64,000 bases of DNA from an uncultured bacterium (lineage in GTDB: Bacteria > Actinomycetota > Thermoleophilia > Solirubrobacterales > 70-9), in NCBI GenBank assembly GCA_963753385.1, contig CAVWCC010000013.1, forward strand, positions 13,612 to 77,611, read 5' to 3'. The number at the start of each line of letters is the position of its first letter. Position 1 is the stretch's first letter. The notes below the pieces were generated by a model. That model saw only the letters and a list, made by a program, of their open reading frames with translations. It had not been told where the DNA came from and did no database searches. A program made the position numbers and the translations under genes. Of the stretch, positions 1-64,000 are shown in pieces.

Positions 1-1092
1 CGGACACGTCCAGCGAGGATCCGGCCCAGATCTACTACACGTCGGGAACGACTGGACTCGCGAAGGGGATCCTTCACGCGCACCGTTACATCCTTGCCCA
101 CGAGGAGTTCACCTACTGCCATGGGGTCGAGGACGGCGAGCTCTTCCACGGCATGGGCGAGTGGGCCTGGGCTGCCGGGATCGCTCCCCTGCTCGGTCCG
201 TGGCGCCTGGGCGCCACCCAGTTCGTCTACCGCAGGAAGGGAGGGTTCGACCCGCACGAGCAGCTCGAGGTGCTCTCGCGGCACAGCGTCACCAACGTGT
301 TCACGACGCCGACCGCGATGCGCTCGATGATGGCGATCGAGGACGCGGGCGAGCGCTACCCACAGCGCTTCCGGCGCGTGTGCTCGGCCGGTGAGCCGCT
401 CAATCCGGAGGCGATCCGCTGGTTTCGCGACCAGTACGGGGTCACGGTGCTTGACTACTACGGCCTCTCGGAGTCCTATCCCCTATGCGCCAACTATCCG
501 TTCATGGAAGTGCGCGAGGGATCGATGGGGAAGCCGATGCCCGGATGGGACGTGCAGATCCTCGACGAGGACGAGAAGCCGGTCGACGTCGGTGACGCGG
601 GGCGAGATCTGCCTGCGGGCCCGATCGAATCCCCACTATCCGCTCGGCTACTGGCGAAATCCAGAGGCCACCCGTGAGGACTTCGAGGGGGAGTGGTTCC
701 ACACCAAGGACGCAGCGGAGACCGATCCTGACGGGTACTTCTGGTACGCCGGGCGCGCCGACGACGTGATCATCTCGGCCGGATACAGGATCGGTCCGTT
801 CGAGGTGGAGTCGGCCTGCATCGAGCACCCCGCCGTCCGCGAGGCGGCGGCGGTCGCCTCCCCGGATGAGCGGCGCGGAAACGTGGTCAAGGCCTTCATC
901 GTCCTCGCGGAGGGGAGCGCGCCATCCGACGAGCTCGCCGAGGAGATCAAGGGGTTCGTCCGCGGAAACCTCTCCGCCTACGCGTATCCCCGAAGGATCG
1001 AGTTCGTTTCCGAGCTGCCGAAGACCCTGACCGGCAAGATCCGAAGGATTGAGCTGCGCGAATCCGAGCGCGAATCACCGAGCGCGTACTAG
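1..1092 (+). pseudogene. AMP-dependent acyl-CoA synthetase/ligase, 5' end cut by the window edge, one frameshift near nt 600
   Basis: Reading from nt 3 gives DPAQIYYTSGTTGLAKG, the AMP-binding motif, continued by ORF 153..677. ORF 391..1092 in another frame carries GEICLRA...WFHTKD...GRADDVIISAGYRIGPFEVE...LPKTLTGKIRR. The frame switch falls at a G-run, GCGGGGC, at ~597-603. Confidence 0.85.
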
Positions 1093-1142
1093 CTCGACCC
1101 TGGAGTTCACCCCGCGCGATCAGGGTCTGCATGAGCGGGGAG

Positions 1143-1586
1143 CTAGGGACGCGTCGTTCGGGTCTCGGTCCAGTCGACGTAGAGCTTGCGCTCGGCGAAG
1201 AGCCAGGTGCCGGCGCGCTTGACGAACGTGTCGTGATACCGAAGGGAGGCGATCATCAGCTTGCGCTCGCCGTCCTCGACGTAGAGGTGGTGGGCGAGGC
1301 AGTAGCTCTCGCCGGTCGCTCGATCCCCCTCGAACACGATGGTGCTCTGGCCATTGAAATGGGTCGTCGCCTCGTACCGGTTGAGGTCGGCGAAGACCGG
1401 CGTCAGCGCCTCGCGGCCATTGAGCTCCTGCGATGGCTCGGTGCCCTCCCCGTCCATGTAGACGACGAAGTGGGTGTCCTCGGTGAAGAGCGCCTTCTGT
1501 CCCTCGGCATCCCGGCGATCGGCGCAGTGCGCGTAGTCGTCGACGAGCGTCCGGATCGCCAAGCGGTCCGTGAGCTCCGCTGACAC
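1143..1586 (-). CDS. SnoaL-like / NTF2-fold protein
   Basis: Intact 147-aa ORF with high GC3. The pattern LAIRTLVDDYAHCADRRD...ALFTEDTHF is typical of the SnoaL_4/NTF2 superfamily. Confidence 0.8.
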   Translation of the reverse strand: MSAELTDRLAIRTLVDDYAHCADRRDAEGQKALFTEDTHFVVYMDGEGTEPSQELNGREALTPVFADLNRYEATTHFNGQSTIVFEGDRATGESYCLAHHLYVEDGERKLMIASLRYHDTFVKRAGTWLFAERKLYVDWTETRTTRP

Positions 1587-1630
1587 TTACCGGACCCCTT
1601 GGCCTTGCAACGCGAGCTTGCGGAGTCGAC

Positions 1631-2104
1631 TCATTGCGAAGCTCCGACCTCAAACGGCTCGGCGCCGACCTCAGTGTGGACGGTCCACGAACCGTCCTTG
1701 CGGAAGCTTTGGGCGGTGGCGTAGCTGTCCTCGAGGAACTGCAGGTAGGTCACCTTCCCGTCGACGACCTTCACGAGGATCGAGAACGGGGAGCTCACCA
1801 CCTTGCCCAGCGAGTTCGACCTGTAGCGGAAGTCGCCGAACACGGCCACGTTCTCGCCGGAGGCAAACATCGTGCTCACGTTGAACGCCTGGTTCTCCCA
1901 GCGGCTGAACATCACGCCGAGGTTGTCGAGGAACGCCTGCGGGCCGTGTGATGTGCCGGCCCACGGCAAGATCTTGTTGAGCTCGGAGTCCTCGGTGTTG
2001 AGTGATACGTAGGTGGCGTCGGGTGCAACCACCCTGTTGACGACGTCGGGGTCCAGCAGGTTCTCCAGCCACTTGCCGACAACCTCGATCGGAGTGGGGG
2101 ACAT
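1631..2104 (-). CDS. SnoaL-like / NTF2-fold protein
   Basis: ORF 1631..2242 trimmed to the ATG at 2104 (MSPTPIEVVGKWLENLL). That ATG lies 1 nt after the stop of the upstream epimerase gene (TGAcATG), so the two genes form an operon. Confidence 0.75.
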   Translation of the reverse strand: MSPTPIEVVGKWLENLLDPDVVNRVVAPDATYVSLNTEDSELNKILPWAGTSHGPQAFLDNLGVMFSRWENQAFNVSTMFASGENVAVFGDFRYRSNSLGKVVSSPFSILVKVVDGKVTYLQFLEDSYATAQSFRKDGSWTVHTEVGAEPFEVGASQ

Positions 2105-2105
2105 G

Positions 2106-3032
2106 TCAGCCTCCCTGTCCATCAGATCCCTGTTCATCGGTTTCTCCTCCGTTGCGGTAGCTCCCATTGCGGAACTCATCGACCAGCCCCGGATGGGAGG
2201 GACGCCAATCGAGCTCCGCTGGGGCCCTGGCCGCGGCCGCATCGCTGCCCTGATCGAGCAGGAGGACCTCGGCGAAGTAGTCGCCCAGGCGTGCCCGAGC
2301 CTCGTCGTCGGAGCCGGGCACCGCGCCCGGTGCGCCGGCGGCGACAGCGGCCGCCTCGGTGAGCTCGGCGACGGTCGGATTCAATCCGTCGCCGATGACG
2401 TAGAGCCCACGGGCCGAGGCATCCTCCAGGACGCGCCGGAAGAAGTTCGCCAGATCAGCAACGTGGACCGTCGACCAGTGCTGTTGCCCCGTCCCGAGCA
2501 TGATCAGGTTGCCGGCGTCGTTTCGGGGCGAGCCGAGAAGAAGCCCGGGAATGCCTCCGCCACCGTCGCCGTAGGCGACGCCGGAGACGATCACAACTCC
2601 GCGCATGCCCTCCGCGTCGAGAACTCGACGCTCGATCGGCTCCCTCCACGACACCAGCGCCGGCGCGTTGCGTGGCGACTCCTCGGTGATGGTGGGGTTG
2701 GCGCCGTAGATCCACTGGCCGCTGATGTGGAGGTAGGCCTTGCCGGTGCCGGCGAAATCGGTCGCCGCATCGACGACCGCGGCGTCCAGGTTCGCGCTTG
2801 TCTCGTCCCCAGGACTGGCCGTGTGGATAGCCCCGTCCGCATCGCTGAACAGCTTCACGACCGCCGGTCGGTCGTAGAGGTCGACGACGGCCGCCGTGGC
2901 GCCATGAGCGGCGACGACGTCGGCCTGGGCGTCGTCGCGGACGAGCGCCATCACCTCATGCCCGTGGTCATGCAATTCCGCCAGGACGTGCGAGCCGATA
3001 AATCCCGTTGCGCCGGTGAGTGCCACTCTCAT
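2106..3032 (-). CDS. NAD-dependent epimerase/dehydratase family protein (atypical SDR)
   Basis: N-terminal Rossmann motif MRVALTGATGFIGSHV; 308 aa; GGAGGA-type RBS upstream of the ATG. Confidence 0.85.
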   Translation of the reverse strand: MRVALTGATGFIGSHVLAELHDHGHEVMALVRDDAQADVVAAHGATAAVVDLYDRPAVVKLFSDADGAIHTASPGDETSANLDAAVVDAATDFAGTGKAYLHISGQWIYGANPTITEESPRNAPALVSWREPIERRVLDAEGMRGVVIVSGVAYGDGGGGIPGLLLGSPRNDAGNLIMLGTGQQHWSTVHVADLANFFRRVLEDASARGLYVIGDGLNPTVAELTEAAAVAAGAPGAVPGSDDEARARLGDYFAEVLLLDQGSDAAAARAPAELDWRPSHPGLVDEFRNGSYRNGGETDEQGSDGQGG

Positions 3033-3064
3033 TTGCCGGTTCCTCCTTGGCCCGAAGTATTAGA

Positions 3065-3120
3065 TCAAGTGCTTGCTTGAGATTATCCCACGCTCAGCAT
3101 CTTGTCAAGCAAATGCTTGA
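3065..3120 (-). promoter_or_regulatory. Near-consensus promoter (-35 TTGACA, 17-nt spacer, -10 TAATCT on the minus strand) bracketed by two 16-bp palindromes, likely TetR operators
   Basis: AT-rich island in a GC-rich genome. Palindromes are TCAAGTGCTTGCTTGA (~3065-3080) and TCAAGCAAATGCTTGA (~3105-3120). The minus strand reads TTGACA (3108-3103), then 17 nt, then TAATCT (3085-3080), about 45 nt upstream of the epimerase ATG. The tetR gene ends at 3147. Confidence 0.55.
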
Positions 3121-3146
3121 AATGTTCTCTGCGAGAGACTCGCGAG

Positions 3147-3770
3147 TCAGCTCGTGCCGCGGAAGGCGCCGGCGAGCACCGGGACCAACAGTCGCTCTAG
3201 CTGCCTTTCGGACTTGTTCCGCAGCTCCGTCCCAACCGGGGCGAGCACGAGCCAGTTCAACATGCCGGCGACGCACCGAGTGCGAAGGTTGAGCTCCTTG
3301 TCCTTGACGTCGGGAACGTTCGCTTTGAGCACACGAAGGCAGTCGGCGCGGATCTGATCGAAGCGGGCGTCAAGTCGATCCCATTCCCGAGGAGGATCGA
3401 TCCCGCTGCGCGCGACGATGCGCATGACTGCGAGATCATGACCGCCCGCGGCGAGGGCGCCGATCATCGGCCGGGAGAAGGCTGCCGCGAGCTCCTGGAG
3501 CGAGGACTCAGGACTGAGCGCGCCAACCGCCTCCTGTTGGGCGTCTAGATAGCGCTCCAACGCATCCTCGATCGCCGCGTCGCAGAGCGATTTCAGCGAA
3601 CCGAAGTGGTAACTCACCGCCGCCACGTTGGCCTCGGCTGCATCCGTCAGCGCGCGGAGGGTGACTCCATCCTCGCCCCGTTGGGCGAGCAGGTCCAACG
3701 CGGCATCCATCAGCCGCGCGCGTGTTCGTAGGCCCGCCTCGCGACGCCGATCCCTTCCAGCCGGTTTCAT
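3147..3770 (-). CDS. TetR/AcrR family transcriptional regulator
   Basis: 207 aa with an N-terminal HTH: TRARLMDAALDLLAQRGEDGVTLRALTDAAEANVAAVSYHFGSL. Confidence 0.9.
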   Translation of the reverse strand: MKPAGRDRRREAGLRTRARLMDAALDLLAQRGEDGVTLRALTDAAEANVAAVSYHFGSLKSLCDAAIEDALERYLDAQQEAVGALSPESSLQELAAAFSRPMIGALAAGGHDLAVMRIVARSGIDPPREWDRLDARFDQIRADCLRVLKANVPDVKDKELNLRTRCVAGMLNWLVLAPVGTELRNKSERQLERLLVPVLAGAFRGTS

Positions 3771-3864
3771 CCCAACCTAATTCAATCAGATGCTTAAACA
3801 TGTCTCAATGCGAGATCGGAGCGGGCATGAACGAGGCATCCGAGGTTCCATTCGAGGGCGTGGC

Positions 3865-5106
3865 CTAGTCGGATTCCGGCGCGTCCCCGGTCGTCCGCAG
3901 AGTTCGGGCGAACGCAAAGGACCAAGTCGCGACCAGGACCAAGGCAAGCAGCGTCGCGAGCAGCCAGGGCGCCGGACGGGCCCAGCCGATCGCGAGCGCG
4001 GCCGCCGCACCGACCACCAACGCCACCGCGAGCGGGCGGTAGAGAGCGGCGAGCCTCCGGTAGTCGACCAGAGTGACGATCGTCGGCACGAGCGCGATCA
4101 GCACCGCCGCGACCGAGCCGGCCAGCAACCAGCTCGAGGGCTCGGGCGTGCGGGCGTCGGCGGCGTGCTCGATCAGGCTCACCATGCCGGCGCCCGCGGC
4201 CGCCACCGCGAGCGCGATCGGAAGTTGGCTGTAGAGCCACAGCGCGAGTGAGCCTCCGTCCTGCCGCGGCAGCCGGCGCCCGACGTAGTCGAAGTAGGTC
4301 CACCAGAAGCCGAAGGCGATGGTGAGGCCGAGCACGGCCGTCGCGGCCGTGCGGAAGTCGAGGTCCTCGACCGCCAGCATCCCGTCGACGACGCCGAGGA
4401 CCACCTCGCCGAGGACGATGATGATGAACAGTCCGTAGCGCTCGACCATCGAGTGGGTGGCGCGAATCCCGAGCGAGTCGTCGGGAAAACGCAGCAGGTA
4501 AACGACGACGATCCCGATCGAGCCGACGACGACGGCGGCCCAGACGGCCAGCCGCGCGCTGTCCTCCATGCCCGAGCTGGCGAGCACGGCTGCGATCGCC
4601 ACCACGAGGCCGGCGAGGTAGCGCAGCGCTCCCGGACGGTATTCGGGTCCGTCGGTCCGGTACACGGAGACCCATTGCCAGAGGAGCACCGCGAGGAGCA
4701 CCGCGTACGTGAGTGCAAACGCTTCCCCGTCTGTGCTCGCGGCGTGCCCGGCGAAGACGGCGAGCACCGTAAGGATCCCCATCTGCAGGAAGATGAATGA
4801 GCGGTTGCGACCGTCCTCGCGGCCGTGCAGCTCGTGGAACTGGGCGCCGTTGAACCAGCCGATCCAGATCAGCCCGAAGACGACAACGAAATCGAGGACA
4901 CCTGACCACGAGACGTCCTCGGCCAGCGTGTGTGCAATCTGACCGACAAGCACCACGTAGACGAGGTCGTAAAAGAGCTCAAGGAAGCTGACCGTGCGGT
5001 CCTCAATCACCTCGCCGTGGGGCCGGGGCGGTTGCAGGAACCAACGACGCAGGCCCGCACCCAGCGTCATCGGTGGACCGGCGTCCCCTCCACTGCGCTC
5101 GCTCAT
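3865..5106 (-). CDS. Low-temperature-requirement LtrA-like integral membrane protein
   Basis: ORF 3865..5220. It carries VSFLELFYDLVYVVLVGQIAH followed by many hydrophobic segments. I prefer the ATG at 5106, which is preceded by GAGGAGG; a start at 5220 is also possible. Confidence 0.75.
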   Translation of the reverse strand: MSERSGGDAGPPMTLGAGLRRWFLQPPRPHGEVIEDRTVSFLELFYDLVYVVLVGQIAHTLAEDVSWSGVLDFVVVFGLIWIGWFNGAQFHELHGREDGRNRSFIFLQMGILTVLAVFAGHAASTDGEAFALTYAVLLAVLLWQWVSVYRTDGPEYRPGALRYLAGLVVAIAAVLASSGMEDSARLAVWAAVVVGSIGIVVVYLLRFPDDSLGIRATHSMVERYGLFIIIVLGEVVLGVVDGMLAVEDLDFRTAATAVLGLTIAFGFWWTYFDYVGRRLPRQDGGSLALWLYSQLPIALAVAAAGAGMVSLIEHAADARTPEPSSWLLAGSVAAVLIALVPTIVTLVDYRRLAALYRPLAVALVVGAAAALAIGWARPAPWLLATLLALVLVATWSFAFARTLRTTGDAPESD

Positions 5107-5270
5107 CTCGCGCGCCTCCTCGATAGCTCGGCGGGCGAACTGTACGTCGTCCCCGATAGTCCTCAGTTGGGCCTGGCCCCCTCGGGATGTCGCGGGTGAG
5201 CAACGCATCGCGTTGTCCATCTGAACCGGTCCCGTTCGTCTTATGGGTAAAGCGGCGGAAAGGAAGAACG

Positions 5271-6053
5271 ATGCAGAGCAGCAACAGAAGCCAGAAGGTT
5301 GCCGTCACGGGAGCCACGGGGCGGGTGGGCTCCCACCTCGTCGAGATCCTCGAGCAGCGCGGGCACGATGTGGTGCCGATCGCGCGCTCCAAGGGTGTGG
5401 ACGTGGTCAGCGGCGAGGGCCTCGACGAGGCGCTTGCCGGGGCCGAGACGATCATCGACACGGCCACCGGGCCTTCGCCCGACCAGGAGGAGGCGACCGC
5501 GTTCTTCACCGCCTCGGCGCGGAACCTGCAGCGAGCCGGCGCCGCAGCCGGCGCGAAGCGGATCGTCGTCGTCTCGATCATCGGAATCGACAAGTTCGAG
5601 GGCGGCTACAACGCCGCGAAGGTCGCGCAGGAGCAGGCGCTGCTCGAAGGACCGCTCCCGGTCCGGATCGTTCGCGCGGCCCAGTTCCACGAGTTCGTCG
5701 ACCAACTGGTCGGGTGGATGGTCCAGGACGGCGTCGCCCACCTGCCCGAGTTCCGGACGCAGCTCGTGGCCGCCCGCGTCGTCGCCGAAGCGCTCGCCGA
5801 TGCGGCCGAGGAGCCGGAGATCGAGAACGGCCGGATCACCGAGGTCGCCGGCCCGCGGGAGGAGCGGCTCGCCGATGTGGCGGCGGCGCTCTTCGCCAGC
5901 CGAGGTGAGTCATTCGAGATCCGCGAGGGCACCCCAGCGGGCGACGACCCGGACGCCGTGGCCTACGCGGAGGGCGCCGCGCTACCGAACCCGGGCGCGA
6001 AGCTCGCCGGCCCCAGCTTCGGAGAATGGCTCGGGGCGGCCGACCGGGGTTGA
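5271..6053 (+). CDS. NAD(P)-binding NmrA-like / SDR family oxidoreductase
   Basis: ORF 5187..6053 trimmed to the ATG at 5271, preceded by GGAAAGGAAG. N-terminus is KVAVTGATGRVGSHLVEIL. Confidence 0.8.
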   Translation: MQSSNRSQKVAVTGATGRVGSHLVEILEQRGHDVVPIARSKGVDVVSGEGLDEALAGAETIIDTATGPSPDQEEATAFFTASARNLQRAGAAAGAKRIVVVSIIGIDKFEGGYNAAKVAQEQALLEGPLPVRIVRAAQFHEFVDQLVGWMVQDGVAHLPEFRTQLVAARVVAEALADAAEEPEIENGRITEVAGPREERLADVAAALFASRGESFEIREGTPAGDDPDAVAYAEGAALPNPGAKLAGPSFGEWLGAADRG

Positions 6054-6068
6054 CGCCGACCGGTGTCT

Positions 6069-8114
6069 TTAGGGCGCCGCTGCGGATTCGGCACGCGACC
6101 ACATTCGGAGGTATGCCTCGGCGCCATTGGCCATGTCCTCAACGATCTGCTGCCCGCCGACCATGCGGAGGTCCTCGATCCAGTCCGGATAGAGGCCGTA
6201 GTGGTCGACGCCGTCGATGTTGATGTCGTAGACGCGGGTTCCCGACCGCTGGCGGTCGATCAGGCTGCCGCCGTCGAACGAGCGGAACGGGTAGGTGACC
6301 GGGTTCGCCGCGGCGCCTGGGCGGGGCGGAGGCTGGGAGTGAAGGCCGTTGATGTCTGACCCGAAACCGGTGCCGAAGAAACGGCTCGGGTCACGGTTCG
6401 CACGGGCGAACTGCCATTCCTCCACGAACGTGGTGGCCACGCTCGAGATCGGGCCGACGATTCCGCCGAGCCGCTGCAGGCGCTTCTGGCTGCCGGGATC
6501 GCCCCAGGAGTGGCTCGAGATCACGCCGGGGTAGCCCTGTGACTCGAGGATCGTCAGGACTTGGCGCCGCGCCTTCATGCTCAGGTGGTCCGTCTCGACG
6601 ATCATGCCCCTGCTCATCATCGAGCGAATCACGTGCTCGCCCAGGGCCGTGAGGCCCTTCGGGTTGCAGTGCGGTCCGGGCGGGTAGACCGGCAGCTGGC
6701 CCTGGAACAGGGGGAGGGTGAGCACGGGCCCGAAGAGCGTCGCCATCAGCTGGGCTTCCTGGTTGCCGATCGGGGTCGGCGTGTTGTCGTGATCCGGGTC
6801 GTCACAGTGGTCCGCGGTCCAGAACCGGCCGGTGGCGTACTTGTTGCCCGTGTTGACGAGCACGCCCGTGGCCCCGCTGTCGAACCGCGTGCCACCGAGC
6901 GCGTTGTCGAACTTGTGGACGGGGAACATCGAGCGGACGCCGGCGGCGTAGAGCTTGTCGAGCTCGCGGTCGATCTGCGCCGTGTCGCATCGCGGTGTGC
7001 CGTTGAACTGGCCGCAGTCGAGCACTTCGGAGACCTCGATCCCGAGCACGACCGCGAGCTTGCCCTGGTTGATGACCCGGCGCGCCTGCGCGGAGGTCGT
7101 GACCAACCGGAAGAACCCCTTTCCGGGACCGCCGAACTGAGCGTCGATGTAGTCCTGCAGCGCGAGCATGTCTTTGGCCTGCTGATAGGCGCTGGTCATC
7201 TCGTTGCAGTTGTTTTGCTTCAACGGATAGAGCTCGCAGAGGGCACGGTTCTCGACCAGGTCGGTGACCATGAGCCGCAGCCCGGACCGCCACGCGCGCT
7301 CGATCCACTTCCAATAGGTGCCCTCATGGGATTGCGACTCGTCGCGCGGCCACCCGGCAAAGCTCGGCCAGCCCTCCGGACTGTGTGTGCCGACTGGGCT
7401 GCCGGTGCTGATGAAGTTCTCGACCAGCGCACCGGCCCCATTGGGGAAGTGGTCGGCGCAATCCTTGAGTGCGACCGTCACCCCATAGGGGCTCCAAGGC
7501 CGGCCGCAGTGGAAGCGCCCGCCGAGGAACTGGAAGGCGCCGAGGTGGATGTGGTCGTCGAGGAAGCCCCGCACCTTGGCGGTCGGGCTCGAGCCCTTGA
7601 AGGGCACGCCGGTGACGTTCACCTCCACTTCGGGAAACACGGAGCAGCCCTGCGCTGGCACGAAGCGCCACCGCGCCGGGCCGTCGGCCACCTGACGCAC
7701 TCGCCCCGCGGCGCCGACCCCGAGGTGCTGGCCGGTGGCCACGCTGATGAGCCGCAGCTTGCCGCCGGCGTCCTGCAGCTGCCAGTCAGCGGCAGCACCG
7801 GGTGCTGAGGTGGATCCGACCCCGTTCAGCGGAGTCGTGGCGGGCATGCGGCGGTCAGGGCCGTAGAGCAGGTAGCGCCCGAGCGCGGTGGCCTGCATCC
7901 GAAACGGGGTCGCGCTCCCCACGTTTGGCGCCGTGGCCGTGTAGCCCAGCGCATCACGGACGACGTATTGACTCGTCGTCGTGTCGCGAAGGACGTAGCA
8001 CCCGTTGGCGAACGAGTAGACGTCAATCGGAGTCGCGGACGCCGGCGGCACGGCGACAGCGCCGGCAAGCAGGCACGTCACAACGGCCGTTGCCCTCCGA
8101 AGCCTCCGTGCCAT
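6069..8114 (-). CDS. Secreted metal-dependent hydrolase, renal-dipeptidase (M19)/amidohydrolase-like TIM barrel with an N-terminal extra domain
   Basis: 681 aa with a signal peptide, MARRLRRATAVVTCLLAGAVAVPPASA. The motifs DDHIHLG, VETDHLS, ISSHSW and GFGSDINGL resemble metal ligands and the GSDFDG motif of membrane dipeptidases. The family assignment is tentative. Confidence 0.6.
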   Translation of the reverse strand: MARRLRRATAVVTCLLAGAVAVPPASATPIDVYSFANGCYVLRDTTTSQYVVRDALGYTATAPNVGSATPFRMQATALGRYLLYGPDRRMPATTPLNGVGSTSAPGAAADWQLQDAGGKLRLISVATGQHLGVGAAGRVRQVADGPARWRFVPAQGCSVFPEVEVNVTGVPFKGSSPTAKVRGFLDDHIHLGAFQFLGGRFHCGRPWSPYGVTVALKDCADHFPNGAGALVENFISTGSPVGTHSPEGWPSFAGWPRDESQSHEGTYWKWIERAWRSGLRLMVTDLVENRALCELYPLKQNNCNEMTSAYQQAKDMLALQDYIDAQFGGPGKGFFRLVTTSAQARRVINQGKLAVVLGIEVSEVLDCGQFNGTPRCDTAQIDRELDKLYAAGVRSMFPVHKFDNALGGTRFDSGATGVLVNTGNKYATGRFWTADHCDDPDHDNTPTPIGNQEAQLMATLFGPVLTLPLFQGQLPVYPPGPHCNPKGLTALGEHVIRSMMSRGMIVETDHLSMKARRQVLTILESQGYPGVISSHSWGDPGSQKRLQRLGGIVGPISSVATTFVEEWQFARANRDPSRFFGTGFGSDINGLHSQPPPRPGAAANPVTYPFRSFDGGSLIDRQRSGTRVYDINIDGVDHYGLYPDWIEDLRMVGGQQIVEDMANGAEAYLRMWSRAESAAAP

Positions 8115-8141
8115 GCGGGGCAGGCTACCGGTTACGGACCG

Positions 8142-8939
8142 CTATTGGGAGGTTTTGGCCGGTTCCGCAACCCTCTCGCGGCGGTGCTCGGCGAAGAGCG
8201 CCAGCGCGTAGCGTCCGGCGGGGTGCTCGCGCGCGCGTTCGACTAGCGCGGCCGTATGGGCGGGCAGAGTTTCGGGCTGCGGGAGCGGGACGCCGTACAC
8301 GGGAGGAACGACCACCGAGGCCGAGAGCGCCGCAAAGGTCAGGTCGGCGGCGCCGAAGCGCTCACCGCACAGGTGCTTGCGGTCGGCAAGCCGCTCGGCG
8401 ACGAAGTCGAACTCGCGCCAGACCGCGGCCTCGTCTTCGACCTCGAGCCCTGGACGGATGCCGAGCTCGCGCCGCACCCATCGCACGGCGAGCGGCCATC
8501 CGAGGCGAAGCGCTCGATCCTCCCAACGCGGGACGCCCTGGTTGTTGAAGGGCAGCATCTGCTCGGGCTGAGCGAGCGTGTGCACGTACAGCAGTCGCCG
8601 GCCCGTCGGCCCGAGAACCTCGTCGAAACGTCGGCAGAGCCGCTCGACGTCCGCACGCTCGGCCGGGTCGTCGGGGAACAGCCGGTGCTCCGCGGGCGTC
8701 CGCTCGTCAACCCAGGCGACTATCTCCTCCGACTCCCCGAGCACGCCGTCAGGGGTAACGAGGACCGGGACCGTGGCCCCGCCGCCGGCACGGCGGGCCG
8801 CGATCCGGTGGATGCCTTGGACGTGGCGCTCCTCCCGGTACCGGAGTCCGGCGCGATCGAGAGCCCAGCGAGCCTTCTCGCAGTAGTGGCTGATCGGGAT
8901 CGTTATGAGCCGCAGCACCCGCGGGAGGATAGGTCGCAC
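8142..8939 (-). CDS. Glutathione S-transferase-like protein
   Basis: 265 aa with a GTG start after GGAGGG. The N-terminal thioredoxin-like part reads ITIPISHYCEKARWALDRAGLRYREE...VPVLVTPDGVLGESEEIVAWV. Confidence 0.7.
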   Translation of the reverse strand: MRPILPRVLRLITIPISHYCEKARWALDRAGLRYREERHVQGIHRIAARRAGGGATVPVLVTPDGVLGESEEIVAWVDERTPAEHRLFPDDPAERADVERLCRRFDEVLGPTGRRLLYVHTLAQPEQMLPFNNQGVPRWEDRALRLGWPLAVRWVRRELGIRPGLEVEDEAAVWREFDFVAERLADRKHLCGERFGAADLTFAALSASVVVPPVYGVPLPQPETLPAHTAALVERAREHPAGRYALALFAEHRRERVAEPAKTSQ

Positions 8940-9006
8940 GCGTCCCTCCGCACCAGTGGTAGCGTGGCGCCTGGATCGTTCAACGCCAACTCAAGGAGGA
9001 GCTGTG

Positions 9007-9396
9007 ATGGCTGACACGCTCACTGGAACGTGCCTGTGCGGCGGCGTGGAGTACGAGGTTCAGGATCCCCAGGCACTCGGGTACTGCCACTGCACCCGCT
9101 GCCAGCACTGGACGGGCTCGAGCCTTGCGGGGGTCGTCGTCGCCAAGGAGAACTTCGGGTTCACCAAGGGCGGGGACCTCGTCAAGACCTACGAGAGCCA
9201 CCTCGCGCCCCGCAACTTCTGCAGCAACTGCGGGTCCAGCATCTACGACGACCTCGGCGCGGTCTACTTCGTGGCCGCGGGGCTGATGGGCGACCTCGAC
9301 ATGAAGCCGAGCTTCCACCAACAGGTCGCGTACAAGGCCAGCTGGCACGAGATCGGCGACGATGCGCCGCAGTTCGCCGAGATGCCGCCGGGCTGA
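9007..9396 (+). CDS. GFA (glutathione-dependent formaldehyde-activating / CENP-V) family protein
   Basis: Cys-rich zinc motifs CLCGGVEYEV...GYCHCTRCQHWTGS...FCSNCGSS. AAGGAGGA RBS sits directly upstream; GTG at 9004 or ATG at 9007. Confidence 0.85.
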   Translation: MADTLTGTCLCGGVEYEVQDPQALGYCHCTRCQHWTGSSLAGVVVAKENFGFTKGGDLVKTYESHLAPRNFCSNCGSSIYDDLGAVYFVAAGLMGDLDMKPSFHQQVAYKASWHEIGDDAPQFAEMPPG

Positions 9397-9462
9397 CCCG
9401 AGGGCACGCAGGGCTGGGTCAAGCCGCACGACAATCACTGTCCGCGTGACGCGCTGAGGGGA

Positions 9463-10569
9463 ATGGCCAAGCGCCTGATCGTCTGCTGCGACGGGACCTG
9501 GAACCGACCCGATCAGCTCGAAAGCGGGCTTGCGGCGCCGACCAACGTCGCCAAGTTCGCGCTCGCGGTGATGCGCGAGGGGCCCGACGGGACGGCTCAG
9601 CTCCTGCACTATCACCCCGGGGTCGGAACCAGGCGCTTCGAGCGCCTGCGGGGCGGCGCCTTCGGGTTCGGGATCTCCCGCAACGTGCGCGAGTGCTACC
9701 GGTTCCTGGTCGAGAACTACGAGCCCGGCGACGAGCTCTACCTCCTCGGCTTCAGCCGCGGGGCTTTCACGGCCCGCAGCCTCGCCGGCCTGGTCCGAAA
9801 CAGCGGCATCCTCCGCCAGCAGCACCTCGCTCGGATTCCGGACGCCTACCGCCTCTACCGGGCGCGGCGCGCTACCGCGAAGCCGCGCGGGATCGAGGCC
9901 ATGCTGTTTCGGCGAATGCACTCGCACCCCGACCAGGACCCGATGGTCCATTTCATCGGCGTCTGGGACACGGTCGGCTCGCTCGGAATCCCGCTGGACG
10001 GGCTCGGGCTCGGCCGGCTCGTCAACCGGCGCTGGGGTTTTCACGACACCGACCTGAGCAGCCGGGTCCGCTACGCCTACCAGGCGCTCGCGATCGACGA
10101 GGAGCGAAGCCCGTTTCGGCCGACGCCGTGGACGCTCGGCTCCGAGGAGGCCGAGCAGACGCTCGAGCAGGTCTGGTTCTCGGGGGTTCACGGCGACATC
10201 GGCGGCGGCTACCGTGATCCGAGCCTGTCCGAGATTGCCCTGCTTTGGATGGTCGATCGCGCGAGCGGCTCGGGCCTGGCGATCGATCCGGAGCGACTGC
10301 GTCCCTGCGATCTGGTGAGCGACGAGGAGCGCAGGATCACCGGGGCCTGCGTCGCGCCCGATGCGCTCGGGTCACTCCACACCTCGCGAAAGGGCCTTTA
10401 CCGGCTGCTGCGGCGATACCGGCGCCCGATCACCCCGGATCACCTGACCTGCGAGGCGGTCGCGTCGAGCGCGATCCGCCGCCGCGATCAGGCGGCCGAC
10501 TATCGACCGCCGGCGCTCGAGGACTACGACGGGCCTATCACCCAGGTTCGCGAGGGGCGACAGCGGTGA
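9463..10569 (+). CDS. DUF2235 alpha/beta hydrolase (Tle1-like phospholipase fold)
   Basis: LIVCCDGTWN...HYHPGVGT...LYLLGFSRGAFTARSLAGLV...VWFSGVHGDIGGGY, the characteristic DUF2235 signature with a GxSxG-type nucleophile elbow. Confidence 0.8.
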   Translation: MAKRLIVCCDGTWNRPDQLESGLAAPTNVAKFALAVMREGPDGTAQLLHYHPGVGTRRFERLRGGAFGFGISRNVRECYRFLVENYEPGDELYLLGFSRGAFTARSLAGLVRNSGILRQQHLARIPDAYRLYRARRATAKPRGIEAMLFRRMHSHPDQDPMVHFIGVWDTVGSLGIPLDGLGLGRLVNRRWGFHDTDLSSRVRYAYQALAIDEERSPFRPTPWTLGSEEAEQTLEQVWFSGVHGDIGGGYRDPSLSEIALLWMVDRASGSGLAIDPERLRPCDLVSDEERRITGACVAPDALGSLHTSRKGLYRLLRRYRRPITPDHLTCEAVASSAIRRRDQAADYRPPALEDYDGPITQVREGRQR

Positions 10570-10602
10570 TCCGGATGACCCGCGGGGCGCGTACACCTGA
10601 GC

Positions 10603-11643
10603 GTGAACACCGTCCCAGTCCCCAACCGCGAGACCTGGAAACGCGACCTGGCGCCGTACGTGAAGGCCGACCGCCTGCGCAGCCTCGCGCAGATCGCAAG
10701 CGTGATCGTGCCGTACCTCGGCGTGTGGGTTATCGCCGCGCTGATCCGTCCGGGCGCCCTCGTTGCGATCGGCCTCGGCCTGGTCGCCACGGTGTTCCTC
10801 AGCCGGATGTACTCGCTCTTCCATGACCTGACCCACAACTCGATGTTCGAGTCGCGGCGGGCCAACGCTCGCTGGGGCCACACGCTCGGGCTCCTCTTGT
10901 TCACGCCCTACCGCTGGTGGCAGCGCCAGCACAGCCTCCATCACGCCCACACCGGCAACCTCGACAAGCGCGGGCCTGGCGAGATCTACACGATGACCGT
11001 CGCCGAATACGAGCGCGCGTCGCGGCTGCGGCGCCTTGGCTACCGCGCGTACCGCAACCCGCTGCTGATGATGCTCGTCGGGCCGAGCCTCGTGTTCCTG
11101 TTCGAGCGCCGGTTCCCGCAACGGGGCATGACCCGCAGCATCCTGGCGAGCGTCGTCGCGACGAACCTGGCGCTGGCGGCGTGGGCGATCGGTTGGAGCG
11201 CGCTCGTCGGCTTTGGGACCTACCTGCTGATCCAGGGCACGACGCTCGTGGCCGGCGGGGCCGTAGCCGCGTGGATGCTCTACATCCAGCACCAGTACGA
11301 GGACACCTACTACCGGGCCACCGACGAGTGGCAGTTCGAGCTGGCGGCGCTCCAGGGGAGCTCCTACCTCGAACTTCCGCGAGCGCTCGCGTGGGTCGTG
11401 GGCAACGCGAACTACCACCACGTTCATCACCTCAGCGCGAGGATCCCGAACTACCGTCTGCGCGCGGCGCACGAGGAGCACCCGATGTTCGCGCGCACCC
11501 CCGTCGTCACCGTCCGCAGCAGCGTCGGTGCGTTCGGCCTGAAGTTGTGGGACGAGGCCCGCGGCGCCCTGGTGGGCTATCCAGCTGGTTCCCATGCGGC
11601 CTTCATCAAGTTGTCATCTGCGGCGAGGACGATGCCGCGCTGA
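10603..11643 (+). CDS. Membrane fatty acid desaturase family protein
   Basis: Three histidine boxes (HDLTHNS, HSLHHAHTGN, HHVHHL) plus hydrophobic segments. Confidence 0.9.
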   Translation: MNTVPVPNRETWKRDLAPYVKADRLRSLAQIASVIVPYLGVWVIAALIRPGALVAIGLGLVATVFLSRMYSLFHDLTHNSMFESRRANARWGHTLGLLLFTPYRWWQRQHSLHHAHTGNLDKRGPGEIYTMTVAEYERASRLRRLGYRAYRNPLLMMLVGPSLVFLFERRFPQRGMTRSILASVVATNLALAAWAIGWSALVGFGTYLLIQGTTLVAGGAVAAWMLYIQHQYEDTYYRATDEWQFELAALQGSSYLELPRALAWVVGNANYHHVHHLSARIPNYRLRAAHEEHPMFARTPVVTVRSSVGAFGLKLWDEARGALVGYPAGSHAAFIKLSSAARTMPR

Positions 11644-11707
11644 TGCTCGAACCTCACCGATGCCCGCGCGCGCCCTCACCCATCCTTTCCTCTTCAGCCC
11701 TCGCTGG

Positions 11708-11860
11708 ATGAGAGCCACCGCTCGTCGCGCTGACCTGCGTCCCCGCCTCGAGACAAAGCTCGCCGGCGAGGACCACGATTGCCCAGAGTGCAGCGCGCCC
11801 TGTCACCGCAACGCAGGCGACGATGGCTATTGCTGCGTGCCTTGCGGCGTGACCTTCTAG
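11708..11860 (+). CDS. Possible small Cys-rich (zinc-ribbon-like) protein
   Basis: The 3' part of ORF 11594..11860 reads DCPECSAPCHRNAGDDGYCCVPCG. GC3 is only moderate and I recognise no homolog. Confidence 0.25.
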   Translation: MRATARRADLRPRLETKLAGEDHDCPECSAPCHRNAGDDGYCCVPCGVTF

Positions 11861-11867
11861 CTCAGCT

Positions 11868-12290
11868 TCAGATGCGGCCGAACAAGGCGTCGGTGATCGA
11901 GAGATCCAGATCCTGACCCTGGTTGTAGACGTAGAAGATGATCAGCGCGGCGCCCAACAGGGCGACGTTCTTGAAGAACATCGCGCTCTGGATCTGCTGC
12001 ATCTGCGGGTCGTCGACCTTCCAGAAGGCATGCAGGATCGGCGTGATTCCGGCCAGGAACCCGATCACCAGCAGCGCGCCGAGGTCAGCCCAGAGGCCGA
12101 GGGCGATCATCAGGCCGCCGGCGATGATCACGATCCCGCTGAGCGGCACGAGAAGGTCGGGAGCCGGCGCGCCGAGCGAGCGGGCGTACTCCCGGCCCTG
12201 CTTGCCGCCTTCGCCGAGGTGAGCCATGAATCCGGAGCTGACGAAGAGCAGGGCGAAGAGCACCCTTCCGACCAGAAAGACAACGTCCAT
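11868..12290 (-). CDS. DoxX family membrane protein
   Basis: ORF 11868..12329 trimmed to the ATG at 12290, preceded by GGAGGA. Four hydrophobic segments; LHAFWKVDDPQMQQIQSAMFFKNVALLGAALI is typical of DoxX. Confidence 0.85.
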   Translation of the reverse strand: MDVVFLVGRVLFALLFVSSGFMAHLGEGGKQGREYARSLGAPAPDLLVPLSGIVIIAGGLMIALGLWADLGALLVIGFLAGITPILHAFWKVDDPQMQQIQSAMFFKNVALLGAALIIFYVYNQGQDLDLSITDALFGRI

Positions 12291-12413
12291 GTCGATTCCT
12301 CCGCGACGGGGATTAAGCTTCCGGATCAATTATTGCAGGTGCAACGACCCCTCTACCGCCTGGCGCGAGCCCGCACCCGAATCTGAACGGGGAGTAGGAT
12401 TGGGAGTGCACGG

Positions 12414-12662
12414 ATGCACGCGTCCTCATTGGAAGAGCTCAGAGGGCAGATCGCGGCGGGCCAGTACGCGATCGACTCCGGCACGCTCGCCGAGGACATC
12501 GTCTCCAAGCTCGCGACGGTCAGGCGGGTTCAGCGAATCGTGCTGAGCGCGGACGAGGGCTCGGCGGCTGAGGCCGGCCCCGCCGCTCGGCCCCGAGGCC
12601 GGCGCGGAGCACGGCCGGCGTCGCCGCGTGCTCGGCAGTCGCGAAGCGAACGGCTTCCGTAA
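12414..12662 (+). CDS. Small protein with a FlgM-like anti-sigma motif and an Arg/Pro-rich tail
   Basis: LEELRGQIAAGQYAIDSGTLAEDIVSKL resembles the sigma-28-binding C-terminal helix region of FlgM, but here it is N-terminal. 82 aa. Confidence 0.5.
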   Translation: MHASSLEELRGQIAAGQYAIDSGTLAEDIVSKLATVRRVQRIVLSADEGSAAEAGPAARPRGRRGARPASPRARQSRSERLP

Positions 12663-12741
12663 GAAACCGGCAATAGGTCCTTACTTCCGTCTTCCCCGCT
12701 CGTGGTCAGGGGGACAAGTTTCCACGGACGGGGAGGAGCCG

Positions 12742-12993
12742 GTGAGGGTGAACCACAACAGACAGGCGAGGCGCGCAGCGCTGTGCATCAGGGCTCGTGG
12801 TCGGGGGGGCCACAAGCTCGCGATCTCTCCAAGGGGGATCGTGCTCACGGCCTACGGGCACGATCTTGCGCGCCTCGCCTCGAGCATCGCCGGCGAAATC
12901 GAGCTCTCCGCCCAGGAGGTCGACCGTCTGGTGCCGCCCCTGGTCTTCGTGCCGTCGGCGGGCCATGGACGAATGTTGGAGCAAGCCCTGTAA
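12742..12993 (+). CDS. Hypothetical small protein
   Basis: GTG at 12742 follows GGGGAGGAG, inside ORF 12628..12993. The distal two thirds have high GC3 (GIVLTAYGHDLARLASSIAGEIELSAQEVDRLVPPLVFVP). No family recognised. Confidence 0.35.
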   Translation: MRVNHNRQARRAALCIRARGRGGHKLAISPRGIVLTAYGHDLARLASSIAGEIELSAQEVDRLVPPLVFVPSAGHGRMLEQAL

Positions 12994-13018
12994 CGCCGAG
13001 CGGGGATGTCCCCAGCTA

Positions 13019-13046
13019 TTGACACGCTGAAGTGGACTACCATAAT
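13019..13046 (+). promoter_or_regulatory. Near-consensus sigma-70-type promoter, TTGACA, 16 nt, CATAAT, for the sigma fusion gene; leaderless configuration
   Basis: TTGACA at 13019-13024 and CATAAT at 13041-13046. The ATG at 13055 lies only 8 nt after the -10 element, so there is no room for an SD. Confidence 0.5.
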
Positions 13047-14344
13047 CCAGGTACATGGATGACGCCGTCGCGCTCAGGGCGGCCGGCCAACCACGGCTTT
13101 CCGGGCGGCTATTTGGAGTTCTCACGGACGAGAAGCTCGCGACCATGGTCGCGGGAGGGAACGACGACGCCTTCGGGACGCTCTACGACCGCCATCACCA
13201 GGGCGTCTACCGCTATTGCCTCTCGATGCTGCGGCAGGAGGCCGACGCGCGCGACGCCCTGCAGAGCTCGATGCTGGCCGCACTCGCGTCCCTCCGCGCG
13301 CGTCCGATCGAGGGAGCCTTCAAGCCCTGGCTCTTCCGGATCGCCCACAACGAATCGATCTCGATCATCCGGGGCCGCACCCGAGAGGCGCCCACCGAAG
13401 CTCCGCCCGTGGCGGCCGTCACCGACGATCCGGAGACCCGCGAGGAGCTTCGCACGCTCGTGTCCGATCTCGGAGCGCTCCCCGAGCGGCAACGCGGCGC
13501 GATCGTCATGCGCGAGCTCAGCGGCCTCGCCTACGCCGAGATTGCGGTCGCGCTCGGGACGTCGGAGGCGGGCGGTAAGCAGCTCGTCTACGAGGCACGC
13601 ACGGCGCTGCATGATCTCCGAGCCGGCCATGACATGAGCTGCGAGCTGGTGCGCGAGCGCATCTCGGCGCACGACCGGCGACTGCTGCGGGGGCGCAAGG
13701 TGCGTGCGCACCTTCGAGGCTGCGAGCCGTGCCGGGACTTCGAAGAGGCGATCCGCCGGCGCCGACCCGCCTTCGCTCTCCTCGCGCCGCCCCTTGCACC
13801 GTTCTTTTCGGTTGCGGTGCTGGAGCAGGTGTTCGCGGGAGGCGGAGCGAGCGGCGGCGCCGGCGGTGCAGGGGCCACCGTGGGAACCGCTGGCGTGGCC
13901 TCGGGGGGCGCCCCGATGGCCGGCTCTGTGGCGCTGAAGCTGACGGCCGCGGCACTGGTCACCGGAGCCGTCGGCGTGGGTGCGTATGAGGGGGCGACAG
14001 CGATCTTGGCGGATCCCGCCCCGAAGTCGGCGGCGGCTGCCGGAATCGAAGCCGCGGGCGACCCGGCAGGCCTTGACAGTGCTCGAGACGATGTGATCCA
14101 TGCCTCGCGGGCGCCGTCCGGCCCTGGGGGCAACGGCGGCCCAGGAGGGGGTACCGCCAAGGCCCGGGCGGACTCCGGCGGTCCCAACCTGAGCCCGGCA
14201 AGCGAGCAGGCGGGGCCTGGCGAGGCCGCACCGCCCGGCGCTACCGGCGGTTCGGACGACCCCTCTGCAACCGGTGCCTCCGGCGGTGACAGCACGGGGG
14301 GAAACACTGGTTGGGACCCGGGCGGAGGCACGGTCGGCCCCGGC

Positions 14345-14864
<520 letters not shown>

Positions 14865-15037
14865 TGCGGCGCGCCGCCGGGGACCCCGCCCGGACACGGC
14901 GGCACCCCGCCTGGCCAGGGCGGTACGCCTCCCGGTCAGGCCGGGGGCGACGTCCCGCCGGGCCACATCGGCAACCCAGGGCACGGCGGCGGACGCCCCT
15001 GACGCGCGGCGCCGGCGCCGCGCCGCCTGGCGGGTCG

Positions 15038-18000
15038 TTACTCGTCGATGACCGCCCCGAGCCCGGCGAGCACGTCCCGGGCCGTATCCCTTTCCGCCCC
15101 GCCGAGCATCCACCGCGTCCGGGCCGACTCGTAAGCCCATTCGCCCCGCTCGAAGATCTCGAGCGCCTCGCGGAGCGGCGCATCATCCCCGGCCAGCACC
15201 GCGCGGGCGCGGAGCGCCACCGCGGTCGAGAACGGGTCGCCCGCAGGCCGTGCCTCGGCCTGCTCGAGTGCCTCACCAGCGTCCCGGCGACCGGCCATCG
15301 CGAAGATCTCCGCCCGCCGGGCCAGGAACGGGCCCTGCCACCAGAAGCCAGCCCATAGCCCATCGACCAGGTCGACGGCCCGCTCGACGTCGCCGAAGTG
15401 AAGGGCCACCTCCGCCTCGAACATCCGCACCCCGGGAAGCTGCTGGCTGCTTCCGGCGACCTCCTCGGCGACCGAGGCCCAGTCGCGGTGCGCGGCCTCG
15501 TCGCCGCGCAGCCCGTGGATCGTCGCGACGGCCGCGAGGTCGGGCGCGAACGGTACGAACGGCGGCCGCCCTTCGGCGACCCAGTTGTCCCGCACACGGT
15601 CGCCGCGCTCGATCGCCCGGTCCCAGTCGCCGAGCTGGTACAGCGCCTGGATCGAGCGCACGCCCGCGACGTGCGGGGCGACTGCGGCGAGCTCGCTCGC
15701 GTTCAGCTCGTCCCACTGCAGCGCCTCGCGCAACCTGCCCGTCCGGAGCAGTGATTCGAAGATCATGCTGATCGCGTCGCTTCGCTCGAGCGCGACCCGC
15801 GCGGATTGCGGCGCGCGCGCGAGAACCTCAACTCGCTCGCGGTTCAGCTCCTCGACCTCGTCGTATCGGCCCGCCCACCAGGCGGTTGCCGAACCTGCGT
15901 CCAATGCGCAGGATTGAAGTAGGACGTCTTCTGTTTCTTGGGCGAGCTCACGCCCTTCGGCGACCGGCCCGGCCATCTCGTCGGGTCGGCCGTACGACCA
16001 GGTGAGCCAGGCTCGGTCGAGCTTCAGGCGGGCGCCGAGGTCGGGATCGGGATTCGGGGCGAGACGTTCGGCGCGCTCGAGCAGCTCGAGCAGATACGAC
16101 TCCTCGAACCGGCCGGCGACGCCGCCCAGCCGGCTGGCGTACTCAACCGCGATCGCGTAGCAGCGCGCCGCCCCGATCGCGTCGCCGGCCTCCTCGGACC
16201 GCTCGGCGGCAGCGACCATGAGCCGGACCCCGTCGTCGCCGCGCAGCCTGTGCATGGCGAGGTCGGAGGCTCGCTTCAGCACGTCGATCAGACGCTGGTC
16301 GTCCGGGGCGAACCCGGCCGCCTGCTCGGCCAGCTCCTGGGCCCGAGCCGCCGCGCCGCGCCGCGCCGCGTAGGCGCTCGCCTGCGTGCTCGCGTCGAAC
16401 GCGGCACGGCGCCGCTCCTCGTCCGGGTCGAGGTCGGCGGCCCGGGCGAAGTGGAAGGCGATCACCTCGGCGAGCTCGGCGTAGCGCTCGCCGGCCCGGG
16501 ATGCAACCCCGGCGGCGGCGCGAACGTGGAGCTCGACCCGCTCGGCTCGCGTCAGCGAGGCGTACGCGACATCACGGATCAGCTGATGGTGAAACCCATA
16601 GAGGCCGGCCTCGTCGGCCGTCCGGTCCTCGATCAGGGTCCGTCGTTCGAGCGCCACGAGCGCGTCGGCGGGGTCCGAGCCCAGGAGCTCTGCGAGCGCC
16701 TCATTCCGAAACCGGTCGCCGAGGACCGCGGCGTACTGAATCGCGCGCTTCTCCCGCGCCGGCAGCGCGTCGAGGCGCGAGGCGACCGCGGCCTGGACCG
16801 TGTCCGGCAGGCGCTTGCCGACGTCCGCGTCGTCGGCGGCGATCGCGCGGGCGATCTCCTCCGTGAAGAAGGGGTTGCCGCCGCCCGCCAGAGCGATCTG
16901 GTGGGTGAGATCGAGGTCGGCACCGGCGACGAGCGCGGCCGCCAGTTCCTCGGACGCTGCCGGTGCGAGCGGTCCGAGCTCGATGCGCTCGCGGCGTTCA
17001 TCGGCGGACAGGTCCGGCCGGCGCTCCTCGATCTCGGGCCGCGCGGTACAGACGACCAGGACCGGTTGCGCGGGCAGGCGCACGGCGTCCTCGACGAGAT
17101 CGAGGACGCCGTCGTCGGCCCAGTGGAGGTCGTCGACGGCGATCAACACCGGGCGCTCGTCGGCGAGCCCCGCGATCAGTTGGCGCCACGAGCGACGGAT
17201 CGCGGCGGCGTCGCTGTCGGCGTCGCCGCCGTCGAGGGTTGCCGCCAGGGTGGTCGCCGTTTCCTCGGCGCGCGGCGTCCCGACCCGTTTGAGCCGGGCG
17301 GCGAGCGCCGTACGGACCTGCTCGGCGCCGGCGTCGCGCGGAGCATCGGCCGCCGCGCGAAGCAGCTCGGCCAGTGCCCAGAACGCGATCCCGTCGCCGT
17401 AGGGCGGATTGCGCCCGGTGAGCAGGAGCGGGGCGGGATCGAGCGCGCGGACCGCGTCGATCAGCTCGGATGCGAGACGGGTCTTGCCGGCGCCGGCCTC
17501 GCCAACGATCAACACCATTCGCGGCCGGCGCTCGCGAACCGACCGCAGGTAGGCGAGGCGTAGCGCCTCGAGCTCGGCGGCACGACCGAGCAGGGGCGTC
17601 GGCCGCGGTCGAGCCGCAGCGGTGCCGACCGAGTCGCGGTCGCTCGATCCGCGCGCCGGCCGGGCCTCGATCGGTGCCGGAAACCCCTTCGCTGCGACCT
17701 TCCGGCGATCGCCGAACGTCGCCGTCCGGCATGCGCTCGCCGTCCGCGTGCCCACCAGCACCTCGCCCGGCTCGGCGGCCTGCTGCAGCCGCGCGGCGGC
17801 GTTGACGGGTTCCCCGGTCACCGCCAGGTCGCCGCCCGAAGCGCTGGCGAGCACCTCGCCGGTCTCGATCCCGATCCGCAACTCGAGTTCGTCGCCTTGG
17901 GCGGCGAGCCGCTCGACGAGGGCGAGCGCCGCGGCAACGGCCCGGTCGGGGTCGTCCCCGTGTGCGCGGGGCACGCCGAACACGGCCATCACCGCGTCGC

Positions 18001-18172
18001 CGATGTATTTCTCGACCCTCCCACCGTGCTCCTCGAGAGCGATCCGCGCGGCCTCGAAGAACGGTTCCAGCGACTTGCGGACATCCTCCGGGTCGCGCCC
18101 GGCCACCAGCGTCGTCGAGCCCACCAAGTCCGCGAACACGATCGTCGCCAGCTTGCGCTCGGCGCCGTTCAT
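15038..18172 (-). CDS. Class III adenylate/guanylate cyclase domain, P-loop STAND/AAA ATPase and TPR-like repeat protein
   Basis: ORF 15038..18262; the ATG at 18172 gives MNGAERKLATIVFADLVGST...KYIGDAVMAVFG (cyclase). It is followed by VLIVGEAGAGKTRL (Walker A) and a long helical-repeat C-terminus. I see no C-terminal LuxR HTH. Confidence 0.88.
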   Translation of the reverse strand: MNGAERKLATIVFADLVGSTTLVAGRDPEDVRKSLEPFFEAARIALEEHGGRVEKYIGDAVMAVFGVPRAHGDDPDRAVAAALALVERLAAQGDELELRIGIETGEVLASASGGDLAVTGEPVNAAARLQQAAEPGEVLVGTRTASACRTATFGDRRKVAAKGFPAPIEARPARGSSDRDSVGTAAARPRPTPLLGRAAELEALRLAYLRSVRERRPRMVLIVGEAGAGKTRLASELIDAVRALDPAPLLLTGRNPPYGDGIAFWALAELLRAAADAPRDAGAEQVRTALAARLKRVGTPRAEETATTLAATLDGGDADSDAAAIRRSWRQLIAGLADERPVLIAVDDLHWADDGVLDLVEDAVRLPAQPVLVVCTARPEIEERRPDLSADERRERIELGPLAPAASEELAAALVAGADLDLTHQIALAGGGNPFFTEEIARAIAADDADVGKRLPDTVQAAVASRLDALPAREKRAIQYAAVLGDRFRNEALAELLGSDPADALVALERRTLIEDRTADEAGLYGFHHQLIRDVAYASLTRAERVELHVRAAAGVASRAGERYAELAEVIAFHFARAADLDPDEERRRAAFDASTQASAYAARRGAAARAQELAEQAAGFAPDDQRLIDVLKRASDLAMHRLRGDDGVRLMVAAAERSEEAGDAIGAARCYAIAVEYASRLGGVAGRFEESYLLELLERAERLAPNPDPDLGARLKLDRAWLTWSYGRPDEMAGPVAEGRELAQETEDVLLQSCALDAGSATAWWAGRYDEVEELNRERVEVLARAPQSARVALERSDAISMIFESLLRTGRLREALQWDELNASELAAVAPHVAGVRSIQALYQLGDWDRAIERGDRVRDNWVAEGRPPFVPFAPDLAAVATIHGLRGDEAAHRDWASVAEEVAGSSQQLPGVRMFEAEVALHFGDVERAVDLVDGLWAGFWWQGPFLARRAEIFAMAGRRDAGEALEQAEARPAGDPFSTAVALRARAVLAGDDAPLREALEIFERGEWAYESARTRWMLGGAERDTARDVLAGLGAVIDE

Positions 18173-18230
18173 CGCTTCCGACGATACCCCCAGCGAACCG
18201 CGGGCGCGACGGCGGGAGCGACCAGGACGG

Positions 18231-18872
18231 CTAGAGGCTGCGGCGCCGCTCGAGCTCGGCATCGGTCGGCTCGTCGAACTCGAACGAACCCGTGTTGATT
18301 TCGCCGGCTCGCACGTAGGTATTGATCGTGACGCCGGTCTTCGTCACCTTGCTGTCGACAAGCCTCATTGCGGCGGGGATCGCGCCGCTACCGAAGATGC
18401 GCTTGCCGCTGCCGAGTACCACGGGGAAGATCCACATCCGGTACTCGTCGATCAGGTCGTGCTCGAGGAGAGTCTGGATCAGGCCAGGGCTGCCGTGGAC
18501 TTGGATCTCGGGGCCGTCCTCACTCTTGAGCTTGGCGACGTACTCGGCGACATCGCCCGTGATCAGAGTCGAGTTGTTCCACTGCACCTGCTCGAGCGTT
18601 CGCGAGGCGACGTGCTTCCGCGTGTTGTTGAGCTGGTCGGCGATCGGCCCCTCGTCATGGGGCCAGTGGGCCGCGAAGATCTCGTAGGTCCCGCGGCCGA
18701 GCAGCAGCTCGTAAGGGCCGGATTCGGCCACCTGTCCCATCATCTCGTCGTCGAAGTAGTTGACGCCCCAGCCGCCGTGCGTGAAGCCGCCGGTGGGGTC
18801 TTCGTCGGGTCCGCCCGGTGACTGCATGACGCCATCCAGCGAAACGAATGAGTTGACGGCGAGGATTCTCAT
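18231..18872 (-). CDS. Dihydrofolate reductase-like (RibD C-terminal domain) family protein
   Basis: ORF trimmed to the ATG at 18872, preceded by AAGGAGG. MRILAVNSFVSLDGVMQSPGGPDED...LLLGRGTYEIF...IQVHGSPGLIQTLLEHDLIDEY. Confidence 0.85.
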   Translation of the reverse strand: MRILAVNSFVSLDGVMQSPGGPDEDPTGGFTHGGWGVNYFDDEMMGQVAESGPYELLLGRGTYEIFAAHWPHDEGPIADQLNNTRKHVASRTLEQVQWNNSTLITGDVAEYVAKLKSEDGPEIQVHGSPGLIQTLLEHDLIDEYRMWIFPVVLGSGKRIFGSGAIPAAMRLVDSKVTKTGVTINTYVRAGEINTGSFEFDEPTDAELERRRSL

Positions 18873-18952
18873 CTTGGACCTCCTTGGGTCGCGGGTCGTC
18901 GTCGGCATCAATTAAGACGATCCAGGGCTGGCGAATTCATCGCTACTACTAG

Positions 18953-20731
18953 CTAGACGTCGAGAACGCCGTCGATCCCGAGAACGACCCCGCAGGCGAC
19001 GAGTCCCGCGGCAAGCAGGCGGCCCAGCCACCGCAGGGCCCGGCCGCCCGAGCCCTCGGTGGACACCCGCGCTACGAGCCCGGTCAACAGCGCCACGCCG
19101 GCCACCATCGTGCCGGCGGACACCAGAAGGTCCTGGTCGGCACCGGCCCCGAGCGCCAAGACCAGCAGCGCGGGCCGTGCGACGACGGGGATCGCCACCG
19201 GGACCAAAGCGGCGCCCCGGCCGGCGAGAGAGGGTTCGGGCGGGGGTGGGCGCCGGAACAGGTCGCCAGCTCCGGCGATCACGGCCATGATCCCGGCGGC
19301 GACGCGGAACGAGGGGTCGCTGACGTCGAGCGCATCCAGCAGCGGGTCCGCCACGACCGCGACGGCGCAGACGGCCAGTCCGCCGATCGCGCCGCCCAGG
19401 GCGGCCAGCCGGACCGCATCCTGCGGCGACCGCCCCGCGCGGGGGATCCCGAAGGCTGCCCGAGCGGGGTTCAGCGCCAGGATCAGGGCGACCGCCCAGA
19501 GCCAGGCCGACGGCGCGTTGTCCTCGGGGTCGGACACGTCCGGTGAGCCCGCGCTCGCCTCGACGATCGGAATCGTCCGCAGCAGCCCGGCGAGCGCGTG
19601 CTGCTGATCGTCCATCCGGGTCTCGCCGTCAAGGAACCACGCCCCCTCGACCCGCTCGGGGTCGACGGCGCTCGCCGCGTCCTCGGCGTCGGATTGCTGA
19701 TCGACGGCGAGCCCGGCGACGCACGAAGCACGCTCGGCGATCGGTTCCTCGAGATCGGCCATCCTCGGCTCGGACCGCGCCACCAGCCACCATCCGGTCA
19801 ATGCCTCGCTGATCACCCCGTATCCGCCGCCGCGGGGCGTATCGCTCCCGCGGACCACCTCGCCCCACGGCCCGAACTGCTGGCTGACCCACCTGGTCGC
19901 GCTGCCGAACAGCTCCGCCTGCCGGCGCCCGTAGTCGACCTCCGCCTCGGTGAGCGGCGGGTCGCCCCGCTCGGGGAACTCGACGGTCTCCGCGGCGCCG
20001 TAGGCGGCCCAGTGATCGGGGAGGGCCGGCCAGTTGTCCTCGACCTCGTCGCGCGAGGTCGCGAGGTAGGCGCCGATCCGGTCCGCCGCCTCGTCCCAGC
20101 CCTCGCCGGGAAACGCCCGGTGCAGGAGCGCCAGCGCCCAGTACGCCTCCCCGGTGTAGTAGTCGGAGTACTCGCCGGCCACGGGTTCGCCGGCCACCGG
20201 GTCGTACTGCGCGAGCACGGCGCCGGTCGGCTCGGCCTGGGTGAGGAGGAAGCGCCCCAGCCGGCGCAGCTCCTGGTCGTAGCGCTCGTCACCGGTGGCC
20301 TCTCGGCGGATCGCAAGCCCGGCCACGAGGAGCGCGCTCGCTCCGGTTGAGACCTCGCCGAGGTACTCGACCGCGGCCCAGCCGTCGCCCTCATAGAGGG
20401 TGTCGAGCGCCCACTCCGTCCCCCGATCGGCCGAGCGCAGGGCTCCCGGCAGGTCCGCCGCCGCAGCCTGGTAGAGGCCCATGGTGACCCCGGAATGCCG
20501 GACCGCGTTGTACTCGGCCGCGGCCAGGTCGTCATCGGCGTTGTAGAGGTAGAGCCAGGTTCCGTCGTCGTCCTGGTTGCGGACGAACCAGTCGACGCTT
20601 GCCTGGGCCGACTCGCGGAGCTGCGGTGCGGTGACCGCCGGGCAGTGCTCGGGCGGGGCGACCGCCACGAACGCAAGCGAGACCGCCGCCGCCAGCACGA
20701 GGCCGGCCCTCCAGAGGCGTTTGGCGATCAC
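18953..20731 (-). CDS. Fusion protein: secreted alpha/alpha-toroid (prenyltransferase/terpene-cyclase-like repeat) domain plus a C-terminal MarC-family membrane domain
   Basis: N-terminal signal/anchor segment, then repeats such as VRNQDDDGTW and GDGWAAVEY. The C-terminal ~190 aa has about 6 hydrophobic segments with SFRVAAGIMAVIAG and LVPVAIPVVARPALL, resembling the MarC motifs FRIAGG and PLAIPLLAGPG. The GTG start overlaps the upstream stop (GTGA). Confidence 0.7.
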   Translation of the reverse strand: MIAKRLWRAGLVLAAAVSLAFVAVAPPEHCPAVTAPQLRESAQASVDWFVRNQDDDGTWLYLYNADDDLAAAEYNAVRHSGVTMGLYQAAAADLPGALRSADRGTEWALDTLYEGDGWAAVEYLGEVSTGASALLVAGLAIRREATGDERYDQELRRLGRFLLTQAEPTGAVLAQYDPVAGEPVAGEYSDYYTGEAYWALALLHRAFPGEGWDEAADRIGAYLATSRDEVEDNWPALPDHWAAYGAAETVEFPERGDPPLTEAEVDYGRRQAELFGSATRWVSQQFGPWGEVVRGSDTPRGGGYGVISEALTGWWLVARSEPRMADLEEPIAERASCVAGLAVDQQSDAEDAASAVDPERVEGAWFLDGETRMDDQQHALAGLLRTIPIVEASAGSPDVSDPEDNAPSAWLWAVALILALNPARAAFGIPRAGRSPQDAVRLAALGGAIGGLAVCAVAVVADPLLDALDVSDPSFRVAAGIMAVIAGAGDLFRRPPPPEPSLAGRGAALVPVAIPVVARPALLVLALGAGADQDLLVSAGTMVAGVALLTGLVARVSTEGSGGRALRWLGRLLAAGLVACGVVLGIDGVLDV

Positions 20732-21864
20732 TGTTCGTTCGCGGGCACGGGGGCGGGCATCATCTCGCGTCCCGAGCGTCGCGCGCGACGGACCGCGGGC
20801 AGGAGGAGCACCGGGAGCGCGAACCAGGCGGTCAGCGGCAGGCGGCTGAACGCGAACGCGACCGCGGGCCCACCGCGGAACACGGTGCCGTCCCGGTCGG
20901 TGACCTCCGGCGCCGAGCCGGGAGGACCGGGCTCGATCCGGAAGCGCGCGAGCCAGTCAAGGGCTCTAACGCTCGCGCCCAGGCGCCGGTGCCGGGCCGG
21001 GTCGAGCCGGAGCACGCGGTCGCGGGTGGAGGGAACCGCCCACACCAGGAGCACGGCGATCCCGAGCAGCGAGAACACCTGAACGGACGCCGACGTCTCG
21101 ATCGAGAGGTGGAAGACGACCGCCACCCAGACTGCGGCGTAGCGTGTTCCATGCCACCAGAGCCCGAGCGCGATGAACACCTCGGTGAGCACGATGAACT
21201 TCGCCGCGGCGACGTGGAAGCCCTGGTCGGTGAGGACCGAGATCGCCCAGTCCGGTAGCGGCCACGCCTCGAGGTCCTCGCGTGCCCGGACCACGCGCTG
21301 CCAGGTCACGGTGCCGCCGAACCAGTCGGGATCGACGAGCTTCGACAGGCCCGACGCCCCGTAGATCGCGGCGCATTCGAACCGCAGCAGCCAGAGAGGC
21401 CAGCCAGGCGCTGCGGTGTCGAGGGGCGGCCGCTCGCGACGGCGGCGGAGCCAGGCGTCCAGGGACAGCTCCCGCCCGCACGGTGCCACCGCGAGCAGGC
21501 CGAGCACGATGATCAGGTACGCCCGGTTGTTGTGGAAGTGGGTGGTGGAGAGGAAGACGTTGTAGGTGACGATCCCGAAGGTCGCCACCGTCGCCAGCCG
21601 GGTCAGGAGGCCGAGCGACATCGCAACCGCCGCCAGCGCCGCAACCCAGAGCAGCCCGACGTAGACCCCCTCGGGAAGCTCGGGATACCAGTTGGCGTAC
21701 GGCTCGTGGAACGCGTCTCTGTACGTCTCGCCGCTCGACGCGTCGGACAGGAAGGGCTCGAGGTGAAGGAGGACGATGGGCCCGGCGAGCACCCGGAGGA
21801 GGGCAAGGGCCCGCAGGCTGACCGGCCGGCCGAGCAGCTCGTCGAACCGCGCCAGCGCGCTCAC
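20728..21864 (-). CDS. HTTM (vitamin K-dependent gamma-carboxylase-like) domain membrane protein with a C-terminal extension
   Basis: ORF 20728..22515 trimmed to the GTG at 21864, which overlaps the stop of the upstream gene (GTGA). Sequence: LRALALLRVLAGPIVLLHL...[16 protein letters not shown]...WPLWLLRFECAAIYGASGLSKL. Confidence 0.8.
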   Translation of the reverse strand: MSALARFDELLGRPVSLRALALLRVLAGPIVLLHLEPFLSDASSGETYRDAFHEPYANWYPELPEGVYVGLLWVAALAAVAMSLGLLTRLATVATFGIVTYNVFLSTTHFHNNRAYLIIVLGLLAVAPCGRELSLDAWLRRRRERPPLDTAAPGWPLWLLRFECAAIYGASGLSKLVDPDWFGGTVTWQRVVRAREDLEAWPLPDWAISVLTDQGFHVAAAKFIVLTEVFIALGLWWHGTRYAAVWVAVVFHLSIETSASVQVFSLLGIAVLLVWAVPSTRDRVLRLDPARHRRLGASVRALDWLARFRIEPGPPGSAPEVTDRDGTVFRGGPAVAFAFSRLPLTAWFALPVLLLPAVRRARRSGREMMPAPVPANEQ

Positions 21865-22307
21865 CCGGCGCCCTCGCGCTCGTCGCTTCGCATCACCTCG
21901 ACCTCGGGCGGGTCGTCGTTGTGCCACGAGGTGACCGTCGCCTCCAGGTACTGCGTCTCGCCGTCCCGCGGTGTGTTGTCCGCGACCCAGTCGAGGGCGG
22001 ACTCGAGGAACGCGAGCTGGTTCTCGAGCCCGGCGTCCGCGTGGTGGCGGACCGCGGGATAGCTCAGGCCCCGGTCCTGCACCAGCTCCTCCCAGCGATA
22101 CCCCGACCACGGCTCGGCAACGGGGACGCGCCGGCCGTCGGCCGTGACCCGGACGATGTCCGCGCTCCAGGTGCTCGACTCGGGGAACATCTGGAACGCG
22201 AACTCCTTGTGGTCCGCCCGGTAGCCCCGCGCCACGAACGCGACCTGGAGGCCGACGACGGCCACGACGATCACCCGGCGCGCGACGATCCTGGCCCTCG
22301 GCGACAC
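21861..22307 (-). CDS. Membrane-anchored hypothetical protein, first gene of the HTTM operon
   Basis: 148 aa with an N-terminal TM segment (VIVVAVVGLQVAFVA) followed by a soluble domain. Translationally coupled to the HTTM gene. Confidence 0.65.
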   Translation of the reverse strand: MSPRARIVARRVIVVAVVGLQVAFVARGYRADHKEFAFQMFPESSTWSADIVRVTADGRRVPVAEPWSGYRWEELVQDRGLSYPAVRHHADAGLENQLAFLESALDWVADNTPRDGETQYLEATVTSWHNDDPPEVEVMRSDEREGAG

Positions 22308-22357
22308 GCGCCAACGATGACACCGCGGCGCGCCAGCCGCTTGTCACGCTGTGGGCG

Positions 22358-23179
22358 GTGTACCTGGAGGCCGATACCTCGCTGCTCGACGCGGCGCAGG
22401 CGCTCTGCGTCGCACTCCCGGCTGCGGGCTTGCCCCTGATCCTTCGGCGATTCGGCGGCGGCGGCTGGTCGCTGGTGGCGCCGCTGTCGGTCGTCGCGAC
22501 CGTCGTGGCGATCACCGTGGCGGCCGAGAGCGCCGAGGCACTGACCTGGATCGCGATCCTCCTCGTCCCGCCCGGCTGCGCGCTCGCCCTGGGGTGGGCC
22601 GCTCACGGCGCGCGGCCGTGGATGGCGGTGCTGGTCGTGCCGATGCTGGTGGCGGCCATGATCGCGCCCGACGACCCGGCCGGCCGCGTCGGCAGGCTCG
22701 CCCTGATCGTCGGCTCCTGCGTGACGGTCGGGCGGCTGCTCGCCGGCGCGACGCCGCTGACGCTGCTGAAGGCCGGCGTGTTCGCGATGGCCACGATCGA
22801 CGCCGTCTTCATCTTCGGTGACTTCTTCGGGGAGCAGAACGCGCAATTCAACGCCGCCGCGCCCGCAGGGCTGCCGCGGCTCCAGGTCGCCGAGATCGGA
22901 AACGTCTCGACCGACTACGGCGACTTCTTCGTCGCCGGACTGGTCGGCGGCATCCTCGCCGCCGAACGGCGCCCCCAGGTGCTCGCCGCGGTGGCGACAT
23001 TCGTCGTCGCGCAGGCGTTCAACCAGCTCTTCCTCGTGGTCGATTCGCTGCCCGGCACGGTACCGCCGGCGCTGGTCCTGCTCGCCCTCGAGGTCGTCGA
23101 GTGGCGCAGGCGCGCCAGCCGAGTAGTTGACCAGGTCAATCTGGTCGACCAAGTGGTACCATCACGGCGATGGAGGTAA
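22358..23179 (+). CDS. 9-TM protein with presenilin / signal-peptide-peptidase-like motifs (candidate intramembrane aspartyl protease)
   Basis: About nine hydrophobic segments. ATIDAVFIFGDFF sits in the sixth, STDYGDFFVAGLV in the seventh and VPPALVLLAL in the last. Order and spacing match the YD / GxGD / PAL signature. Confidence 0.6.
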   Translation: MYLEADTSLLDAAQALCVALPAAGLPLILRRFGGGGWSLVAPLSVVATVVAITVAAESAEALTWIAILLVPPGCALALGWAAHGARPWMAVLVVPMLVAAMIAPDDPAGRVGRLALIVGSCVTVGRLLAGATPLTLLKAGVFAMATIDAVFIFGDFFGEQNAQFNAAAPAGLPRLQVAEIGNVSTDYGDFFVAGLVGGILAAERRPQVLAAVATFVVAQAFNQLFLVVDSLPGTVPPALVLLALEVVEWRRRASRVVDQVNLVDQVVPSRRWR

Positions 23180-23388
23180 CGGTCCAGGAAGCGAAGACAC
23201 AGCTCTCCCGCCTTCTGCGCCGAGTCGAGGCCGGCGAGGAGGTTGTGATCCGACGCGGCCGCGAGCCGGTGGCAATGCTGGTGCGAGCTCCGGCGAAGAC
23301 GGGCGGGCGGACGATCTGGGGAGACCTCGAGGGGTCGATGGCGGCCGACTTCGACGAGGTGCCGCCGGACTTCGACGGTTACGCGTGA
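23170..23388 (+). CDS. Type II antitoxin, Phd/YefM family
   Basis: MEVTVQEAKTQLSRLLRRVEAGEEVVIRRGREPVAMLV. 72 aa; the stop overlaps the toxin start (GTGA). Confidence 0.85.
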   Translation: MEVTVQEAKTQLSRLLRRVEAGEEVVIRRGREPVAMLVRAPAKTGGRTIWGDLEGSMAADFDEVPPDFDGYA

Positions 23389-23765
23389 ACGGGTTGCTGC
23401 TCGACACCAACGTCGCCGTCTGGCTCCTTCTCGGCGACCGGGAGCGCGTGTCGCGAGCGGCCGTCGAGGCGCTCGAGGACGAGCGCAACCAGATCGCGGT
23501 CAGCGCGGCCAGCGTCTGGGAGATCGCGATCAAGCGATCCCTCGGCAAGCTGACGATCGAGGATCGTTGGGCGAGGGCGCTCACCGGGCTCGGTTTCGAA
23601 GGGCTGCCCGTTACAGCCCTGCATGCCGAGGAGGTCGAGCGGCTCCCGTGGCACCACCGTGATCCGTTCGATCGGCTGCTCGTCGCGCAGGCGGCGGTGG
23701 AGGGCCGGACGCTCGTCAGCGCGGACAAGCGGCTCGCGCGGTACGGCGTTCCGGTCCTGTGGTGA
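23385..23765 (+). CDS. vapC: Type II toxin, PIN-domain ribonuclease VapC
   Basis: LLLDTNVAVWLL...SAASVWEIAIKRSLGKL...HHRDPFDRLLVAQA...LVSADKRL, with the conserved acidic PIN residues. GTG start at 23385 inside ORF 23127..23765. Confidence 0.9.
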   Translation: MNGLLLDTNVAVWLLLGDRERVSRAAVEALEDERNQIAVSAASVWEIAIKRSLGKLTIEDRWARALTGLGFEGLPVTALHAEEVERLPWHHRDPFDRLLVAQAAVEGRTLVSADKRLARYGVPVLW

Positions 23766-23867
23766 GAGCCGACGGCGAGTACAGTCATTCCCCTGGCCCC
23801 TGACCCGCCCGCCGAGAGAGAGCCCGCGCCCGAGGGGCGCGGAGCCCCGGCTGAGTCCAAGCCGCCG

Positions 23868-25755
<1,888 letters not shown>

Positions 25756-25775
<20 letters not shown>

Positions 25776-26670
25776 CCCCGGGGGATCGCCCGTTCTGCGG
25801 CTCGGCGAGGCTCCGGACCCAGAGCCGCGTGAGCACGAAACGCTGGTCGAGGTTGCAGCCGTCGGCTTGAACTTCGGCGAGCTGGGGTTCAGGTCTGGGC
25901 AACCCGAGCCCGGCGAGGTTCTCGGATGGGACGCGGCGGGCGTCGTCGCCCAGTCGGCAGCGGACGGCACGGGCCCTCCGGCCGGCACCCGCGTGGTGAC
26001 GTTCGCCTGGAGCGGAGCGTGGGCCGAGCTGCGAGCGATCGACGCGGCGAACCTTGCGGTCGTGCCCGAATCGGTCGACCTCGGCGCGTCCGCCGCCCTC
26101 CCGGTGGCCGGGGTCACTGCACTCCAAGCGCTGCGCGGTCTCGGCAACGTGGACGGCCATCGCGTACTGGTCACCGGTGCCTCCGGAGGGGTGGGACGTT
26201 TCGCGGTGCAGCTCGCGGCCCGATCGGGCGCCCACGTGGTTGCATCCGTGGGCAGCCCGGATCACGGCGCGGGACTTTCCGAGCTCGGTGCCGCGGAGGT
26301 GGTCGTCGGCCTCGACGGGGTCTCCCGCCCATTGTTCGGTGTACTCGACACCGTCGGCGGGCCGCAGCTCGCGGACGCGCTCGGGTTGCTCGATCACGGC
26401 GGGACGGCGCAATGGATCGGGCGCGCCTCTCGTGCGCCGTTGACCCTGGAGGTGTTGCAGGTCGAGAAGCACCGGGCCTGGCGGCTAGAGCGCTTCCAGG
26501 TGAGTACCCCGTTCGCGGATGACCTCGCCGATCTCGTCGAGCTCGTCGGGCGCGGTGAGCTCGATCCTCAGATCGGCTGGCGCGGACCCTGGGACCAGGC
26601 GGCAGAGGCGGCGGAGGCGCTGCTGTCGCGCAAAGTCCGAGGCAAGGCCGTTCTCGACGTCGGAAGCTGA
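25756..26670 (+). CDS. Zinc-type alcohol dehydrogenase / quinone oxidoreductase (MDR) family protein with a probable CTG start
   Basis: ORF 25867..26670 lacks the GroES-like N-terminus. The same frame reads (L)[39 protein letters not shown] from the CTG at 25756, which is 5 nt after GGAGGA. Rossmann motif [10 protein letters not shown]. Confidence 0.75.
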
Positions 26671-26701
26671 CCGGGCATAGCGGTCCCCGGCGCCGAATCC
26701 T

Positions 26702-27619
26702 TCAGGCGGACGAACGGAGCGGCGGTATGACCTCGCTCGCCAGGATCTCGACCTGCTCACGATGACTGTCGACCGGCCAGAGGACGACGGTGTCGAAGCC
26801 GTCGTCGAGCAGGTCGCCCAGCGTCTCGACCCACCAGTCGGCTGATCCGGACAGCGGCTCCCCGGCCAGATACCCCACTGGCAGCTCCGAGCGGGCCGGC
26901 GGAGGCTCGTCGCCGATCAGGCCCTGCAGGTTGACGATGCGCCGGATCGCGCCCGGCTCGCGACCGGCCTTCTCGGCCGCCTCGTCGATGCGCCGGTTCC
27001 CGTCGCGCAGCTCGTCTTGGCTCATCACGCCGAGCGACGGCAGCCACCCGTCGCCCCTCCGGCCGACGAGCCGAAGCATCCGCGGCTTGAACGCGCCCAC
27101 CCAGATCTCGATCGGATGCGCGGGCCGCGGCCCCGGGCGCGCATCGTCCAGTCGGTAGTGCTCGCCGTCATACGAGACCGAACGCTCCTCGGACCACAGC
27201 AGCCGGATCACGTCGATCGCCTCCTCGAGGGCCTCGACGGCCTCGCCCGGAGTGTGCCGGGGCCCGCCGAAGCCGGCGATCACGTCGTGGTAGCCGCCGG
27301 CGCCAAGGCCCAACTCGAAGCGGCCGCCGCTCAGCACGTCGAGTGACGCGGCTGCCTTCGCCATGACGGCCGGCGGCCGCAGCGGCAGGTTCGCCACATC
27401 GGTGAAGAAGGAGATCCGCTTTGTCTCCGCGATGAGCGTCGGGATCAGCGACCACGTGTCCAGGAACCGCCGCTGGTAGGGATGGTCCTGGATGCCGAGG
27501 AGATCGACGCCGGCCTCGTCGGCGGCGCGGGTCGCATCCCGGATCAGATCGAGCGACTCGGTCGCGGGTACCAGCGAAACGCCGAAGCGCGGGTCGGTGG
27601 CGGCAGTCGCATCTGTCAT
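26702..27619 (-). CDS. LLM-class (luciferase-like) flavin/F420-dependent oxidoreductase
   Basis: ORF trimmed to the ATG at 27619, which overlaps the upstream stop (ATGA). FGVSLVP...LGIQDHPY...SGGRFELGLGAGG...IWVGAFKPRMLRLVGRRGDGWLP. Confidence 0.85.
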   Translation of the reverse strand: MTDATAATDPRFGVSLVPATESLDLIRDATRAADEAGVDLLGIQDHPYQRRFLDTWSLIPTLIAETKRISFFTDVANLPLRPPAVMAKAAASLDVLSGGRFELGLGAGGYHDVIAGFGGPRHTPGEAVEALEEAIDVIRLLWSEERSVSYDGEHYRLDDARPGPRPAHPIEIWVGAFKPRMLRLVGRRGDGWLPSLGVMSQDELRDGNRRIDEAAEKAGREPGAIRRIVNLQGLIGDEPPPARSELPVGYLAGEPLSGSADWWVETLGDLLDDGFDTVVLWPVDSHREQVEILASEVIPPLRSSA

Positions 27620-28539
27620 CCGGACTGACAGTAGACGTCGATCAGGTGCAGGTAGCGCCCGGCGATGGTCGATACGGCTTCGTCGCGGCCGATCTGGCCC
27701 GCCAGATTCGCCGCGACCGCGTCCCACCAGATCGTCCGGCCAACGGCAAAGCCGCCGAAGCCCTCGACCGGCGCGGCGACCCGGAGCCAGTGCTCGACCC
27801 TCGACTCGTCGGCGCCGCGTCCGAGGATCAGGCACCGGACCTCGTCGCGTCCCTCTCGCCGACACGTCGCGGCGACCAGCTCACACCCGGAGCGATCCTC
27901 GATCCCCTCGATCTTCCAGACCGCGGGCTCGATGCCGGCGTTCTGCAGGTCGGCGACCGCCCGGGAGACCAGCTCCGGGCGGAGCTCCGCGTCGAAGCGG
28001 CCCGGATCGTTCTCCACGCTGCGCAGCTGATCCGGCGTGGGGGGGACCAATAGTTCGAAGAGGAGTTCGCGTCCCGCCTCGCGCAGCCAATGGGAGAGTC
28101 GCGCCAGGCGCTCGACTTGACGGCCATTCAGGTCAGCATCGCCGTTGGGGTTGAAGCGCACCAGCGTCTTCACGAGCTCGGGCTCGAATCGCTCGATGTG
28201 GGCCTCGAAGTCGGCGTCGTACTCGAGCTGGAACTCGGCCTGGCCCGAGCGCTCCGCCGCAACCGCCGCAACGATGTCCGGCTCCGCCCGCGCGAGCTCG
28301 AGCACCTCGCCGCCGTATTCCTCGTCGACCAATAGACCCGGGACGCCCACCCCGTCGAGTGCACCGCGTGCCCGAAGCAGGCCGTCGTAGATCGTCAGCT
28401 TCGCCTCGGCGATCCTGAGTGCGTCCTGCGGCTTGGGCTCTCCCTCTATGCCGAAGAGGGGACGGATCGAGCGCCGATGGTCGAATGCGAGCAGAAAGAG
28501 CGGAAGTGGCGGTTGTCGAGCCAATTCGCTCACATTCAA
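27616..28539 (-). CDS. DUF2090 / class I aldolase-like TIM-barrel protein (IolC-C-terminal / tagatose-bisphosphate-aldolase-like)
   Basis: 307 aa with a TTG start. LFLLAFDHRRS...LVDEEYG...VKTLVRFNP...VWKIEG...CLILGRG. The fold-level call is more certain than the substrate. Confidence 0.65.
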   Translation of the reverse strand: MNVSELARQPPLPLFLLAFDHRRSIRPLFGIEGEPKPQDALRIAEAKLTIYDGLLRARGALDGVGVPGLLVDEEYGGEVLELARAEPDIVAAVAAERSGQAEFQLEYDADFEAHIERFEPELVKTLVRFNPNGDADLNGRQVERLARLSHWLREAGRELLFELLVPPTPDQLRSVENDPGRFDAELRPELVSRAVADLQNAGIEPAVWKIEGIEDRSGCELVAATCRREGRDEVRCLILGRGADESRVEHWLRVAAPVEGFGGFAVGRTIWWDAVAANLAGQIGRDEAVSTIAGRYLHLIDVYCQSG

Positions 28540-28556
28540 TCAGATTAGTTGCAGAG

Positions 28557-28575
28557 ATGTGCACGATTGTGTACG
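28557..28575. promoter_or_regulatory. Direct repeat TGTGCAC-n3-TGTGTAC in the divergent intergenic region (candidate DeoR operator)
   Basis: AT-richer 66-bp spacer between the aldolase-like gene (-) and the SIS gene (+). The two heptamers are spaced one helical turn apart. Confidence 0.3.
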
Positions 28576-28605
28576 CTCCCGGCGGATGACGACGACCGTA
28601 CGGTC

Positions 28606-29505
28606 ATGTCGCTGGTAGAGGAGGAGATCCGGGACCAGCCGCGCGCTTGGTCCTCGGCCGTCGAGCTGGCGCGGGGAGCCCCCGCAGCGTTCCCGGCAGG
28701 CGAGCGCATCGCGCTCATCGGTTGCGGGAGCTCTTGGCATGCTGCAAAGTCGCTGGCCGCGCTGCGCGAATCGAGCGGGGCGGGCGAGACGGATGCCTTC
28801 GCTGCCTCCGAGGGAGTCCTCGACCGGCCCTACGACCAGGTGGTTGCGATCTCCCGGTCCGGGAGAACGACCGAGATCCGTCGCGCGCTCGGGCGGGTCA
28901 GGGAAGGCACCGAGACCGCGGCGATCGTCGGCGACCCCGCCAGCCCCGTGGCGGCCGCCTGTGACGTCGTCTTCGACCTCGGCTTCGCCGATGACCGCTC
29001 GGTGGTCCAAACGCGGTTCGTGACCAGCGTCGTTTGCTTCGGCCGGGCGGCGCTCGGACTCGCGACCGACGGTCTATTCGCGGCCGCCGAGGCCGCGATC
29101 GCGGAGCCACATCCGGTCGAACTGGAGGGGGTCGACCGCGCGGTCGTCCTCGGCCACGGCTGGGGGGTCGGTCTCGCTGACGCGGCCGCGCTGGCCCTGC
29201 GCGAGACGGCGCAGATGTGGGCCGAGGCCTACCCGGCCATGGAGTACCGGCATGGACCGATCGCCACGGCCGGACCCGGAGCGCTCGTCTGGCTGCTTGA
29301 CGAGCCTCCCATGAAGCTGGTCGACGAGATCAGGGGAACCGGGGCCGTGGTGGTCGTGCCGAAGCTCGATCCGCTCGCGGAAGTCGTTCGAATCCAGCGC
29401 CTCGCCGTCGCGCTCGCCGAGCACCGGGGACTCGACCCGGATCGGCCTCCGAACCTCGAACGCGCGGTGGTCCTGGACCTGGTCGAGGCGGGAGGCTCAT
29501 CGTGA
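28606..29505 (+). CDS. SIS-domain sugar(-amine) phosphate isomerase/deaminase (AgaS / NagB-II / FrlB-like)
   Basis: ATG at 28606 inside ORF 28549..29505. IALIGCGSSWHAAKSLAAL...VVAISRSGRTTEI...VVFDLGFADD. Confidence 0.85.
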   Translation: MSLVEEEIRDQPRAWSSAVELARGAPAAFPAGERIALIGCGSSWHAAKSLAALRESSGAGETDAFAASEGVLDRPYDQVVAISRSGRTTEIRRALGRVREGTETAAIVGDPASPVAAACDVVFDLGFADDRSVVQTRFVTSVVCFGRAALGLATDGLFAAAEAAIAEPHPVELEGVDRAVVLGHGWGVGLADAAALALRETAQMWAEAYPAMEYRHGPIATAGPGALVWLLDEPPMKLVDEIRGTGAVVVVPKLDPLAEVVRIQRLAVALAEHRGLDPDRPPNLERAVVLDLVEAGGSS

Positions 29506-30254
29506 GGCGCGCGCAACGACTCGACGTCATCCTGGCCGAGCTCGGAGCGCACGGCTCCGTCTCGGTGAGCGAGCTGGCGGAAACGCTCGACGCGTCATCG
29601 GCGACCGTCCGCCGCGATCTCGAGCTGCTCGAGGACCAAAAGCTGCTCTCGCGCTCGCACGGCGGCGCGGTCCGCAACGGGCTGCTCTACGAGCTGCCCG
29701 TCCGCTACCGGGGCGGCCGCCAGGCGGAGGAGAAGGGTCGGATCGCCGATGCCGCCGCGGACCGGGTCGCCGGTGCCCAGACGGTCGGCCTGAGCGGCGG
29801 AACGACCACGACCGAGGTCGCCCGACGGCTCCGCGACCGTGAGCTGACCGTCGTGACCAACGCGGTGAACATCGCCTCCGAGCTGGTCATCAGCGAGACG
29901 ATCAGGCTCGTCGTCACGGGAGGCGTCGCCCGGCCGCAGTCGTACGAGCTGATCGGCCCGCTCGCCGAACGCACGCTCGACGGCCTCAACATCGACGTGC
30001 TGTTCCTGGGCGTCGACGGCATCAACGCCTCCGGGGTCACCACCCACGACGAGGTCGAGGCGCAGACCGACCGCAAGCTGGTCGAGCGCTCGTCCCGGGT
30101 GATCGTGGTCGCCGACTCGTCGAAGATCGGGCAATCGGCGCTCTCGAGCATCTGCGCGCTTTCGGAGATCGACGAGCTGATCACGGATGTCGCGGCCCCC
30201 GCCGAGGAGCTCGATGCGCTCCGCGAGGCCGGGGTGGAGGTGAGCCCGGTCTGA
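29502..30254 (+). CDS. DeoR family transcriptional regulator
   Basis: HTH SVSELAETLDASSATVRRDLELLEDQKLLSRSHGGAV plus a DeoR C-terminal sensor domain. The GTG start overlaps the SIS stop. Confidence 0.9.
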   Translation: MRRAQRLDVILAELGAHGSVSVSELAETLDASSATVRRDLELLEDQKLLSRSHGGAVRNGLLYELPVRYRGGRQAEEKGRIADAAADRVAGAQTVGLSGGTTTTEVARRLRDRELTVVTNAVNIASELVISETIRLVVTGGVARPQSYELIGPLAERTLDGLNIDVLFLGVDGINASGVTTHDEVEAQTDRKLVERSSRVIVVADSSKIGQSALSSICALSEIDELITDVAAPAEELDALREAGVEVSPV

Positions 30255-31231
30255 TGAGCGCCCGCTTCGGCTTCGTCGCCGTCAGCACGAATCCGGCGAT
30301 CGACCGCGTGGTCAGGCTCGACGGCGAAGCGACCGGCATCGTGCACGCGGCCGAGCTGCTCGAAACCCCGGGCGGCAAGGCGATCCACTGCGCCCGCGTC
30401 GCGGCCGAGCTCGGCGCCGGCGTCAGCCTGATCACCCCTGCCGGCGGTCGAAACGGCGACCTGCTGCTGGAGACGCTGGGCCCCGAGCCGCTCGACATCG
30501 AACACGTCTCTGTCGCCGCCCCTACGCGAGGGACGTACACCCTGGTCGCGGGTTCGGGCGGCGAGCTGGTGGAGGTCCACGAGCCCGGCGGAGCACTTAC
30601 CGAAGCCGAATGCGACGACATGGTCTCGAGGCTGGCGGGCATCGGGACGGCGCCCAGCATTGTGGCCGTCTGCGGGAGCCTGCCCCCCGGGGCTCCGACC
30701 GACCTGCACGCCCGCCTGATCGCCACCGCGCGCGAGCTCGGGGCGTTCACGATCCTCGACTGCTCGACCCCGGCGGCCCTGGCGGCAGGGATCGCAGCCG
30801 GGCCGGACCTGGCTGCCCCCAACCTCGGCGAGGCGGGGGCACTGCTCGGCATCGAGCCGGGCACCCGGCCCGCCGATCCGGAGCTCGCCACCATCGTGGA
30901 CGCGATCCGGGAGCGCGGTGCTGCCGCGGTGTGGCTGTCCCTCGGCCCCGAGGGGAGCGTGCTCGCAGGCGCCCAGACCAGTGTCAGGCTGAGCGCGCCC
31001 GCGCCCGAGCGGATCGTGAACGCGGTCGGCTGCGGCGATGCTTTGATCGGCGGGTTCGCCGCCGGCCTGCTGCGCGGCGACGACGCCAGGTCGGCGGCCG
31101 CTCTCGGCGTTGCCGCCGCGGGCCAGAAGCTCGCGAACCTTGATCCCGGCCGGGTCGAGCGCGCCGCGGTGGAGGCGATCGTTCCCACGGTGGAGGCGAC
31201 TCCGTTCCAACCGCAGGTGGCGGTGCGGTGA
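30254..31231 (+). CDS. PfkB-family 1-phosphofructokinase / tagatose-6-phosphate kinase-like
   Basis: VSTNPAIDRVVRL...TPGGKAIHCARV...VNAVGCGDALIGGFAAGL (LacC/FruK subfamily pattern). Confidence 0.85.
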   Translation: MSARFGFVAVSTNPAIDRVVRLDGEATGIVHAAELLETPGGKAIHCARVAAELGAGVSLITPAGGRNGDLLLETLGPEPLDIEHVSVAAPTRGTYTLVAGSGGELVEVHEPGGALTEAECDDMVSRLAGIGTAPSIVAVCGSLPPGAPTDLHARLIATARELGAFTILDCSTPAALAAGIAAGPDLAAPNLGEAGALLGIEPGTRPADPELATIVDAIRERGAAAVWLSLGPEGSVLAGAQTSVRLSAPAPERIVNAVGCGDALIGGFAAGLLRGDDARSAAALGVAAAGQKLANLDPGRVERAAVEAIVPTVEATPFQPQVAVR

Positions 31232-32190
31232 GCGGCGAGCGGCTCGACATCCTGGTGGCCGGTGAGCTCAACCCCGACGCGATCGTGGTCGCGGACAACG
31301 TCGAGCCCGAGTACGGACAGGTCGAACGGCTCGTCGACGGCGGCGTGCTGACCGTCGGCTCGTCGGGCGCGATCGTGGCCTGCGGGACCGCCCGGCTCGG
31401 GATGCGAACCGCCTACGTCGGTGTCGTGGGCGATGACGACTCGGGCAGGTTCCTGCTGGAGGAGCTGCGGCGCCGCGACGTCGACGTCGAGCGGTGCCGA
31501 ACGGACCCCGACCGGGGGACGGGCCTGACGATCGTCCTCAGCAGGGGCGACGACCGGGCGATCCTCACCTACCCCGGGGCGATGGCCGGCCTTGAGGCCG
31601 CCCATGTGACCGACGAGATGCTCGCCGCGACCGAGCGTCTTCACGTCTCGTCGCCGCAGCTGCAAAGCGGGCTCCGAGCCGGGCTCGCCGGGCTTTTTCG
31701 CCGGGCCCACGAGGCGGGGGTTTCGACCTCGCTCGACCCTGGCTGGGACCCGAGCGGGAGCTGGGGCTCCGACGTCGCCGATGCCCTCGAGGAGACCGAC
31801 GTGTTCGTGCCGAACGCCGCGGAGGCGTGCAAGCTGGCCGGAACCGACGACCCCGAGGCCGCGTTGTCGGCTCTCGCGGAGCGGAGCGAGACGGTTGCAG
31901 TCACGCTGGGCTCCGACGGCGCGATCGCCAGCCGGGCCGGAGAGACCGCCGCGGTGGGCGCTCCGACCCTCGAGTCCGTGGATGCGACCGGCGCCGGCGA
32001 CAACTTCACCGCTGGGTTCCTCAAGGGCCTCGGCAGCGGACAGACGCTCGAGGGCGCCCTTCGCCTGGCGGTGGCCTGCGGCTCGCTCTCAACGCGCCGA
32101 CTCGGTGGCGTCGATGGCCAACCGCGGCTCGACGAGGCGCTCGAGCTCGCGGGCACGCTTCGTCCGCGGGAGACCGAGAGGAGCGTATGA
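31228..32190 (+). CDS. PfkB-family carbohydrate kinase (ribokinase/fructokinase-like)
   Basis: ILVAGELNPDAIV...VGDDDSGRFLLEEL...VDATGAGDNFTAGFLKG. The start overlaps the upstream stop. Confidence 0.85.
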   Translation: MSGERLDILVAGELNPDAIVVADNVEPEYGQVERLVDGGVLTVGSSGAIVACGTARLGMRTAYVGVVGDDDSGRFLLEELRRRDVDVERCRTDPDRGTGLTIVLSRGDDRAILTYPGAMAGLEAAHVTDEMLAATERLHVSSPQLQSGLRAGLAGLFRRAHEAGVSTSLDPGWDPSGSWGSDVADALEETDVFVPNAAEACKLAGTDDPEAALSALAERSETVAVTLGSDGAIASRAGETAAVGAPTLESVDATGAGDNFTAGFLKGLGSGQTLEGALRLAVACGSLSTRRLGGVDGQPRLDEALELAGTLRPRETERSV

Positions 32191-33515
32191 GCGCGAGCGG
32201 CCCGAAGATCGCGTTCGTCGGCGCCGGCAGCGTCGAGTTCACCGGGATGCTGATCACGGACATCCTCGGCTACCCGGAGCTGCGCGAGCCGGCGATCGCG
32301 CTCCACGACATCGACTCGGAGCGCCTCGAGACCGCGGAGGGCGTGGCGCGGGCGATCTCCGACCAGCTCGATGCGGCGCCGCGGATCGAGTCACATCGCG
32401 ACCGGCGCGCCGCGCTGGAGGGCGCCGACTACGTGATCAACATGGTCCAGGTTGGCGGTCACGCCGCGACCCTGATCGACCACGAGATCCCGGCTCGCTT
32501 CGGCCTGCGGCAGACGATCGGCGACACGCTCGGGGTTGGCGGCGTATTCAGGGCCCTGCGCACGATCCCGGTGATGGAGGGGATCGCCCGCGACATGGCC
32601 GAGGTCTGCCCCGATGCCTGGCTCCTCAACTACACCAACCCCATGGCGATGCTGTGCTGGGCGACCTACGCCGGCACCCCCCAGACGCGGATCGTCGGGC
32701 TCTGCCACTCGGTCCAGAACACGACCCGCCAGCTCGCCGAATACGTCGGCGTCCCCTTCGAAGACGTCACCTTCCTCGGCGCCGGCGTCAACCACCAGGC
32801 GTTCATCCTTCGCTTCGAGCGCCGCGGCGAGGACCTCTACCCGCTGCTCGACGAGGCGATCGAGCGGGATCCCGACCTGCTGCGGCGGGTGCGCGTCCAG
32901 ATGTACCGGCGGCTCGGCTACTTCCCGACCGAGTCCAGCGAGCACTCGGCCGAGTACCTGCCCTGGCTGCTGCGCGACGACGACGCGATCGAGCGGTACC
33001 GGCTCTGGGTGGGCGAGTACGTCGCGCGCAGCGAGGAGAACCTCGCGGAGTACGAGCGCACCCGTGAGGCCGTGCAGCGCTCGCAACGGCTCGAGCTCGA
33101 GCCCAGCGAGGAATACGCGCCGGACATCATCCACTCGATCGAGACGGGGTCACCTCGGGTGATCTACGGCAACGTCCGCAACGCCGGCCTGATCGACAAC
33201 CTGCCCGCGGACTCGTGCGTCGAGGTGCCCTGCCTGGTGGACCGAAGCGGCGTGCACCCGGTCCACGTGGGCGAGCTGCCGCCGCAGCTCGCCGCGCTCA
33301 ACCGCACGTACCTGAACGTGGCGGAGCTGACGGTTCGCGCCGCCCTCGAAGGGCGCCCGGAATACGTCAGGCAGGCGGTGATGCTCGACCCCAACGCCGC
33401 GGCGACCCTTTCGCTCGACGCGATCTGGGAGCTGTGCGACGAGCTGACGGCCGCCCACGGGGACGCACTGCCCGAAGCCTTGCAACTGGAACACAACAGG
33501 AGGAGAGGATCGTGA
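32187..33515 (+). CDS. Glycoside hydrolase family 4 (NAD+/Mn2+-dependent alpha-glycosidase, AglA/MelA-like)
   Basis: ATG at 32187 with an ATGA overlap. KIAFVGAGSVEFT...WLLNYTNPMAMLCW...GLCHSVQNT. Confidence 0.9.
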   Translation: MSASGPKIAFVGAGSVEFTGMLITDILGYPELREPAIALHDIDSERLETAEGVARAISDQLDAAPRIESHRDRRAALEGADYVINMVQVGGHAATLIDHEIPARFGLRQTIGDTLGVGGVFRALRTIPVMEGIARDMAEVCPDAWLLNYTNPMAMLCWATYAGTPQTRIVGLCHSVQNTTRQLAEYVGVPFEDVTFLGAGVNHQAFILRFERRGEDLYPLLDEAIERDPDLLRRVRVQMYRRLGYFPTESSEHSAEYLPWLLRDDDAIERYRLWVGEYVARSEENLAEYERTREAVQRSQRLELEPSEEYAPDIIHSIETGSPRVIYGNVRNAGLIDNLPADSCVEVPCLVDRSGVHPVHVGELPPQLAALNRTYLNVAELTVRAALEGRPEYVRQAVMLDPNAAATLSLDAIWELCDELTAAHGDALPEALQLEHNRRRGS

Positions 33516-34825
33516 CGAGACTGATGAGACTGAGCGCGGCGCTGGTGGCCCTGGCGGCTGCCCTGCTGCTCGCCGCATGCGGAGGCGACGACGACGACGA
33601 AGGCGGCGACTCATCCGCAAGCGGCGAGTCGGTGGAGATCACGTTCTGGCATGGCCAGACGCAGGGTCCGGCCGAGCTGCTTCAGGACATGATCGACGAG
33701 TTCAACAAGAGCCAGGACGGCGTCGTGGTCTCGAAGGACTCGGGCGGGGTCAACTCCGACCGCATGCTGCAAAAGGTGACGGCCGGGCTCCAGGCGGACA
33801 ACTACCCGGACATCGCCTACATCTACGGATCGGACCTCGCGAACCTCGCAGGAGGCGATCAGCTCCTCGACCTGACCGAGGCGATCGACAACGGCGACAT
33901 CGACTGGGACCGGTTCGTCGAGGCGGGCAAGTCCGCCGTGACGGTCGACGACCGCCCGCGCGCGGTGCCGGGGTTCATCGACAACCTGGCAGTCGTCTAC
34001 AACAAGGAGATCTTCGACGACGCGGGCGTCGACTATCCCACCGACGACTGGACCTGGGACGAGTTCCTGGCGACGGCGGCGGAGCTCAACGACCCCGACG
34101 CCGGCATCGCCGGGTTCGGCTGGCCGGGGACCGGCGACGAGGACACGACCTGGCGGATCTGGCCGCTGATCTGGCAGGAGGGCGGCGAGATCGTCTCGGA
34201 GGACGGCGAGAGCGTCGGGTTCGACGACGGCAGCGGCCTGGCGGCGCTCGAGGTGGTCGAGCAGGCCGCGGCGGACGGGTCCGTCTACATCGACAGCACC
34301 GCCGGCAGCGAGCGCATGCAGCAGCTCTTCGCCAGCGGCAAGATGGCGATGAACGTCGCGGGGCCGTACACACTGCCCGAGTACGTGGACGCGAACGTCG
34401 ACTACGGGGTCGTCTCGATGCCGTCGTTCAACGACGAGCACACGACGATCGCGGGCCCAGACACGTGGGCGGTGTTCGACAACGGCGACGAGCGCTCCGC
34501 CGCGGCGATCGAGTTCCTCGACTGGTTCAGCGAGCCCGAGCAGCAGCTCCGGTGGATCACCGAGGCCGGCAGCCTGCCGCTGACCACGGACGTCGAGGAC
34601 GCCGACGGCTTCGCGGCGTACGAGCAGAGCCTGCCGAGCCTCGACAAGTTCATCGAGAACACCGAGCTGGCTCGGACCCGGGCGACGGTTGCCGAGTACC
34701 CGCAGATCTCGCAGGCGCTCGGGCAGGCGATCGCCGCGGTGCTCTACGGCGAGAGCGACCCGAGCGCAGCGCTCAGCGAGGCCGTCGACGCCGCGAACGC
34801 GGAGCTCCAGGTACCTGGTCCGTGA
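33512..34825 (+). CDS. ABC sugar transporter substrate-binding lipoprotein (family 1)
   Basis: Start at GTG 33512 or ATG 33524. Lipobox LLLAACGG, then EITFWHGQTQG...DNLAVVYNKEIF. Confidence 0.9.
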   Translation: MTRLMRLSAALVALAAALLLAACGGDDDDEGGDSSASGESVEITFWHGQTQGPAELLQDMIDEFNKSQDGVVVSKDSGGVNSDRMLQKVTAGLQADNYPDIAYIYGSDLANLAGGDQLLDLTEAIDNGDIDWDRFVEAGKSAVTVDDRPRAVPGFIDNLAVVYNKEIFDDAGVDYPTDDWTWDEFLATAAELNDPDAGIAGFGWPGTGDEDTTWRIWPLIWQEGGEIVSEDGESVGFDDGSGLAALEVVEQAAADGSVYIDSTAGSERMQQLFASGKMAMNVAGPYTLPEYVDANVDYGVVSMPSFNDEHTTIAGPDTWAVFDNGDERSAAAIEFLDWFSEPEQQLRWITEAGSLPLTTDVEDADGFAAYEQSLPSLDKFIENTELARTRATVAEYPQISQALGQAIAAVLYGESDPSAALSEAVDAANAELQVPGP

Positions 34826-34837
34826 CCGGGCGGTGAG

Positions 34838-35749
34838 ATGAGCGCGGAGCCGAACGCACCACGGAGGACGTTCGCCCAGCGGCTGCTCGGGGAGAACCCG
34901 ACGGCGTGGGCGTTCGTCCTCCCGGCGGTGCTGATCGTCATCGGCCTGGCGATCGTGCCGATCGGATGGTCGCTGCTCCTGTCGTTCAACTCGGCCGACC
35001 TGATCGCTCCCGCGGAGTGGGTCGGCCTCTCCAACTACGAGGCGCTGCTCGACGATCCCGGGTTGCGCGACGCGATTGAGAACACCGTCGTCTACACCGC
35101 GTTGTTCGTCCCGATCTCGATCGGGCTCGGGCTCTTCCTGGCGATGGCGCTGAATCGCCGGCTCCGGTGGATCGGCGTCTACCGAACCGCCTTCCTGGCG
35201 CCGTTCATCGCCTCCGTGGCCGCCCAGGGCGTGCTGTTCTCGTTCATCTTCGACGAGCGCTTCGGCGTCGCAAACGCGCTGCTCGACGGCGTCGGGTTGC
35301 CGCGCCAGGGGTTCCTGGGCGATCCTGACCAGGCGCTGTTCGTGATCGTCCTGATCGGTATCTGGGGCGGGATCGGCTTTCCGCTGGTGATCTACCTGGC
35401 GGCGCTCCAGGACGTGCCCCGCGAGCTCGTCGACGCCGCCTCGGTCGACGGCGCCCGCCGGTGGGCGACGCTGCGCCACGTGGTCCTGCCGCAGCTCTTG
35501 CCGGTGACCGTCTTCCTGGTGGTCTGGCAAACGTTGCTCTCGCTCCAGCTCTTCGACCTGGTCTACGCGACCACGCGCGGTGGGCCGTTAGACGCGACGG
35601 TGGTGATCGTGTACTACGTCTACAACCAGGCGTTCGAGCTGTTCAACGCGGGCTACGCTGCGGCCGTCGCCTACGTCGTCGCCGTGTTCCTGCTTCTGCT
35701 GGTCGGCGGCCAGCTCGTCTACAACCGGTTGCGCGCGAGGAGCGCATGA
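34838..35749 (+). CDS. ABC sugar transporter permease (MalF/UgpA-like)
   Basis: 6 TM segments; EAA-type loop DVPRELVDAASVDGARRWATLRHVVLP. Confidence 0.9.
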   Translation: MSAEPNAPRRTFAQRLLGENPTAWAFVLPAVLIVIGLAIVPIGWSLLLSFNSADLIAPAEWVGLSNYEALLDDPGLRDAIENTVVYTALFVPISIGLGLFLAMALNRRLRWIGVYRTAFLAPFIASVAAQGVLFSFIFDERFGVANALLDGVGLPRQGFLGDPDQALFVIVLIGIWGGIGFPLVIYLAALQDVPRELVDAASVDGARRWATLRHVVLPQLLPVTVFLVVWQTLLSLQLFDLVYATTRGGPLDATVVIVYYVYNQAFELFNAGYAAAVAYVVAVFLLLLVGGQLVYNRLRARSA

Positions 35750-36582
35750 GCGCCGCCACCGACAGATGGCGGCTGCCGTTCAGCCCCTGGCACCTGGTCC
35801 TGTTCCCCGCGGCGGTCGTCTTCGCCCTGCCCCTGATCTGGATGATCCTGAGCTCGTTCATGTCTAACGCCCAGATCAACCAGTTCCCGCCGACCATCAT
35901 CCCCGACTCGCTCCACGCCGACGGCTGGCAGACCGTGTTCGGCGACTCGGACTTCCCCCGCTGGTTTGCGAACTCGACGATCGTCGCTTCGGTGACCGTC
36001 TTCTCCAACCTCGTGTTCTGCTCGCTGGCCGGCTACGCGTTCGCCCGCCTGCGGTTCCGAGGATCGACCGTGCTGTTCCTGTTGATCCTGTTCACGCTGA
36101 TCATCCCGTTCCAGCTGACCATGATCCCGACCTTCATCGTCATGGACGAGCTCGGGCTCGTCGACACGCTCGCGGCGTTGATCGTCCCCGCGCTGGTCCT
36201 GCCGCTCGGGGTGTTCCTGATGCGCCAGTTCTTCGTCAACCTCCCGCGGGAGGTGGAGGATGCCGCACGAATCGACGGCTGCTCGCGGCTGGGGGTGCTG
36301 CTCCACGTCGCGCTGCCCCTCGCGAAGCCGGCGCTCGCGACGCTCGCGGCGCTCACCTTCCTGCTGATGTGGAACGACCTGCTTTGGCCGCTGATCGCGA
36401 TCACCTCTGATCAGAACGCGACGCTGCCGCTGGGCCTCACGACCTTCCAGGGCCAGCACACCCAGGACTTCTCGGCGGTTATGGCCGGCAACGTGATCAC
36501 GGTGACGCCGGTCCTCATCGCGTTCCTGCTGGCGCAGCGAACATTCATCCAGTCACTCACCTCGAGCGCGGTGAAGGGCTGA
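35746..36582 (+). CDS. ABC sugar transporter permease (MalG/UgpE-like)
   Basis: ATG at 35746 with an ATGA overlap. NLPREVEDAARIDGCSRLGVLLHVALP. Confidence 0.9.
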   Translation: MSAATDRWRLPFSPWHLVLFPAAVVFALPLIWMILSSFMSNAQINQFPPTIIPDSLHADGWQTVFGDSDFPRWFANSTIVASVTVFSNLVFCSLAGYAFARLRFRGSTVLFLLILFTLIIPFQLTMIPTFIVMDELGLVDTLAALIVPALVLPLGVFLMRQFFVNLPREVEDAARIDGCSRLGVLLHVALPLAKPALATLAALTFLLMWNDLLWPLIAITSDQNATLPLGLTTFQGQHTQDFSAVMAGNVITVTPVLIAFLLAQRTFIQSLTSSAVKG

Positions 36583-36583
36583 G

Positions 36584-37767
<1,184 letters not shown>

Positions 37768-37771
<4 letters not shown>

Positions 37772-38604
37772 GGGCCATAGCGCTCGCTGCGGTTTCGGTG
37801 ATCCTGGTGCTCGGCGTCGGCGAAGGACGGCGTGCGGCCGCGGGGCCCGCCATCGCGCCCCCGCCCCCCAACGCGGGCTTCGACTACCAGATCGGCGGGC
37901 ACTATCCGCTGCCAGACGGCGTCACCGTCGTCTCGCGGGACTGGTTCGCGAGCCCGGCAGCCGCGGATCCGGTCTATTCGATCTGTTACGTGAACGCGTT
38001 TCAGACCCAGGCCGACGAGCCCGGCGTCGACCGCCCCGACGAGCGCTCCAACTGGCCGCGGTCGCTGATCCTCAACAGGCTCGGCGACGATCCGAAGTGG
38101 GGCGGCGAGTACCTCGTCAACGTCAGCACCGCAAAGAAGCGCAAGCGGGCGGCGCGCTGGGTGGCGCAGATGACCGATGGCTGCGCGGAGAAGGGCTACG
38201 AGGCGGTCGAGTACGACAACCTCGACTCCTGGACGCGCTTCGACGGCACCCCACTCGCGCGGAAGGTCCCGTTCGGCAAGGCGGACGCGCTGGCGTTCGC
38301 GAAGCGCATCGCCAAGCGCGCCCACGCGCGCGGCCTGGCGGTCGGCCAGAAGAACACCGCCGACGTGACCTCGGGGCAGGCGGAGAAGGCCGGATTCGAC
38401 TTCGCGATCGCGGAGGAGTGCGCGCGCTACCACGAGTGCGGCCGCTACCGCCAGGTCCACGGCGACGAGGTGATCGTCATCGAGTACCGGCGCAAGGACT
38501 TCAACCGGGCGTGCGACACCGTCGGCGACGAGCTCTCGGTCGTCCTGCGCGACCGGCAGGTGCGCAAGCCGGGGTCGCCGAAGTACGTGCACGACGCCTG
38601 CTGA
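37768..38604 (+). CDS. Secreted glycoside hydrolase family 114 (endo-alpha-1,4-polygalactosaminidase-like)
   Basis: Signal peptide, then ICYVNAFQTQ, GYEAVEYDNLDSW, AHARGLAVGQKN, FDFAIAEECARYHEC and VIVIEY. These match the conserved blocks of the GH114 family. Confidence 0.8.
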
Positions 38605-38611
38605 CTGGCCG

Positions 38612-39094
38612 CTAGCGCAGGCGCTTGCGGTACGTCACGAGGTCGAGGCGGTAACCGTGACGCTCGTAGAAGCGCCGGGCAAGCTCGTTGGGGGCTGCCG
38701 CGTTGACGTCGAGCGCCGCGACGCCGAGCTCGCGCGCCTCCGCCTCGACTGCATCGAGCAGCGCGTCGCCGATTCCCTGCCCACGGTTCGCCGGGAAGAC
38801 GACCAGGTCGACGATCGACAGGAAGTCCTGAGGCCACTCCCAGGTCGGAGATCCACCCTGCTCCTGCTCGCACAGCGCGAAACCCACGAGGTCGGAGCCA
38901 TCGACGGCCAGAAAGAGCACACCACCCTCCGCCAGGAGGTCCGCATATACCGCTCGGCGCCGCTCCCAGCTCGCGGCTTCGGGGCGCAGGGGACCCCACT
39001 CCGGCGTGATCGACCCGTGGTAGTCGCGCAGCGCGAGCCAGAGTGGCTCGAGCTCTTCGATCCGCGAGGCGTCGCCCCTGACGATCTCGGTCAC
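38612..39094 (-). CDS. GNAT family N-acetyltransferase
   Basis: VVFPANRGQGIGDALLDAVEAEARELG...ARRFYERHGY (acetyl-CoA binding motif A). Confidence 0.85.
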   Translation of the reverse strand: MTEIVRGDASRIEELEPLWLALRDYHGSITPEWGPLRPEAASWERRRAVYADLLAEGGVLFLAVDGSDLVGFALCEQEQGGSPTWEWPQDFLSIVDLVVFPANRGQGIGDALLDAVEAEARELGVAALDVNAAAPNELARRFYERHGYRLDLVTYRKRLR

Positions 39095-39687
39095 TGGTCC
39101 AGACTAGGCCGAACGCCGTCAACCACGACGTCGACGATTCCTTCGAGGAAGGAGCGGTCGATCGGCTCACCGGTCAGCAGCAAGCGCAGGTGGATCGGGC
39201 CGAGTACGGCCTCGATCGTTCGCCGGGGGTCCGTGCCGGCGGTGGCCTCGCCTCGGGCGATCGCCCGCTCGACGATGACCTGGTCGAGCTCGAGGCGCTC
39301 GGACCAGAACCGCCGGTTCGCGGTCGCCAGCCGGCCGTCACGCGGAGATTCGGCCACCACCGCGCGCGCCATGGCCGCGACCTCCGGGCTGGCCGCGTTG
39401 GCGGCGGCGGTGCGGGCGAGTTCGAGCAGATCCTGCCGCAATGACCCGGTGTCCGGGACCGAGATGTGCTCGCCGGCGCGCGCGAGCATCGCATCCAGCA
39501 CCAGCTCCTCGCGGGTGCCCCAGCGCCGGTAGAGGGTCGTCTTGTGCACGCCGGCGCGCAGGGCGACGCCCTCGAGGCTGAGCGCCGAATACCCCTTGTC
39601 CGCCAGCTCGGCGAGCGTCGCCTCGATCGCGGCGGCTCGGACCCTGGCGCTTCGCCCACCCGGCCGGCGGGTCTTCGTGGTTGCCAT
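39091..39687 (-). CDS. TetR/AcrR family transcriptional regulator
   Basis: ATG at 39687 inside ORF 39091..39732. RSARVRAAAIEATLAELADKGYSALSLEGVALRAGVHKTTLYRRW. Confidence 0.9.
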   Translation of the reverse strand: MATTKTRRPGGRSARVRAAAIEATLAELADKGYSALSLEGVALRAGVHKTTLYRRWGTREELVLDAMLARAGEHISVPDTGSLRQDLLELARTAAANAASPEVAAMARAVVAESPRDGRLATANRRFWSERLELDQVIVERAIARGEATAGTDPRRTIEAVLGPIHLRLLLTGEPIDRSFLEGIVDVVVDGVRPSLDQ

Positions 39688-39699
39688 CGCTGGGAGCTT

Positions 39700-39720
39700 A
39701 ACGCAACTGGAAGTTGCGTT
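39700..39720. promoter_or_regulatory. Perfect 9-bp inverted repeat, AACGCAACT-gga-AGTTGCGTT (candidate TetR operator)
   Basis: It fills most of the 37-bp divergent spacer between the tetR start (39687) and the DDN-family gene start (39725). Confidence 0.6.
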
Positions 39721-39724
39721 TGCT

Positions 39725-40276
39725 ATGGTCACCGAAATGAGGAGCTACCGGCAGGCGGACCTCTTTCGCCGAATCATCAGGCGGACCGCGGCGACGCGCC
39801 TGATGGCGAAGATCTACGGGGTCATCCAGCAGCCGCTCGACCGCCTCTTCTACCGGCTCAGCGGCGGCCGGACGACGGTGTCGTCATGGCTCGCGGACGT
39901 CAAGATCACAATGCTGACGACTACCGGCGCGCGGAGCGGCCAGCCCCGGACACTGCCTGTCCTCGGCCTTCCGGATGGCGATGGGATGATCGTGATCGCC
40001 TCCAACTTCGGCCGCGCGCACAATCCCTCCTGGTACCACAACCTGCGCGCCAACCCGCGCGCGACGATCGTGTTCGACGGCGTCGAGCGCGAGCTCGAGG
40101 CCCGCGAGCTGGCCGGCGCCGAACGCGAGCGGGCCTATGCGCGCGGGGAGGAGGTCTACCCCGGGTTCACCCACTACCGGCGCTGGGCGGCGAATCGCGA
40201 GATCCCGGTGCTGAGGCTCGAGCCGGTGCCGGCCGCCAGCCAGGCCGGTGAGCCCGGCCGGATGGCTTTGGCTTGA
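39725..40276 (+). CDS. Deazaflavin (F420H2)-dependent nitroreductase/oxidoreductase, DDN family
   Basis: ITMLTTTGARSGQPRTLPV...VIASNFGRAHNPSWYHNLRANP...REIPVLRLEP. Confidence 0.85.
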   Translation: MVTEMRSYRQADLFRRIIRRTAATRLMAKIYGVIQQPLDRLFYRLSGGRTTVSSWLADVKITMLTTTGARSGQPRTLPVLGLPDGDGMIVIASNFGRAHNPSWYHNLRANPRATIVFDGVERELEARELAGAERERAYARGEEVYPGFTHYRRWAANREIPVLRLEPVPAASQAGEPGRMALA

Positions 40277-40470
40277 CATTAATCGGCCTCGGTGCCCGGG
40301 GTGGTCGACATCGCTGCGGGCAAGAACCTCGAGGTCGAGCCGTCCACGACGAGCTCCGTGAGGGCGCGAACGACGAGCTCTACGGTGGCTGGCCGATGAT
40401 CCTGTCGGGCCTGAAGGCTCGCTCCCAGTACGCCGGCGCCTCCGCGGTGTGAGATGAGCGTTCCGTGGGC

Positions 40471-40520
40471 GGTGAACGTCCCGCGCGGCGCGCTATGCAC
40501 CCCCGCGAGGGACGTTCACC
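40471..40520. terminator. Long GC-rich hairpin (12 perfect bp plus 5 more after one mismatch, ~14-nt loop) between convergent genes; no U-tract
   Basis: GGTGAACGTCCC (40471-40482) pairs with GGGACGTTCACC (40509-40520). CGCGG/CCGCG extends the stem. Confidence 0.4.
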
Positions 40521-40563
40521 CCAACGCGGGGCCTGGCCGCATGGGGCACGGCGCGCCGGGTGC

Positions 40564-41415
40564 CTACTCGTACTCGTAGAACCCGTGGCCGGTCTTCCGG
40601 CCGTGCTGGCCGGAGACGACCATGCGCTTGAGGAGCGGCGGCGGCGCGTACTCGGGGCGCTTGAACTCCTCGTAGAGCGAGTCGCAGACCGCGTAGAGCA
40701 CGTCGAGACCGATGAAGTCGCAGAGCGTCAGCGGCCCCATCGGGTGCCCGCAGCCGAGGCGCATGCCCTCGTCGATCGCCTCGCGGCTCGCGAACCCCTC
40801 CTCGTACATCCGCACCGCTGCCATCAGGTAGGGGACGAGCAGCATGTTGACGATGAAGCCCGAGCGGTCCTTCGTCCGGATCGGCTGCTTGCCGATCTGC
40901 TGGGCGAACTCCTCAGCTCGCGCGACCGTCTCGTCGGACGTCTCGAGGCCGACGACTACCTCGACCAGCTTCATCACCGGCACCGGGCTGAAGAAGTGCA
41001 GGCCGAGAACGCGGTCGCGCCGCTTCGTCCACGACGCGAGCTGTGCGATCGGGATCGACGAGGTGTTCGACGCGATGATCGCGCGCTCGTCGAGGAGCTC
41101 GTCCAGGCGCTGGAAGACCGGGCCCTTCACCGCCGCGTCCTCGAAGACCGCCTCGACCACGATCTCGGCCTGAGCCAGGCCTTCGAACTCGTTCGTCGCC
41201 TCGATCCGGCCGAGCAGGGCCTCGGAGTCGGCAGGGGGGAGCTTGCCGGCCTCGACGGCGCGGGCGACCGACTTCTCGATCCGCTCGCGCGAGCGCTCGA
41301 GTGGCGCCGCCTGCGGCTCGTAGAGCGTCACCCCGAGCCCCGCCCTGGCCGCCGCCTCTGCGATCCCGGAGCCCATGAACCCCGCCCCGACCACTCCGAC
41401 CTTCGTCGCTGCCAC
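40564..41415 (-). CDS. 3-hydroxyacyl-CoA / 3-hydroxybutyryl-CoA dehydrogenase
   Basis: KVGVVGAGFMGSGIAEAAA...ASNTSSIPI...GLHFFSPVPVMKLVEVV...GFIVNMLLVPYL. Confidence 0.92.
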   Translation of the reverse strand: MAATKVGVVGAGFMGSGIAEAAARAGLGVTLYEPQAAPLERSRERIEKSVARAVEAGKLPPADSEALLGRIEATNEFEGLAQAEIVVEAVFEDAAVKGPVFQRLDELLDERAIIASNTSSIPIAQLASWTKRRDRVLGLHFFSPVPVMKLVEVVVGLETSDETVARAEEFAQQIGKQPIRTKDRSGFIVNMLLVPYLMAAVRMYEEGFASREAIDEGMRLGCGHPMGPLTLCDFIGLDVLYAVCDSLYEEFKRPEYAPPPLLKRMVVSGQHGRKTGHGFYEYE

Positions 41416-41498
41416 ACCGGTATCTGACCACAGGCCCCGCGTCGGCAGCGGTCACATCCGAGTGCGCCCGCTCGTCATAGAGGTGAAAGGAGGCTTCC

Positions 41499-41774
41499 AT
41501 GCACGCATCCGACACCTCTCAACCGGAAACCGAGAGCATGCTTCAGACGCTCAGCGCCTTCAACGTCGGCCTCGGCGTGATCTCGTTCGCGCTGTTCCCG
41601 TTCCTGCTGCCCGGACTGGCGATCCTGGCGCTGTTCGCGCTCCCGTTGCTACCGCTGATCCCCGTGGTCTTCGTGGGGTGGCTGGCGATTCGGCTCGTGA
41701 TTCGGCTGTCGAGGACCGTCCGGTCGAGCTCGCGCCGCGCGCGGTCGGCCAAGCCGTCGAGTGTGACCGGCTAG
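41499..41774 (+). CDS. Small 2-TM membrane protein, hypothetical
   Basis: AAGGAGG lies 6-8 nt upstream of the ATG. Two hydrophobic segments and a basic tail. Confidence 0.5.
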   Translation: MHASDTSQPETESMLQTLSAFNVGLGVISFALFPFLLPGLAILALFALPLLPLIPVVFVGWLAIRLVIRLSRTVRSSSRRARSAKPSSVTG

Positions 41775-42004
41775 TCGTCGGTCAGCTTGCCGTCGAGCTG
41801 TGCTCGCAGGCTCGCGATCTCGGTCACCGCGGCAGTCACGTAGACCTGGCGCCAGGCGTCGAGCTCCCAGTCGAGGTCGTGGATGTAGCTCTCGATCGAG
41901 GCGACACCGGTCGCCTCGGCGAGGGCGCGCTCGGCCTGCAGCTCGACCACATGCGCACGGGCGTCCGCCGCCGTGACACTCAGGACATCGAACTGCTCGA
42001 ACAT
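41771..42004 (-). CDS. Hypothetical 77-aa helical protein
   Basis: High GC3, GGGAG upstream, no family recognised. Confidence 0.4.
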   Translation of the reverse strand: MFEQFDVLSVTAADARAHVVELQAERALAEATGVASIESYIHDLDWELDAWRQVYVTAAVTEIASLRAQLDGKLTDD

Positions 42005-42141
42005 GACGTAAAGCTCCCATCCCAGGCCCGCGGCCGATATGGGGCAGGCCCGAGTTCTGTGGTTCGGTTATCACCCCTTAGACCGCGCGAGGCCGGCGAA
42101 GTAATCGCGCCACGCCTCCGGCGGCAGGAGCGCCCCCGCCG

Positions 42142-42714
42142 GTGGCGAAGGACGGCTGGGCCATGCAGAAGGTCACCGACGCCTTCCTCCTCAACATGGC
42201 CGAAGTCTCGGCCGGCCTGATCGGGCTGTTCCTGGTGGGCGTGTTCTTCTACGTCGAGACGGGCTTTCGCCGGCTCGGCGAGGAGCGCGAAGTCTTCGAG
42301 GACTATTTCCGCGCGAGCACCCAGATCGTGATGATCCTCTTCGCGATCCCGCTGATGCTCTCGCTCACGCTGGTCGTGCTCGAACCGGCCTGGAGCACGG
42401 TCCTGTTCGCCCTGCTCAGCGTGGCCCTCATTGCCGCCAACGTTGACACCGCGGGCCAGATCAGGGATGTCCAGCGCGTGACCGGATCGTCCACGCTCTT
42501 CATCAACGAGATCGTCGGCACCCTTGGTGTGGCGGTCCTGATCGTGACGCCGTGGATCCTGGGCGGTATCGACCCGTCGCGCGAGGACCTCACCTGGGCA
42601 ATCCTTGTCTCGTTCGTTACCGCCTTCGTCAGCGTGCTCGCACTGGTGATGTCGGTGTTCGACGTCGCCAGGACGCAACAGCTACGGGCGAGCGGGCCCG
42701 GCCTCTCCGAGTAA
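42142..42714 (+). CDS. Hypothetical integral membrane protein (4-5 TM)
   Basis: 190-aa ORF with hydrophobic segments throughout; an alternative start lies at 42163. Confidence 0.55.
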   Translation: MAKDGWAMQKVTDAFLLNMAEVSAGLIGLFLVGVFFYVETGFRRLGEEREVFEDYFRASTQIVMILFAIPLMLSLTLVVLEPAWSTVLFALLSVALIAANVDTAGQIRDVQRVTGSSTLFINEIVGTLGVAVLIVTPWILGGIDPSREDLTWAILVSFVTAFVSVLALVMSVFDVARTQQLRASGPGLSE

Positions 42715-42729
42715 CGCCGGCTCCGCCGG

Positions 42730-43743
42730 TTACTCGGACGGCAGCTCGGGCGGCACGCCGAAGCGCCGGAACATCTCCGGCAGCAGAAAGGCCGTGATGT
42801 CGCGAACGCGGGCGCCCTCGAGGGCAAGAACCTCGAGCGAGGCGGGGGCGTACAGGCCGCGCTCCGAGTCCCACAGGTACCAGGCAACCGCCGGTTGGCC
42901 GTTGGCGCTGGTCAACACGCTGCGGAGTCGCGGGCGGCCGGTGGTGGTGATGAACGCGATGACCGCGTCGCGGCCCTGGAACCAACCCGGGAGCGGCGGC
43001 ATCGCGAAGGTCGCATCCTCGACGAGCATCGCGACCATGGCGTCGACGTCGCGGCGCTCCCATGCATCGATGTATCCCCGGACCGCCTCACCGACCGCGT
43101 CGTCGCCGAGCTCGCGCAGCGTTGCCTGCTGGCTCCGCGCCGGAAGCCGCTCGTCCGCCGCCTTGCGGGCGCGCTGTAGCGCGCTGTTGACCGACGCCAC
43201 GGTGGTGTCGAGGGCGTCCGCGACCTCGCGGGCCGAGAACCCCAGGACCTCGCGCAGGATCAGCACTGCCCGCTGGCTCGCTGGCAGGTGCTGGAGCGCC
43301 GCGATGAACGCCAGCTCCACGCTCTCGCGCAGCTCGTAGCGAGCGTCCGGGGCGGCGTCCTGGTCCTGCGCGGCGAGCATCTCGTCGGGATACGGCTCGA
43401 GCCAGATCGGCTCGCGCACAGGCTCGCCCGCGCCCTCGCCCGCGCCGGCCGGCGGACCGTGGTCGGCCGGGAGAACGCGCTTCGGGCGCTTGGCGATCAT
43501 GTCTAGGCAGACGTTCGTCGCGATCTTGTAGAGCCAGGGACGAATCGGGCGGCCGCCCTCGAAGCCGCTGAGCCCACGCCAGGCGCGAATGAGCGTGTCC
43601 TGAAGCGCGTCCTCGGCGTCGTGGACCGAGCCGAGCATCCGGTAGCAGTGCGCGTGCAGCTCGCCGCGATGCGGATCGACCAGCCGGCGGAACGCCTCCT
43701 CGTCGCCGCCGCGCGCCGCTTCGAGATCCGCCGTCAGGGCCAC
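42730..43743 (-). CDS. ECF sigma factor with a C-terminal SnoaL-like extension (SigG / ECF41-ECF56 type)
   Basis: Region 2 is RPWLYKIATNVCLDMI, linker is IWLEPYPDEML, region 4 is SQRAVLILREVLGFSAREVADALDTTVASVNSALQRAR. These are followed by a ~120-aa NTF2-like tail. Confidence 0.88.
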   Translation of the reverse strand: MALTADLEAARGGDEEAFRRLVDPHRGELHAHCYRMLGSVHDAEDALQDTLIRAWRGLSGFEGGRPIRPWLYKIATNVCLDMIAKRPKRVLPADHGPPAGAGEGAGEPVREPIWLEPYPDEMLAAQDQDAAPDARYELRESVELAFIAALQHLPASQRAVLILREVLGFSAREVADALDTTVASVNSALQRARKAADERLPARSQQATLRELGDDAVGEAVRGYIDAWERRDVDAMVAMLVEDATFAMPPLPGWFQGRDAVIAFITTTGRPRLRSVLTSANGQPAVAWYLWDSERGLYAPASLEVLALEGARVRDITAFLLPEMFRRFGVPPELPSE

Positions 43744-43830
43744 GGCTCGAGCTTAAACCGATGAGTTCCCGGCCTCGCCACGGTAGTAGGGGCAGACCAG
43801 CAAATCCCCGAGATTCGAGGAGAAACCCAA

Positions 43831-44379
43831 ATGAGAAATCTGAATGCAGCCCTGTTCGTTTCGCTGGACGGCGTTTACGAGGCACCCCAGGATTGGCACT
43901 TCCCGTATTTCAGCGAGGAGATGGAGGCGGTGGTCGGCGAGGCGATATCGACCTCCGACGCGCTGCTGATGGGCCGGGTGACCTACGAGGAGTGGTCGGC
44001 TTTCTGGCCGTCGCAGTCCCCGGACTCGTCGCCGATGGCCGCCTTCATGAACCAGACGCCGAAGTACGTGGTCTCGACGTCGCTCGAGGAGGTGGCCTGG
44101 GAGGGCTCGACGCTGCTGGGCGGCGACGTCGCCAAGTCGGTAGCCGAGCTCAAGGCGGCGCCCGGCCAGGACATCACGATCAACGGCGCGGGGACGCTCG
44201 TCCGCTCGCTCCTCAAGGAGGGGCTGATCGACGAGCTCCGGCTGATGATCCACCCGCTCGCGGTCGGCAAGGGCAAGCGCCTGTTCTCGGACGACGACGA
44301 GCTCAGCCTGAAGCTGATCGAGGCGACCCCGTTTAAGAGCGGCGTCATCTACGCGAGGTACGCGCCCGCGGAGGGCTGA
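43831..44379 (+). CDS. Dihydrofolate reductase-like (RibD C-terminal domain) family protein
   Basis: LNAALFVSLDGVYEAPQDW...LLMGRVTYEEW...ITINGAGTLVRSLLKEGLIDEL. Paralog of the gene at 18231..18872. Confidence 0.85.
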   Translation: MRNLNAALFVSLDGVYEAPQDWHFPYFSEEMEAVVGEAISTSDALLMGRVTYEEWSAFWPSQSPDSSPMAAFMNQTPKYVVSTSLEEVAWEGSTLLGGDVAKSVAELKAAPGQDITINGAGTLVRSLLKEGLIDELRLMIHPLAVGKGKRLFSDDDELSLKLIEATPFKSGVIYARYAPAEG

Positions 44380-44380
44380 C

Positions 44381-45238
44381 CTACGCCTCCGCGAGCGCCC
44401 GGTCGAGCAGCTCGGTGGCGAGCGCCAGGTCCTGCGGATCGTTGCCGAGCGCCGACCATGCTTCACGTGCGACGTTGCCGAGGTTGTCGAGCTGGTCGTC
44501 GGTGTGTAGCGGGTCGTGATGGAAGAGGAGCGTCGACCTCGTCTCGGCCCGGTGCGCGAAGTTGAGCGCGTCCGTTAGCGACGAGTGCCCCCAGCCGACG
44601 TGGCGTGGGTACTCGTCGTCGGTGTACTGGCAGTCGTGGACGAGCAGGTCGGCGCCCCGCGCGAGCCCGTAGCCGGACAGCCACTCGGACTCGAGCTCGG
44701 CAACGGGACCGGCGATCGCAGGCTCGTGGTCGGGGATGTAGCAGAGGGTCCGCCCGCCGGCGCTGATCCGGTAGCCGAGGGTAGGCCCGCGATGGCTGAC
44801 TGCTTCGGCACGGATCCGCGCCGAGCCCAGGTCCCACTCGGTCGGCGGGCAGAGCCGGAAGTCGACGTCGCAGGGCAGCTCGCGAACCTCGACCGGAGTG
44901 AGCGGAGCGGACAGGTAGCGCGCGATCCGGTCCTCGAGCGAGCCGCCCACGGCGGTCGGCCCCCAGATCGTCACGTGCGCCTCCGGATCGAACAGCGGCG
45001 CGAAGAACAGCAGTCCCTGGATATGGTCGAGGTGGAGGTGGGTGAGGAAGATGTGGATCCGGCCCGGCAGCTCGCCGAGGGCGAGCCCGAGGTTTCGGAT
45101 CCCGGTGCCGGCGTCGAGCACGAGGAGCGTGCCATCGGCGAGCCGCAGCGAGATGCAGGAGGTGTTCCCGCCATAGCGCACCGTCTCCGGCCCCGGGCTG
45201 GGCACCGAGCCCCGCGCTCCCCAGACGGTGAGGTCCAT
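44381..45238 (-). CDS. MBL-fold metallo-hydrolase
   Basis: ATG at 45238 inside ORF 44381..45466. LVLDAGTG...IFLTHLHLDHIQGL...LFHHDP. Confidence 0.85.
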   Translation of the reverse strand: MDLTVWGARGSVPSPGPETVRYGGNTSCISLRLADGTLLVLDAGTGIRNLGLALGELPGRIHIFLTHLHLDHIQGLLFFAPLFDPEAHVTIWGPTAVGGSLEDRIARYLSAPLTPVEVRELPCDVDFRLCPPTEWDLGSARIRAEAVSHRGPTLGYRISAGGRTLCYIPDHEPAIAGPVAELESEWLSGYGLARGADLLVHDCQYTDDEYPRHVGWGHSSLTDALNFAHRAETRSTLLFHHDPLHTDDQLDNLGNVAREAWSALGNDPQDLALATELLDRALAEA

Positions 45239-45639
45239 CAGGTTCCGGAGCCGAGTACCCAGAAGATCGCGAGGGCCCCGCGCGTGCCCTCGGTCCCCGT
45301 GATCGGGAAGGCACAGACCTCGATCTCTTGCTCGACGTCCGTCGCCGAGCGGATGCGCATCCGCTCGGCCGATGGGAGCTCCTTCGAAAGCGCGATCGAC
45401 AGCGGCAGCTCGTCGACGGGGAACGGCGATCCGTCGACTCGCATCGGCACGAAACGGGTGCCCCATTCCTGCGGTCCCATCGGGCCCGCCTCCTCGTAGC
45501 GGATGCCGAGCAGCTCCCCGGCCGCGTCGTTGAAGAACACGAGGGTCCCCTCGGTATCGACCAGGAACGCTGGGGTCGTAAGGTTCGAGATCAGCCCGCG
45601 GGTCTGGATCAGCTCGATCGGGTGCGGCTCGACCGCCAC
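45238..45639 (-). CDS. PAS-domain protein
   Basis: The distal part of ORF 45238..46134 from the GTG at 45639 reads LISNLTTPAFLVDTEGTLVFFNDAAGELLG...VCAFPITGTEGTRGALAIFW. The stop shares 1 nt with the MBL start (TGATG). Confidence 0.65.
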   Translation of the reverse strand: MAVEPHPIELIQTRGLISNLTTPAFLVDTEGTLVFFNDAAGELLGIRYEEAGPMGPQEWGTRFVPMRVDGSPFPVDELPLSIALSKELPSAERMRIRSATDVEQEIEVCAFPITGTEGTRGALAIFWVLGSGT

Positions 45640-45675
45640 AGGCTGGAACTCTAGAGCTGCGACGATCTGAAGACG

Positions 45676-46167
45676 ATGGAAACCGACCCGGCAGGTGAGT
45701 TCGTCGAGCGCTTCGAGCGGGGGTGGGCGGGGGACGGCGTCGAGCCGCTCGCCGAGCTCTGGTCGGAGGACATCGAGCTCCACCAGCCGCTGCTCGGGTC
45801 GCTCCACGGCCGCGAGGAGTGCCGGAAGGCCTTCACCCGGGTGTTCGTGCTCTCGCCCGACCTGACGACCGAGGTCCATGACTGGGCCGGCGATCTCGAC
45901 TCGCTCTACGTCGCCTTCACCTTCCACACGACATTCGGCGGCGCGAGGCTGGAGTGGCCCGCAGTCGACCGCTTCCGGGTGTCGGCCGACGGGCTGATCC
46001 TGCGCCGCGACTCGTACTGGGACCTCTCGCTTGTGATGCGGATGATGGCCCGCCACCCGCGCGGCTGGCCGCGAATGGTTCGAGCCGGGCTGGTTCCGAG
46101 GCGGCCCGCCCCGCCGCCGTGGCCTGCGCCTCAAGCCGAGTCCTCGAAGCCGGCCAGCACCTCATAG
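45676..46167 (+). CDS. NTF2/SnoaL-like (limonene-epoxide-hydrolase-like) protein
   Basis: FVERFERGWAGDGVEPLAELWSEDIELHQP...AVDRFRVSADGLILRRDSYWD. The 3' end overlaps the convergent HDAC gene, so the true stop may differ. Confidence 0.65.
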   Translation: METDPAGEFVERFERGWAGDGVEPLAELWSEDIELHQPLLGSLHGREECRKAFTRVFVLSPDLTTEVHDWAGDLDSLYVAFTFHTTFGGARLEWPAVDRFRVSADGLILRRDSYWDLSLVMRMMARHPRGWPRMVRAGLVPRRPAPPPWPAPQAESSKPASTS

Positions 46168-47186
46168 ACGAGCGGGCCGATCGCCTCGAGGTCGTAGCCG
46201 CCCTCCTGGACGAACACGGTCGGGAGGCCGAGCGCTCCGAGCTCGCGTCCGGCTCGGCGAAAGCCCTCCACCGTGACCTGAAGCGGGCTCTCCGGGTCGC
46301 CGCCCGCGGCGTCGACGCCGAGCGCGACGACCAGGCCGCCGGCTTCGGGTTCCACCCAGGCGCCCAGCCCGCGGATCGCCTCGATCCACTCGTCGTCTCC
46401 GCTGCCCGGCGGCAGGGGGACGTTGCGGTTGGCGCCCTGCGCCTTGCCGGCGCCGGTCTCAGCCGCGAAGCCGAGGAAGTGCGGGAACCAGCCCGCGCCC
46501 GGGTCGACGTGGGCCGAGCCGATGAGCACCCCCGGGTCGTCGTAGAAGATCGACTGCGTGCCGTTGCCGTGGTGGGCGTCGATGTCGATCACCGCGACCA
46601 CGCCGTCGCCCCGATCGCGCAGGCGCGCCGCGGCCGCCGCCGTGTTGTTCAGGTAGCACGAGCCGCCGAAGGCGGTTCGCGTCGCGTGGTGGCCCGGTGG
46701 GCGGCAGAGCGCGTACGCCGCCGGCGCGCCGGCGCGCACCGCGTCGGCGGCCGAGATCGCCACATCCAGGGCCGCGCGCGCCGCGTCCCAGGTGCCCGGG
46801 CCGATCAGGGTCATCGTGTCGTACGCGAAGCGCCCCGCCCGCGCGCTGGCCGCCGTGGGGACCGCGGGCCCGAGGTCGCCGAGCAGCCCGGGATGCGCGA
46901 ACACGTACGGGACGATCCGGTCCTGCCCGGGATCCGCGGTGAGCCCCGCCGCCTCCCAATCGTCCCAGGCCGACTCCAGATACGCCGTCAGCGCCGGGTC
47001 GTGGAGTCGCAGTGCGACGTCGTCCGGGTGCTCGGCGGCCGCGACGATCCGCGCATCGCGGCGCTCGAGCTCGGACCGGATCCGCTCGGCGCGCTCGGGG
47101 ATCTCGGTCCCCGGCGTGCGGACTCCGACCCAGACCTCGCCGCCCGGCTCGTGCAGGCGGTGGCGGTCGCTCCAGAGGACGGGCAT
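46131..47186 (-). CDS. Histone deacetylase-family amidohydrolase (AcuC / acetylpolyamine amidohydrolase-like)
   Basis: ATG at 47186 inside ORF 46131..47363. RPPGHHA...IDIDAHHGNGTQSIF...VQEGGY. Confidence 0.9.
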   Translation of the reverse strand: MPVLWSDRHRLHEPGGEVWVGVRTPGTEIPERAERIRSELERRDARIVAAAEHPDDVALRLHDPALTAYLESAWDDWEAAGLTADPGQDRIVPYVFAHPGLLGDLGPAVPTAASARAGRFAYDTMTLIGPGTWDAARAALDVAISAADAVRAGAPAAYALCRPPGHHATRTAFGGSCYLNNTAAAAARLRDRGDGVVAVIDIDAHHGNGTQSIFYDDPGVLIGSAHVDPGAGWFPHFLGFAAETGAGKAQGANRNVPLPPGSGDDEWIEAIRGLGAWVEPEAGGLVVALGVDAAGGDPESPLQVTVEGFRRAGRELGALGLPTVFVQEGGYDLEAIGPLVYEVLAGFEDSA

Positions 47187-47289
47187 CGCGAGGGCCAACT
47201 GGGCCTCGTCATACCACAAGCGGCCCACGTTGCTGAACGCTCGTACAGAACGGCGTACAGGGCGGGGCAGGTTTGGCCGGTTCCGGCCA

Positions 47290-47333
47290 TTGACCTGGGG
47301 TGATCCGCGGCGTAGGTTCCCGAACGACCGTTC
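47290..47333 (+). promoter_or_regulatory. Candidate promoter, TTGACC, 17 nt, TAGGTT, followed by the palindrome GAACGACCGTTC
   Basis: Located in the divergent spacer between the HDAC-like gene and kdd. The palindrome at ~47322-47333 sits at the expected transcription start and could be the operator of the TetR encoded at 49674. Confidence 0.35.
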
Positions 47334-47407
47334 ATGAAGGCACGGGTTTGGTGAGCGCCGCAAGGCGCGAAAGCAGGTTTAGCCCCCCGCCAGGGGATGT
47401 TTCCACG

Positions 47408-48439
47408 GTGGAGATCGCGCAGCAACTGGGGGCCGACAGGGTGATCGAGCCACCCGGGTCGCTGCCGCAGCCCGCCGCGAGGCTCGAACCGTCCGGTCCC
47501 TGCCGGCGATTCGAGACGGAGGTCGAGGTCGAGCGGCTCTGTCTCGATTCGACGTCGCACCGCCAGATCCGCGAGGCAGCCGGGGGCGACCCGTACGCGA
47601 TGGCCGCGCGCATCCTGGAGATCGTGGCGGCCCGGGGCAAGATGCACAACCCGGAGACCGACTCGGGCGGCGTTCTGCTCGGCACCGTCAGCGCGGTGGG
47701 GGAGGGCGTTTCCTCGCCGCCCGAGGCCGGCATGCGAGTCGTGACGCTCGCGTCGCTCACGCTGACGCCGCTCCGGCTGGAGGGCGTGAGGAGACTCGAC
47801 CCGGAGTCGCCCCAGGTGGAGGTCGCGGGGACCGCGTATATCTTCGACCGAGCCCCGTGGGCGCCGCTGCCCGACGACCTCCCGCTGTCGGCGGCGCTCG
47901 ACGTGTTCGACGTCTGCGCGGCGGCGTCACATGTCCGCCAACTCGCGTCCGGAGCCCGGACCGTCTATGTGCTCGGGGCCGGGCACGCGGGCAAGCTGGC
48001 GCTCGCGGCGGCGCGCGACGTCTCGCCGGAGGCGACGCTGGTCGCGGTGGACGTGGACGAGGCCGCGGTCGAGCGCACCACCGACCTCGGGCTCGCCGAC
48101 ATCGGCGTCGCCACCGACCTGCGCGATCCGGTCGGGGCGCTCGAGTCGGTGCGTGCGGCGGGGGCGCCGCCCGCTGAGCTGACCGTCGTGGTCGTGAACG
48201 CCACCGGCTGTGAGCCCAGCGCGATCCTGCTCACCGAAGACGAGGGCACAGTCCTGTTCTTCTCGATGGCGACCAGCTTCTCGGCCGTGGCCCTCACGTC
48301 GGACGGGCTGTCGTCGAGCGCGACGATGGTGGTCGGCACGGGCTACGCGCCCGACCGCGGCGCCTACGCGCTCGACCTCGTGCGGCGCTCTCCCGCGCTG
48401 CGCGAGGCGATGGGCGCGGCGAACGGAGCGCTCGCGTGA
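47408..48439 (+). CDS. kdd: L-erythro-3,5-diaminohexanoate dehydrogenase-like
   Basis: GADRVIEPPGSLPQPA...DPYAMAARILEIVAARGKMHNPETDSGGVLLGTV...YVLGAGHAGKLA. This resembles my recollection of Kdd, and it sits next to kce. I chose the GTG at 47408; starts at 47300 or 47354 are possible. Confidence 0.7.
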   Translation: MEIAQQLGADRVIEPPGSLPQPAARLEPSGPCRRFETEVEVERLCLDSTSHRQIREAAGGDPYAMAARILEIVAARGKMHNPETDSGGVLLGTVSAVGEGVSSPPEAGMRVVTLASLTLTPLRLEGVRRLDPESPQVEVAGTAYIFDRAPWAPLPDDLPLSAALDVFDVCAAASHVRQLASGARTVYVLGAGHAGKLALAAARDVSPEATLVAVDVDEAAVERTTDLGLADIGVATDLRDPVGALESVRAAGAPPAELTVVVVNATGCEPSAILLTEDEGTVLFFSMATSFSAVALTSDGLSSSATMVVGTGYAPDRGAYALDLVRRSPALREAMGAANGALA

Positions 48440-48896
48440 GCGCTCATCGCGTCCAGACCCGCTGGGGCGACCTGGACGCCCTCGGCCACGTGGGCCACAC
48501 CGCCGTCTTCACCTACCTCGAGGCGGGCCGGGACGCATTCCTCAAGACGCACGGGATCGCCCGGGACGAGTACGTCGTCGGCCGCTGCTCGGTGACCTTC
48601 CAGCGCGAGATCATGCCGTCGGTCGAGGTCGTCACGGTCGAGTGCGAGACCCGCGAGCTCGGCAGCTCGAGCGTCACCACCAGCGAGCGGATCCTCGACG
48701 AGACCGGGGACTTGCTGGTCGAGGCCGAGTTCGGGATCGTGCTCTGGGACCCCGCGGGCCGCGGATCACGGCCGATCAGCGCGAGGAACGGGCTTCGCTC
48801 GCCAAGGAGGAGAGTAAGAGCGGGCAATCGCTTTCGGAGGGGAGGAGTCCTAGATGGCCTGGAACAGCGACCCGGTCGTCCTCACCGTGGCGGTGA
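48436..48896 (+). pseudogene. 4HBT/YbgC-type hotdog acyl-CoA thioesterase with an unresolved 3' end (probable 1-nt frameshift near 48782)
   Basis: VQTRWGDLDALGHVGHTAVFTYLEAGRDAF...CSVTFQREI...VEAEFGIVLWD. The starting frame then runs on for 368 aa across kce. The frame of ORF 48210..48896 gives a plausible tail, ISAEERASLAKEE... Confidence 0.6.
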
Positions 48897-49681
48897 CCGG
48901 CGCGGACGTCTTCCGCGAGAACAACCCGAACATCCCGTACACGACCGAGGAGATCGCGAACTCGTCGATCGAGGCGGCCGGCGCCGGCGCCACGGTCGTT
49001 CACCTCCACGTCCGCGAGGACGACGGCACGCCGAGCGGCCGGCCCGAGCTCTTCGTCGACGTAATCGACCGGATCCGTGCAGGCTCCGACCTGCTGACGA
49101 TGGTCTCCACCGGCGGCGCCAACGACATGACGATCGAGGAGCGGACGACCGGCCTCGAGGCGAAGCCGGACATCTCCGGCGTCGAGTCGGGCTCGATGAA
49201 CTTCGGCGACGAGACCTTCATCACGCCGCCGCCGGCGGGCCGTGGGATCGTCAAGCGCGCGACCGAGGCTCAGATTGCGCTCGAGGTCGAGGCCTTCGAC
49301 GTCGGCCATGTGGTGAGCGCGGTGCGCTGGCTCGAGCAGGGCATCCTCGAGGCGCCGATGCGGATCAACCTGGTGTTCGGGGTGCCAGGCGGGATCGATG
49401 CCTCGCCGGAGGCGCTCGACGCGATGCTCCGGCCGCTGCCCGAGGGCACGTTCTGGACGGTCACCTGCATCGGCCGCCACCACCAGCGGATGCTGGGCCT
49501 GGCGCTGCTGAAAGGCGCGCCGGGGATCCGCACCGGTCTTGAGGACGTCGCCTACATCTCGAAAGGCGTCCACGCGCCCTCGAACGCGGCGCTGGCCGAG
49601 ATGGCCGTCGGGCTCGCGAAGACGCTCGGCCGCGAGGTCGCGACCCAGGACCAGACGAGGGAGCTCCTGCACCTTGGCTGA
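48854..49681 (+). CDS. kce: 3-keto-5-aminohexanoate cleavage enzyme (BKACE / DUF849 family)
   Basis: VVLTVAVTGA...PYTTEEIANSSIEAAGAGATVVHLHVRE...MVSTGG...INLVFGVPGG...IRTGLED. Confidence 0.88.
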   Translation: MAWNSDPVVLTVAVTGADVFRENNPNIPYTTEEIANSSIEAAGAGATVVHLHVREDDGTPSGRPELFVDVIDRIRAGSDLLTMVSTGGANDMTIEERTTGLEAKPDISGVESGSMNFGDETFITPPPAGRGIVKRATEAQIALEVEAFDVGHVVSAVRWLEQGILEAPMRINLVFGVPGGIDASPEALDAMLRPLPEGTFWTVTCIGRHHQRMLGLALLKGAPGIRTGLEDVAYISKGVHAPSNAALAEMAVGLAKTLGREVATQDQTRELLHLG

Positions 49682-50345
49682 TCCCGCGGCAACCGTCGCC
49701 GAGCCGGCCGCTGGCTCCCGCCGCGCGCGCGGCCCCGAGACGCGCGAGGCAATTCACGCCGCCGCGATCGAGCTCTTTGCGAGGCTCGGGTACCACGCAA
49801 CGTCGATGCGCGCGATCGCCGCCGCGGCCGAGGTGCAGCCCGCTGCGATCTACCACTGGTACCCGTCGAAGGAGGCGATCCTGGTCCGCCTCCAGGACGA
49901 CTTCATGGACCGCCTGACGGAGAAGGTGGTCGCCGCCATGGAAGCCCACCCCTCGCCGGCGCTGAAGCTCGCGGCGTCCGTCCGCGAGCACGTGGTGTTC
50001 CACGGCCTCCACCGGCGCGAGGCGTTCGTCACCGACAGCGAGATCCGGGCGCTGACCGACGGGCCGCGCCAGGCCCTGATCGCCCAGCGCGATGAGTATC
50101 AGGCGACGTTCGTGGAGCTGATCCGCGACGGGATCCGGGACGGGTCGCTGCGCGCGTCCGACGCCCGGGTCGCCGCCTACGCGATCCTGCTCCAGTGCAC
50201 GGGCGTCGCGCTCTGGTTCGACCCCGAGGGCCCGCTGCCGCTGGACGAGGTCGCGGAGCTGCACGTCGAGTTGGTGCTCGGCTCGCTGGGGGCGTCCGCC
50301 GAGCTGATCGGCGAGGCGATCGCGGGGGTGCGCGATGACCGTTGA
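49674..50345 (+). CDS. TetR/AcrR family transcriptional regulator
   Basis: TREAIHAAAIELFARLGYHATSMRAIAAAAEVQPAAIYHWYPSKEAI. TTG at 49674 is the only start near the kce stop; the ATG at 49539 would overlap kce by 143 nt. Confidence 0.8.
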   Translation: MADPAATVAEPAAGSRRARGPETREAIHAAAIELFARLGYHATSMRAIAAAAEVQPAAIYHWYPSKEAILVRLQDDFMDRLTEKVVAAMEAHPSPALKLAASVREHVVFHGLHRREAFVTDSEIRALTDGPRQALIAQRDEYQATFVELIRDGIRDGSLRASDARVAAYAILLQCTGVALWFDPEGPLPLDEVAELHVELVLGSLGASAELIGEAIAGVRDDR

Positions 50346-51330
50346 GCGCGTGAGGCCGCCGGCCCTGCCCAAGAACGCGACCATCGCGGTCATCGCGGCG
50401 TCGAGCCCGCCTCAGACCCGCTCCGAGATCGAGCAGGCGACCGAGTACTTCGAGTCGCGCGGGCATACGGTGGTCTTCGGGCCGAACCACCGCAAGGTGC
50501 ACGGCTACCTGGCCGGCACCGACGAGGAGCGCGCCGCCGATCTGCAATGGGCGCTCTCGGAGCCCGGCATCGACATGGTGCACGCGCTGATGCGGCGGCT
50601 ATGGGGTGGCGCGCCTTCACGACCGGATCGATTGGGGCGCGATCGGCGACCCGCGGATCGTGTGCGGCTTCAGTGACATCACAGCGCTGCACCTGGCGCT
50701 CGCCGCGCACGCCGGCTGGGTCACGTTCTACGGCCCCAACTTCCTTCGGTTCACCCGCAAGCGGAAGGAACTTATGAAGGAGACCGAGGATTGGTTCCAC
50801 AGGGCGTTCCAACCGAAGCCGCTCGGCGCGTGTGTTCGAGGACCCCGAGGACCCCTACGTGCTGACCGTCGGGGAGGGGACGGCCGAGGCGCCGCTCGCG
50901 GGCGGCTGCCTGACGCTTCTCTGCTCGAGCATCGGCACCCCGTATGAGGTTCGGACCGACGGATGCATGGTGATGGTGGAGGACCTGATCACCGAGACCT
51001 ATCTGGTGGATACGGCCCTCAACCATCTGATCCGTGCGGGCAAGCTGGCCAAGACGGCTGGGTTCGTGTTCGGGACGAACGTGGACCTGAAGCCTCTGAC
51101 GATGCCCGAGGCAGCCGAGTCGATGTTGTCGGTGGAGGAGATCCTGGACGAGCTGATCGCGCCGCTCGGGCGTCCCCGCGATCGCGAACGTCCCGATCGG
51201 ACACGGAAGACAGATGGCGACGATGCCGCTCGGGGCCAAGGTGCGCATCGACGGCGACCGGAAAGACGCTCGAGGTGATCGAGGCCGCCGTCGAGCCCGA
51301 AGCGAGGAAACAGGAGGAGGAGGAGAATGA
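50335..51330 (+). pseudogene. LD-carboxypeptidase (peptidase S66, LdcA/MccF-like), at least 4 frameshifts
   Basis: The protein is pieced from ORFs 50335..50676, 50606..50947 and 50832..51278 plus two further frames. Pieces read IAVIAASSP...GYLAGTDEERAADL / DWGAIGDPRIVCGFSDITALH / VFEDPEDPYVLTVGEG...GGCLTLL / VPAIANVPIGHG / MATMPLGAKVRIDG. Confidence 0.8.
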
Positions 51331-53155
51331 GCGCAATGGACGGATTGGAAGACGCTGGCGGCGACGGCGATGCTGGCGGCGGCGGTCTCGCTCGGACTCG
51401 AGGCCTCGCGCGGCTCCGCCCAGGACTCCGCGTCCGGGACGGCGACAAGGGCGTGCTGCGCATCGGCTGGGCGCAGGACCCGAAGAACCTGAACCCCTTC
51501 GTCGGCGTCAACGAGGAGGAGTACACGATCTGGGCGATCAACTGGGAGCCTTTCAACTGTTCGACACCGAGGATCTGTCGCCCGCCCCGGGGATCGCCGA
51601 GAGCTGGGAGGTCTCGGAGGACCGGAAGACGATCACATTCAACCTGTCAGAATGCGATTTGGTCCGACGGCGAGCCGATCACCTCCGAGGACGTCAAGTG
51701 GTCGCTCGAGGTGCTGGGCGAGAACGGGATTCTGTTCACCGGGTACACCAGCAGCGTCGAGTCGATCAAGACTCCGGACGACGAGACGGTCGTGTTGGAG
51801 ATGAAGCGCCCGGACACCCGCGTCATCGGCGGCCTCTACATCTTCATCCTCCCCGAGCACATCTGGGGGAAGGTGCCGGTCGAGGAGCTGAGCGGCTGCC
51901 TACCAGCCCGAGATCCCGATGGTCGGGAGCGGGCCCTATATCGTCACCGAGTTCGAACGCTGCCGGATCACCCGGATGGAGGTGAACCCGGAGTGGCGCG
52001 GCGAGGCGCCCGGCTTCGAGGAGCTCCAGTTCATCAGCTACGGGAGCCAGGACGCCGTCGAGCGGGCCTTGACGCTCGGAGAGATCGACTTCACCTCGAG
52101 GTCGAGCCGGCGACGTTCGAGCGGCTGGGCGACCAGCAGGGGATCGAGACCATCATGCGCCCGCCTTCGTTCACCGAGCTCTCCTTCAACCTGTGCTCGG
52201 AGGAGGACTGCCCGGACGCGAAGTTCAATCCCGCCGTGCAGGACAAGACGATCCGCCAGGCGGTCGCCTACGGCATCGACCGGGAGCGGATCAACGCGAT
52301 CGCCACACAGAACACGGCGTTCGTCGCCCACGGGATGCTGCCCTCGTTCTACAAGGACTTTTACGAGGTCCCCGAGCTGGACTACCCGTATGACGCCGGA
52401 GATGGCGAACCAGATCCTCGACGACGCGGGCTGGGAGCTGAACGGGGACGGCATCCGTGAGAAGGACGGGACAGGTGGCCTCCTTCGACCTCTACGCGCG
52501 CTCGGAGTCGCAGCTTACACCTCAGATGGCGAAGCTGATCGCCGAGCAGGCGCAGAGATCGGGATCGAGTTCAACGTCCAGATCGTGAGCACCGACAAGC
52601 TCACCGAGCTGACGATCCGCAAGGAGGACGGTAAGCCGGCGCCGGAGTTCGACACGTTCATCTGGGGCTGGGGCGGGGACCCCTACGACCCGAGCGCGCT
52701 GTCGGGCCTGTACGACGCGATCAGATCGGCTCGTCGTCGGACTCGTTCTACTCGAACCCCGAGTACGACCGGCTGTTCGAGGAGCAGCTCGCTGGCGGCG
52801 ACGACCAGAAGGACGAGCGCCGGGAACTGATCACGGAGATGGTCGCGACCTCCAGGAGGATCTGCCGTACATCGTCCTCACGGAGGATCCGAACCTGCAG
52901 GCCTACCGTTCGGACCAGATCGCCGGAGTCGAGCCGGTATGCCCGGCCGACGACACCGGCGACATCATCTGCGAGGCGGTCTCCTACGAGGGCATCCTCG
53001 GCCTGGAGCCTGCCGCCGGCGCGGACGATGACGACGGCGGGGGCGGCGGCGCGGTGATCGCGATTATCGCCGCGGGTGTGGTGATCGGCGCCGGCGTCCT
53101 GCTGCTGCGCTCGCGCCGCCGCCGCGACGCCGAGCCGATGGAGCTTGAGGAGTAA
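51327..53155 (+). pseudogene. Peptide/nickel ABC substrate-binding protein (family 5), copy 1, many frameshifts, C-terminal TM anchor
   Basis: VLRIGWAQDPKNLNPFVG / DLSPAPGIAESWEVSEDRKTITFNL / WSDGEPITSEDVKWSLE / MVGSGPYIVTEFER... lie in alternating frames. Tail reads VIAIIAAGVVIGAGVLLLRSRRRRDAEPMELEE. Confidence 0.8.
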
Positions 53156-53184
53156 CCGGTCGTGAAAGACAACGAGAGAGGAAC

Positions 53185-55013
53185 GTGATGAGGTCGAAGA
53201 GCAGATGGATCCGCGCGGGGATGCTCGCGTTCACGGTGGCGCTGGTCAGCGCCGTGGCCGCGCTGCCGGCCGGCGCGCAGGACGACGCGGCCACCGAGAG
53301 CGACGTGCTTCGTATCGGCTGGGGCCAGGATCCGCAGACGCTGAACCCGTTCGTCGGCCTCGACGAGGAGGACTTCACGGTCTGGGGGCTCACCTGGGAC
53401 CTGCTGGTCAACTTCAGCCCCGAGGACCTGTCGCCCACCGCCGGCATCGCCGAGAGCTGGGAGGTGTCCGATGACCAGAAGACCGTGACCTTCACGCTCG
53501 ACCCGGACCGGACGTGGTCGGACGGCGAGCCGGTCACGTCGGCCGACGTCAAGTGGTCGCTCGAGACGCTCGGCTCGGAGGGTGACCTGTTCACGAGCTA
53601 CACGACGAACGTCACCTCGATCGAGACCCCGGACGACCAGACCGTCGTGATCAACACCAAGGTGCCCGACGCGCGGATCGTCGGCGGCCTCTTCATCTAC
53701 ATCCTCCCGCAGCACATCTGGGGCGAGGTCCCGCTGGAGGAGGTGACCACCACGTACAAGCCAGAGATCCCGATGGTGGGCTCCGGCCCGTACATCGTCA
53801 CCGAGTTCGAGCGCGGGCGGATCCTGCGCATGGAGGTGAATCCGGAGTGGACGGGTGAGGAGCCCGCCTACGAGGAGATCCAGTTCATCAAGTACGGCAC
53901 GGAGGACGCGGTGGAGCGAGCCCTGCAGCTGGGCGAGATCGACATCGTCGCCGAGGTCCAGCCCGCCACCTTCGACCGGCTCGGTGAGCAGGCGGACATC
54001 GACACGTTCCGGGGCGCGTCGCCCTCGCTACACGGAGCTCGCGTTCAACCTCTGCTCCGAGGAGAACTGCCCGGACGCCGAGTTCAACCCGGCGGTACAG
54101 GACAAGACCGTCCGCCAGGCGATCGCGTATTCGCTCGACCTCCAGCGAATCACCGACATCTCGTCGCTCGGGCACATCGTTCGCCGGCGACACGGGATCC
54201 TGCCCTCGTTCTACAGGTCGTTCTACGAGGTGCCGGAGCAGCTCTACCCGCAGGACGTCGAGCTTGCGAACCAGATGCTGGACGACGCCGGCTGGGAGCA
54301 GAGCGGCGACGGGCCGCGCTCGAAGGACGGGAGTCGAGCTGTCGTTCGACCTGTACGTCCGGTCCGAGTCCCAGTCGGACATCCAGGCGGCGAAGCTGGT
54401 CGCCGAGCAGGCCGCCGAGATCGGCGTCGAGTTCAACGTCCAGGTCGTGAGCACCGGCAAGCTCACCGAGCTGACGGTCCAGAAGGTGGACGGCAAGCCG
54501 GCCCCGGCGTTCGACACGTTCATCTGGGGCTGGGGCGGGGACCCGTACGACCCCAGCTTCCTGCTCAGCCTGTTCACGACCGCCGAGATCGGCGCTTCCT
54601 CGGACGCGTTCTACTCCAACCCGGAGTACGACCGGCTGTTCGAGGAGCAGGCCAGCGAGTTCGACACCGAGGCGCGGAAGGAGCTGGTCCAGGAGATGGT
54701 CGCGATCACCCAGGAGGACCTGCCGTACATCGTCCTCACCGAGGACCCGAACCTCCAGGCGATACCGGACCGACCTGCTCGCTGATGTCGAGCCGGTGTG
54801 TCCCGCCGGGAGACGGGGACCTGTTCTGCCAGCAGGTGTCCTACGAGCCGCTGGTGGCCTGGCGCCGGGGTCCGGGAGCTCCGAGCGGACGAGCCGCCGG
54901 CGCTGCCCGGCGGCGTGATGGCGATCGGTGCTTTGGTGATCGGCGATCGCGTTTTCCTGTTCGGCCGAGAGCGGGGGCGGCGGAAGCGAGAGCCCCTGGA
55001 GCTGGAGGCGTAG
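53185..55013 (+). pseudogene. Peptide/nickel ABC substrate-binding protein (family 5), copy 2 (tandem paralog), several frameshifts, C-terminal TM anchor
   Basis: ORF 53185..54450 is good up to ~54020. It then continues in the frames of ORFs 53855, 54264 and 54798. Tail reads GVMAIGALVIG...RRKREPLELEA. Confidence 0.8.
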
Positions 55014-55038
55014 GCCTCGGGAGCGAGGAGAGCGCGGA

Positions 55039-56003
55039 ATGAGCGCCCGTTGGCTGGCGGCAAGGTCGCGGCGGCGCTGGTGACGCTGGTCTTCGTCCTC
55101 GTCTTCAACTTCTTCCTGTTCCGGGTGGTGGGGGACCCCACCGCGCAACTGGCGCGCCTGCCGCAGACCACCGAGGAGATCGCGGAGCTGCGCGCCGAGT
55201 ACGGGCTCGACAAGCCGCTGATCGGCCAGTTCGCCGACTACGTCGGCGACACGCTGACGGTTCGACCTCGGCATCAGCCAGCGCTCGCGTGAGCCCGTTT
55301 GGGACGAGATCAAGGCGCGATCCCGTGGACGCTGCTGTTGGTCGGGACCGGGACGCTGATCGCGACGCTGATCGGGAGCTGGATGGGGGTGAAGGCCGCG
55401 ACTCAACGCGGCAAGAGAACCGACGACAGCCTGCTCAGCTTCAGCCTGTTCACGTACTCGGCGCCCGAGTACTGGATCGGGATCATCCTGATCCTGGTCT
55501 TCGCCGTCGGGATCCCGATCCTGCCCGGCAGGGCAGCAGGTGACCCCGGGGGTGGAGTTCTCGAGCTGGTTCGCCGAGGCGCTGGACGTGCGGAGCACCT
55601 CATCCTGCCCGTGACGGCGATGACCCTCATGCTGCTGGGCCAGTACTTCCTGATCATGCGCTCGTCGATGGTCGACGTCCTCACCGAGGACTTCATCACG
55701 GTCAAGCGGGCCACCGGCCTGCCTTGGCACCGGGTCGTCCGCAACCATGCCGTGCCGAACGCGCTGCTGCCCCTGGTGACCCTGTCTGCGATCCAGTTCG
55801 GGGTCGTGGCGGGCGGCGCGATCACGATCGAGACGCTCTTCTCGTGGCCCGGCCTCGGCGAGCTGAGCTTCAACGCCATCACCGACAAGGACTTCCCGAT
55901 GCTGCAGGGGACGTTCCTGGTCTTCTCGGTCGGCGTGATCTTCGCCAACCTGCTGGCGGACTGCCTCTACTTCTTCCTCGACCCGAGGGTGCAGGCGAAG
56001 TGA
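55039..56003 (+). pseudogene. Peptide ABC permease (DppB/OppB-like), several frameshifts
   Basis: LVTLVFVLVFNFFLFRVVGDP / FDLGISQRSREPVW / PWTLLLVGTGTLIATLIG... lie in different frames. A compensating pair of indels lies around 55535-55600. Confidence 0.8.
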
Positions 56004-56875
56004 CCGGCGCCATCGAGGCCGGCGGCAGGCGAGCCGATCGCGGGCGAAAGAGCTCGACCTCTTCGGCACTGGCAGGGCCGGTTCGGGGTCGCCGTCCTCG
56101 CTCTGTTCATCTTCATGGCCATCTTCGGCAGCGCTGATCGCGCCCGACGACCCCGATGCCTCGAGCCTGGACATGCTCGCCGCGCCCAGCTCGGATCACT
56201 CTCGGCACCACCGAGAGCGGCGCGGACGTACTCTCGCAGCTCCTGGTCGGCGCGCGTGTTTCGATCGTCGTCGGATTCGCGGCCGCGCTCATCTCGGCCG
56301 TCATCGGCGCGGCCGTCGGGCTCGCGAGCGGCTACTTCGGCGGCTGGACGGACCGGATCCTGGACGGGCTCGAGAACTGGTTCCTGGTGATTCCGACCCT
56401 GCCGTTGATGATCGTGCTCTCGAGCCTGCTCGACCCCTCGCTCGGCGTCCTGATCCTGGTCATCGGGCTCACCTCGTGGGCGGGCACGGGACGGATCGTC
56501 CGCGCGCAGGTGCTGACCCTGCGCGAGCGGGCCTTCGTCGAGCGGGCCCGCGCGCTCGGGGCGAGCCACTGCTACATCATCCGAACGCACATTTTTCCCA
56601 ACACGCTGCCGCTGATCTTCGCCAACACGGTGCTGATCGTCGCGGTTGCAATCCTCTCGGAATCGGCGCTCGCGTTCCTCGGGCTCGGCGATCCGACCCG
56701 GATCTCATGGGGCACGATGCTCGAGAACGCGTTCAACGCAGGTGCGCCCAGCGCCGAGGCGTGGTGGTACGTGATCCCGCCGGGGCTCTGCATCACATTC
56801 CTGGTGCTGTCGGTAGCCATGCTCGGCTACCTGTTCGAGGAGTACGTGAACCCGCGACTGCGGGAGGAGAGGTGA
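56000..56875 (+). pseudogene. Peptide ABC permease (DppC/OppC-like), frameshifts in the 5' third
   Basis: GTGA junction with the upstream gene. ORF 56156..56875 carries LGTTESGADVLSQLLVGARVSIVVG...; the N-terminal TM segment lies in other frames. Confidence 0.8.
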
Positions 56876-57893
56876 GCCCCTCCTAGAGGTCAGGGACCTC
56901 CAAGTCGCACGCACGGCGGCACGCCGATCGTCGACGGCGTCGACTTCGAGCTCCAGCACGGCGAGGCCCTGGGGCTGGCCGGCGAGTCGGGATGCGGGAA
57001 GACGACGACGGCGCTGGCGCTGATGAAGCTGCTGCCGCCGGCGCTCGAGCAGGCGGGCACGATGACGCTGAACCTGAAGGGGCGGACGAGCCGATCAACA
57101 TCGGGCGGCGCACCGAGGCGGGGATGCGCTACGTGCGCTGGCGCCACATCTCGCTGGTCTTCCAGGGGGCGATGAACGCGCTCGACCCCGTGCAGCGGGT
57201 CGACGATCAGTTCGCCGAGGCGATCAGCCTGCACTCGCCGTCGGCGAGCCGAGCGAGGTGAGCGGGCAATCGCGGGAGCTGCTGGCGACGGTGGGGCTGA
57301 CCGCAGAAGCTCGGGCGGCGCTACGCGCACCAGCTCTCGGGCGGCCAGCGCCAGCGGGTGATGATCGCGCTGGCGCTCGCGTGCAATCCCTCGCTGGTGA
57401 TCGCCGACGAGCCGACCACCGCCCTCGACGTCGTCATGCAGGCGCAGGTGCTGCAGCTGCTCGAGCAGCTTCGCGAGCGGCTCGGCCTGGCGTTGATCCT
57501 GATCTCGCACGACCTCGGGGTCCTCGCCGAGACCTGCGACCGGATCGCGGTCATGTACGCCGGGCGGATCGTCGAGATCGGGCCGGTCGCGATCGGTGTT
57601 CTCCGACCCTCAGCACCCTTACACGAAGCGCCTGCTCGAGACGGTGCCGTCGATCGGCGGCAGCCGCGGGCTCGGCGATCCGATCCCCGGGCGGACCGCC
57701 CGACCCCGGCGAGCCGCCCGCGGGCTGCCGGTTCCAGACCTCGCTGCCCTTACGCGGAGGATCGCTGCCAGGCCGAGGATCCGGCGCTGCACGAGGTCGG
57801 CGCCGCACACGCCGCTGCCTGCCACTTCGCGCCCTGGGGCGAGTGGCCCGAGGAGGGCATCTCGCAGGCCTGGAGGCGGGGGCGACCGGATGA
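56872..57893 (+). pseudogene. Peptide ABC ATPase (DppD/OppD-like), several frameshifts
   Basis: [54 protein letters not shown] and ISHDLGVL are found in three different frames. Confidence 0.8.
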
Positions 57894-58880
57894 GCGCGCC
57901 GCCGCTGATGGAGGTGCGCGACCTCTGCGTGGAGTTCCGCGTCGAGCGGCGGACGCGCGCGCGCCGTCGACGGGGTCTCGCTGGAGTGGCGCAAGGGCGA
58001 GGTCCTGGGGGTCGTCGGCGAGTCCGGCTGCGGTAAGTCGACGCTGGCCCGGGCGATGCTCGGCCTCGTCGAGCCGGCCGCGGGCGAGGTCGCGCTCGAC
58101 GGGAAGCCGCGTCGAACGGCAAGGCCGGCCATGCCGAGCTCCGCAGGCGGCTGCAGATGATCTTCCAGGACCCTTACCAGACGCTGAACCCGCGCCAGCG
58201 CGTGCGGACGATCGTCGCCGAGCCGCTCGTCGTTCAGGGGGTGGCCAAATCCGAGCACGAGGCGCAAGGTCAAGCAGGCGCTCGAGGACGTCGGGCTCGA
58301 CCCCGAGCGCTTCGCCGAGCGCTACCCGCACCAGCTCTCCGGCGGGCAGCGCCAGCGGGTCGCGATCGCCGCGGCGCTGGTGCTCGAGCCGGACGGCCTG
58401 ATCTGCGACGAGCCGGTCTCGATGCTGGACGCCTCGGTCCAGGCGCAGATCCTGCGGGTCCTGCTGGACCTCCAGAAGCAGCGCGAGCTGGCGCTGCTCT
58501 TCATCACCCACGACCTCAGCCTGGCCTGGTCGCTATGCGACCGGATCGCGGTGATGTACCTCGGCCGGGTCGTCGAGCAGGGGAGCGCGACGGACGTGAT
58601 CGAGCGCCCGCAGCACCCCTACACCCAGGCGCTCGTGACCGCGGTGCCGATCGCCACGCCGGGTGGGCGGCGGCGAGCGCGAGCTCCTCAGCGGCGAGCT
58701 GCCCGACGCGACCGACGTGCCGACGGGGTGCCGCTTCCATCCGCGCTGCCCGAAGCGCTTCGAGCCCTGCGACATGGTCGATCCGGAGCTGATGCCGGCC
58801 GGCGGGCGCGACCAGCTCGCCGCCTGCCTGCTGCACGATCCGGCGGCGGGCGCCAAGGCCCGACGACGCGTGAGCGCTGA
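57890..58880 (+). pseudogene. Peptide ABC ATPase (DppF/OppF-like), several frameshifts
   Basis: [10 protein letters not shown]..., [67 protein letters not shown] and HPYTQALV are spread over three frames. Confidence 0.8.
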
Positions 58881-58888
58881 GCGCTGGC

Positions 58889-59825
58889 GTGACATCGCGG
58901 GGCCGGTCGGCCGGCTGGAGACCGGGCGCGCGGAACGCGATCACCGACGTTCCCGGTGTCCGCGTGGGCCACTCCCAGGCGGAGAGCGGGCAGCGCACCG
59001 GGGTGACGGTGGTGGCGCCGCCCGAGCTGCCGACCCCCGCCGGCGTCGCGGTCGTGAACGGAACCGGCGAGTTGAGCGCGAAGCTCGAGATCGACGAGGT
59101 GGGCTTCATGGAGACGGCGGTCCACCTCTGCGGGACGCATGCGCGTCGGGACCGTGTACCAGGCGGTGATCACGGCGTCCGGCCGCGGCCCCCAGGACGT
59201 CGTCATGCCCGTGGTGGGCGAATGCGACGACGGCGACCTCGCCGACTCGCGCACGATCGCGCTCGCCGACGTCGAGAACGCGGTCGCGGCCCTCGGGGCC
59301 GAGGTGGCCGAGGGCAGCGTCGGCGCCGGCACCGGTATGCAGTGCTTCGACTTCCCGGGCGGGATCGGGACGGCGTCGCGGGCGGTGTCCGGCCACCACG
59401 TGGGCGTCCTGTTGCTCTGCAACTTCGGGGACCGCGAATACCTCGACCTGCTCGGCACCACCCTCGAGCCCGCTCCGCGACCAACCGCCGCCGACGGCTC
59501 GTGCATCGCGGTCTGCGCCAGCGACGCGGCGCTCTCAGCCCAGCAGCTCCGGCGCCTCGCCCTGCGCCCACTGCTCGGCCTCGCCCGCGCCGGCTCTTAC
59601 GCCTCGCACTGGTCGGGCGAGATCGGCCTCGCCTTCTCGACGACGGACCGAGGCGGGGTGCCGAACTCCGAGCTAAGCGGCTACTTCGCCGCCGCCTACG
59701 AGGCGTCGCACGAGGCCGTGCTCAACTGCCTCGTCGCCGCGAAGCCCGCCGAGCGGCTCGACGGGACGATGCAGGACGCCTTCCCGGTCGAGCTCGCCCG
59801 CCGGCTCGCCGCCGAGCGCGGATGA
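58889..59825 (+). pseudogene. DmpA/BapA-type (peptidase S58) L-aminopeptidase / beta-aminopeptidase family, one or more frameshifts near 59135
   Basis: RNAITDVPGVRVGHSQ...TGVTVV...VNGTGE is in the frame of ORF 58889. VGTVYQAVI...GAGTGMQCFDFPGGIGTASR... is in ORF 59139..59825. Confidence 0.75.
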
Positions 59826-61133
59826 GCGATTCCCGGCTCCGCGAGGAGGTCGTAGGCCTCGCGCAGGAGCTGATCCGGATCGACACGTCGAACCCGCCGG
59901 GCAACGAGACGCCGGCCGCCGAGCTGGTCGCGGAGTACCTGCGCGGCGCGGGCGCCGACGTCGAGCTCCTTGGCCCGGACCCATCTCGCCTCAACCTGGT
60001 GGCGCGCGTACGCGGCCGCGGCGAGGGACCGTCCGTGATGTTGCTGGCCCACACCGACGTGGTCCCGGCGCCGAGTGCGGGGTGGACCGTGGGTCCGTTC
60101 GACGGGACGGTGCGCGACGGCCTGCTGGTCGGCCGCGGCGCTGCCGACATGAAGGGCGAGCTGGCCGCGCGGACCGTCGCGCTGGCCGCGTTCGCGCGCT
60201 CCGGCGAGCGCCCAGCCGGCGACCTCGTGCTGGTTGCCGAGGCGGACGAGGAACGCAACACGGCCGATGTTGGACTCTCCTGGCTGGTCCGCGAGCGCCC
60301 GGACCTGCGCTGCGACTACGCCCTGAACGAAGGCGGCGGAGTCCTGCTCGAGCTCGCCGACGGCCGCCGGGTCGTGACCATGGCGGTGGGGGAGAAGCAG
60401 GTCACCTCGTTGCGCCTGCGCGTGCACGGGACCGCCGGCCACGCTTCGGTTCCGGCCGCCGCCGACAACCCGCTCCGCCACGCCGCGGCGGCCGTTGAGC
60501 GCCTGCTCGCCGCCGAGGCCCCGATGCAGATGACGCCGGTGGTCATCCGCGCGCTTGAGGCACTCGGGGTACCCGACGACGTCCCCGACGCTGAGCGCCT
60601 GCGCTGGGCACAGGACCTGCACCCGATCCTCGCCGACCTCCTGCCGCCGATCACCCGGCTGACGGTCACCCCGACCGGCCTCGCGACGCACGAGCCGGCG
60701 AACGTGATCCCGCCGTACGCCGACGTGATCTGCGACTGCCGCGCGCTCCCCGGCCAGTCCGAGGCCGACATCACACGACCACATCGACGCGGCGCTCGGC
60801 GCCGGGTTCGAGTACGAGATCGAGCTGCTCGAGCCGCTCGCGGGCGGCAGCGACTCGCCGATCGACACGCCGCTCTACCGAGTGTGCGCCGAGTACGTCG
60901 CAGGCCGGTTCCCCGGCGCCGGGCTCCTGCCGCTCGTGACCCCGGGGTTCACGGACTCCCACTGGGTCCGGGAGGCGTTCGGCACGGTTGCGTACGGTTT
61001 CGCTCCCGTGTTCGCCACCGACCTCGACACTTACCTCGACGGCGTGCACGGAGCCGACGAGTCCATCGACCTCGCGGACCTGGTCGAGATGGCGGAGTTC
61101 AACCTGCATGCGCTCCGGGCGCTGGCCGGCTAG
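59822..61133 (+). pseudogene. M20-family metallopeptidase (dipeptidase/deacylase), one frameshift near 60775
   Basis: LIRIDTSNPPGNE...LLAHTDVVP...GRGAADMKG...EADEE...NEGGG comes first, then after the shift HIDAALGAGFEYEIELL...TDSHW (ORF 60882..61133). Confidence 0.8.
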
Positions 61134-61135
61134 CG

Positions 61136-61955
61136 GTGGGCTCTGCGGCGGGCAGGATCGTCCTGATCACGGGGTCGACGGACGGCCTCGGCCTGGCAAC
61201 CGCGCGGCGGCTTGCGGGGCTGGGGGCCTGCGTGCTGGTCCATGGCCGCAATCCGCAGAAGCTCGAACGCGTCCTGTCCGGCATGTCCTCCGGGGGCGAG
61301 TCCGGCCCGCACGGCTACCTTGCTGACCTCTCTTCGCTGGACGAAACGCGGCGGCTCGCGCGCGACGTCGCGGCCGAGCACGAGCGCCTCGACGTGCTCG
61401 TCAACAACGCCGGGGTCATCAGCCCCGACCGGCAGGTCAGCCGGGACGGAATCGAGCTGGCGTTCGCGGTCAACTACCTCTCGCACTTCCTGCTGACGCT
61501 CGAGCTCCTGCCGCTGCTCGCGGCAACCGGCGGGCGGGTGGTGAACGTCGCCTCCATCGGCCAGCAGGCGATCGATTTCGACGACGTCATGCTGGAGCGC
61601 GACTACAGCGCGTCGCGGTCGTACTCGCAGAGCAAACTGGCGCAGATCATGTTCACAATCGAGCTCGCGGAGCGGCTCGGCCCGGACGCGCACGGTGACC
61701 GCGAACGCGCTCCATCCCGCGACGCTGATGGACACGAAGATGGTCCGCGCGTTTGGCAGCCAGGTGCTGAGCACCGTGGCCGAGGGCGTGGAGGCGACCG
61801 TCAGGCTGGCGGCGGGGGACGAGCTCGACGGGGTGACGGGGCGGTACTTCGACGGCCTCGAGGAGGCGACGGCCGATCCGCAGGCATACGACGCCGATGC
61901 CCGTCGCCTTTTGTGGGAGCTGAGCGAAGAGCTCACCGGCGCCAGGCTGCGCTAG
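61136..61955 (+). pseudogene. Short-chain dehydrogenase/reductase, one frameshift near 61690
   Basis: IVLITGSTDGLGLATARRL...VLVNNAGV...YSQSKLAQIMF is in the frame of ORF 58889..62011. The C-terminus VTANALHPATLMDTKMV... is in ORF 61695..61955. Confidence 0.8.
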
Positions 61956-62013
61956 CGATCTCACGGTGCATGCGCCCGGGTCGTTCCATCAATGAACGAC
62001 CGAGGAGGTAGAC

Positions 62014-62496
62014 GTGAGCGAGGTGCGGGTGCACACGACGATCGAAAGCCCGGTGGGCGACCTGCTCTTGATCGGCGACGGCGAGCGGTTGCTCGGGCTC
62101 CACATGCAGGCCGGCCGCAGGCCCGGCCACGTGCCGCCGGATTCGAAGACGGCGAGCGAGCCCTTCGCCGCAGCCCGGGAGCAGCTCGGCGAGTACTTCG
62201 CGGGCGAGCGGACTGACTTCGAGCTGCCGCTGGCACCCGTCGGCACGCCGTTCCAGGAGGAGGTCTGGAGTGCCCTGCGCGAGATCCCCTACGGGGAGAC
62301 CGCCAGCTACGGCGAGCTGGCGGAGCGGATCGGGCGCCCGAGCGCCGCGCGCGCGGTCGGCATGGCGAACGGGCGGAACCCGATCTCGATCATCGTCCCG
62401 TGCCACCGGGTGATCGGCGCGACCGGCGAGCTGACCGGGTACGCGGGCGGCGTCGAGCGCAAGCGGCTCCTGCTGGACCTGGAGGGCGGCGCCTGA
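62014..62496 (+). CDS. ogt: Methylated-DNA--protein-cysteine methyltransferase
   Basis: Active-site motif [10 protein letters not shown], with YGELA...[15 protein letters not shown] start after GAGGAGG. Confidence 0.9.
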
Positions 62497-62497
62497 T

Positions 62498-63760
62498 TCA
62501 GGCGGGCGCCGGCTCTTCCGCGGGCAGCAGGCCGGCGTCGGCGGGCGACTTCTCGCCACGCGTGCGAAGGAGGAACGGCAGCGACAGCGCGGAGATCCCG
62601 GCCGATATGACGTAGGAGGTCGGATAGCCCCAGACGTCCGCCGCCCGCCCCAGCACCGGCTGCGCGACGACGCCCCCGGTCGAGCTCATCAGCGAGTCGA
62701 ACGAGAGGATCGTGGCCCGCTGCTGCGAAGGGATCATGTCGTTCAGGTAGGCCTGGCGAATCGGCATCGAGGCGGCGAACAGGAGCCCCCAGACGGAGAT
62801 CAGAGCGATCACGGCGCCGAAGCTCTCGATCAGGCCGATGCCGAGGAGCGCCGCAACGCTGAGCACCTCGGCGGTGATCAGCGCCGAGGTCCGCCGGCGG
62901 AAGAGGCCGCGGAGGAACGGGGTCGCGAAGCCGCCCAGGATCTGCGCGCCGGCGACGATCGCGGCGACGAGACCGGCGACCCCGTAGGCGGTCGGGTCGC
63001 CGTAGAGCTCGAGCAGGTACGGCTGGAGCGCGTAGAAGACGTAGATGCCCACGCCGCCGGTCCACGGTGCGGCCAGCATGAGGTAGCGGACCGAGGGCAC
63101 GCGCCATCCGTACTGGATCGAGTTTGCGGTGATGTCGCGCATGCCCGCGAGCGGGCTCGCCTCGCGTTTTCGCTCGAACCCGAGATCGTGCATCAGCGCG
63201 AACGCGGTGAAGAACATCAGGATCAGGATCGCGGCCCGCAGCACGAACGGAAACCCGAGGCTCACCGCCTGGGCGAGGAACCCGCCCGCGATCGAACCGG
63301 TGAGCATCCCGACGCCGGTCACGATCTGGCCGCGGGCGAGCACCGACTCGAGCGTGCCCTGGTACTGCGTGAACGCGAGCGCGTCGACCAGCCACGCCTC
63401 GACGGCGCCGGAGAAAAACGTGAAGCCGAGCCCGAGGAAGAGCGAGACGAGCGCCCAGCTCCAGAAGGGCGCCTCGACCTGCCACAGCATCACGTAGAGG
63501 GCAGTGGTGACCGCCAGGGTCACCGTCCCGAGCAGGAACGACATGCGCCGCCCCCACATGTCGGCGACGATCCCGGTCGGGACCTCGAAGATGACCATTC
63601 CGGCGGTGAAGAACGCGTTGGCGGCGAAAGCCTCGAGGTTGTTGAGCCCCGCGTCGAGCAGGAAGATCGTGTTGATGCCCCAGATCAGCGACGCCGCGAC
63701 CGTGTTGCCCAGCATCAGCGCGTAGTACGTGCGCTTGACGGAGGTCGGCGTGGCGGTCAC
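62498..63760 (-). CDS. MFS transporter
   Basis: 420 aa with ~12 hydrophobic segments; GIVADMWGRR-type loop between TM2 and TM3. Confidence 0.9.
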   Translation of the reverse strand: MTATPTSVKRTYYALMLGNTVAASLIWGINTIFLLDAGLNNLEAFAANAFFTAGMVIFEVPTGIVADMWGRRMSFLLGTVTLAVTTALYVMLWQVEAPFWSWALVSLFLGLGFTFFSGAVEAWLVDALAFTQYQGTLESVLARGQIVTGVGMLTGSIAGGFLAQAVSLGFPFVLRAAILILMFFTAFALMHDLGFERKREASPLAGMRDITANSIQYGWRVPSVRYLMLAAPWTGGVGIYVFYALQPYLLELYGDPTAYGVAGLVAAIVAGAQILGGFATPFLRGLFRRRTSALITAEVLSVAALLGIGLIESFGAVIALISVWGLLFAASMPIRQAYLNDMIPSQQRATILSFDSLMSSTGGVVAQPVLGRAADVWGYPTSYVISAGISALSLPFLLRTRGEKSPADAGLLPAEEPAPA

Positions 63761-63779
63761 GTCTACCTAGCGTACGAAG

Positions 63780-63807
63780 ACGGGGGCGCCGATCCCGGCG
63801 CCCCCGT
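63780..63807 (-). terminator. Perfect 12-bp GC-rich stem with a 4-nt loop, downstream of the partial peptidase gene
   Basis: ACGGGGGCGCCG-atcc-CGGCGCCCCCGT. On the minus strand it is followed by CTTCGT, so the U-tract is weak. Confidence 0.5.
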
Positions 63808-63824
63808 TCACCTCTGCTTGCCTC

Positions 63825-64000
63825 TCAGTACTTGCCGTTGGCGATCCGCTGCTCGAAGCCGGCCCGCCATTCGGAGGCGGCTGCCGCCTCGCGGGCATTC
63901 AGCCTCGCCGCCGCGCCGCCGCCGACCGCCTCGGGCGGCGGCTTCGAGCCGGTGAAGAGCCAGGTCTCGAACAGGTCGTCGAGGTCCTGGCCGGCGATGC
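63825..64000 (-). CDS. 3' end of a gene cut by the window edge; the C-terminus resembles M1-family aminopeptidases
   Basis: Reverse translation gives IAGQDLDDLFETWLFTGSKPPPEA...EWRAGFEQRIANGKY-stop. It is absent from the ORF track because there is no start in the window. The family call rests on a short motif only. Confidence 0.4.
   Translation of the reverse strand, partial: IAGQDLDDLFETWLFTGSKPPPEAVGGGAAARLNAREAAAASEWRAGFEQRIANGKY

Follow-up and report, generated by a model that had tools for sequence, protein, structure and literature searches.

A candidate bacterial family of nine-helix aspartyl proteases with a predicted presenilin/SPP fold

Can a bacterium encode a protease of the presenilin type? 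The question is raised by a 273-aa gene from an uncultured high-GC bacterium, lying in a 64,000-nucleotide stretch of DNA (the window, by which the whole of the stretch analysed is meant). An initial annotation, made from the sequence alone, had proposed its product as a candidate bacterial presenilin-like protease on the strength of an aspartate in the sixth hydrophobic segment, a GxGD motif in the seventh and a PAL motif in the last. To our knowledge, the bacterial GxGD proteases described to date are the prepilin peptidases, which are structurally different. A phrase search of about 8 million open-access papers for bacterial or prokaryotic presenilin found none. This combination of fold and mechanism has been described only for presenilin, signal peptide peptidase (SPP) and the archaeal PSH (PMC2947513).

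We suggest, with a probability of roughly 0.6, that the gene encodes a stand-alone intramembrane aspartyl protease (clan AD, GxGD type) with nine helices and the presenilin/SPP fold, and that it represents a previously unannotated bacterial family. The chances are about even that, with this family, a bacterial lineage of presenilin/SPP-fold di-aspartyl intramembrane proteases is recognised for the first time, one that is old, sequence-dark and SPP-like in orientation. If true, this would broaden the range of organisms known to carry the fold, with a bearing on its origin, and would point to unrecognised intramembrane proteolysis in a major soil lineage. The motif rules would also be looser than has been assumed, with no Tyr in the YD motif, PxTxP in place of PAL, and DxGD tolerated.

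The gene and its predicted fold

The 273-aa ORF is a real gene on which purifying selection acts. Its GC content at codon positions 1, 2 and 3 is 0.755, 0.491 and 0.908, which shows that the frame is truly coding, and its codon differences from the orthologue at a closely related locus (L002) comprise 69 synonymous and 41 non-synonymous changes. A scan of the window against Rfam gave no rRNA, tRNA or other match. More than 1,700 homologues of the protein exist at 90% clustering, every one labelled "hypothetical", and at 50% identity the family forms 417 clusters. In GTDB species genomes the family occupies at least 525 loci, found by a search that was built on 12 sequences and whose patterns ([ML]GYGD..., PATVP...) do not capture the DYGD/PGTVP clade to which the query belongs. 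The named carriers among the 80 loci listed are all Actinomycetota and nearly all Thermoleophilia; named genera with homologues include Solirubrobacter (S. phytolaccae and S. taibaiensis among them), Conexibacter and Baekduia, all from the Thermoleophilia.

Both hydropathy and an AlphaFold2 model give nine membrane helices (Table 1), in agreement with the approximately nine hydrophobic segments counted initially. The strings quoted at that time are also present in the protein, with ATIDAVFIFGDFF at residues 145-157, STDYGDFFVAGLV at residues 184-196 and VPPALVLLAL at residues 235-244. D148 lies within helix 6, and D189 and PAL stand at the beginnings of helices 7 and 9, respectively.

Table 1. 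Features of the 273-aa protein and of its neighbours, with nucleotide positions in the window
Feature	Residues	Position	Strand	Remarks
Target gene, 273 aa		22358..23179	+	GTG start; from the ORF list
Helices 1-5	2-19, 35-54, 58-81, 87-102, 107-131			
Helices 6-9	134-153, 187-202, 207-226, 235-265			
Helix 6	134-153	22757..22816	+	AlphaFold2 boundaries; bears Asp148 (codon 22799-22801), the first aspartate of the putative catalytic pair
Helix 6-7 loop, predicted extracytoplasmic		22826..22915	+	DSSP on the model; outside location suggested by positive-inside counts
D186-Y-G-D189, GxGD-type, helix 7 start	186-189	22913..22924	+	Ends in Asp189, the second aspartate of the putative catalytic pair
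P232-G-T234-V-P236-P237-A-L239, helix 9 entry	232-239	23051..23074	+	Invariant PxTxP, then a clade-specific literal PAL
Arg-rich C-terminal tail, predicted cytoplasmic	250-273	23105..23176	+	Mean K+R 5.3 in the family C-tail
Divergent 148-aa gene (context)		21861..22307	-	50 bp from the target; first gene of the HTTM operon
HTTM-domain membrane protein (context)		20728..21855	-	Pfam HTTM 3.9e-24; start approximate, mechanical ORF extends to 22515
Phd/YefM antitoxin (context)		23170-23388	+	PhdYeFM 3.6e-8; between target and ftsH
PIN-domain toxin (context)		23388-23765	+	PIN 3.4e-18; between target and ftsH

The AlphaFold2 model of the query has a pLDDT of 94.6 and a pTM of 0.91. A second model, of the family member P0256, which is 32% identical to the query and carries the canonical GYGD, has a pLDDT of 93.5. 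For both proteins the pLDDT exceeded 93 in 5/5 runs, with just 36-37 sequences in the underlying alignments. AlphaFold2 may favour folds learned in training.

When the query model was compared with the PDB by Foldseek, ranks 1-9 were all A22 proteases. The first by E-value was SPPL2a (9k93; E 3.5e-3, TM 0.53), and the matches included presenilin-1 (PS1) chains at TM 0.52-0.57 and PSH (4hyg_B) at TM 0.49/0.54, with the next non-A22 fold at TM 0.27 or less. For the P0256 model ranks 1-14 were all A22, with SPPL2a the highest by TM (0.62/0.58), PSH at 0.58/0.61 and the top other fold at 0.18. Across both models the A22 matches span TM 0.45-0.62 and three A22 subfamilies (SPPL2a, PS1 and PSH), at modest E-values of about 1e-2 to 1e-3. 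The structural comparison that had been proposed as a check on the candidate protease placed both proteins with A22 enzymes only, and not in an unrelated nine-helix family. We infer from the one-to-one match of the nine helices that D148 is equivalent to the aspartate of the YD motif.

The models also agree in the loop that joins helix 6 to helix 7. In the query, DSSP assigns to it a short helix (residues 157-166) and a beta-hairpin (residues 177-180/183-186) which runs into the putative active-site motif, and both elements recur in the P0256 model. Comparable short helix and beta-hairpin elements are known from PS1 bound to substrate or inhibitor. Residues P160, N161, L172, P173 and Q176 of this loop are conserved in the family.

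Conserved residues and proposed mechanism

Both aspartates are strongly conserved. D148 is kept in 236/241 of the homologues retrieved and D189 in 234/242, alongside G188 in 225/243, and the two aspartates are kept in 97% of 270 sequences. Both are invariant across a 36-sequence alignment, whose members are 30-42% identical to its lead sequence. Around them the family has a motif set of its own, namely [VIA]-D, G-Y-G-D and P-A-T-V-P. In helix 6, D148 sits five residues ahead of the helix end, within a consensus D-x-x-L-V that is preceded by [VIA], and the tyrosine of YD is absent. The likeness of the query's DAVFIFG to the YDVFWVFG of SPP, which had been offered as a first indication of kinship, is thus specific to the clade, and no sequence or profile alignment puts D148 on the YD aspartate of SPP or PS1.

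The other two motifs kept part of their initial description. The second aspartate, in helix 7, stands, as does the GxGD signature at the level of the family, where the consensus is G-Y-G-D (MGYGDLF), but the query and its clade read D-Y-G-D. Every one of 120 close relatives has Asp at position 186, and 97/122 distant homologues have Gly there; 11 distant members have GxAD instead of GxGD. Judging from these substitutions, activity could be reduced or altered both in the query clade and in those 11 members. Ahead of helix 9, the literal PAL is real but conserved only in the query's clade, P237 being found in just 31 of about 100 distant members (some 30%). What the family shares is P232-x-T234-x-P236, directly upstream of helix 9 and in the same structural position as PAL, with P232 in 221/221, T234 in 219/221 and P236 in 214/221 members. 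The predicted presenilin/SPP fold, taken with the retention of both key aspartates, suggests that these proteins are probably an undescribed bacterial branch of the presenilin/SPP proteases. The proposal of a presenilin-like protease has therefore gained support, as two family models match only A22 and both aspartates are conserved among orthologues.

A presenilin/SPP fold may also exist without proteolysis, as a pseudoprotease, scaffold, channel or transporter in which the acidic pair binds an ion or a substrate. This would fit the extreme sequence divergence from active A22 enzymes, the missing YD tyrosine, and the occurrence of DxGD in the query clade and GxAD in some members, and the ClC channel/transporter fold has been linked to that of presenilin (PMC4918416). 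However, ClC-type transporters match both models at TM 0.16 or less, and the strongest constraint in the family falls on the residues that define A22, i.e. both aspartates, Gly188 and the turn with prolines that precedes helix 9. Pseudoenzymes typically lose active-site residues, which also counts against a non-proteolytic role, and we regard such a role as unlikely.

The orientation of the putative protease can be predicted from the distribution of positive charges. Family mean counts of K+R are 3.1, 1.7, 1.6 and 5.3 in loops 1, 3, 7 and the C-tail, and 0.03, 0.39 and 0.14 in loops 2, 4 and 8. By positive-inside statistics this predicts an N-out/C-in orientation, as in SPP. The SPP orientation goes with type II substrates (PMC2947513). 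With the same orientation, the substrates here would be type II (N-in) membrane helices, e.g. leftover signal peptides or signal-anchor segments. In the mechanism that we propose, the catalytic dyad would consist of Asp148, from helix 6, and Asp189, from the beginning of helix 7, which would oppose one another across a water-accessible cavity. Gly188, the beta-hairpin ahead of Asp189 and the PxTxP turn before helix 9 may shape the site where a substrate helix is bound and unwound. The enzyme would act without partner subunits, like SPP and archaeal PSH.

Should the proteins prove active, the presenilin fold extends beyond archaea and eukaryotes. The family would then offer mechanistic work a small (roughly 270-residue), apparently partner-free enzyme from culturable soil bacteria (Solirubrobacter, Conexibacter), and it might be a third bacterial route for clearing signal peptides and type II anchors, beside SppA and RseP.

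Genomic neighbourhood

The gene had initially been described as divergent from an HTTM membrane operon, upstream of ftsH, and thus perhaps as part of a membrane-protein processing neighbourhood. Both positions are correct in outline, but the 148-aa gene lies between the target and the HTTM gene, and a Phd/YefM-PIN toxin-antitoxin pair intervenes before ftsH. The wider suggestion of a processing neighbourhood is not supported. The HTTM, 148-aa and 592-aa genes adjoin the target in only 2/82 loci, those of the close relatives L001 and L002. Clustering with a GC3 filter found no common partner gene over 80 Thermoleophilia loci, and synteny is specific to sublineages. The proximity of HTTM and ftsH is a matter of local synteny and not a trait of the family, and the lack of a conserved neighbour over these 80 loci is consistent with a partner-independent enzyme.

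Two candidate associations were rejected. A HipA-like kinase appeared as a common divergent neighbour (71/80 loci), which proved to be a single-linkage artefact, the gene being present in 7 loci only. The HTTM operon was also considered as an SdpAB-like peptide-maturation system, but SdpB was matched only weakly, well short of the cut-off (E 0.002), and SdpA gave no match.

Within the clade of the window, the protein might be a dedicated maturation or processing enzyme for the HTTM/148-aa/592-aa operon and a DCC1-like thiol-disulfide protein. Such a role is compatible with the protease reading, an example being cleavage of the 148-aa protein. The N-terminus of this protein is rich in Arg and leads into a single membrane helix; as the Arg residues precede its N-terminal helix it is predicted to be type II, the orientation expected of an SPP-type substrate. 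The divergent layout with the 148-aa, HTTM and ~590-aa genes is retained in both close relatives. In at least four protein clusters a DCC1-like gene either comes after the target, its start overlapping the target's stop, or is joined in frame to the target's C-terminus, which is predicted to be cytoplasmic; the fusions, in close relatives, include P0394, P0017 and P0011 (Pfam DCC1-like 3.5e-13). However, the 80 Thermoleophilia loci have none of these genes close to the target, the DCC1-like gene is missing from the window, where the toxin-antitoxin pair takes its place, and synteny at 80% identity or more is weak evidence of function. A dedicated role of this kind is accordingly rather doubtful.

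Sequence searches and comparison with known systems

The predicted fold is all but invisible to sequence comparison. The query has no Pfam match at E up to 10, and single-sequence searches of NCBIfam, the PDB and PADLOC returned nothing meaningful. None of 37 members scanned singly against Pfam at E up to 1 matched A22 or A24, and a family profile searched against PDB sequences at E up to 10 found no A22 chain and no A24. None of these members reaches the gathering threshold of the HMM for Peptidase_A22B (PF04258), Presenilin (PF01080) or the archaeal SPP profile (PF06550). The HMMER check that had been proposed thus gave no match, and by Pfam's definition the family lies outside Peptidase_A22B and Presenilin.

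Compared profile against profile, the family resembles SPP and presenilin only weakly (E 0.02-0.5), over helices 7-9 alone. Alignment of the family with PS1 by hhalign, using a PS1 sequence identical to 5a63_B, was not significant (E 0.49); it placed GYGD on GLGD and LPA(T) on LPA(L). Alignment with the SPP profile gave E 0.02-0.04 and covered solely the GxGD/helix 7 segment, again with GYGD on GLGD. Alignments of the helix 5 to 6a segment only were insignificant and without an Asp-on-Asp register. As a yardstick, SPP against PS1 gave E 5.5e-5 by hhalign. In searches of PDB sequences the SPP profile retrieved PS1 at E 0.063 and never PSH, which was likewise not recovered from the PDB by PS1 or HM13. 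Sequence comparison hardly connects the accepted members of A22 with each other.

These results bear on whether the structural match is an artefact of modelling, i.e. whether this is an unrelated nine-helix family in which the D, GD and P motifs are convergent or coincidental. The few sequences behind the models, the weak Foldseek E-values and the failure of every sequence-level test to reach significance would all be in keeping with this. Against it, two proteins at only 32% identity were each modelled at pLDDT above 93 in all five runs. Only A22 chains, from three subfamilies, matched at TM 0.5-0.62, with others at 0.27 or less. The conserved residues fall at the sites of the A22 motifs (helix 6, helix 7 start and helix 9 entry), and the known A22 subfamilies are equally invisible to each other by HMMER. 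We therefore consider an artefact to be quite improbable. Taken as a presenilin/SPP-fold family, the case illustrates that a fold-level search can place membrane-protein families which every profile library has missed.

Among the known systems, the type IV prepilin peptidases and FlaK (A24; PF01478) are likewise bacterial or archaeal polytopic GxGD aspartyl proteases of MEROPS clan AD, but differ in helix count and arrangement and are specialised for the removal of pilin and archaellin leaders. A divergent A24 enzyme would account for a GxGD-type motif inside a membrane helix of a bacterial protein, but it is effectively refuted by the lack of any Peptidase_A24 Pfam match in 37 members at E up to 1, the lack of an A24 structure in the Foldseek top 50 of either model, the nine helices with Asp residues in helices 6 and 7, and the lack of pilin or archaellin genes nearby.

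A closer likeness is to SPP and SPPL (MEROPS A22B; PF04258; e.g. human SPPL2a 9k93 and HM13). With these the family shares nine helices, an aspartate in helix 6, the GxGD of helix 7 and a Pro-containing motif before helix 9, and SPPL2a is the top structural match of both models, by rank for the query (TM 0.53) and by TM for P0256 (0.62). The predicted N-out/C-in orientation is also that of SPP (PMC2947513), and like SPP the family shows no sign of obligatory partner subunits. Unlike SPP, the family is bacterial and not eukaryotic, lacks the Tyr before the first aspartate, has PxTxP where SPP has QPALLY, and is shorter (about 260-280 aa), without a luminal N-terminal domain or a KKxx tail. It also has no profile match to SPP, and the hhalign similarity (E 0.02-0.04) is limited to helix 7.

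PSH (MCMJR1; 4hyg/4hyc; PF06550) is likewise prokaryotic, stand-alone and of about 300 aa, with nine helices and TM values of 0.49-0.61 to the models. It too is without a canonical PAL, having PPL before its last helix (PMC2947513), which parallels the PxTxP and PPAL found here. Unlike the family, which has no PF06550 match, PSH retains YD as well as GxGD and was discovered by motif search, and its protease activity is proven where that of the family is predicted.

Presenilin-1/2, the catalytic subunit of gamma-secretase (A22A; PF01080), has an orientation opposite to the one predicted here (PMC2947513). Unlike presenilin, the family has no long cytosolic loop, endoproteolysis site or nicastrin/APH-1/PEN-2 context, and the sequence similarity is non-significant (E 0.49). 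The predicted fold is nevertheless the same (TM 0.5-0.59), and the spacing from GxGD to Pro-Ala is similar, with 48 residues between D385 and P433 in PS1 and 43/48 between D189 and P232/P237 in the bacterial protein.

Target gene, conserved residues and predicted orientation

The target gene is best read as encoding a di-aspartyl intramembrane protease that stands alone, has the presenilin/signal peptide peptidase (SPP) fold and takes an SPP-like orientation; we put the probability that it is an active protease at about 0.6. The reading frame was found as initially annotated, with all three of its quoted sequence strings (residues 145-157, 184-196 and 235-244). GC contents at codon positions 1/2/3 (0.755/0.491/0.908), together with codon differences from the ortholog at the related genome locus L002 (69 synonymous, 41 non-synonymous), show that the frame is genuinely coding. 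Kyte-Doolittle hydropathy and AlphaFold2 secondary structure agree on nine membrane helices (2-19, 35-54, 58-81, 87-102, 107-131, 134-153, 187-202, 207-226 and 235-265). In the model, the 33-residue loop between helices 6 and 7 holds a short helix (157-166) and a beta-hairpin (177-180/183-186), which continues directly into Y187-G188-D189.

Two aspartates, D148 and D189, are invariant in an alignment of 36 diverse full-length family sequences (30-42% identity to the lead sequence), and would form the putative catalytic dyad. Over 270 retrieved sequences, in the numbering of the target (the query), D148 is kept in 236/241 and D189 in 234/242, alongside G188 (225/243), F191 (233/242), G197 (239/240), P232 (221/221), T234 (219/221) and P236 (214/221). 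Of 122 distant members, 97 have Gly and 19 have Asp at position 186, where every one of the 120 close relatives has Asp; the helix 7 motif of the family is therefore a true G-Y-G-D, and the query and its clade carry a fixed D-Y-G-D variant instead of the GxGD of the initial annotation. The second Gly (position 188) is Ala in 11 distant members (e.g. the homologs P0144, P0205 and P0246, 'YADLF'), natural variation which could serve structure-function work on how much of the motif is truly required. The PAL motif (237-239) is present in the query and conserved in its clade but nowhere else, with V/P/I - A - L/V/A in distant members; an invariant P-A/G-T-V-P lies just upstream, in the loop entering helix 9. 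The likeness of 'DAVFIFG' to the SPP 'YDVFWVFG' also holds within the clade, but the family consensus is D-x-x-L-V, with no Tyr before the Asp. Alongside the conserved aspartates stand these departures from the canonical motifs, and a presenilin-fold protein that is non-catalytic is a rather unlikely alternative.

Family-wide mean K+R counts are 3.1, 1.7, 1.6 and 5.3 for loops 1, 3 and 7 and the C-tail, and 0.03, 0.39 and 0.14 for loops 2, 4 and 8. Under the positive-inside rule these counts predict the N-terminus out, the C-terminus in and the helix 6-7 loop out, which is the orientation of SPP and opposite to that of presenilin. In eukaryotes the SPP orientation accompanies cleavage of type II substrates (PMC2947513). 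The family enzyme would accordingly be expected to cut N-in (type II) membrane helices, for example signal-peptide remnants or signal anchors.

Neighbouring genes

Coordinates of the target gene, its neighbours and the DCC1-like domain of close relatives
Feature	Position	Strand	Remarks
Signalling protein	15038-18262	-	1074 aa
Divergent three-gene operon (148-aa / HTTM / 592-aa)	18953-22307	-	
Single-pass membrane protein, predicted type II	21861-22307	-	148 aa; Arg-rich, single helix
Target ORF	22358-23179	+	GTG start, 273 aa
Phd/YefM antitoxin	23170-23388	+	72 aa; Pfam 3.6e-8; start overlaps target stop by 10 nt
PIN-domain toxin	23388-23765	+	125 aa; Pfam 3.4e-18
ftsH	23868-25775		
DCC1-like domain (thiol-disulfide oxidoreductase, DxxCxxC; PF04134), downstream or fused	L001 5803-7203; L002 6771-7157		

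The gene had been placed upstream of ftsH and divergent from an HTTM operon. ftsH does lie downstream, but is separated from the target by a type II toxin-antitoxin pair; the operon is divergent, but its nearest gene is the 148-aa one, which precedes HTTM. The toxin-antitoxin pair seems to have replaced other genes or been inserted, as close relatives have DCC1-like and DUF899 genes in this slot, and the window copy of the target is without a DCC1-like domain. A 595-aa HTTM ORF (20728-22515, minus strand) was rejected as overextended: it crosses the 148-aa gene and enters the 5' end of the target, which is on the other strand. In this ORF the HTTM domain begins at about residue 230, which puts the true start of the gene near 21855. 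Such overextension is a typical artefact of high-GC DNA. The HTTM protein matches PF05090 (3.9e-24) and, weakly, the SdpB family (E 0.002), the C-terminal part of the 592-aa protein is weakly like MarC (E 8.5e-4, under the cut-off), and the 148-aa protein matches no family. Upstream of the operon, the signalling protein combines an N-terminal adenylate/guanylate cyclase domain (1.7e-17) with an AAA_16 ATPase (1.1e-23). No Rfam family reached its gathering score in the whole 64-kb window (no tRNA, rRNA or riboswitch).

Only L001 and L002, two loci of at least 82% identity, retain the same divergent operon (~140 aa / HTTM / ~590 aa); in both, a DCC1-like gene lies directly 3' of the target gene, with a stop/start overlap in L002. 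The homologs P0394, P0017 and P0011 carry the DCC1-like domain as an in-frame fusion at the C-terminus of the family protein, which is predicted to be cytoplasmic ('...VLYDEDCGFCRWS...'; Pfam 3.5e-13), and P0117 is probably another such fusion, judging by its precomputed PF04134 match alone. The predicted orientation of the Arg-rich single-helix 148-aa neighbour is that of an SPP-type substrate, which is a lead only; in the best 80 Thermoleophilia loci, the surroundings of the target contain none of the HTTM, ~140-aa, ~590-aa and DCC1-like genes. That the target is functionally tied to the DCC1-like and HTTM genes within its own clade, which would be compatible with a protease, is quite doubtful.

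Across these 80 loci (clustering after GC3 filtering) synteny is sublineage-specific: one arrangement is PEPCK ... target ... MobA-like / MoaA-like, HipA_2 is found near the target in 7 loci, several other arrangements occur and there is no universal neighbour. The proposed membrane-protein processing neighbourhood therefore gives way to a clade-specific association at most; across the whole family the gene behaves as one that stands alone, and its enzyme may be independent of partners. A candidate partner in '71 of 80 loci' was rejected as a single-linkage artefact.

Predicted fold and distance from A22 proteases

The AlphaFold2 model of the query (37-sequence alignment) has a pLDDT of 94.6 and a pTM of 0.91. 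Searched against the PDB with Foldseek, it retrieves only A22 (presenilin/SPP-type) proteases at ranks 1-9, including the human SPP-like protease SPPL2a (9k93; E 3.5e-3, TM 0.53), presenilin-1 (PS1; TM 0.52-0.57 for the best-fitting chains) and the archaeal presenilin/SPP homolog PSH (4hyg_B; TM 0.49/0.54), and the best non-A22 structure reaches 0.27. As a robustness check, a second model was made of the homolog P0256 (32% identity to the query, canonical GYGD and PATVP; pLDDT 93.5). Its ranks 1-14 are all A22 (TM 0.62/0.58 for SPPL2a, 0.58/0.61 for PSH, up to 0.59 for PS1), with the best other fold at 0.18. Since the top ranks of both models are A22, the protein is not placed in an unrelated nine-helix family, and a fold relationship of the family to presenilin/SPP is very probable.

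At the sequence level the relationship is distant. With hhalign, the family aligns to PS1 (verified identical to 5a63_B) at E 0.49, a single alignment setting MGYGDlF on LGLGDFI and LPA(T) on LPA(L), and to a profile of 25 SPP sequences at E 0.037 (0.02 in a permissive run), confidently over helix 7/GxGD only. Helices 5-6a align to SPP and PS1 at E 0.19 and 0.28, with Asp not on Asp. In calibration, the SPP profile aligns to PS1 at E 5.5e-5 with YD, GxGD and PAL in register; the distance of the family from SPP and PS is thus clearly greater than that between these two. With HMMER, the 25-sequence SPP profile found PS1 in the PDB at E 0.063 only and missed PSH entirely; accepted A22 subfamilies are near-invisible to one another, so a failure of this kind says little. 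Tests of PF04258, PF01080 and PF06550 did not place the target in these Pfam families. For the bacterial presenilin-like protease first proposed, the modelled fold and the conserved Asp pair are in favour, and the Pfam tests are not. D148 is the putative equivalent of the YD aspartate, judged by the one-to-one match of nine helices, by its invariance and by its place in helix 6, five residues from the end, rather than by sequence alignment. A modelling artefact or convergence is improbable. Type IV prepilin peptidase structures are in neither Foldseek list, and an A24 (prepilin peptidase/FlaK) enzyme is highly improbable.

Distribution and relation to known families

The target has no matches in Pfam, NCBIfam, PADLOC or PDB sequences. 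Scoring of 8,000 candidates from a set of 5.8 billion proteins gave at least 1,747 family proteins at E ≤ 1e-3, and the family forms 417 clusters at 50% identity; every name-bearing homolog among the matches listed is "hypothetical". GTDB species genomes hold at least 525 family loci, of which the best 80 (39-57% identity to the query) are all from Actinomycetota, almost all from the class Thermoleophilia (Solirubrobacterales, Conexibacteraceae, Baekduia, Thermoleophilaceae and Miltoncostaeaceae), with Solirubrobacter phytolaccae and S. taibaiensis as cultured carriers. Metagenome assemblies are the sole source of the query's own clade (77-100% identity). The family could be tested directly in culturable Solirubrobacter or Conexibacter. 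Two family genes, each 53% identical to the query, lie ~18 kb apart on contig CAVXDY010000003.1 (a Miltoncostaeaceae MAG; L018 and L019), and some genomes therefore have paralogs.

A22 homologs are considered to belong to eukaryotes and archaea. Phrase searches of roughly 8 million open-access papers found no mention of a bacterial or prokaryotic presenilin or a bacterial GxGD protease, and among the papers listed by a further search none names presenilin together with Thermoleophilia genera. The fold, the GxGD motif, a conserved Asp in helix 6 and a Pro-rich turn where PAL would lie all speak for placing the family in the wider presenilin-fold GxGD clan. In function and structure it comes closest to SPP/SPPL (A22B) and archaeal PSH. 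As caveats, the family is without the YD tyrosine and its PAL is non-canonical, although PSH is likewise without a canonical PAL (PMC2947513).

Follow-up and report, generated by a model that had tools for sequence, protein, structure and literature searches.

Clustered 1-2 nt indels across ten consecutive genes of a Solirubrobacterales peptide import operon: very probably uncorrected consensus errors of a metagenome assembly

Peptide ABC importers of the Dpp/Opp type are known in gene clusters with peptidases. In host-restricted or recently niche-shifted bacteria, an operon can be pseudogenised so that all genes of the contiguous unit are disrupted and the neighbours stay intact. Bacterial pseudogenes are marked by a deletional bias and a long-tailed indel size spectrum, and neutral decay lasting long enough for 45 indels is expected to bring several-fold more substitutions, and with them several stop codons and tens of additional deviations at conserved columns. 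A further source of broken genes is the sequencing itself, and the textbook profile of Nanopore consensus error is one of homopolymer deletions. Residual indels in long-read-only metagenome-assembled genomes (MAGs) split genes by shifts of 1-2 nt with the protein otherwise conserved (PMC12313526; for the general problem, PMC9262707). Such indels are missing from short-read data; they occur in patches, and often in soil MAGs of lower coverage and high complexity.

The locus considered here lies in a 64,000-nt window, the whole stretch of DNA that was analysed, from an uncultured bacterium of the Solirubrobacterales. Ten consecutive genes on its + strand carry about 45 frame-breaking indels of 1-2 nt between 50,589 and 61,694, detected in frameshift-aware alignments to orthologs and, independently, with an HMM that uses composition only. 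Only about 2-3 comparable events occur in the remaining 52 kb. The genes of the block and its surroundings, with their events, are as follows.

47300-48439, + strand, left flank, kdd: no supported frameshift against orthologs and L081
48436..48853, + strand, 4HBT thioesterase gene: isolated -1 at ~48780, 12 codons ahead of the stop
48854-49681, + strand, left flank, kce/BKACE: no supported frameshift against orthologs and L081
49677-50345, + strand, left flank, tetR (Pfam TetR): no supported frameshift
50335..51295, + strand, LD-carboxypeptidase (Pfam Peptidase_S66), five frame segments: 4 events, +1 at ~50589, 50827, 51167 and 51258, backed by 8-10 of 10 orthologs
51296..53152, + strand, SBP1, family-5 solute-binding protein, first of two tandem divergent copies: 10-11 events, ~51437, -1 51548, -2 51649, +1 51896, -1 52095, +1 52394, +1 52467, -1 52553, -1 52710, -1 52850
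53185..55007, + strand, SBP2, second family-5 copy: 7-8 events, +1 at 54027, 54172, 54183, 54192, ~54335 and 54761; others at ~54810, 54857 and 54885
55024..56003, + strand, permease 1 (BPD_transp_1): 5 events, -1 55059, +1 55259, -1 55315, +1 55523, -1 55590
55997..56875, + strand, permease 2 (BPD_transp_1): 2-3 events, possibly -1 ~56070; +1 56135; -2 56199
56880..57893, + strand, ABC ATPase D (atpD): 6-8 events, +2 ~56909, -1 57070, -1 57250, +1 at 57305, 57590, 57685 and 57735
57890..58880, + strand, ABC ATPase F (atpF): 4-5 events, +1 ~57945, +2 58106, +1 58262, +1 58660
58889..59825, + strand, S58/DmpA-type aminopeptidase: 2 events, +1 59143 and +1 ~58920, the latter common to L091
59822..61133, + strand, M20 peptidase: 1 event, +1 ~60772
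61135..61955, + strand, short-chain dehydrogenase (SDR): 1 event, +1 ~61694 (CAC[G]GTGACC)
62014-62496, + strand, right flank, ogt: no supported frameshift
62498-63760, - strand, right flank, MFS transporter: one frame in the HMM and one tblastn segment

The underlying operon is ordinary and conserved, with peptide uptake and degradation as its probable role. Pfam searches with the window fragments and with the intact L081 genes returned an importer set consisting of a family-5 SBP (SBP_bac_5), two BPD_transp_1 permeases and two ABC_tran/oligo_HPY ATPases, and the cluster further contains an LdcA-type S66 LD-carboxypeptidase, a DmpA/S58 aminopeptidase and an M20 dipeptidase. These peptidase families suggest that cell-wall or D-amino-acid peptides may be recycled. 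More than 30 Solirubrobacterales-type loci share this gene order. The single SBP gene of the initial annotation proved to be two tandem, divergent genes. A false tandem duplication created by assembly was considered and found no support, as equal-depth contigs of organism A show the order SBP, intergenic region, SBP, permease.

The frame hops were recovered by three independent methods, namely a GC3 frame plot, a codon-position composition HMM that makes no use of homology, and frameshift-aware protein-to-DNA alignment to orthologs from 10 loci together with the intact L081 proteins. The GC3 plot displays repeated hops on the + strand within 50.3-62 kb. The HMM finds 27 same-strand frame switches without an intervening stop codon between 50,592 and 61,694, including those at 50592, 50831 and 51168 in the LD-carboxypeptidase gene, and only two convincing switches outside the block (~591 and ~48,811). 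In the alignment tally of about 45, each event is backed by at least 6 orthologs. The earlier description of ten consecutive genes broken by 1-2 nt indels between intact flanks is borne out by all three approaches, and the ORF fragments it listed agree with the frames found; the number of events, however, is roughly twice what it had implied. It had also proposed one event each for the S58, M20 and SDR genes, which holds for the latter two but not for S58, which has two. In the SDR, the adh_short domain of the first frame ends at profile position 169 of 195. A frame break lies in the same stretch of the L012 SDR, with a different net shift.

Event density reaches 4-5.5 per kb over 50.3-58.9 kb and 1-2 per kb from there to 61.7 kb, with an event-free stretch across SBP1 and SBP2 from 52850 to 54027. 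Altogether, 45 of the ~48 events in the window fall within 18% of its length (binomial P ~2e-30). The kce, tetR, ogt and MFS genes, previously described as reading cleanly, do so. The two isolated events previously placed at ~600 and ~48782 are real: at ~591, the AMP-binding and AMP-binding_C domains lie in different frames, and the -1 in the 4HBT gene at ~48,780 stands apart from the block by 1.8 kb on its upstream side and is the sole break in 47300..50345. Such sporadic frameshifts fit an assembly that carries residual indel error.

The spectrum comprises 28 insertions and 12 deletions, each of 1-2 nt, with larger non-3n indels absent and, in the same tally of 40 events, hardly any codon-sized gaps in the block. 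Compensating indels had been pointed out and were recovered as a +1 at 55523 with a -1 at 55590 and as three +1 events inside 21 nt (54172, 54183 and 54192). No association with homopolymers was detected (20% against a background of 20.7%), and tests of 3-mers and 4-mers over 40 window events and 343 events elsewhere gave a weak, 1.3-1.9-fold enrichment and no methylation-type motif. A GATC motif, suggested by a few sites, was dropped after this test. Programmed ribosomal frameshifting or recoding was also rejected, in view of up to 11 sites per gene and of intact single-frame orthologs in L002, L003, L024, L081 and L084.

After frame correction, the roughly 3,800 codons of the block contain no in-frame stop, in keeping with the earlier remark that nonsense substitutions were lacking. 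At columns conserved in at least 95% of intact orthologs, the block deviates at 13 of 1017 (1.28%), compared with 4 of 422 (0.95%) for the window flanks and 0.4-2.5% for intact orthologs. The block sits mid-range among intact orthologs, with no surplus of changes at conserved residues, and the amino-acid conservation noticed between the breaks is thereby upheld. Moreover, eight of nine block genes are no less identical to intact orthologs than the ortholog-to-ortholog median, and S66 is within 0.02 of it. In the event-free part of SBP2, the differences listed against a ~97% identical organism A contig fall almost all at third codon positions, which indicates purifying selection. The nearest relative shifts along the block and its surroundings, being L082 for SBP1, permease 2 and atpF and L001 for several flank genes.

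The comparison with orthologous loci that the initial annotation had proposed returned intact, single-frame orthologs in short-read-style assemblies, along with the normal conserved-column deviation given above. With the intact MEGAHIT-style contig L081 as reference, the homologous cluster has 0 frameshifts in L002, L003, L024 and L084. The loci L081-L090, whose kce proteins are at least 90% identical, are only 76-82% identical in DNA and serve as intact references, not as same-strain controls. In contrast, 19 of 26 'MFD contig_N' loci from Nanopore-only MAGs carry 2-51 frameshifts, and L091 carries 32; nearly all of these frameshifted relatives show an insertion bias. The MFD-LR MAGs are Nanopore-only Flye assemblies that received one round of Medaka polishing (PMC12313526). 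The long-read locus L012, one of the frameshifted MFD loci, and the short-read L081 share flanks of 95.5-97.4% identity with no non-3n indel, but between them a sharply bounded block from SBP to atpF holds 67, and S58 and M20 are clean again. Mismatches rise too within that block, where identity falls to 84-93% from 96% in the flanks.

At an identity of only 89%, the independently assembled L091 has an extra base in common with the window at 56135, 57305 and 58920 and partly at 57590, which is beyond what random error alone predicts. At the permease 1 sites, it is frame-preserving in five of five. An ancestral pseudogene common to both was rejected: at least 17 of the overlap events are window-specific, both assemblies show 0 stops and normal protein conservation, and the common site 56135 is missing in a short-read contig. 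A real sequence difference that costs no function may underlie one or two of the events, first of all ~58920. Here the N-terminus of S58 may truly differ and use an alternative start, because the frame opened by the GTG at 58889 continues into the conserved ARNAITDVPGV motif.

The independent contigs built from short reads belong to related strains, not demonstrably to that of the window, and most are 93-98% identical. They carry the frame-restoring state at 11 of 11 spanned positions (52395, 52554, 54027, 54172, 54183, 54192, 54762, 55257, 56135, 59143 and 54809/54813) and reproduce no window indel. In SBP1, the base at 52395 is missing in X6 and X11, and X6 has an extra G after 52554. Organism A contigs (93-97% identical) are without the bases at 54027, 54172, 54183, 54192 and 54762. 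The base at 55257 in permease 1 is missing in X1/X2 and in one X4 contig, that at 56135 in permease 2 in a near-identical X6 contig, and that at 59143 in S58 in a 306-nt contig of X4 (98% identical). No unpredicted indels were seen in event-free stretches of contigs at 94% identity or above. Searches of sequencing runs with the block and with a clean stretch gave none that was near-identical, with a maximum word share of 0.07-0.10, and read-match 'joints' with sides of just 20-45 nt were taken as chance matches.

The indels of the block are very probably consensus errors that were left uncorrected where a long-read metagenome assembly had poor local support, much as the initial annotation had preferred in naming a locally unpolished or low-coverage stretch. 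An artefact is favoured because the changes are indels only, with neither stops nor excess amino-acid change, because the 1-2 nt spectrum is insertion-biased, because near-identical short-read contigs lack the indels wherever they span them, and because the signature is common in Nanopore-only MAG loci and absent in short-read assemblies. The organism would then possess an intact conserved operon, and the record would hold ~45 uncorrected consensus errors. Judging from its relatives and error signature, and not from documentation, the window most likely stems from a Nanopore-type long-read metagenome assembly. The local consensus would have rested on few or heterogeneous reads, so that single-base insertions and deletions could survive polishing. 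Coverage may have dropped locally, or one contig may have collected reads from related, co-occurring strains or from paralogous ABC-transporter genes. We infer both the platform of the contig and the reason why the events are concentrated here.

A real and very recent inactivation, in which the operon is dispensable in this strain and the ~45 frameshift mutations form a true decayed operon, is highly improbable. The indels of the deposited sequence do break all ten genes, a few sites are common to L091, and 93-98% identical relatives without indels are also what a strain-specific event would give. Nevertheless, decay would need ~45 frameshifts without accompanying substitutions, against the lack of stops and the normal count at conserved residues; the 28:12 ratio of insertions to deletions, none above 2 nt, is the opposite of the pseudogene spectrum; and the tight clusters, such as the three +1 events within 21 nt, are likewise against it. 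Furthermore, many independent Nanopore-only MAGs carry the identical signature and no assembly from short reads does, and 56135, one of the sites common to L091, is missing in the near-identical short-read contig. Were the indels nonetheless real, a localised indel-only mutational process would have just inactivated a whole operon in one soil Solirubrobacterales strain without substitutions, which is exceedingly improbable. Error-prone repair synthesis or transcription-associated slippage confined to one transcription unit would be the candidates, and the process would have hit the same operon again in relatives such as L012 and L091.

There is next to no chance that the frame changes arose from forcing alignments onto diverged orthologs. 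A few calls near junctions and variable termini do vary by ortholog (e.g. 54807-54907, 56011-56076 and 57854-57875), but the homology-free HMM places its 27 switches at the same coordinates, which refutes this for the bulk of events; stop codons interrupt each frame at the predicted switches, and short-read contigs differ by exactly 1 nt at predicted sites. Within the artefact reading, a mixed-strain or collapsed-repeat consensus is a credible if tentative proximate cause in place of mere low coverage: assembly or polishing would have drawn in reads from related strains or from paralogous ABC-transporter operons and so yielded an inconsistent consensus. SBP-to-atpF is the error hot spot of L012 as well, with mismatches up, the nearest relative changes along the block (L082, L001), and some errors occupy identical columns in L091. 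Reads could readily cross-map at the tandem divergent SBPs and the conserved ATPase genes, and microdiversity is high in such soil samples (PMC12313526). On the other side, the block is without the excess of amino-acid substitutions that a strain mosaic might give, and the tandem SBP order, backed by an independent dataset, is not obviously a false duplication.

For this record, automatic annotation would report ten pseudogenes or about thirty gene fragments in place of what is, almost certainly, a single intact operon that imports and degrades peptides, and 'operon loss' or 'genome decay' inferred from it would be wrong. Patchy, sharply bounded and insertion-biased frameshift clusters are common in this gene cluster among Nanopore-only MAG loci. 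Frameshifts have to be taken into account when such MAGs are used for pseudogene counts, coding density or metabolic reconstructions. Should accurate reads reproduce the indels, the block would stand as an unusual example of an operon inactivated by indels alone.

In gene content and order, the block matches the Dpp/Opp-type importers clustered with peptidases, but it has two tandem SBP genes (62% identical) where all fetched relatives have one. It resembles a pseudogenised operon in the disruption of every gene beside intact neighbours, yet is without nonsense mutations, an excess at conserved residues, a deletion bias or larger deletions, and its 93-98% identical relatives are intact at every tested site. 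Compared with the textbook Nanopore consensus, its events are without a homopolymer or motif link. With the residual indels of long-read-only MAGs, it shares genes split by 1-2-nt shifts in otherwise conserved proteins, indels missing from short-read data and patchy damage. Set against the sporadic background of those MAGs, the window is more extreme, with ~45 events in 11 kb beside clean flanks, and in this it is like L012.

The frame-hopping block at 50.3-62 kb lies on the + strand of the window. By Pfam hits on its fragments, it carries in order an LD-carboxypeptidase (S66), two family-5 solute-binding proteins (SBP1 and SBP2), two BPD_transp_1 permeases, two ABC ATPases (D and F), an S58/DmpA aminopeptidase, an M20 peptidase and a short-chain dehydrogenase (SDR). 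It is preceded by kdd (KDD_N), a 4HBT thioesterase gene, kce (BKACE) and a TetR regulator gene, and followed by ogt and then an MFS transporter gene. The synteny of the cluster is kept in over 30 Solirubrobacterales-type MAG loci. The lysine-fermentation-type genes kdd, 4HBT thioesterase and kce (47300-50345 with the TetR gene) also keep their place across relatives, directly 5' of the TetR regulator gene and of the peptide operon; that they are linked to it in function, for instance by using lysine or beta-lysine derived from peptides, is no more than a guess. The SDR gene (61135-61955) is missing from L001, the closest GTDB relative, where ogt directly follows M20, and is present in the relatives' loci L012, L081, L082 and L091.

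With about 70% G+C across the window, long ORFs arise in every frame, and ORF lists by themselves are thus unreliable. A frameshift-aware protein-to-DNA aligner was written for the analysis and validated with planted indels. Its queries were the orthologous ORFs of ten loci and, in a second run, the twelve intact proteins of L081, a short-read-style contig ('k141_') in which the entire cluster is unbroken. Approximately 45 frame-breaking indels of 1-2 nt (hereafter events) were found, each backed by at least six orthologs:

LD-carboxypeptidase: four events, all +1
SBP1, 51296-53152, + strand, family-5 solute-binding protein, first of a tandem pair: 10-11 events
SBP2, 53185-55007, + strand, family-5 solute-binding protein, second of the pair: 7-8 events
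Permease 1: five events
Permease 2: two or three events
ATPase D: six to eight events
ATPase F: four or five events
S58 aminopeptidase: two events
M20 peptidase: one event
SDR: one event

Moreover, a GC3 frame plot shows coding signal on the + strand throughout ~50.3 to ~62 kb with a repeatedly shifting phase, and a homology-free HMM of codon-position composition places 27 frame switches without a stop at coordinates matching the aligned events. The initial annotation, which had every gene of the block broken, was thus right and even understated the case. Events run at 4-5.5 per kb as far as 58.9 kb and at 1-2 per kb after that, an overwhelming enrichment; the proposed fall to one event per gene holds for M20 and SDR, but not for S58. 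The neighbours do read cleanly, as no supported frameshift appears in ortholog alignments of kdd, kce, tetR and ogt, and the MFS gene occupies one reading frame. In the rest of the window, just two HMM switches are convincing, at ~591 and ~48,780-48,811, agreeing with single events previously placed at ~600 and ~48782. The former, again isolated, breaks the frame of an acyl-CoA-synthetase-type gene (+ strand, genes 3-590 and 391-1092) and leaves AMP-binding and AMP-binding_C in successive frames. The latter is an isolated -1 at ~48780 in the 4HBT thioesterase gene (48436-48853, between kdd and kce), 12 codons ahead of the stop; in the uncorrected frame the ORF continues to 49542. Two stretches have no clean coding call by the composition HMM: 12297-14397, where 825 and 722 nt of non-coding sequence enclose a 554-nt segment and which may be the 'PD array' mentioned earlier, and 40341-42140, a segment with several internal stops. 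G+C at 50001-56000 is 0.67-0.68, below the flanks (0.70-0.74), and coding-frame GC3 is also somewhat reduced there; the errors or the genes themselves may account for the dip.

Very probably the breaks are an artefact of assembly or polishing rather than real biology, as the initial annotation had favoured. Neutral decay fixing 45 indels would be expected to bring several-fold more substitutions, including stops and tens of extra conserved-column changes. After frame correction, no in-frame stop occurs in ~3,800 codons, in line with the earlier impression of absent nonsense changes and well-conserved residues between breaks. At columns with at least 95% agreement among intact orthologs, the block deviates at 13 of 1017 (1.28%), compared with 0.95% for the window's flank genes and 0.4-2.5% for individual intact orthologs. 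Identity to intact orthologs equals or exceeds the ortholog-to-ortholog median in eight of nine block genes, with S66 within 0.02, so the coding information is undamaged except for the indels. The latter comprise 28 insertions and 12 deletions, every one of 1-2 nt, with codon-sized gaps almost absent and three +1 events packed into 21 nt. Real pseudogenes show a deletional, long-tailed indel spectrum, the opposite of this one. Relaxed selection and such a spectrum, two defining signs of a decayed operon, are both lacking here, and real recent decay is very improbable. No link of the events to homopolymers or motifs was found; among the nine extra bases that could be placed exactly, three are A, within GC-rich context.

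Independent short-read contigs point the same way. Contigs from several soil metagenomes and from organism A, a relative known from short reads, match parts of the block, mostly at 93-98% identity, and every one spanning a predicted event has the frame-restoring state:

52395, 52554: contigs
54027, 54172, 54183, 54192, 54762, 55257: contigs
59143: contig
56135: near-identical contig

Among contigs of at least 94% identity, no indel occurs where no event was predicted. Additionally, the window and L091, an independent assembly 89% identical to it, share three or four sites (56135, 57305, 58920, and 57590) at which, compared with every intact reference, an identical base is added in one and the same column of the alignment. 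An ancestral pseudogene common to both is excluded: of the window's events in the overlap, at least 17 occur in the window only, and apart from the indels both sequences are conserved. Site 58920 may be a genuine, tolerated N-terminal difference of S58, because an alternative start, GTG 58889, is in frame with the conserved motif that follows. At 56135, the near-identical contig lacking the extra base suggests a recurrent error.

The SBP tandem looks like a real duplication, old or recombinational, and not an assembly duplication. All ~30 relatives fetched have a single SBP gene, whereas the window has two; the proteins are only 62% identical, the distance of orthologs from different species. 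SBP1 is nearest to the L082/L005 type, SBP2 DNA is 93-97% identical to an organism A contig, and organism A contigs of equal depth back the order SBP, intergenic, SBP, permease. Where SBP2 is free of events, nearly all of the differences listed against an organism A contig (~97% identical) are at third codon positions, which indicates purifying selection.

Events also follow assembly technology when L081 proteins serve as common reference. Short-read-style assemblies of the cluster (L002, scaffold; L003; L024, NODE_; L084, JGI) have zero frameshifts, 2-51 events are found at 19 of the 26 'MFD...contig_N' loci, and L091, an ENA contig and the closest long relative, has 32; insertion bias and absence of stops are common to nearly all event-bearing loci. 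Patchy insertion-biased clusters, with as many as 51 events within 12 kb, are frequent in the 'MFD contig_N' and ENA 'contig_N' loci: L012 (1-12345), L091, L007, L011, L013, L019, L023 and L027-L030. The MFD-LR MAGs were assembled with Flye from Nanopore reads only and given one Medaka polishing round, and the catalogue was screened by its authors for Nanopore-associated errors in MAGs of lower coverage (PMC12313526). Between long-read L012 and short-read L081, 4 kb of flank is 95.5-97.4% identical with no non-3n indels, SBP to atpF forms a sharply bounded block of 67, and S58 and M20 are clean again; the same genes are hit in the window. We infer a long-read source for the window's contig. 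Plain low coverage could plausibly concentrate the errors, as could a pileup that mixes related strains or paralogous transporter genes; recurrence of the hot spot in L012 and the changing nearest relative along the block speak for the mixed pileup. The block stands as a warning for the annotation of such MAGs and for pseudogene statistics drawn from them. Its underlying genes make up a Dpp/Opp-type peptide importer of the ordinary kind, with peptidases clustered beside it; its frameshifts fit a known class, the residual indel errors of assemblies made from long reads only.
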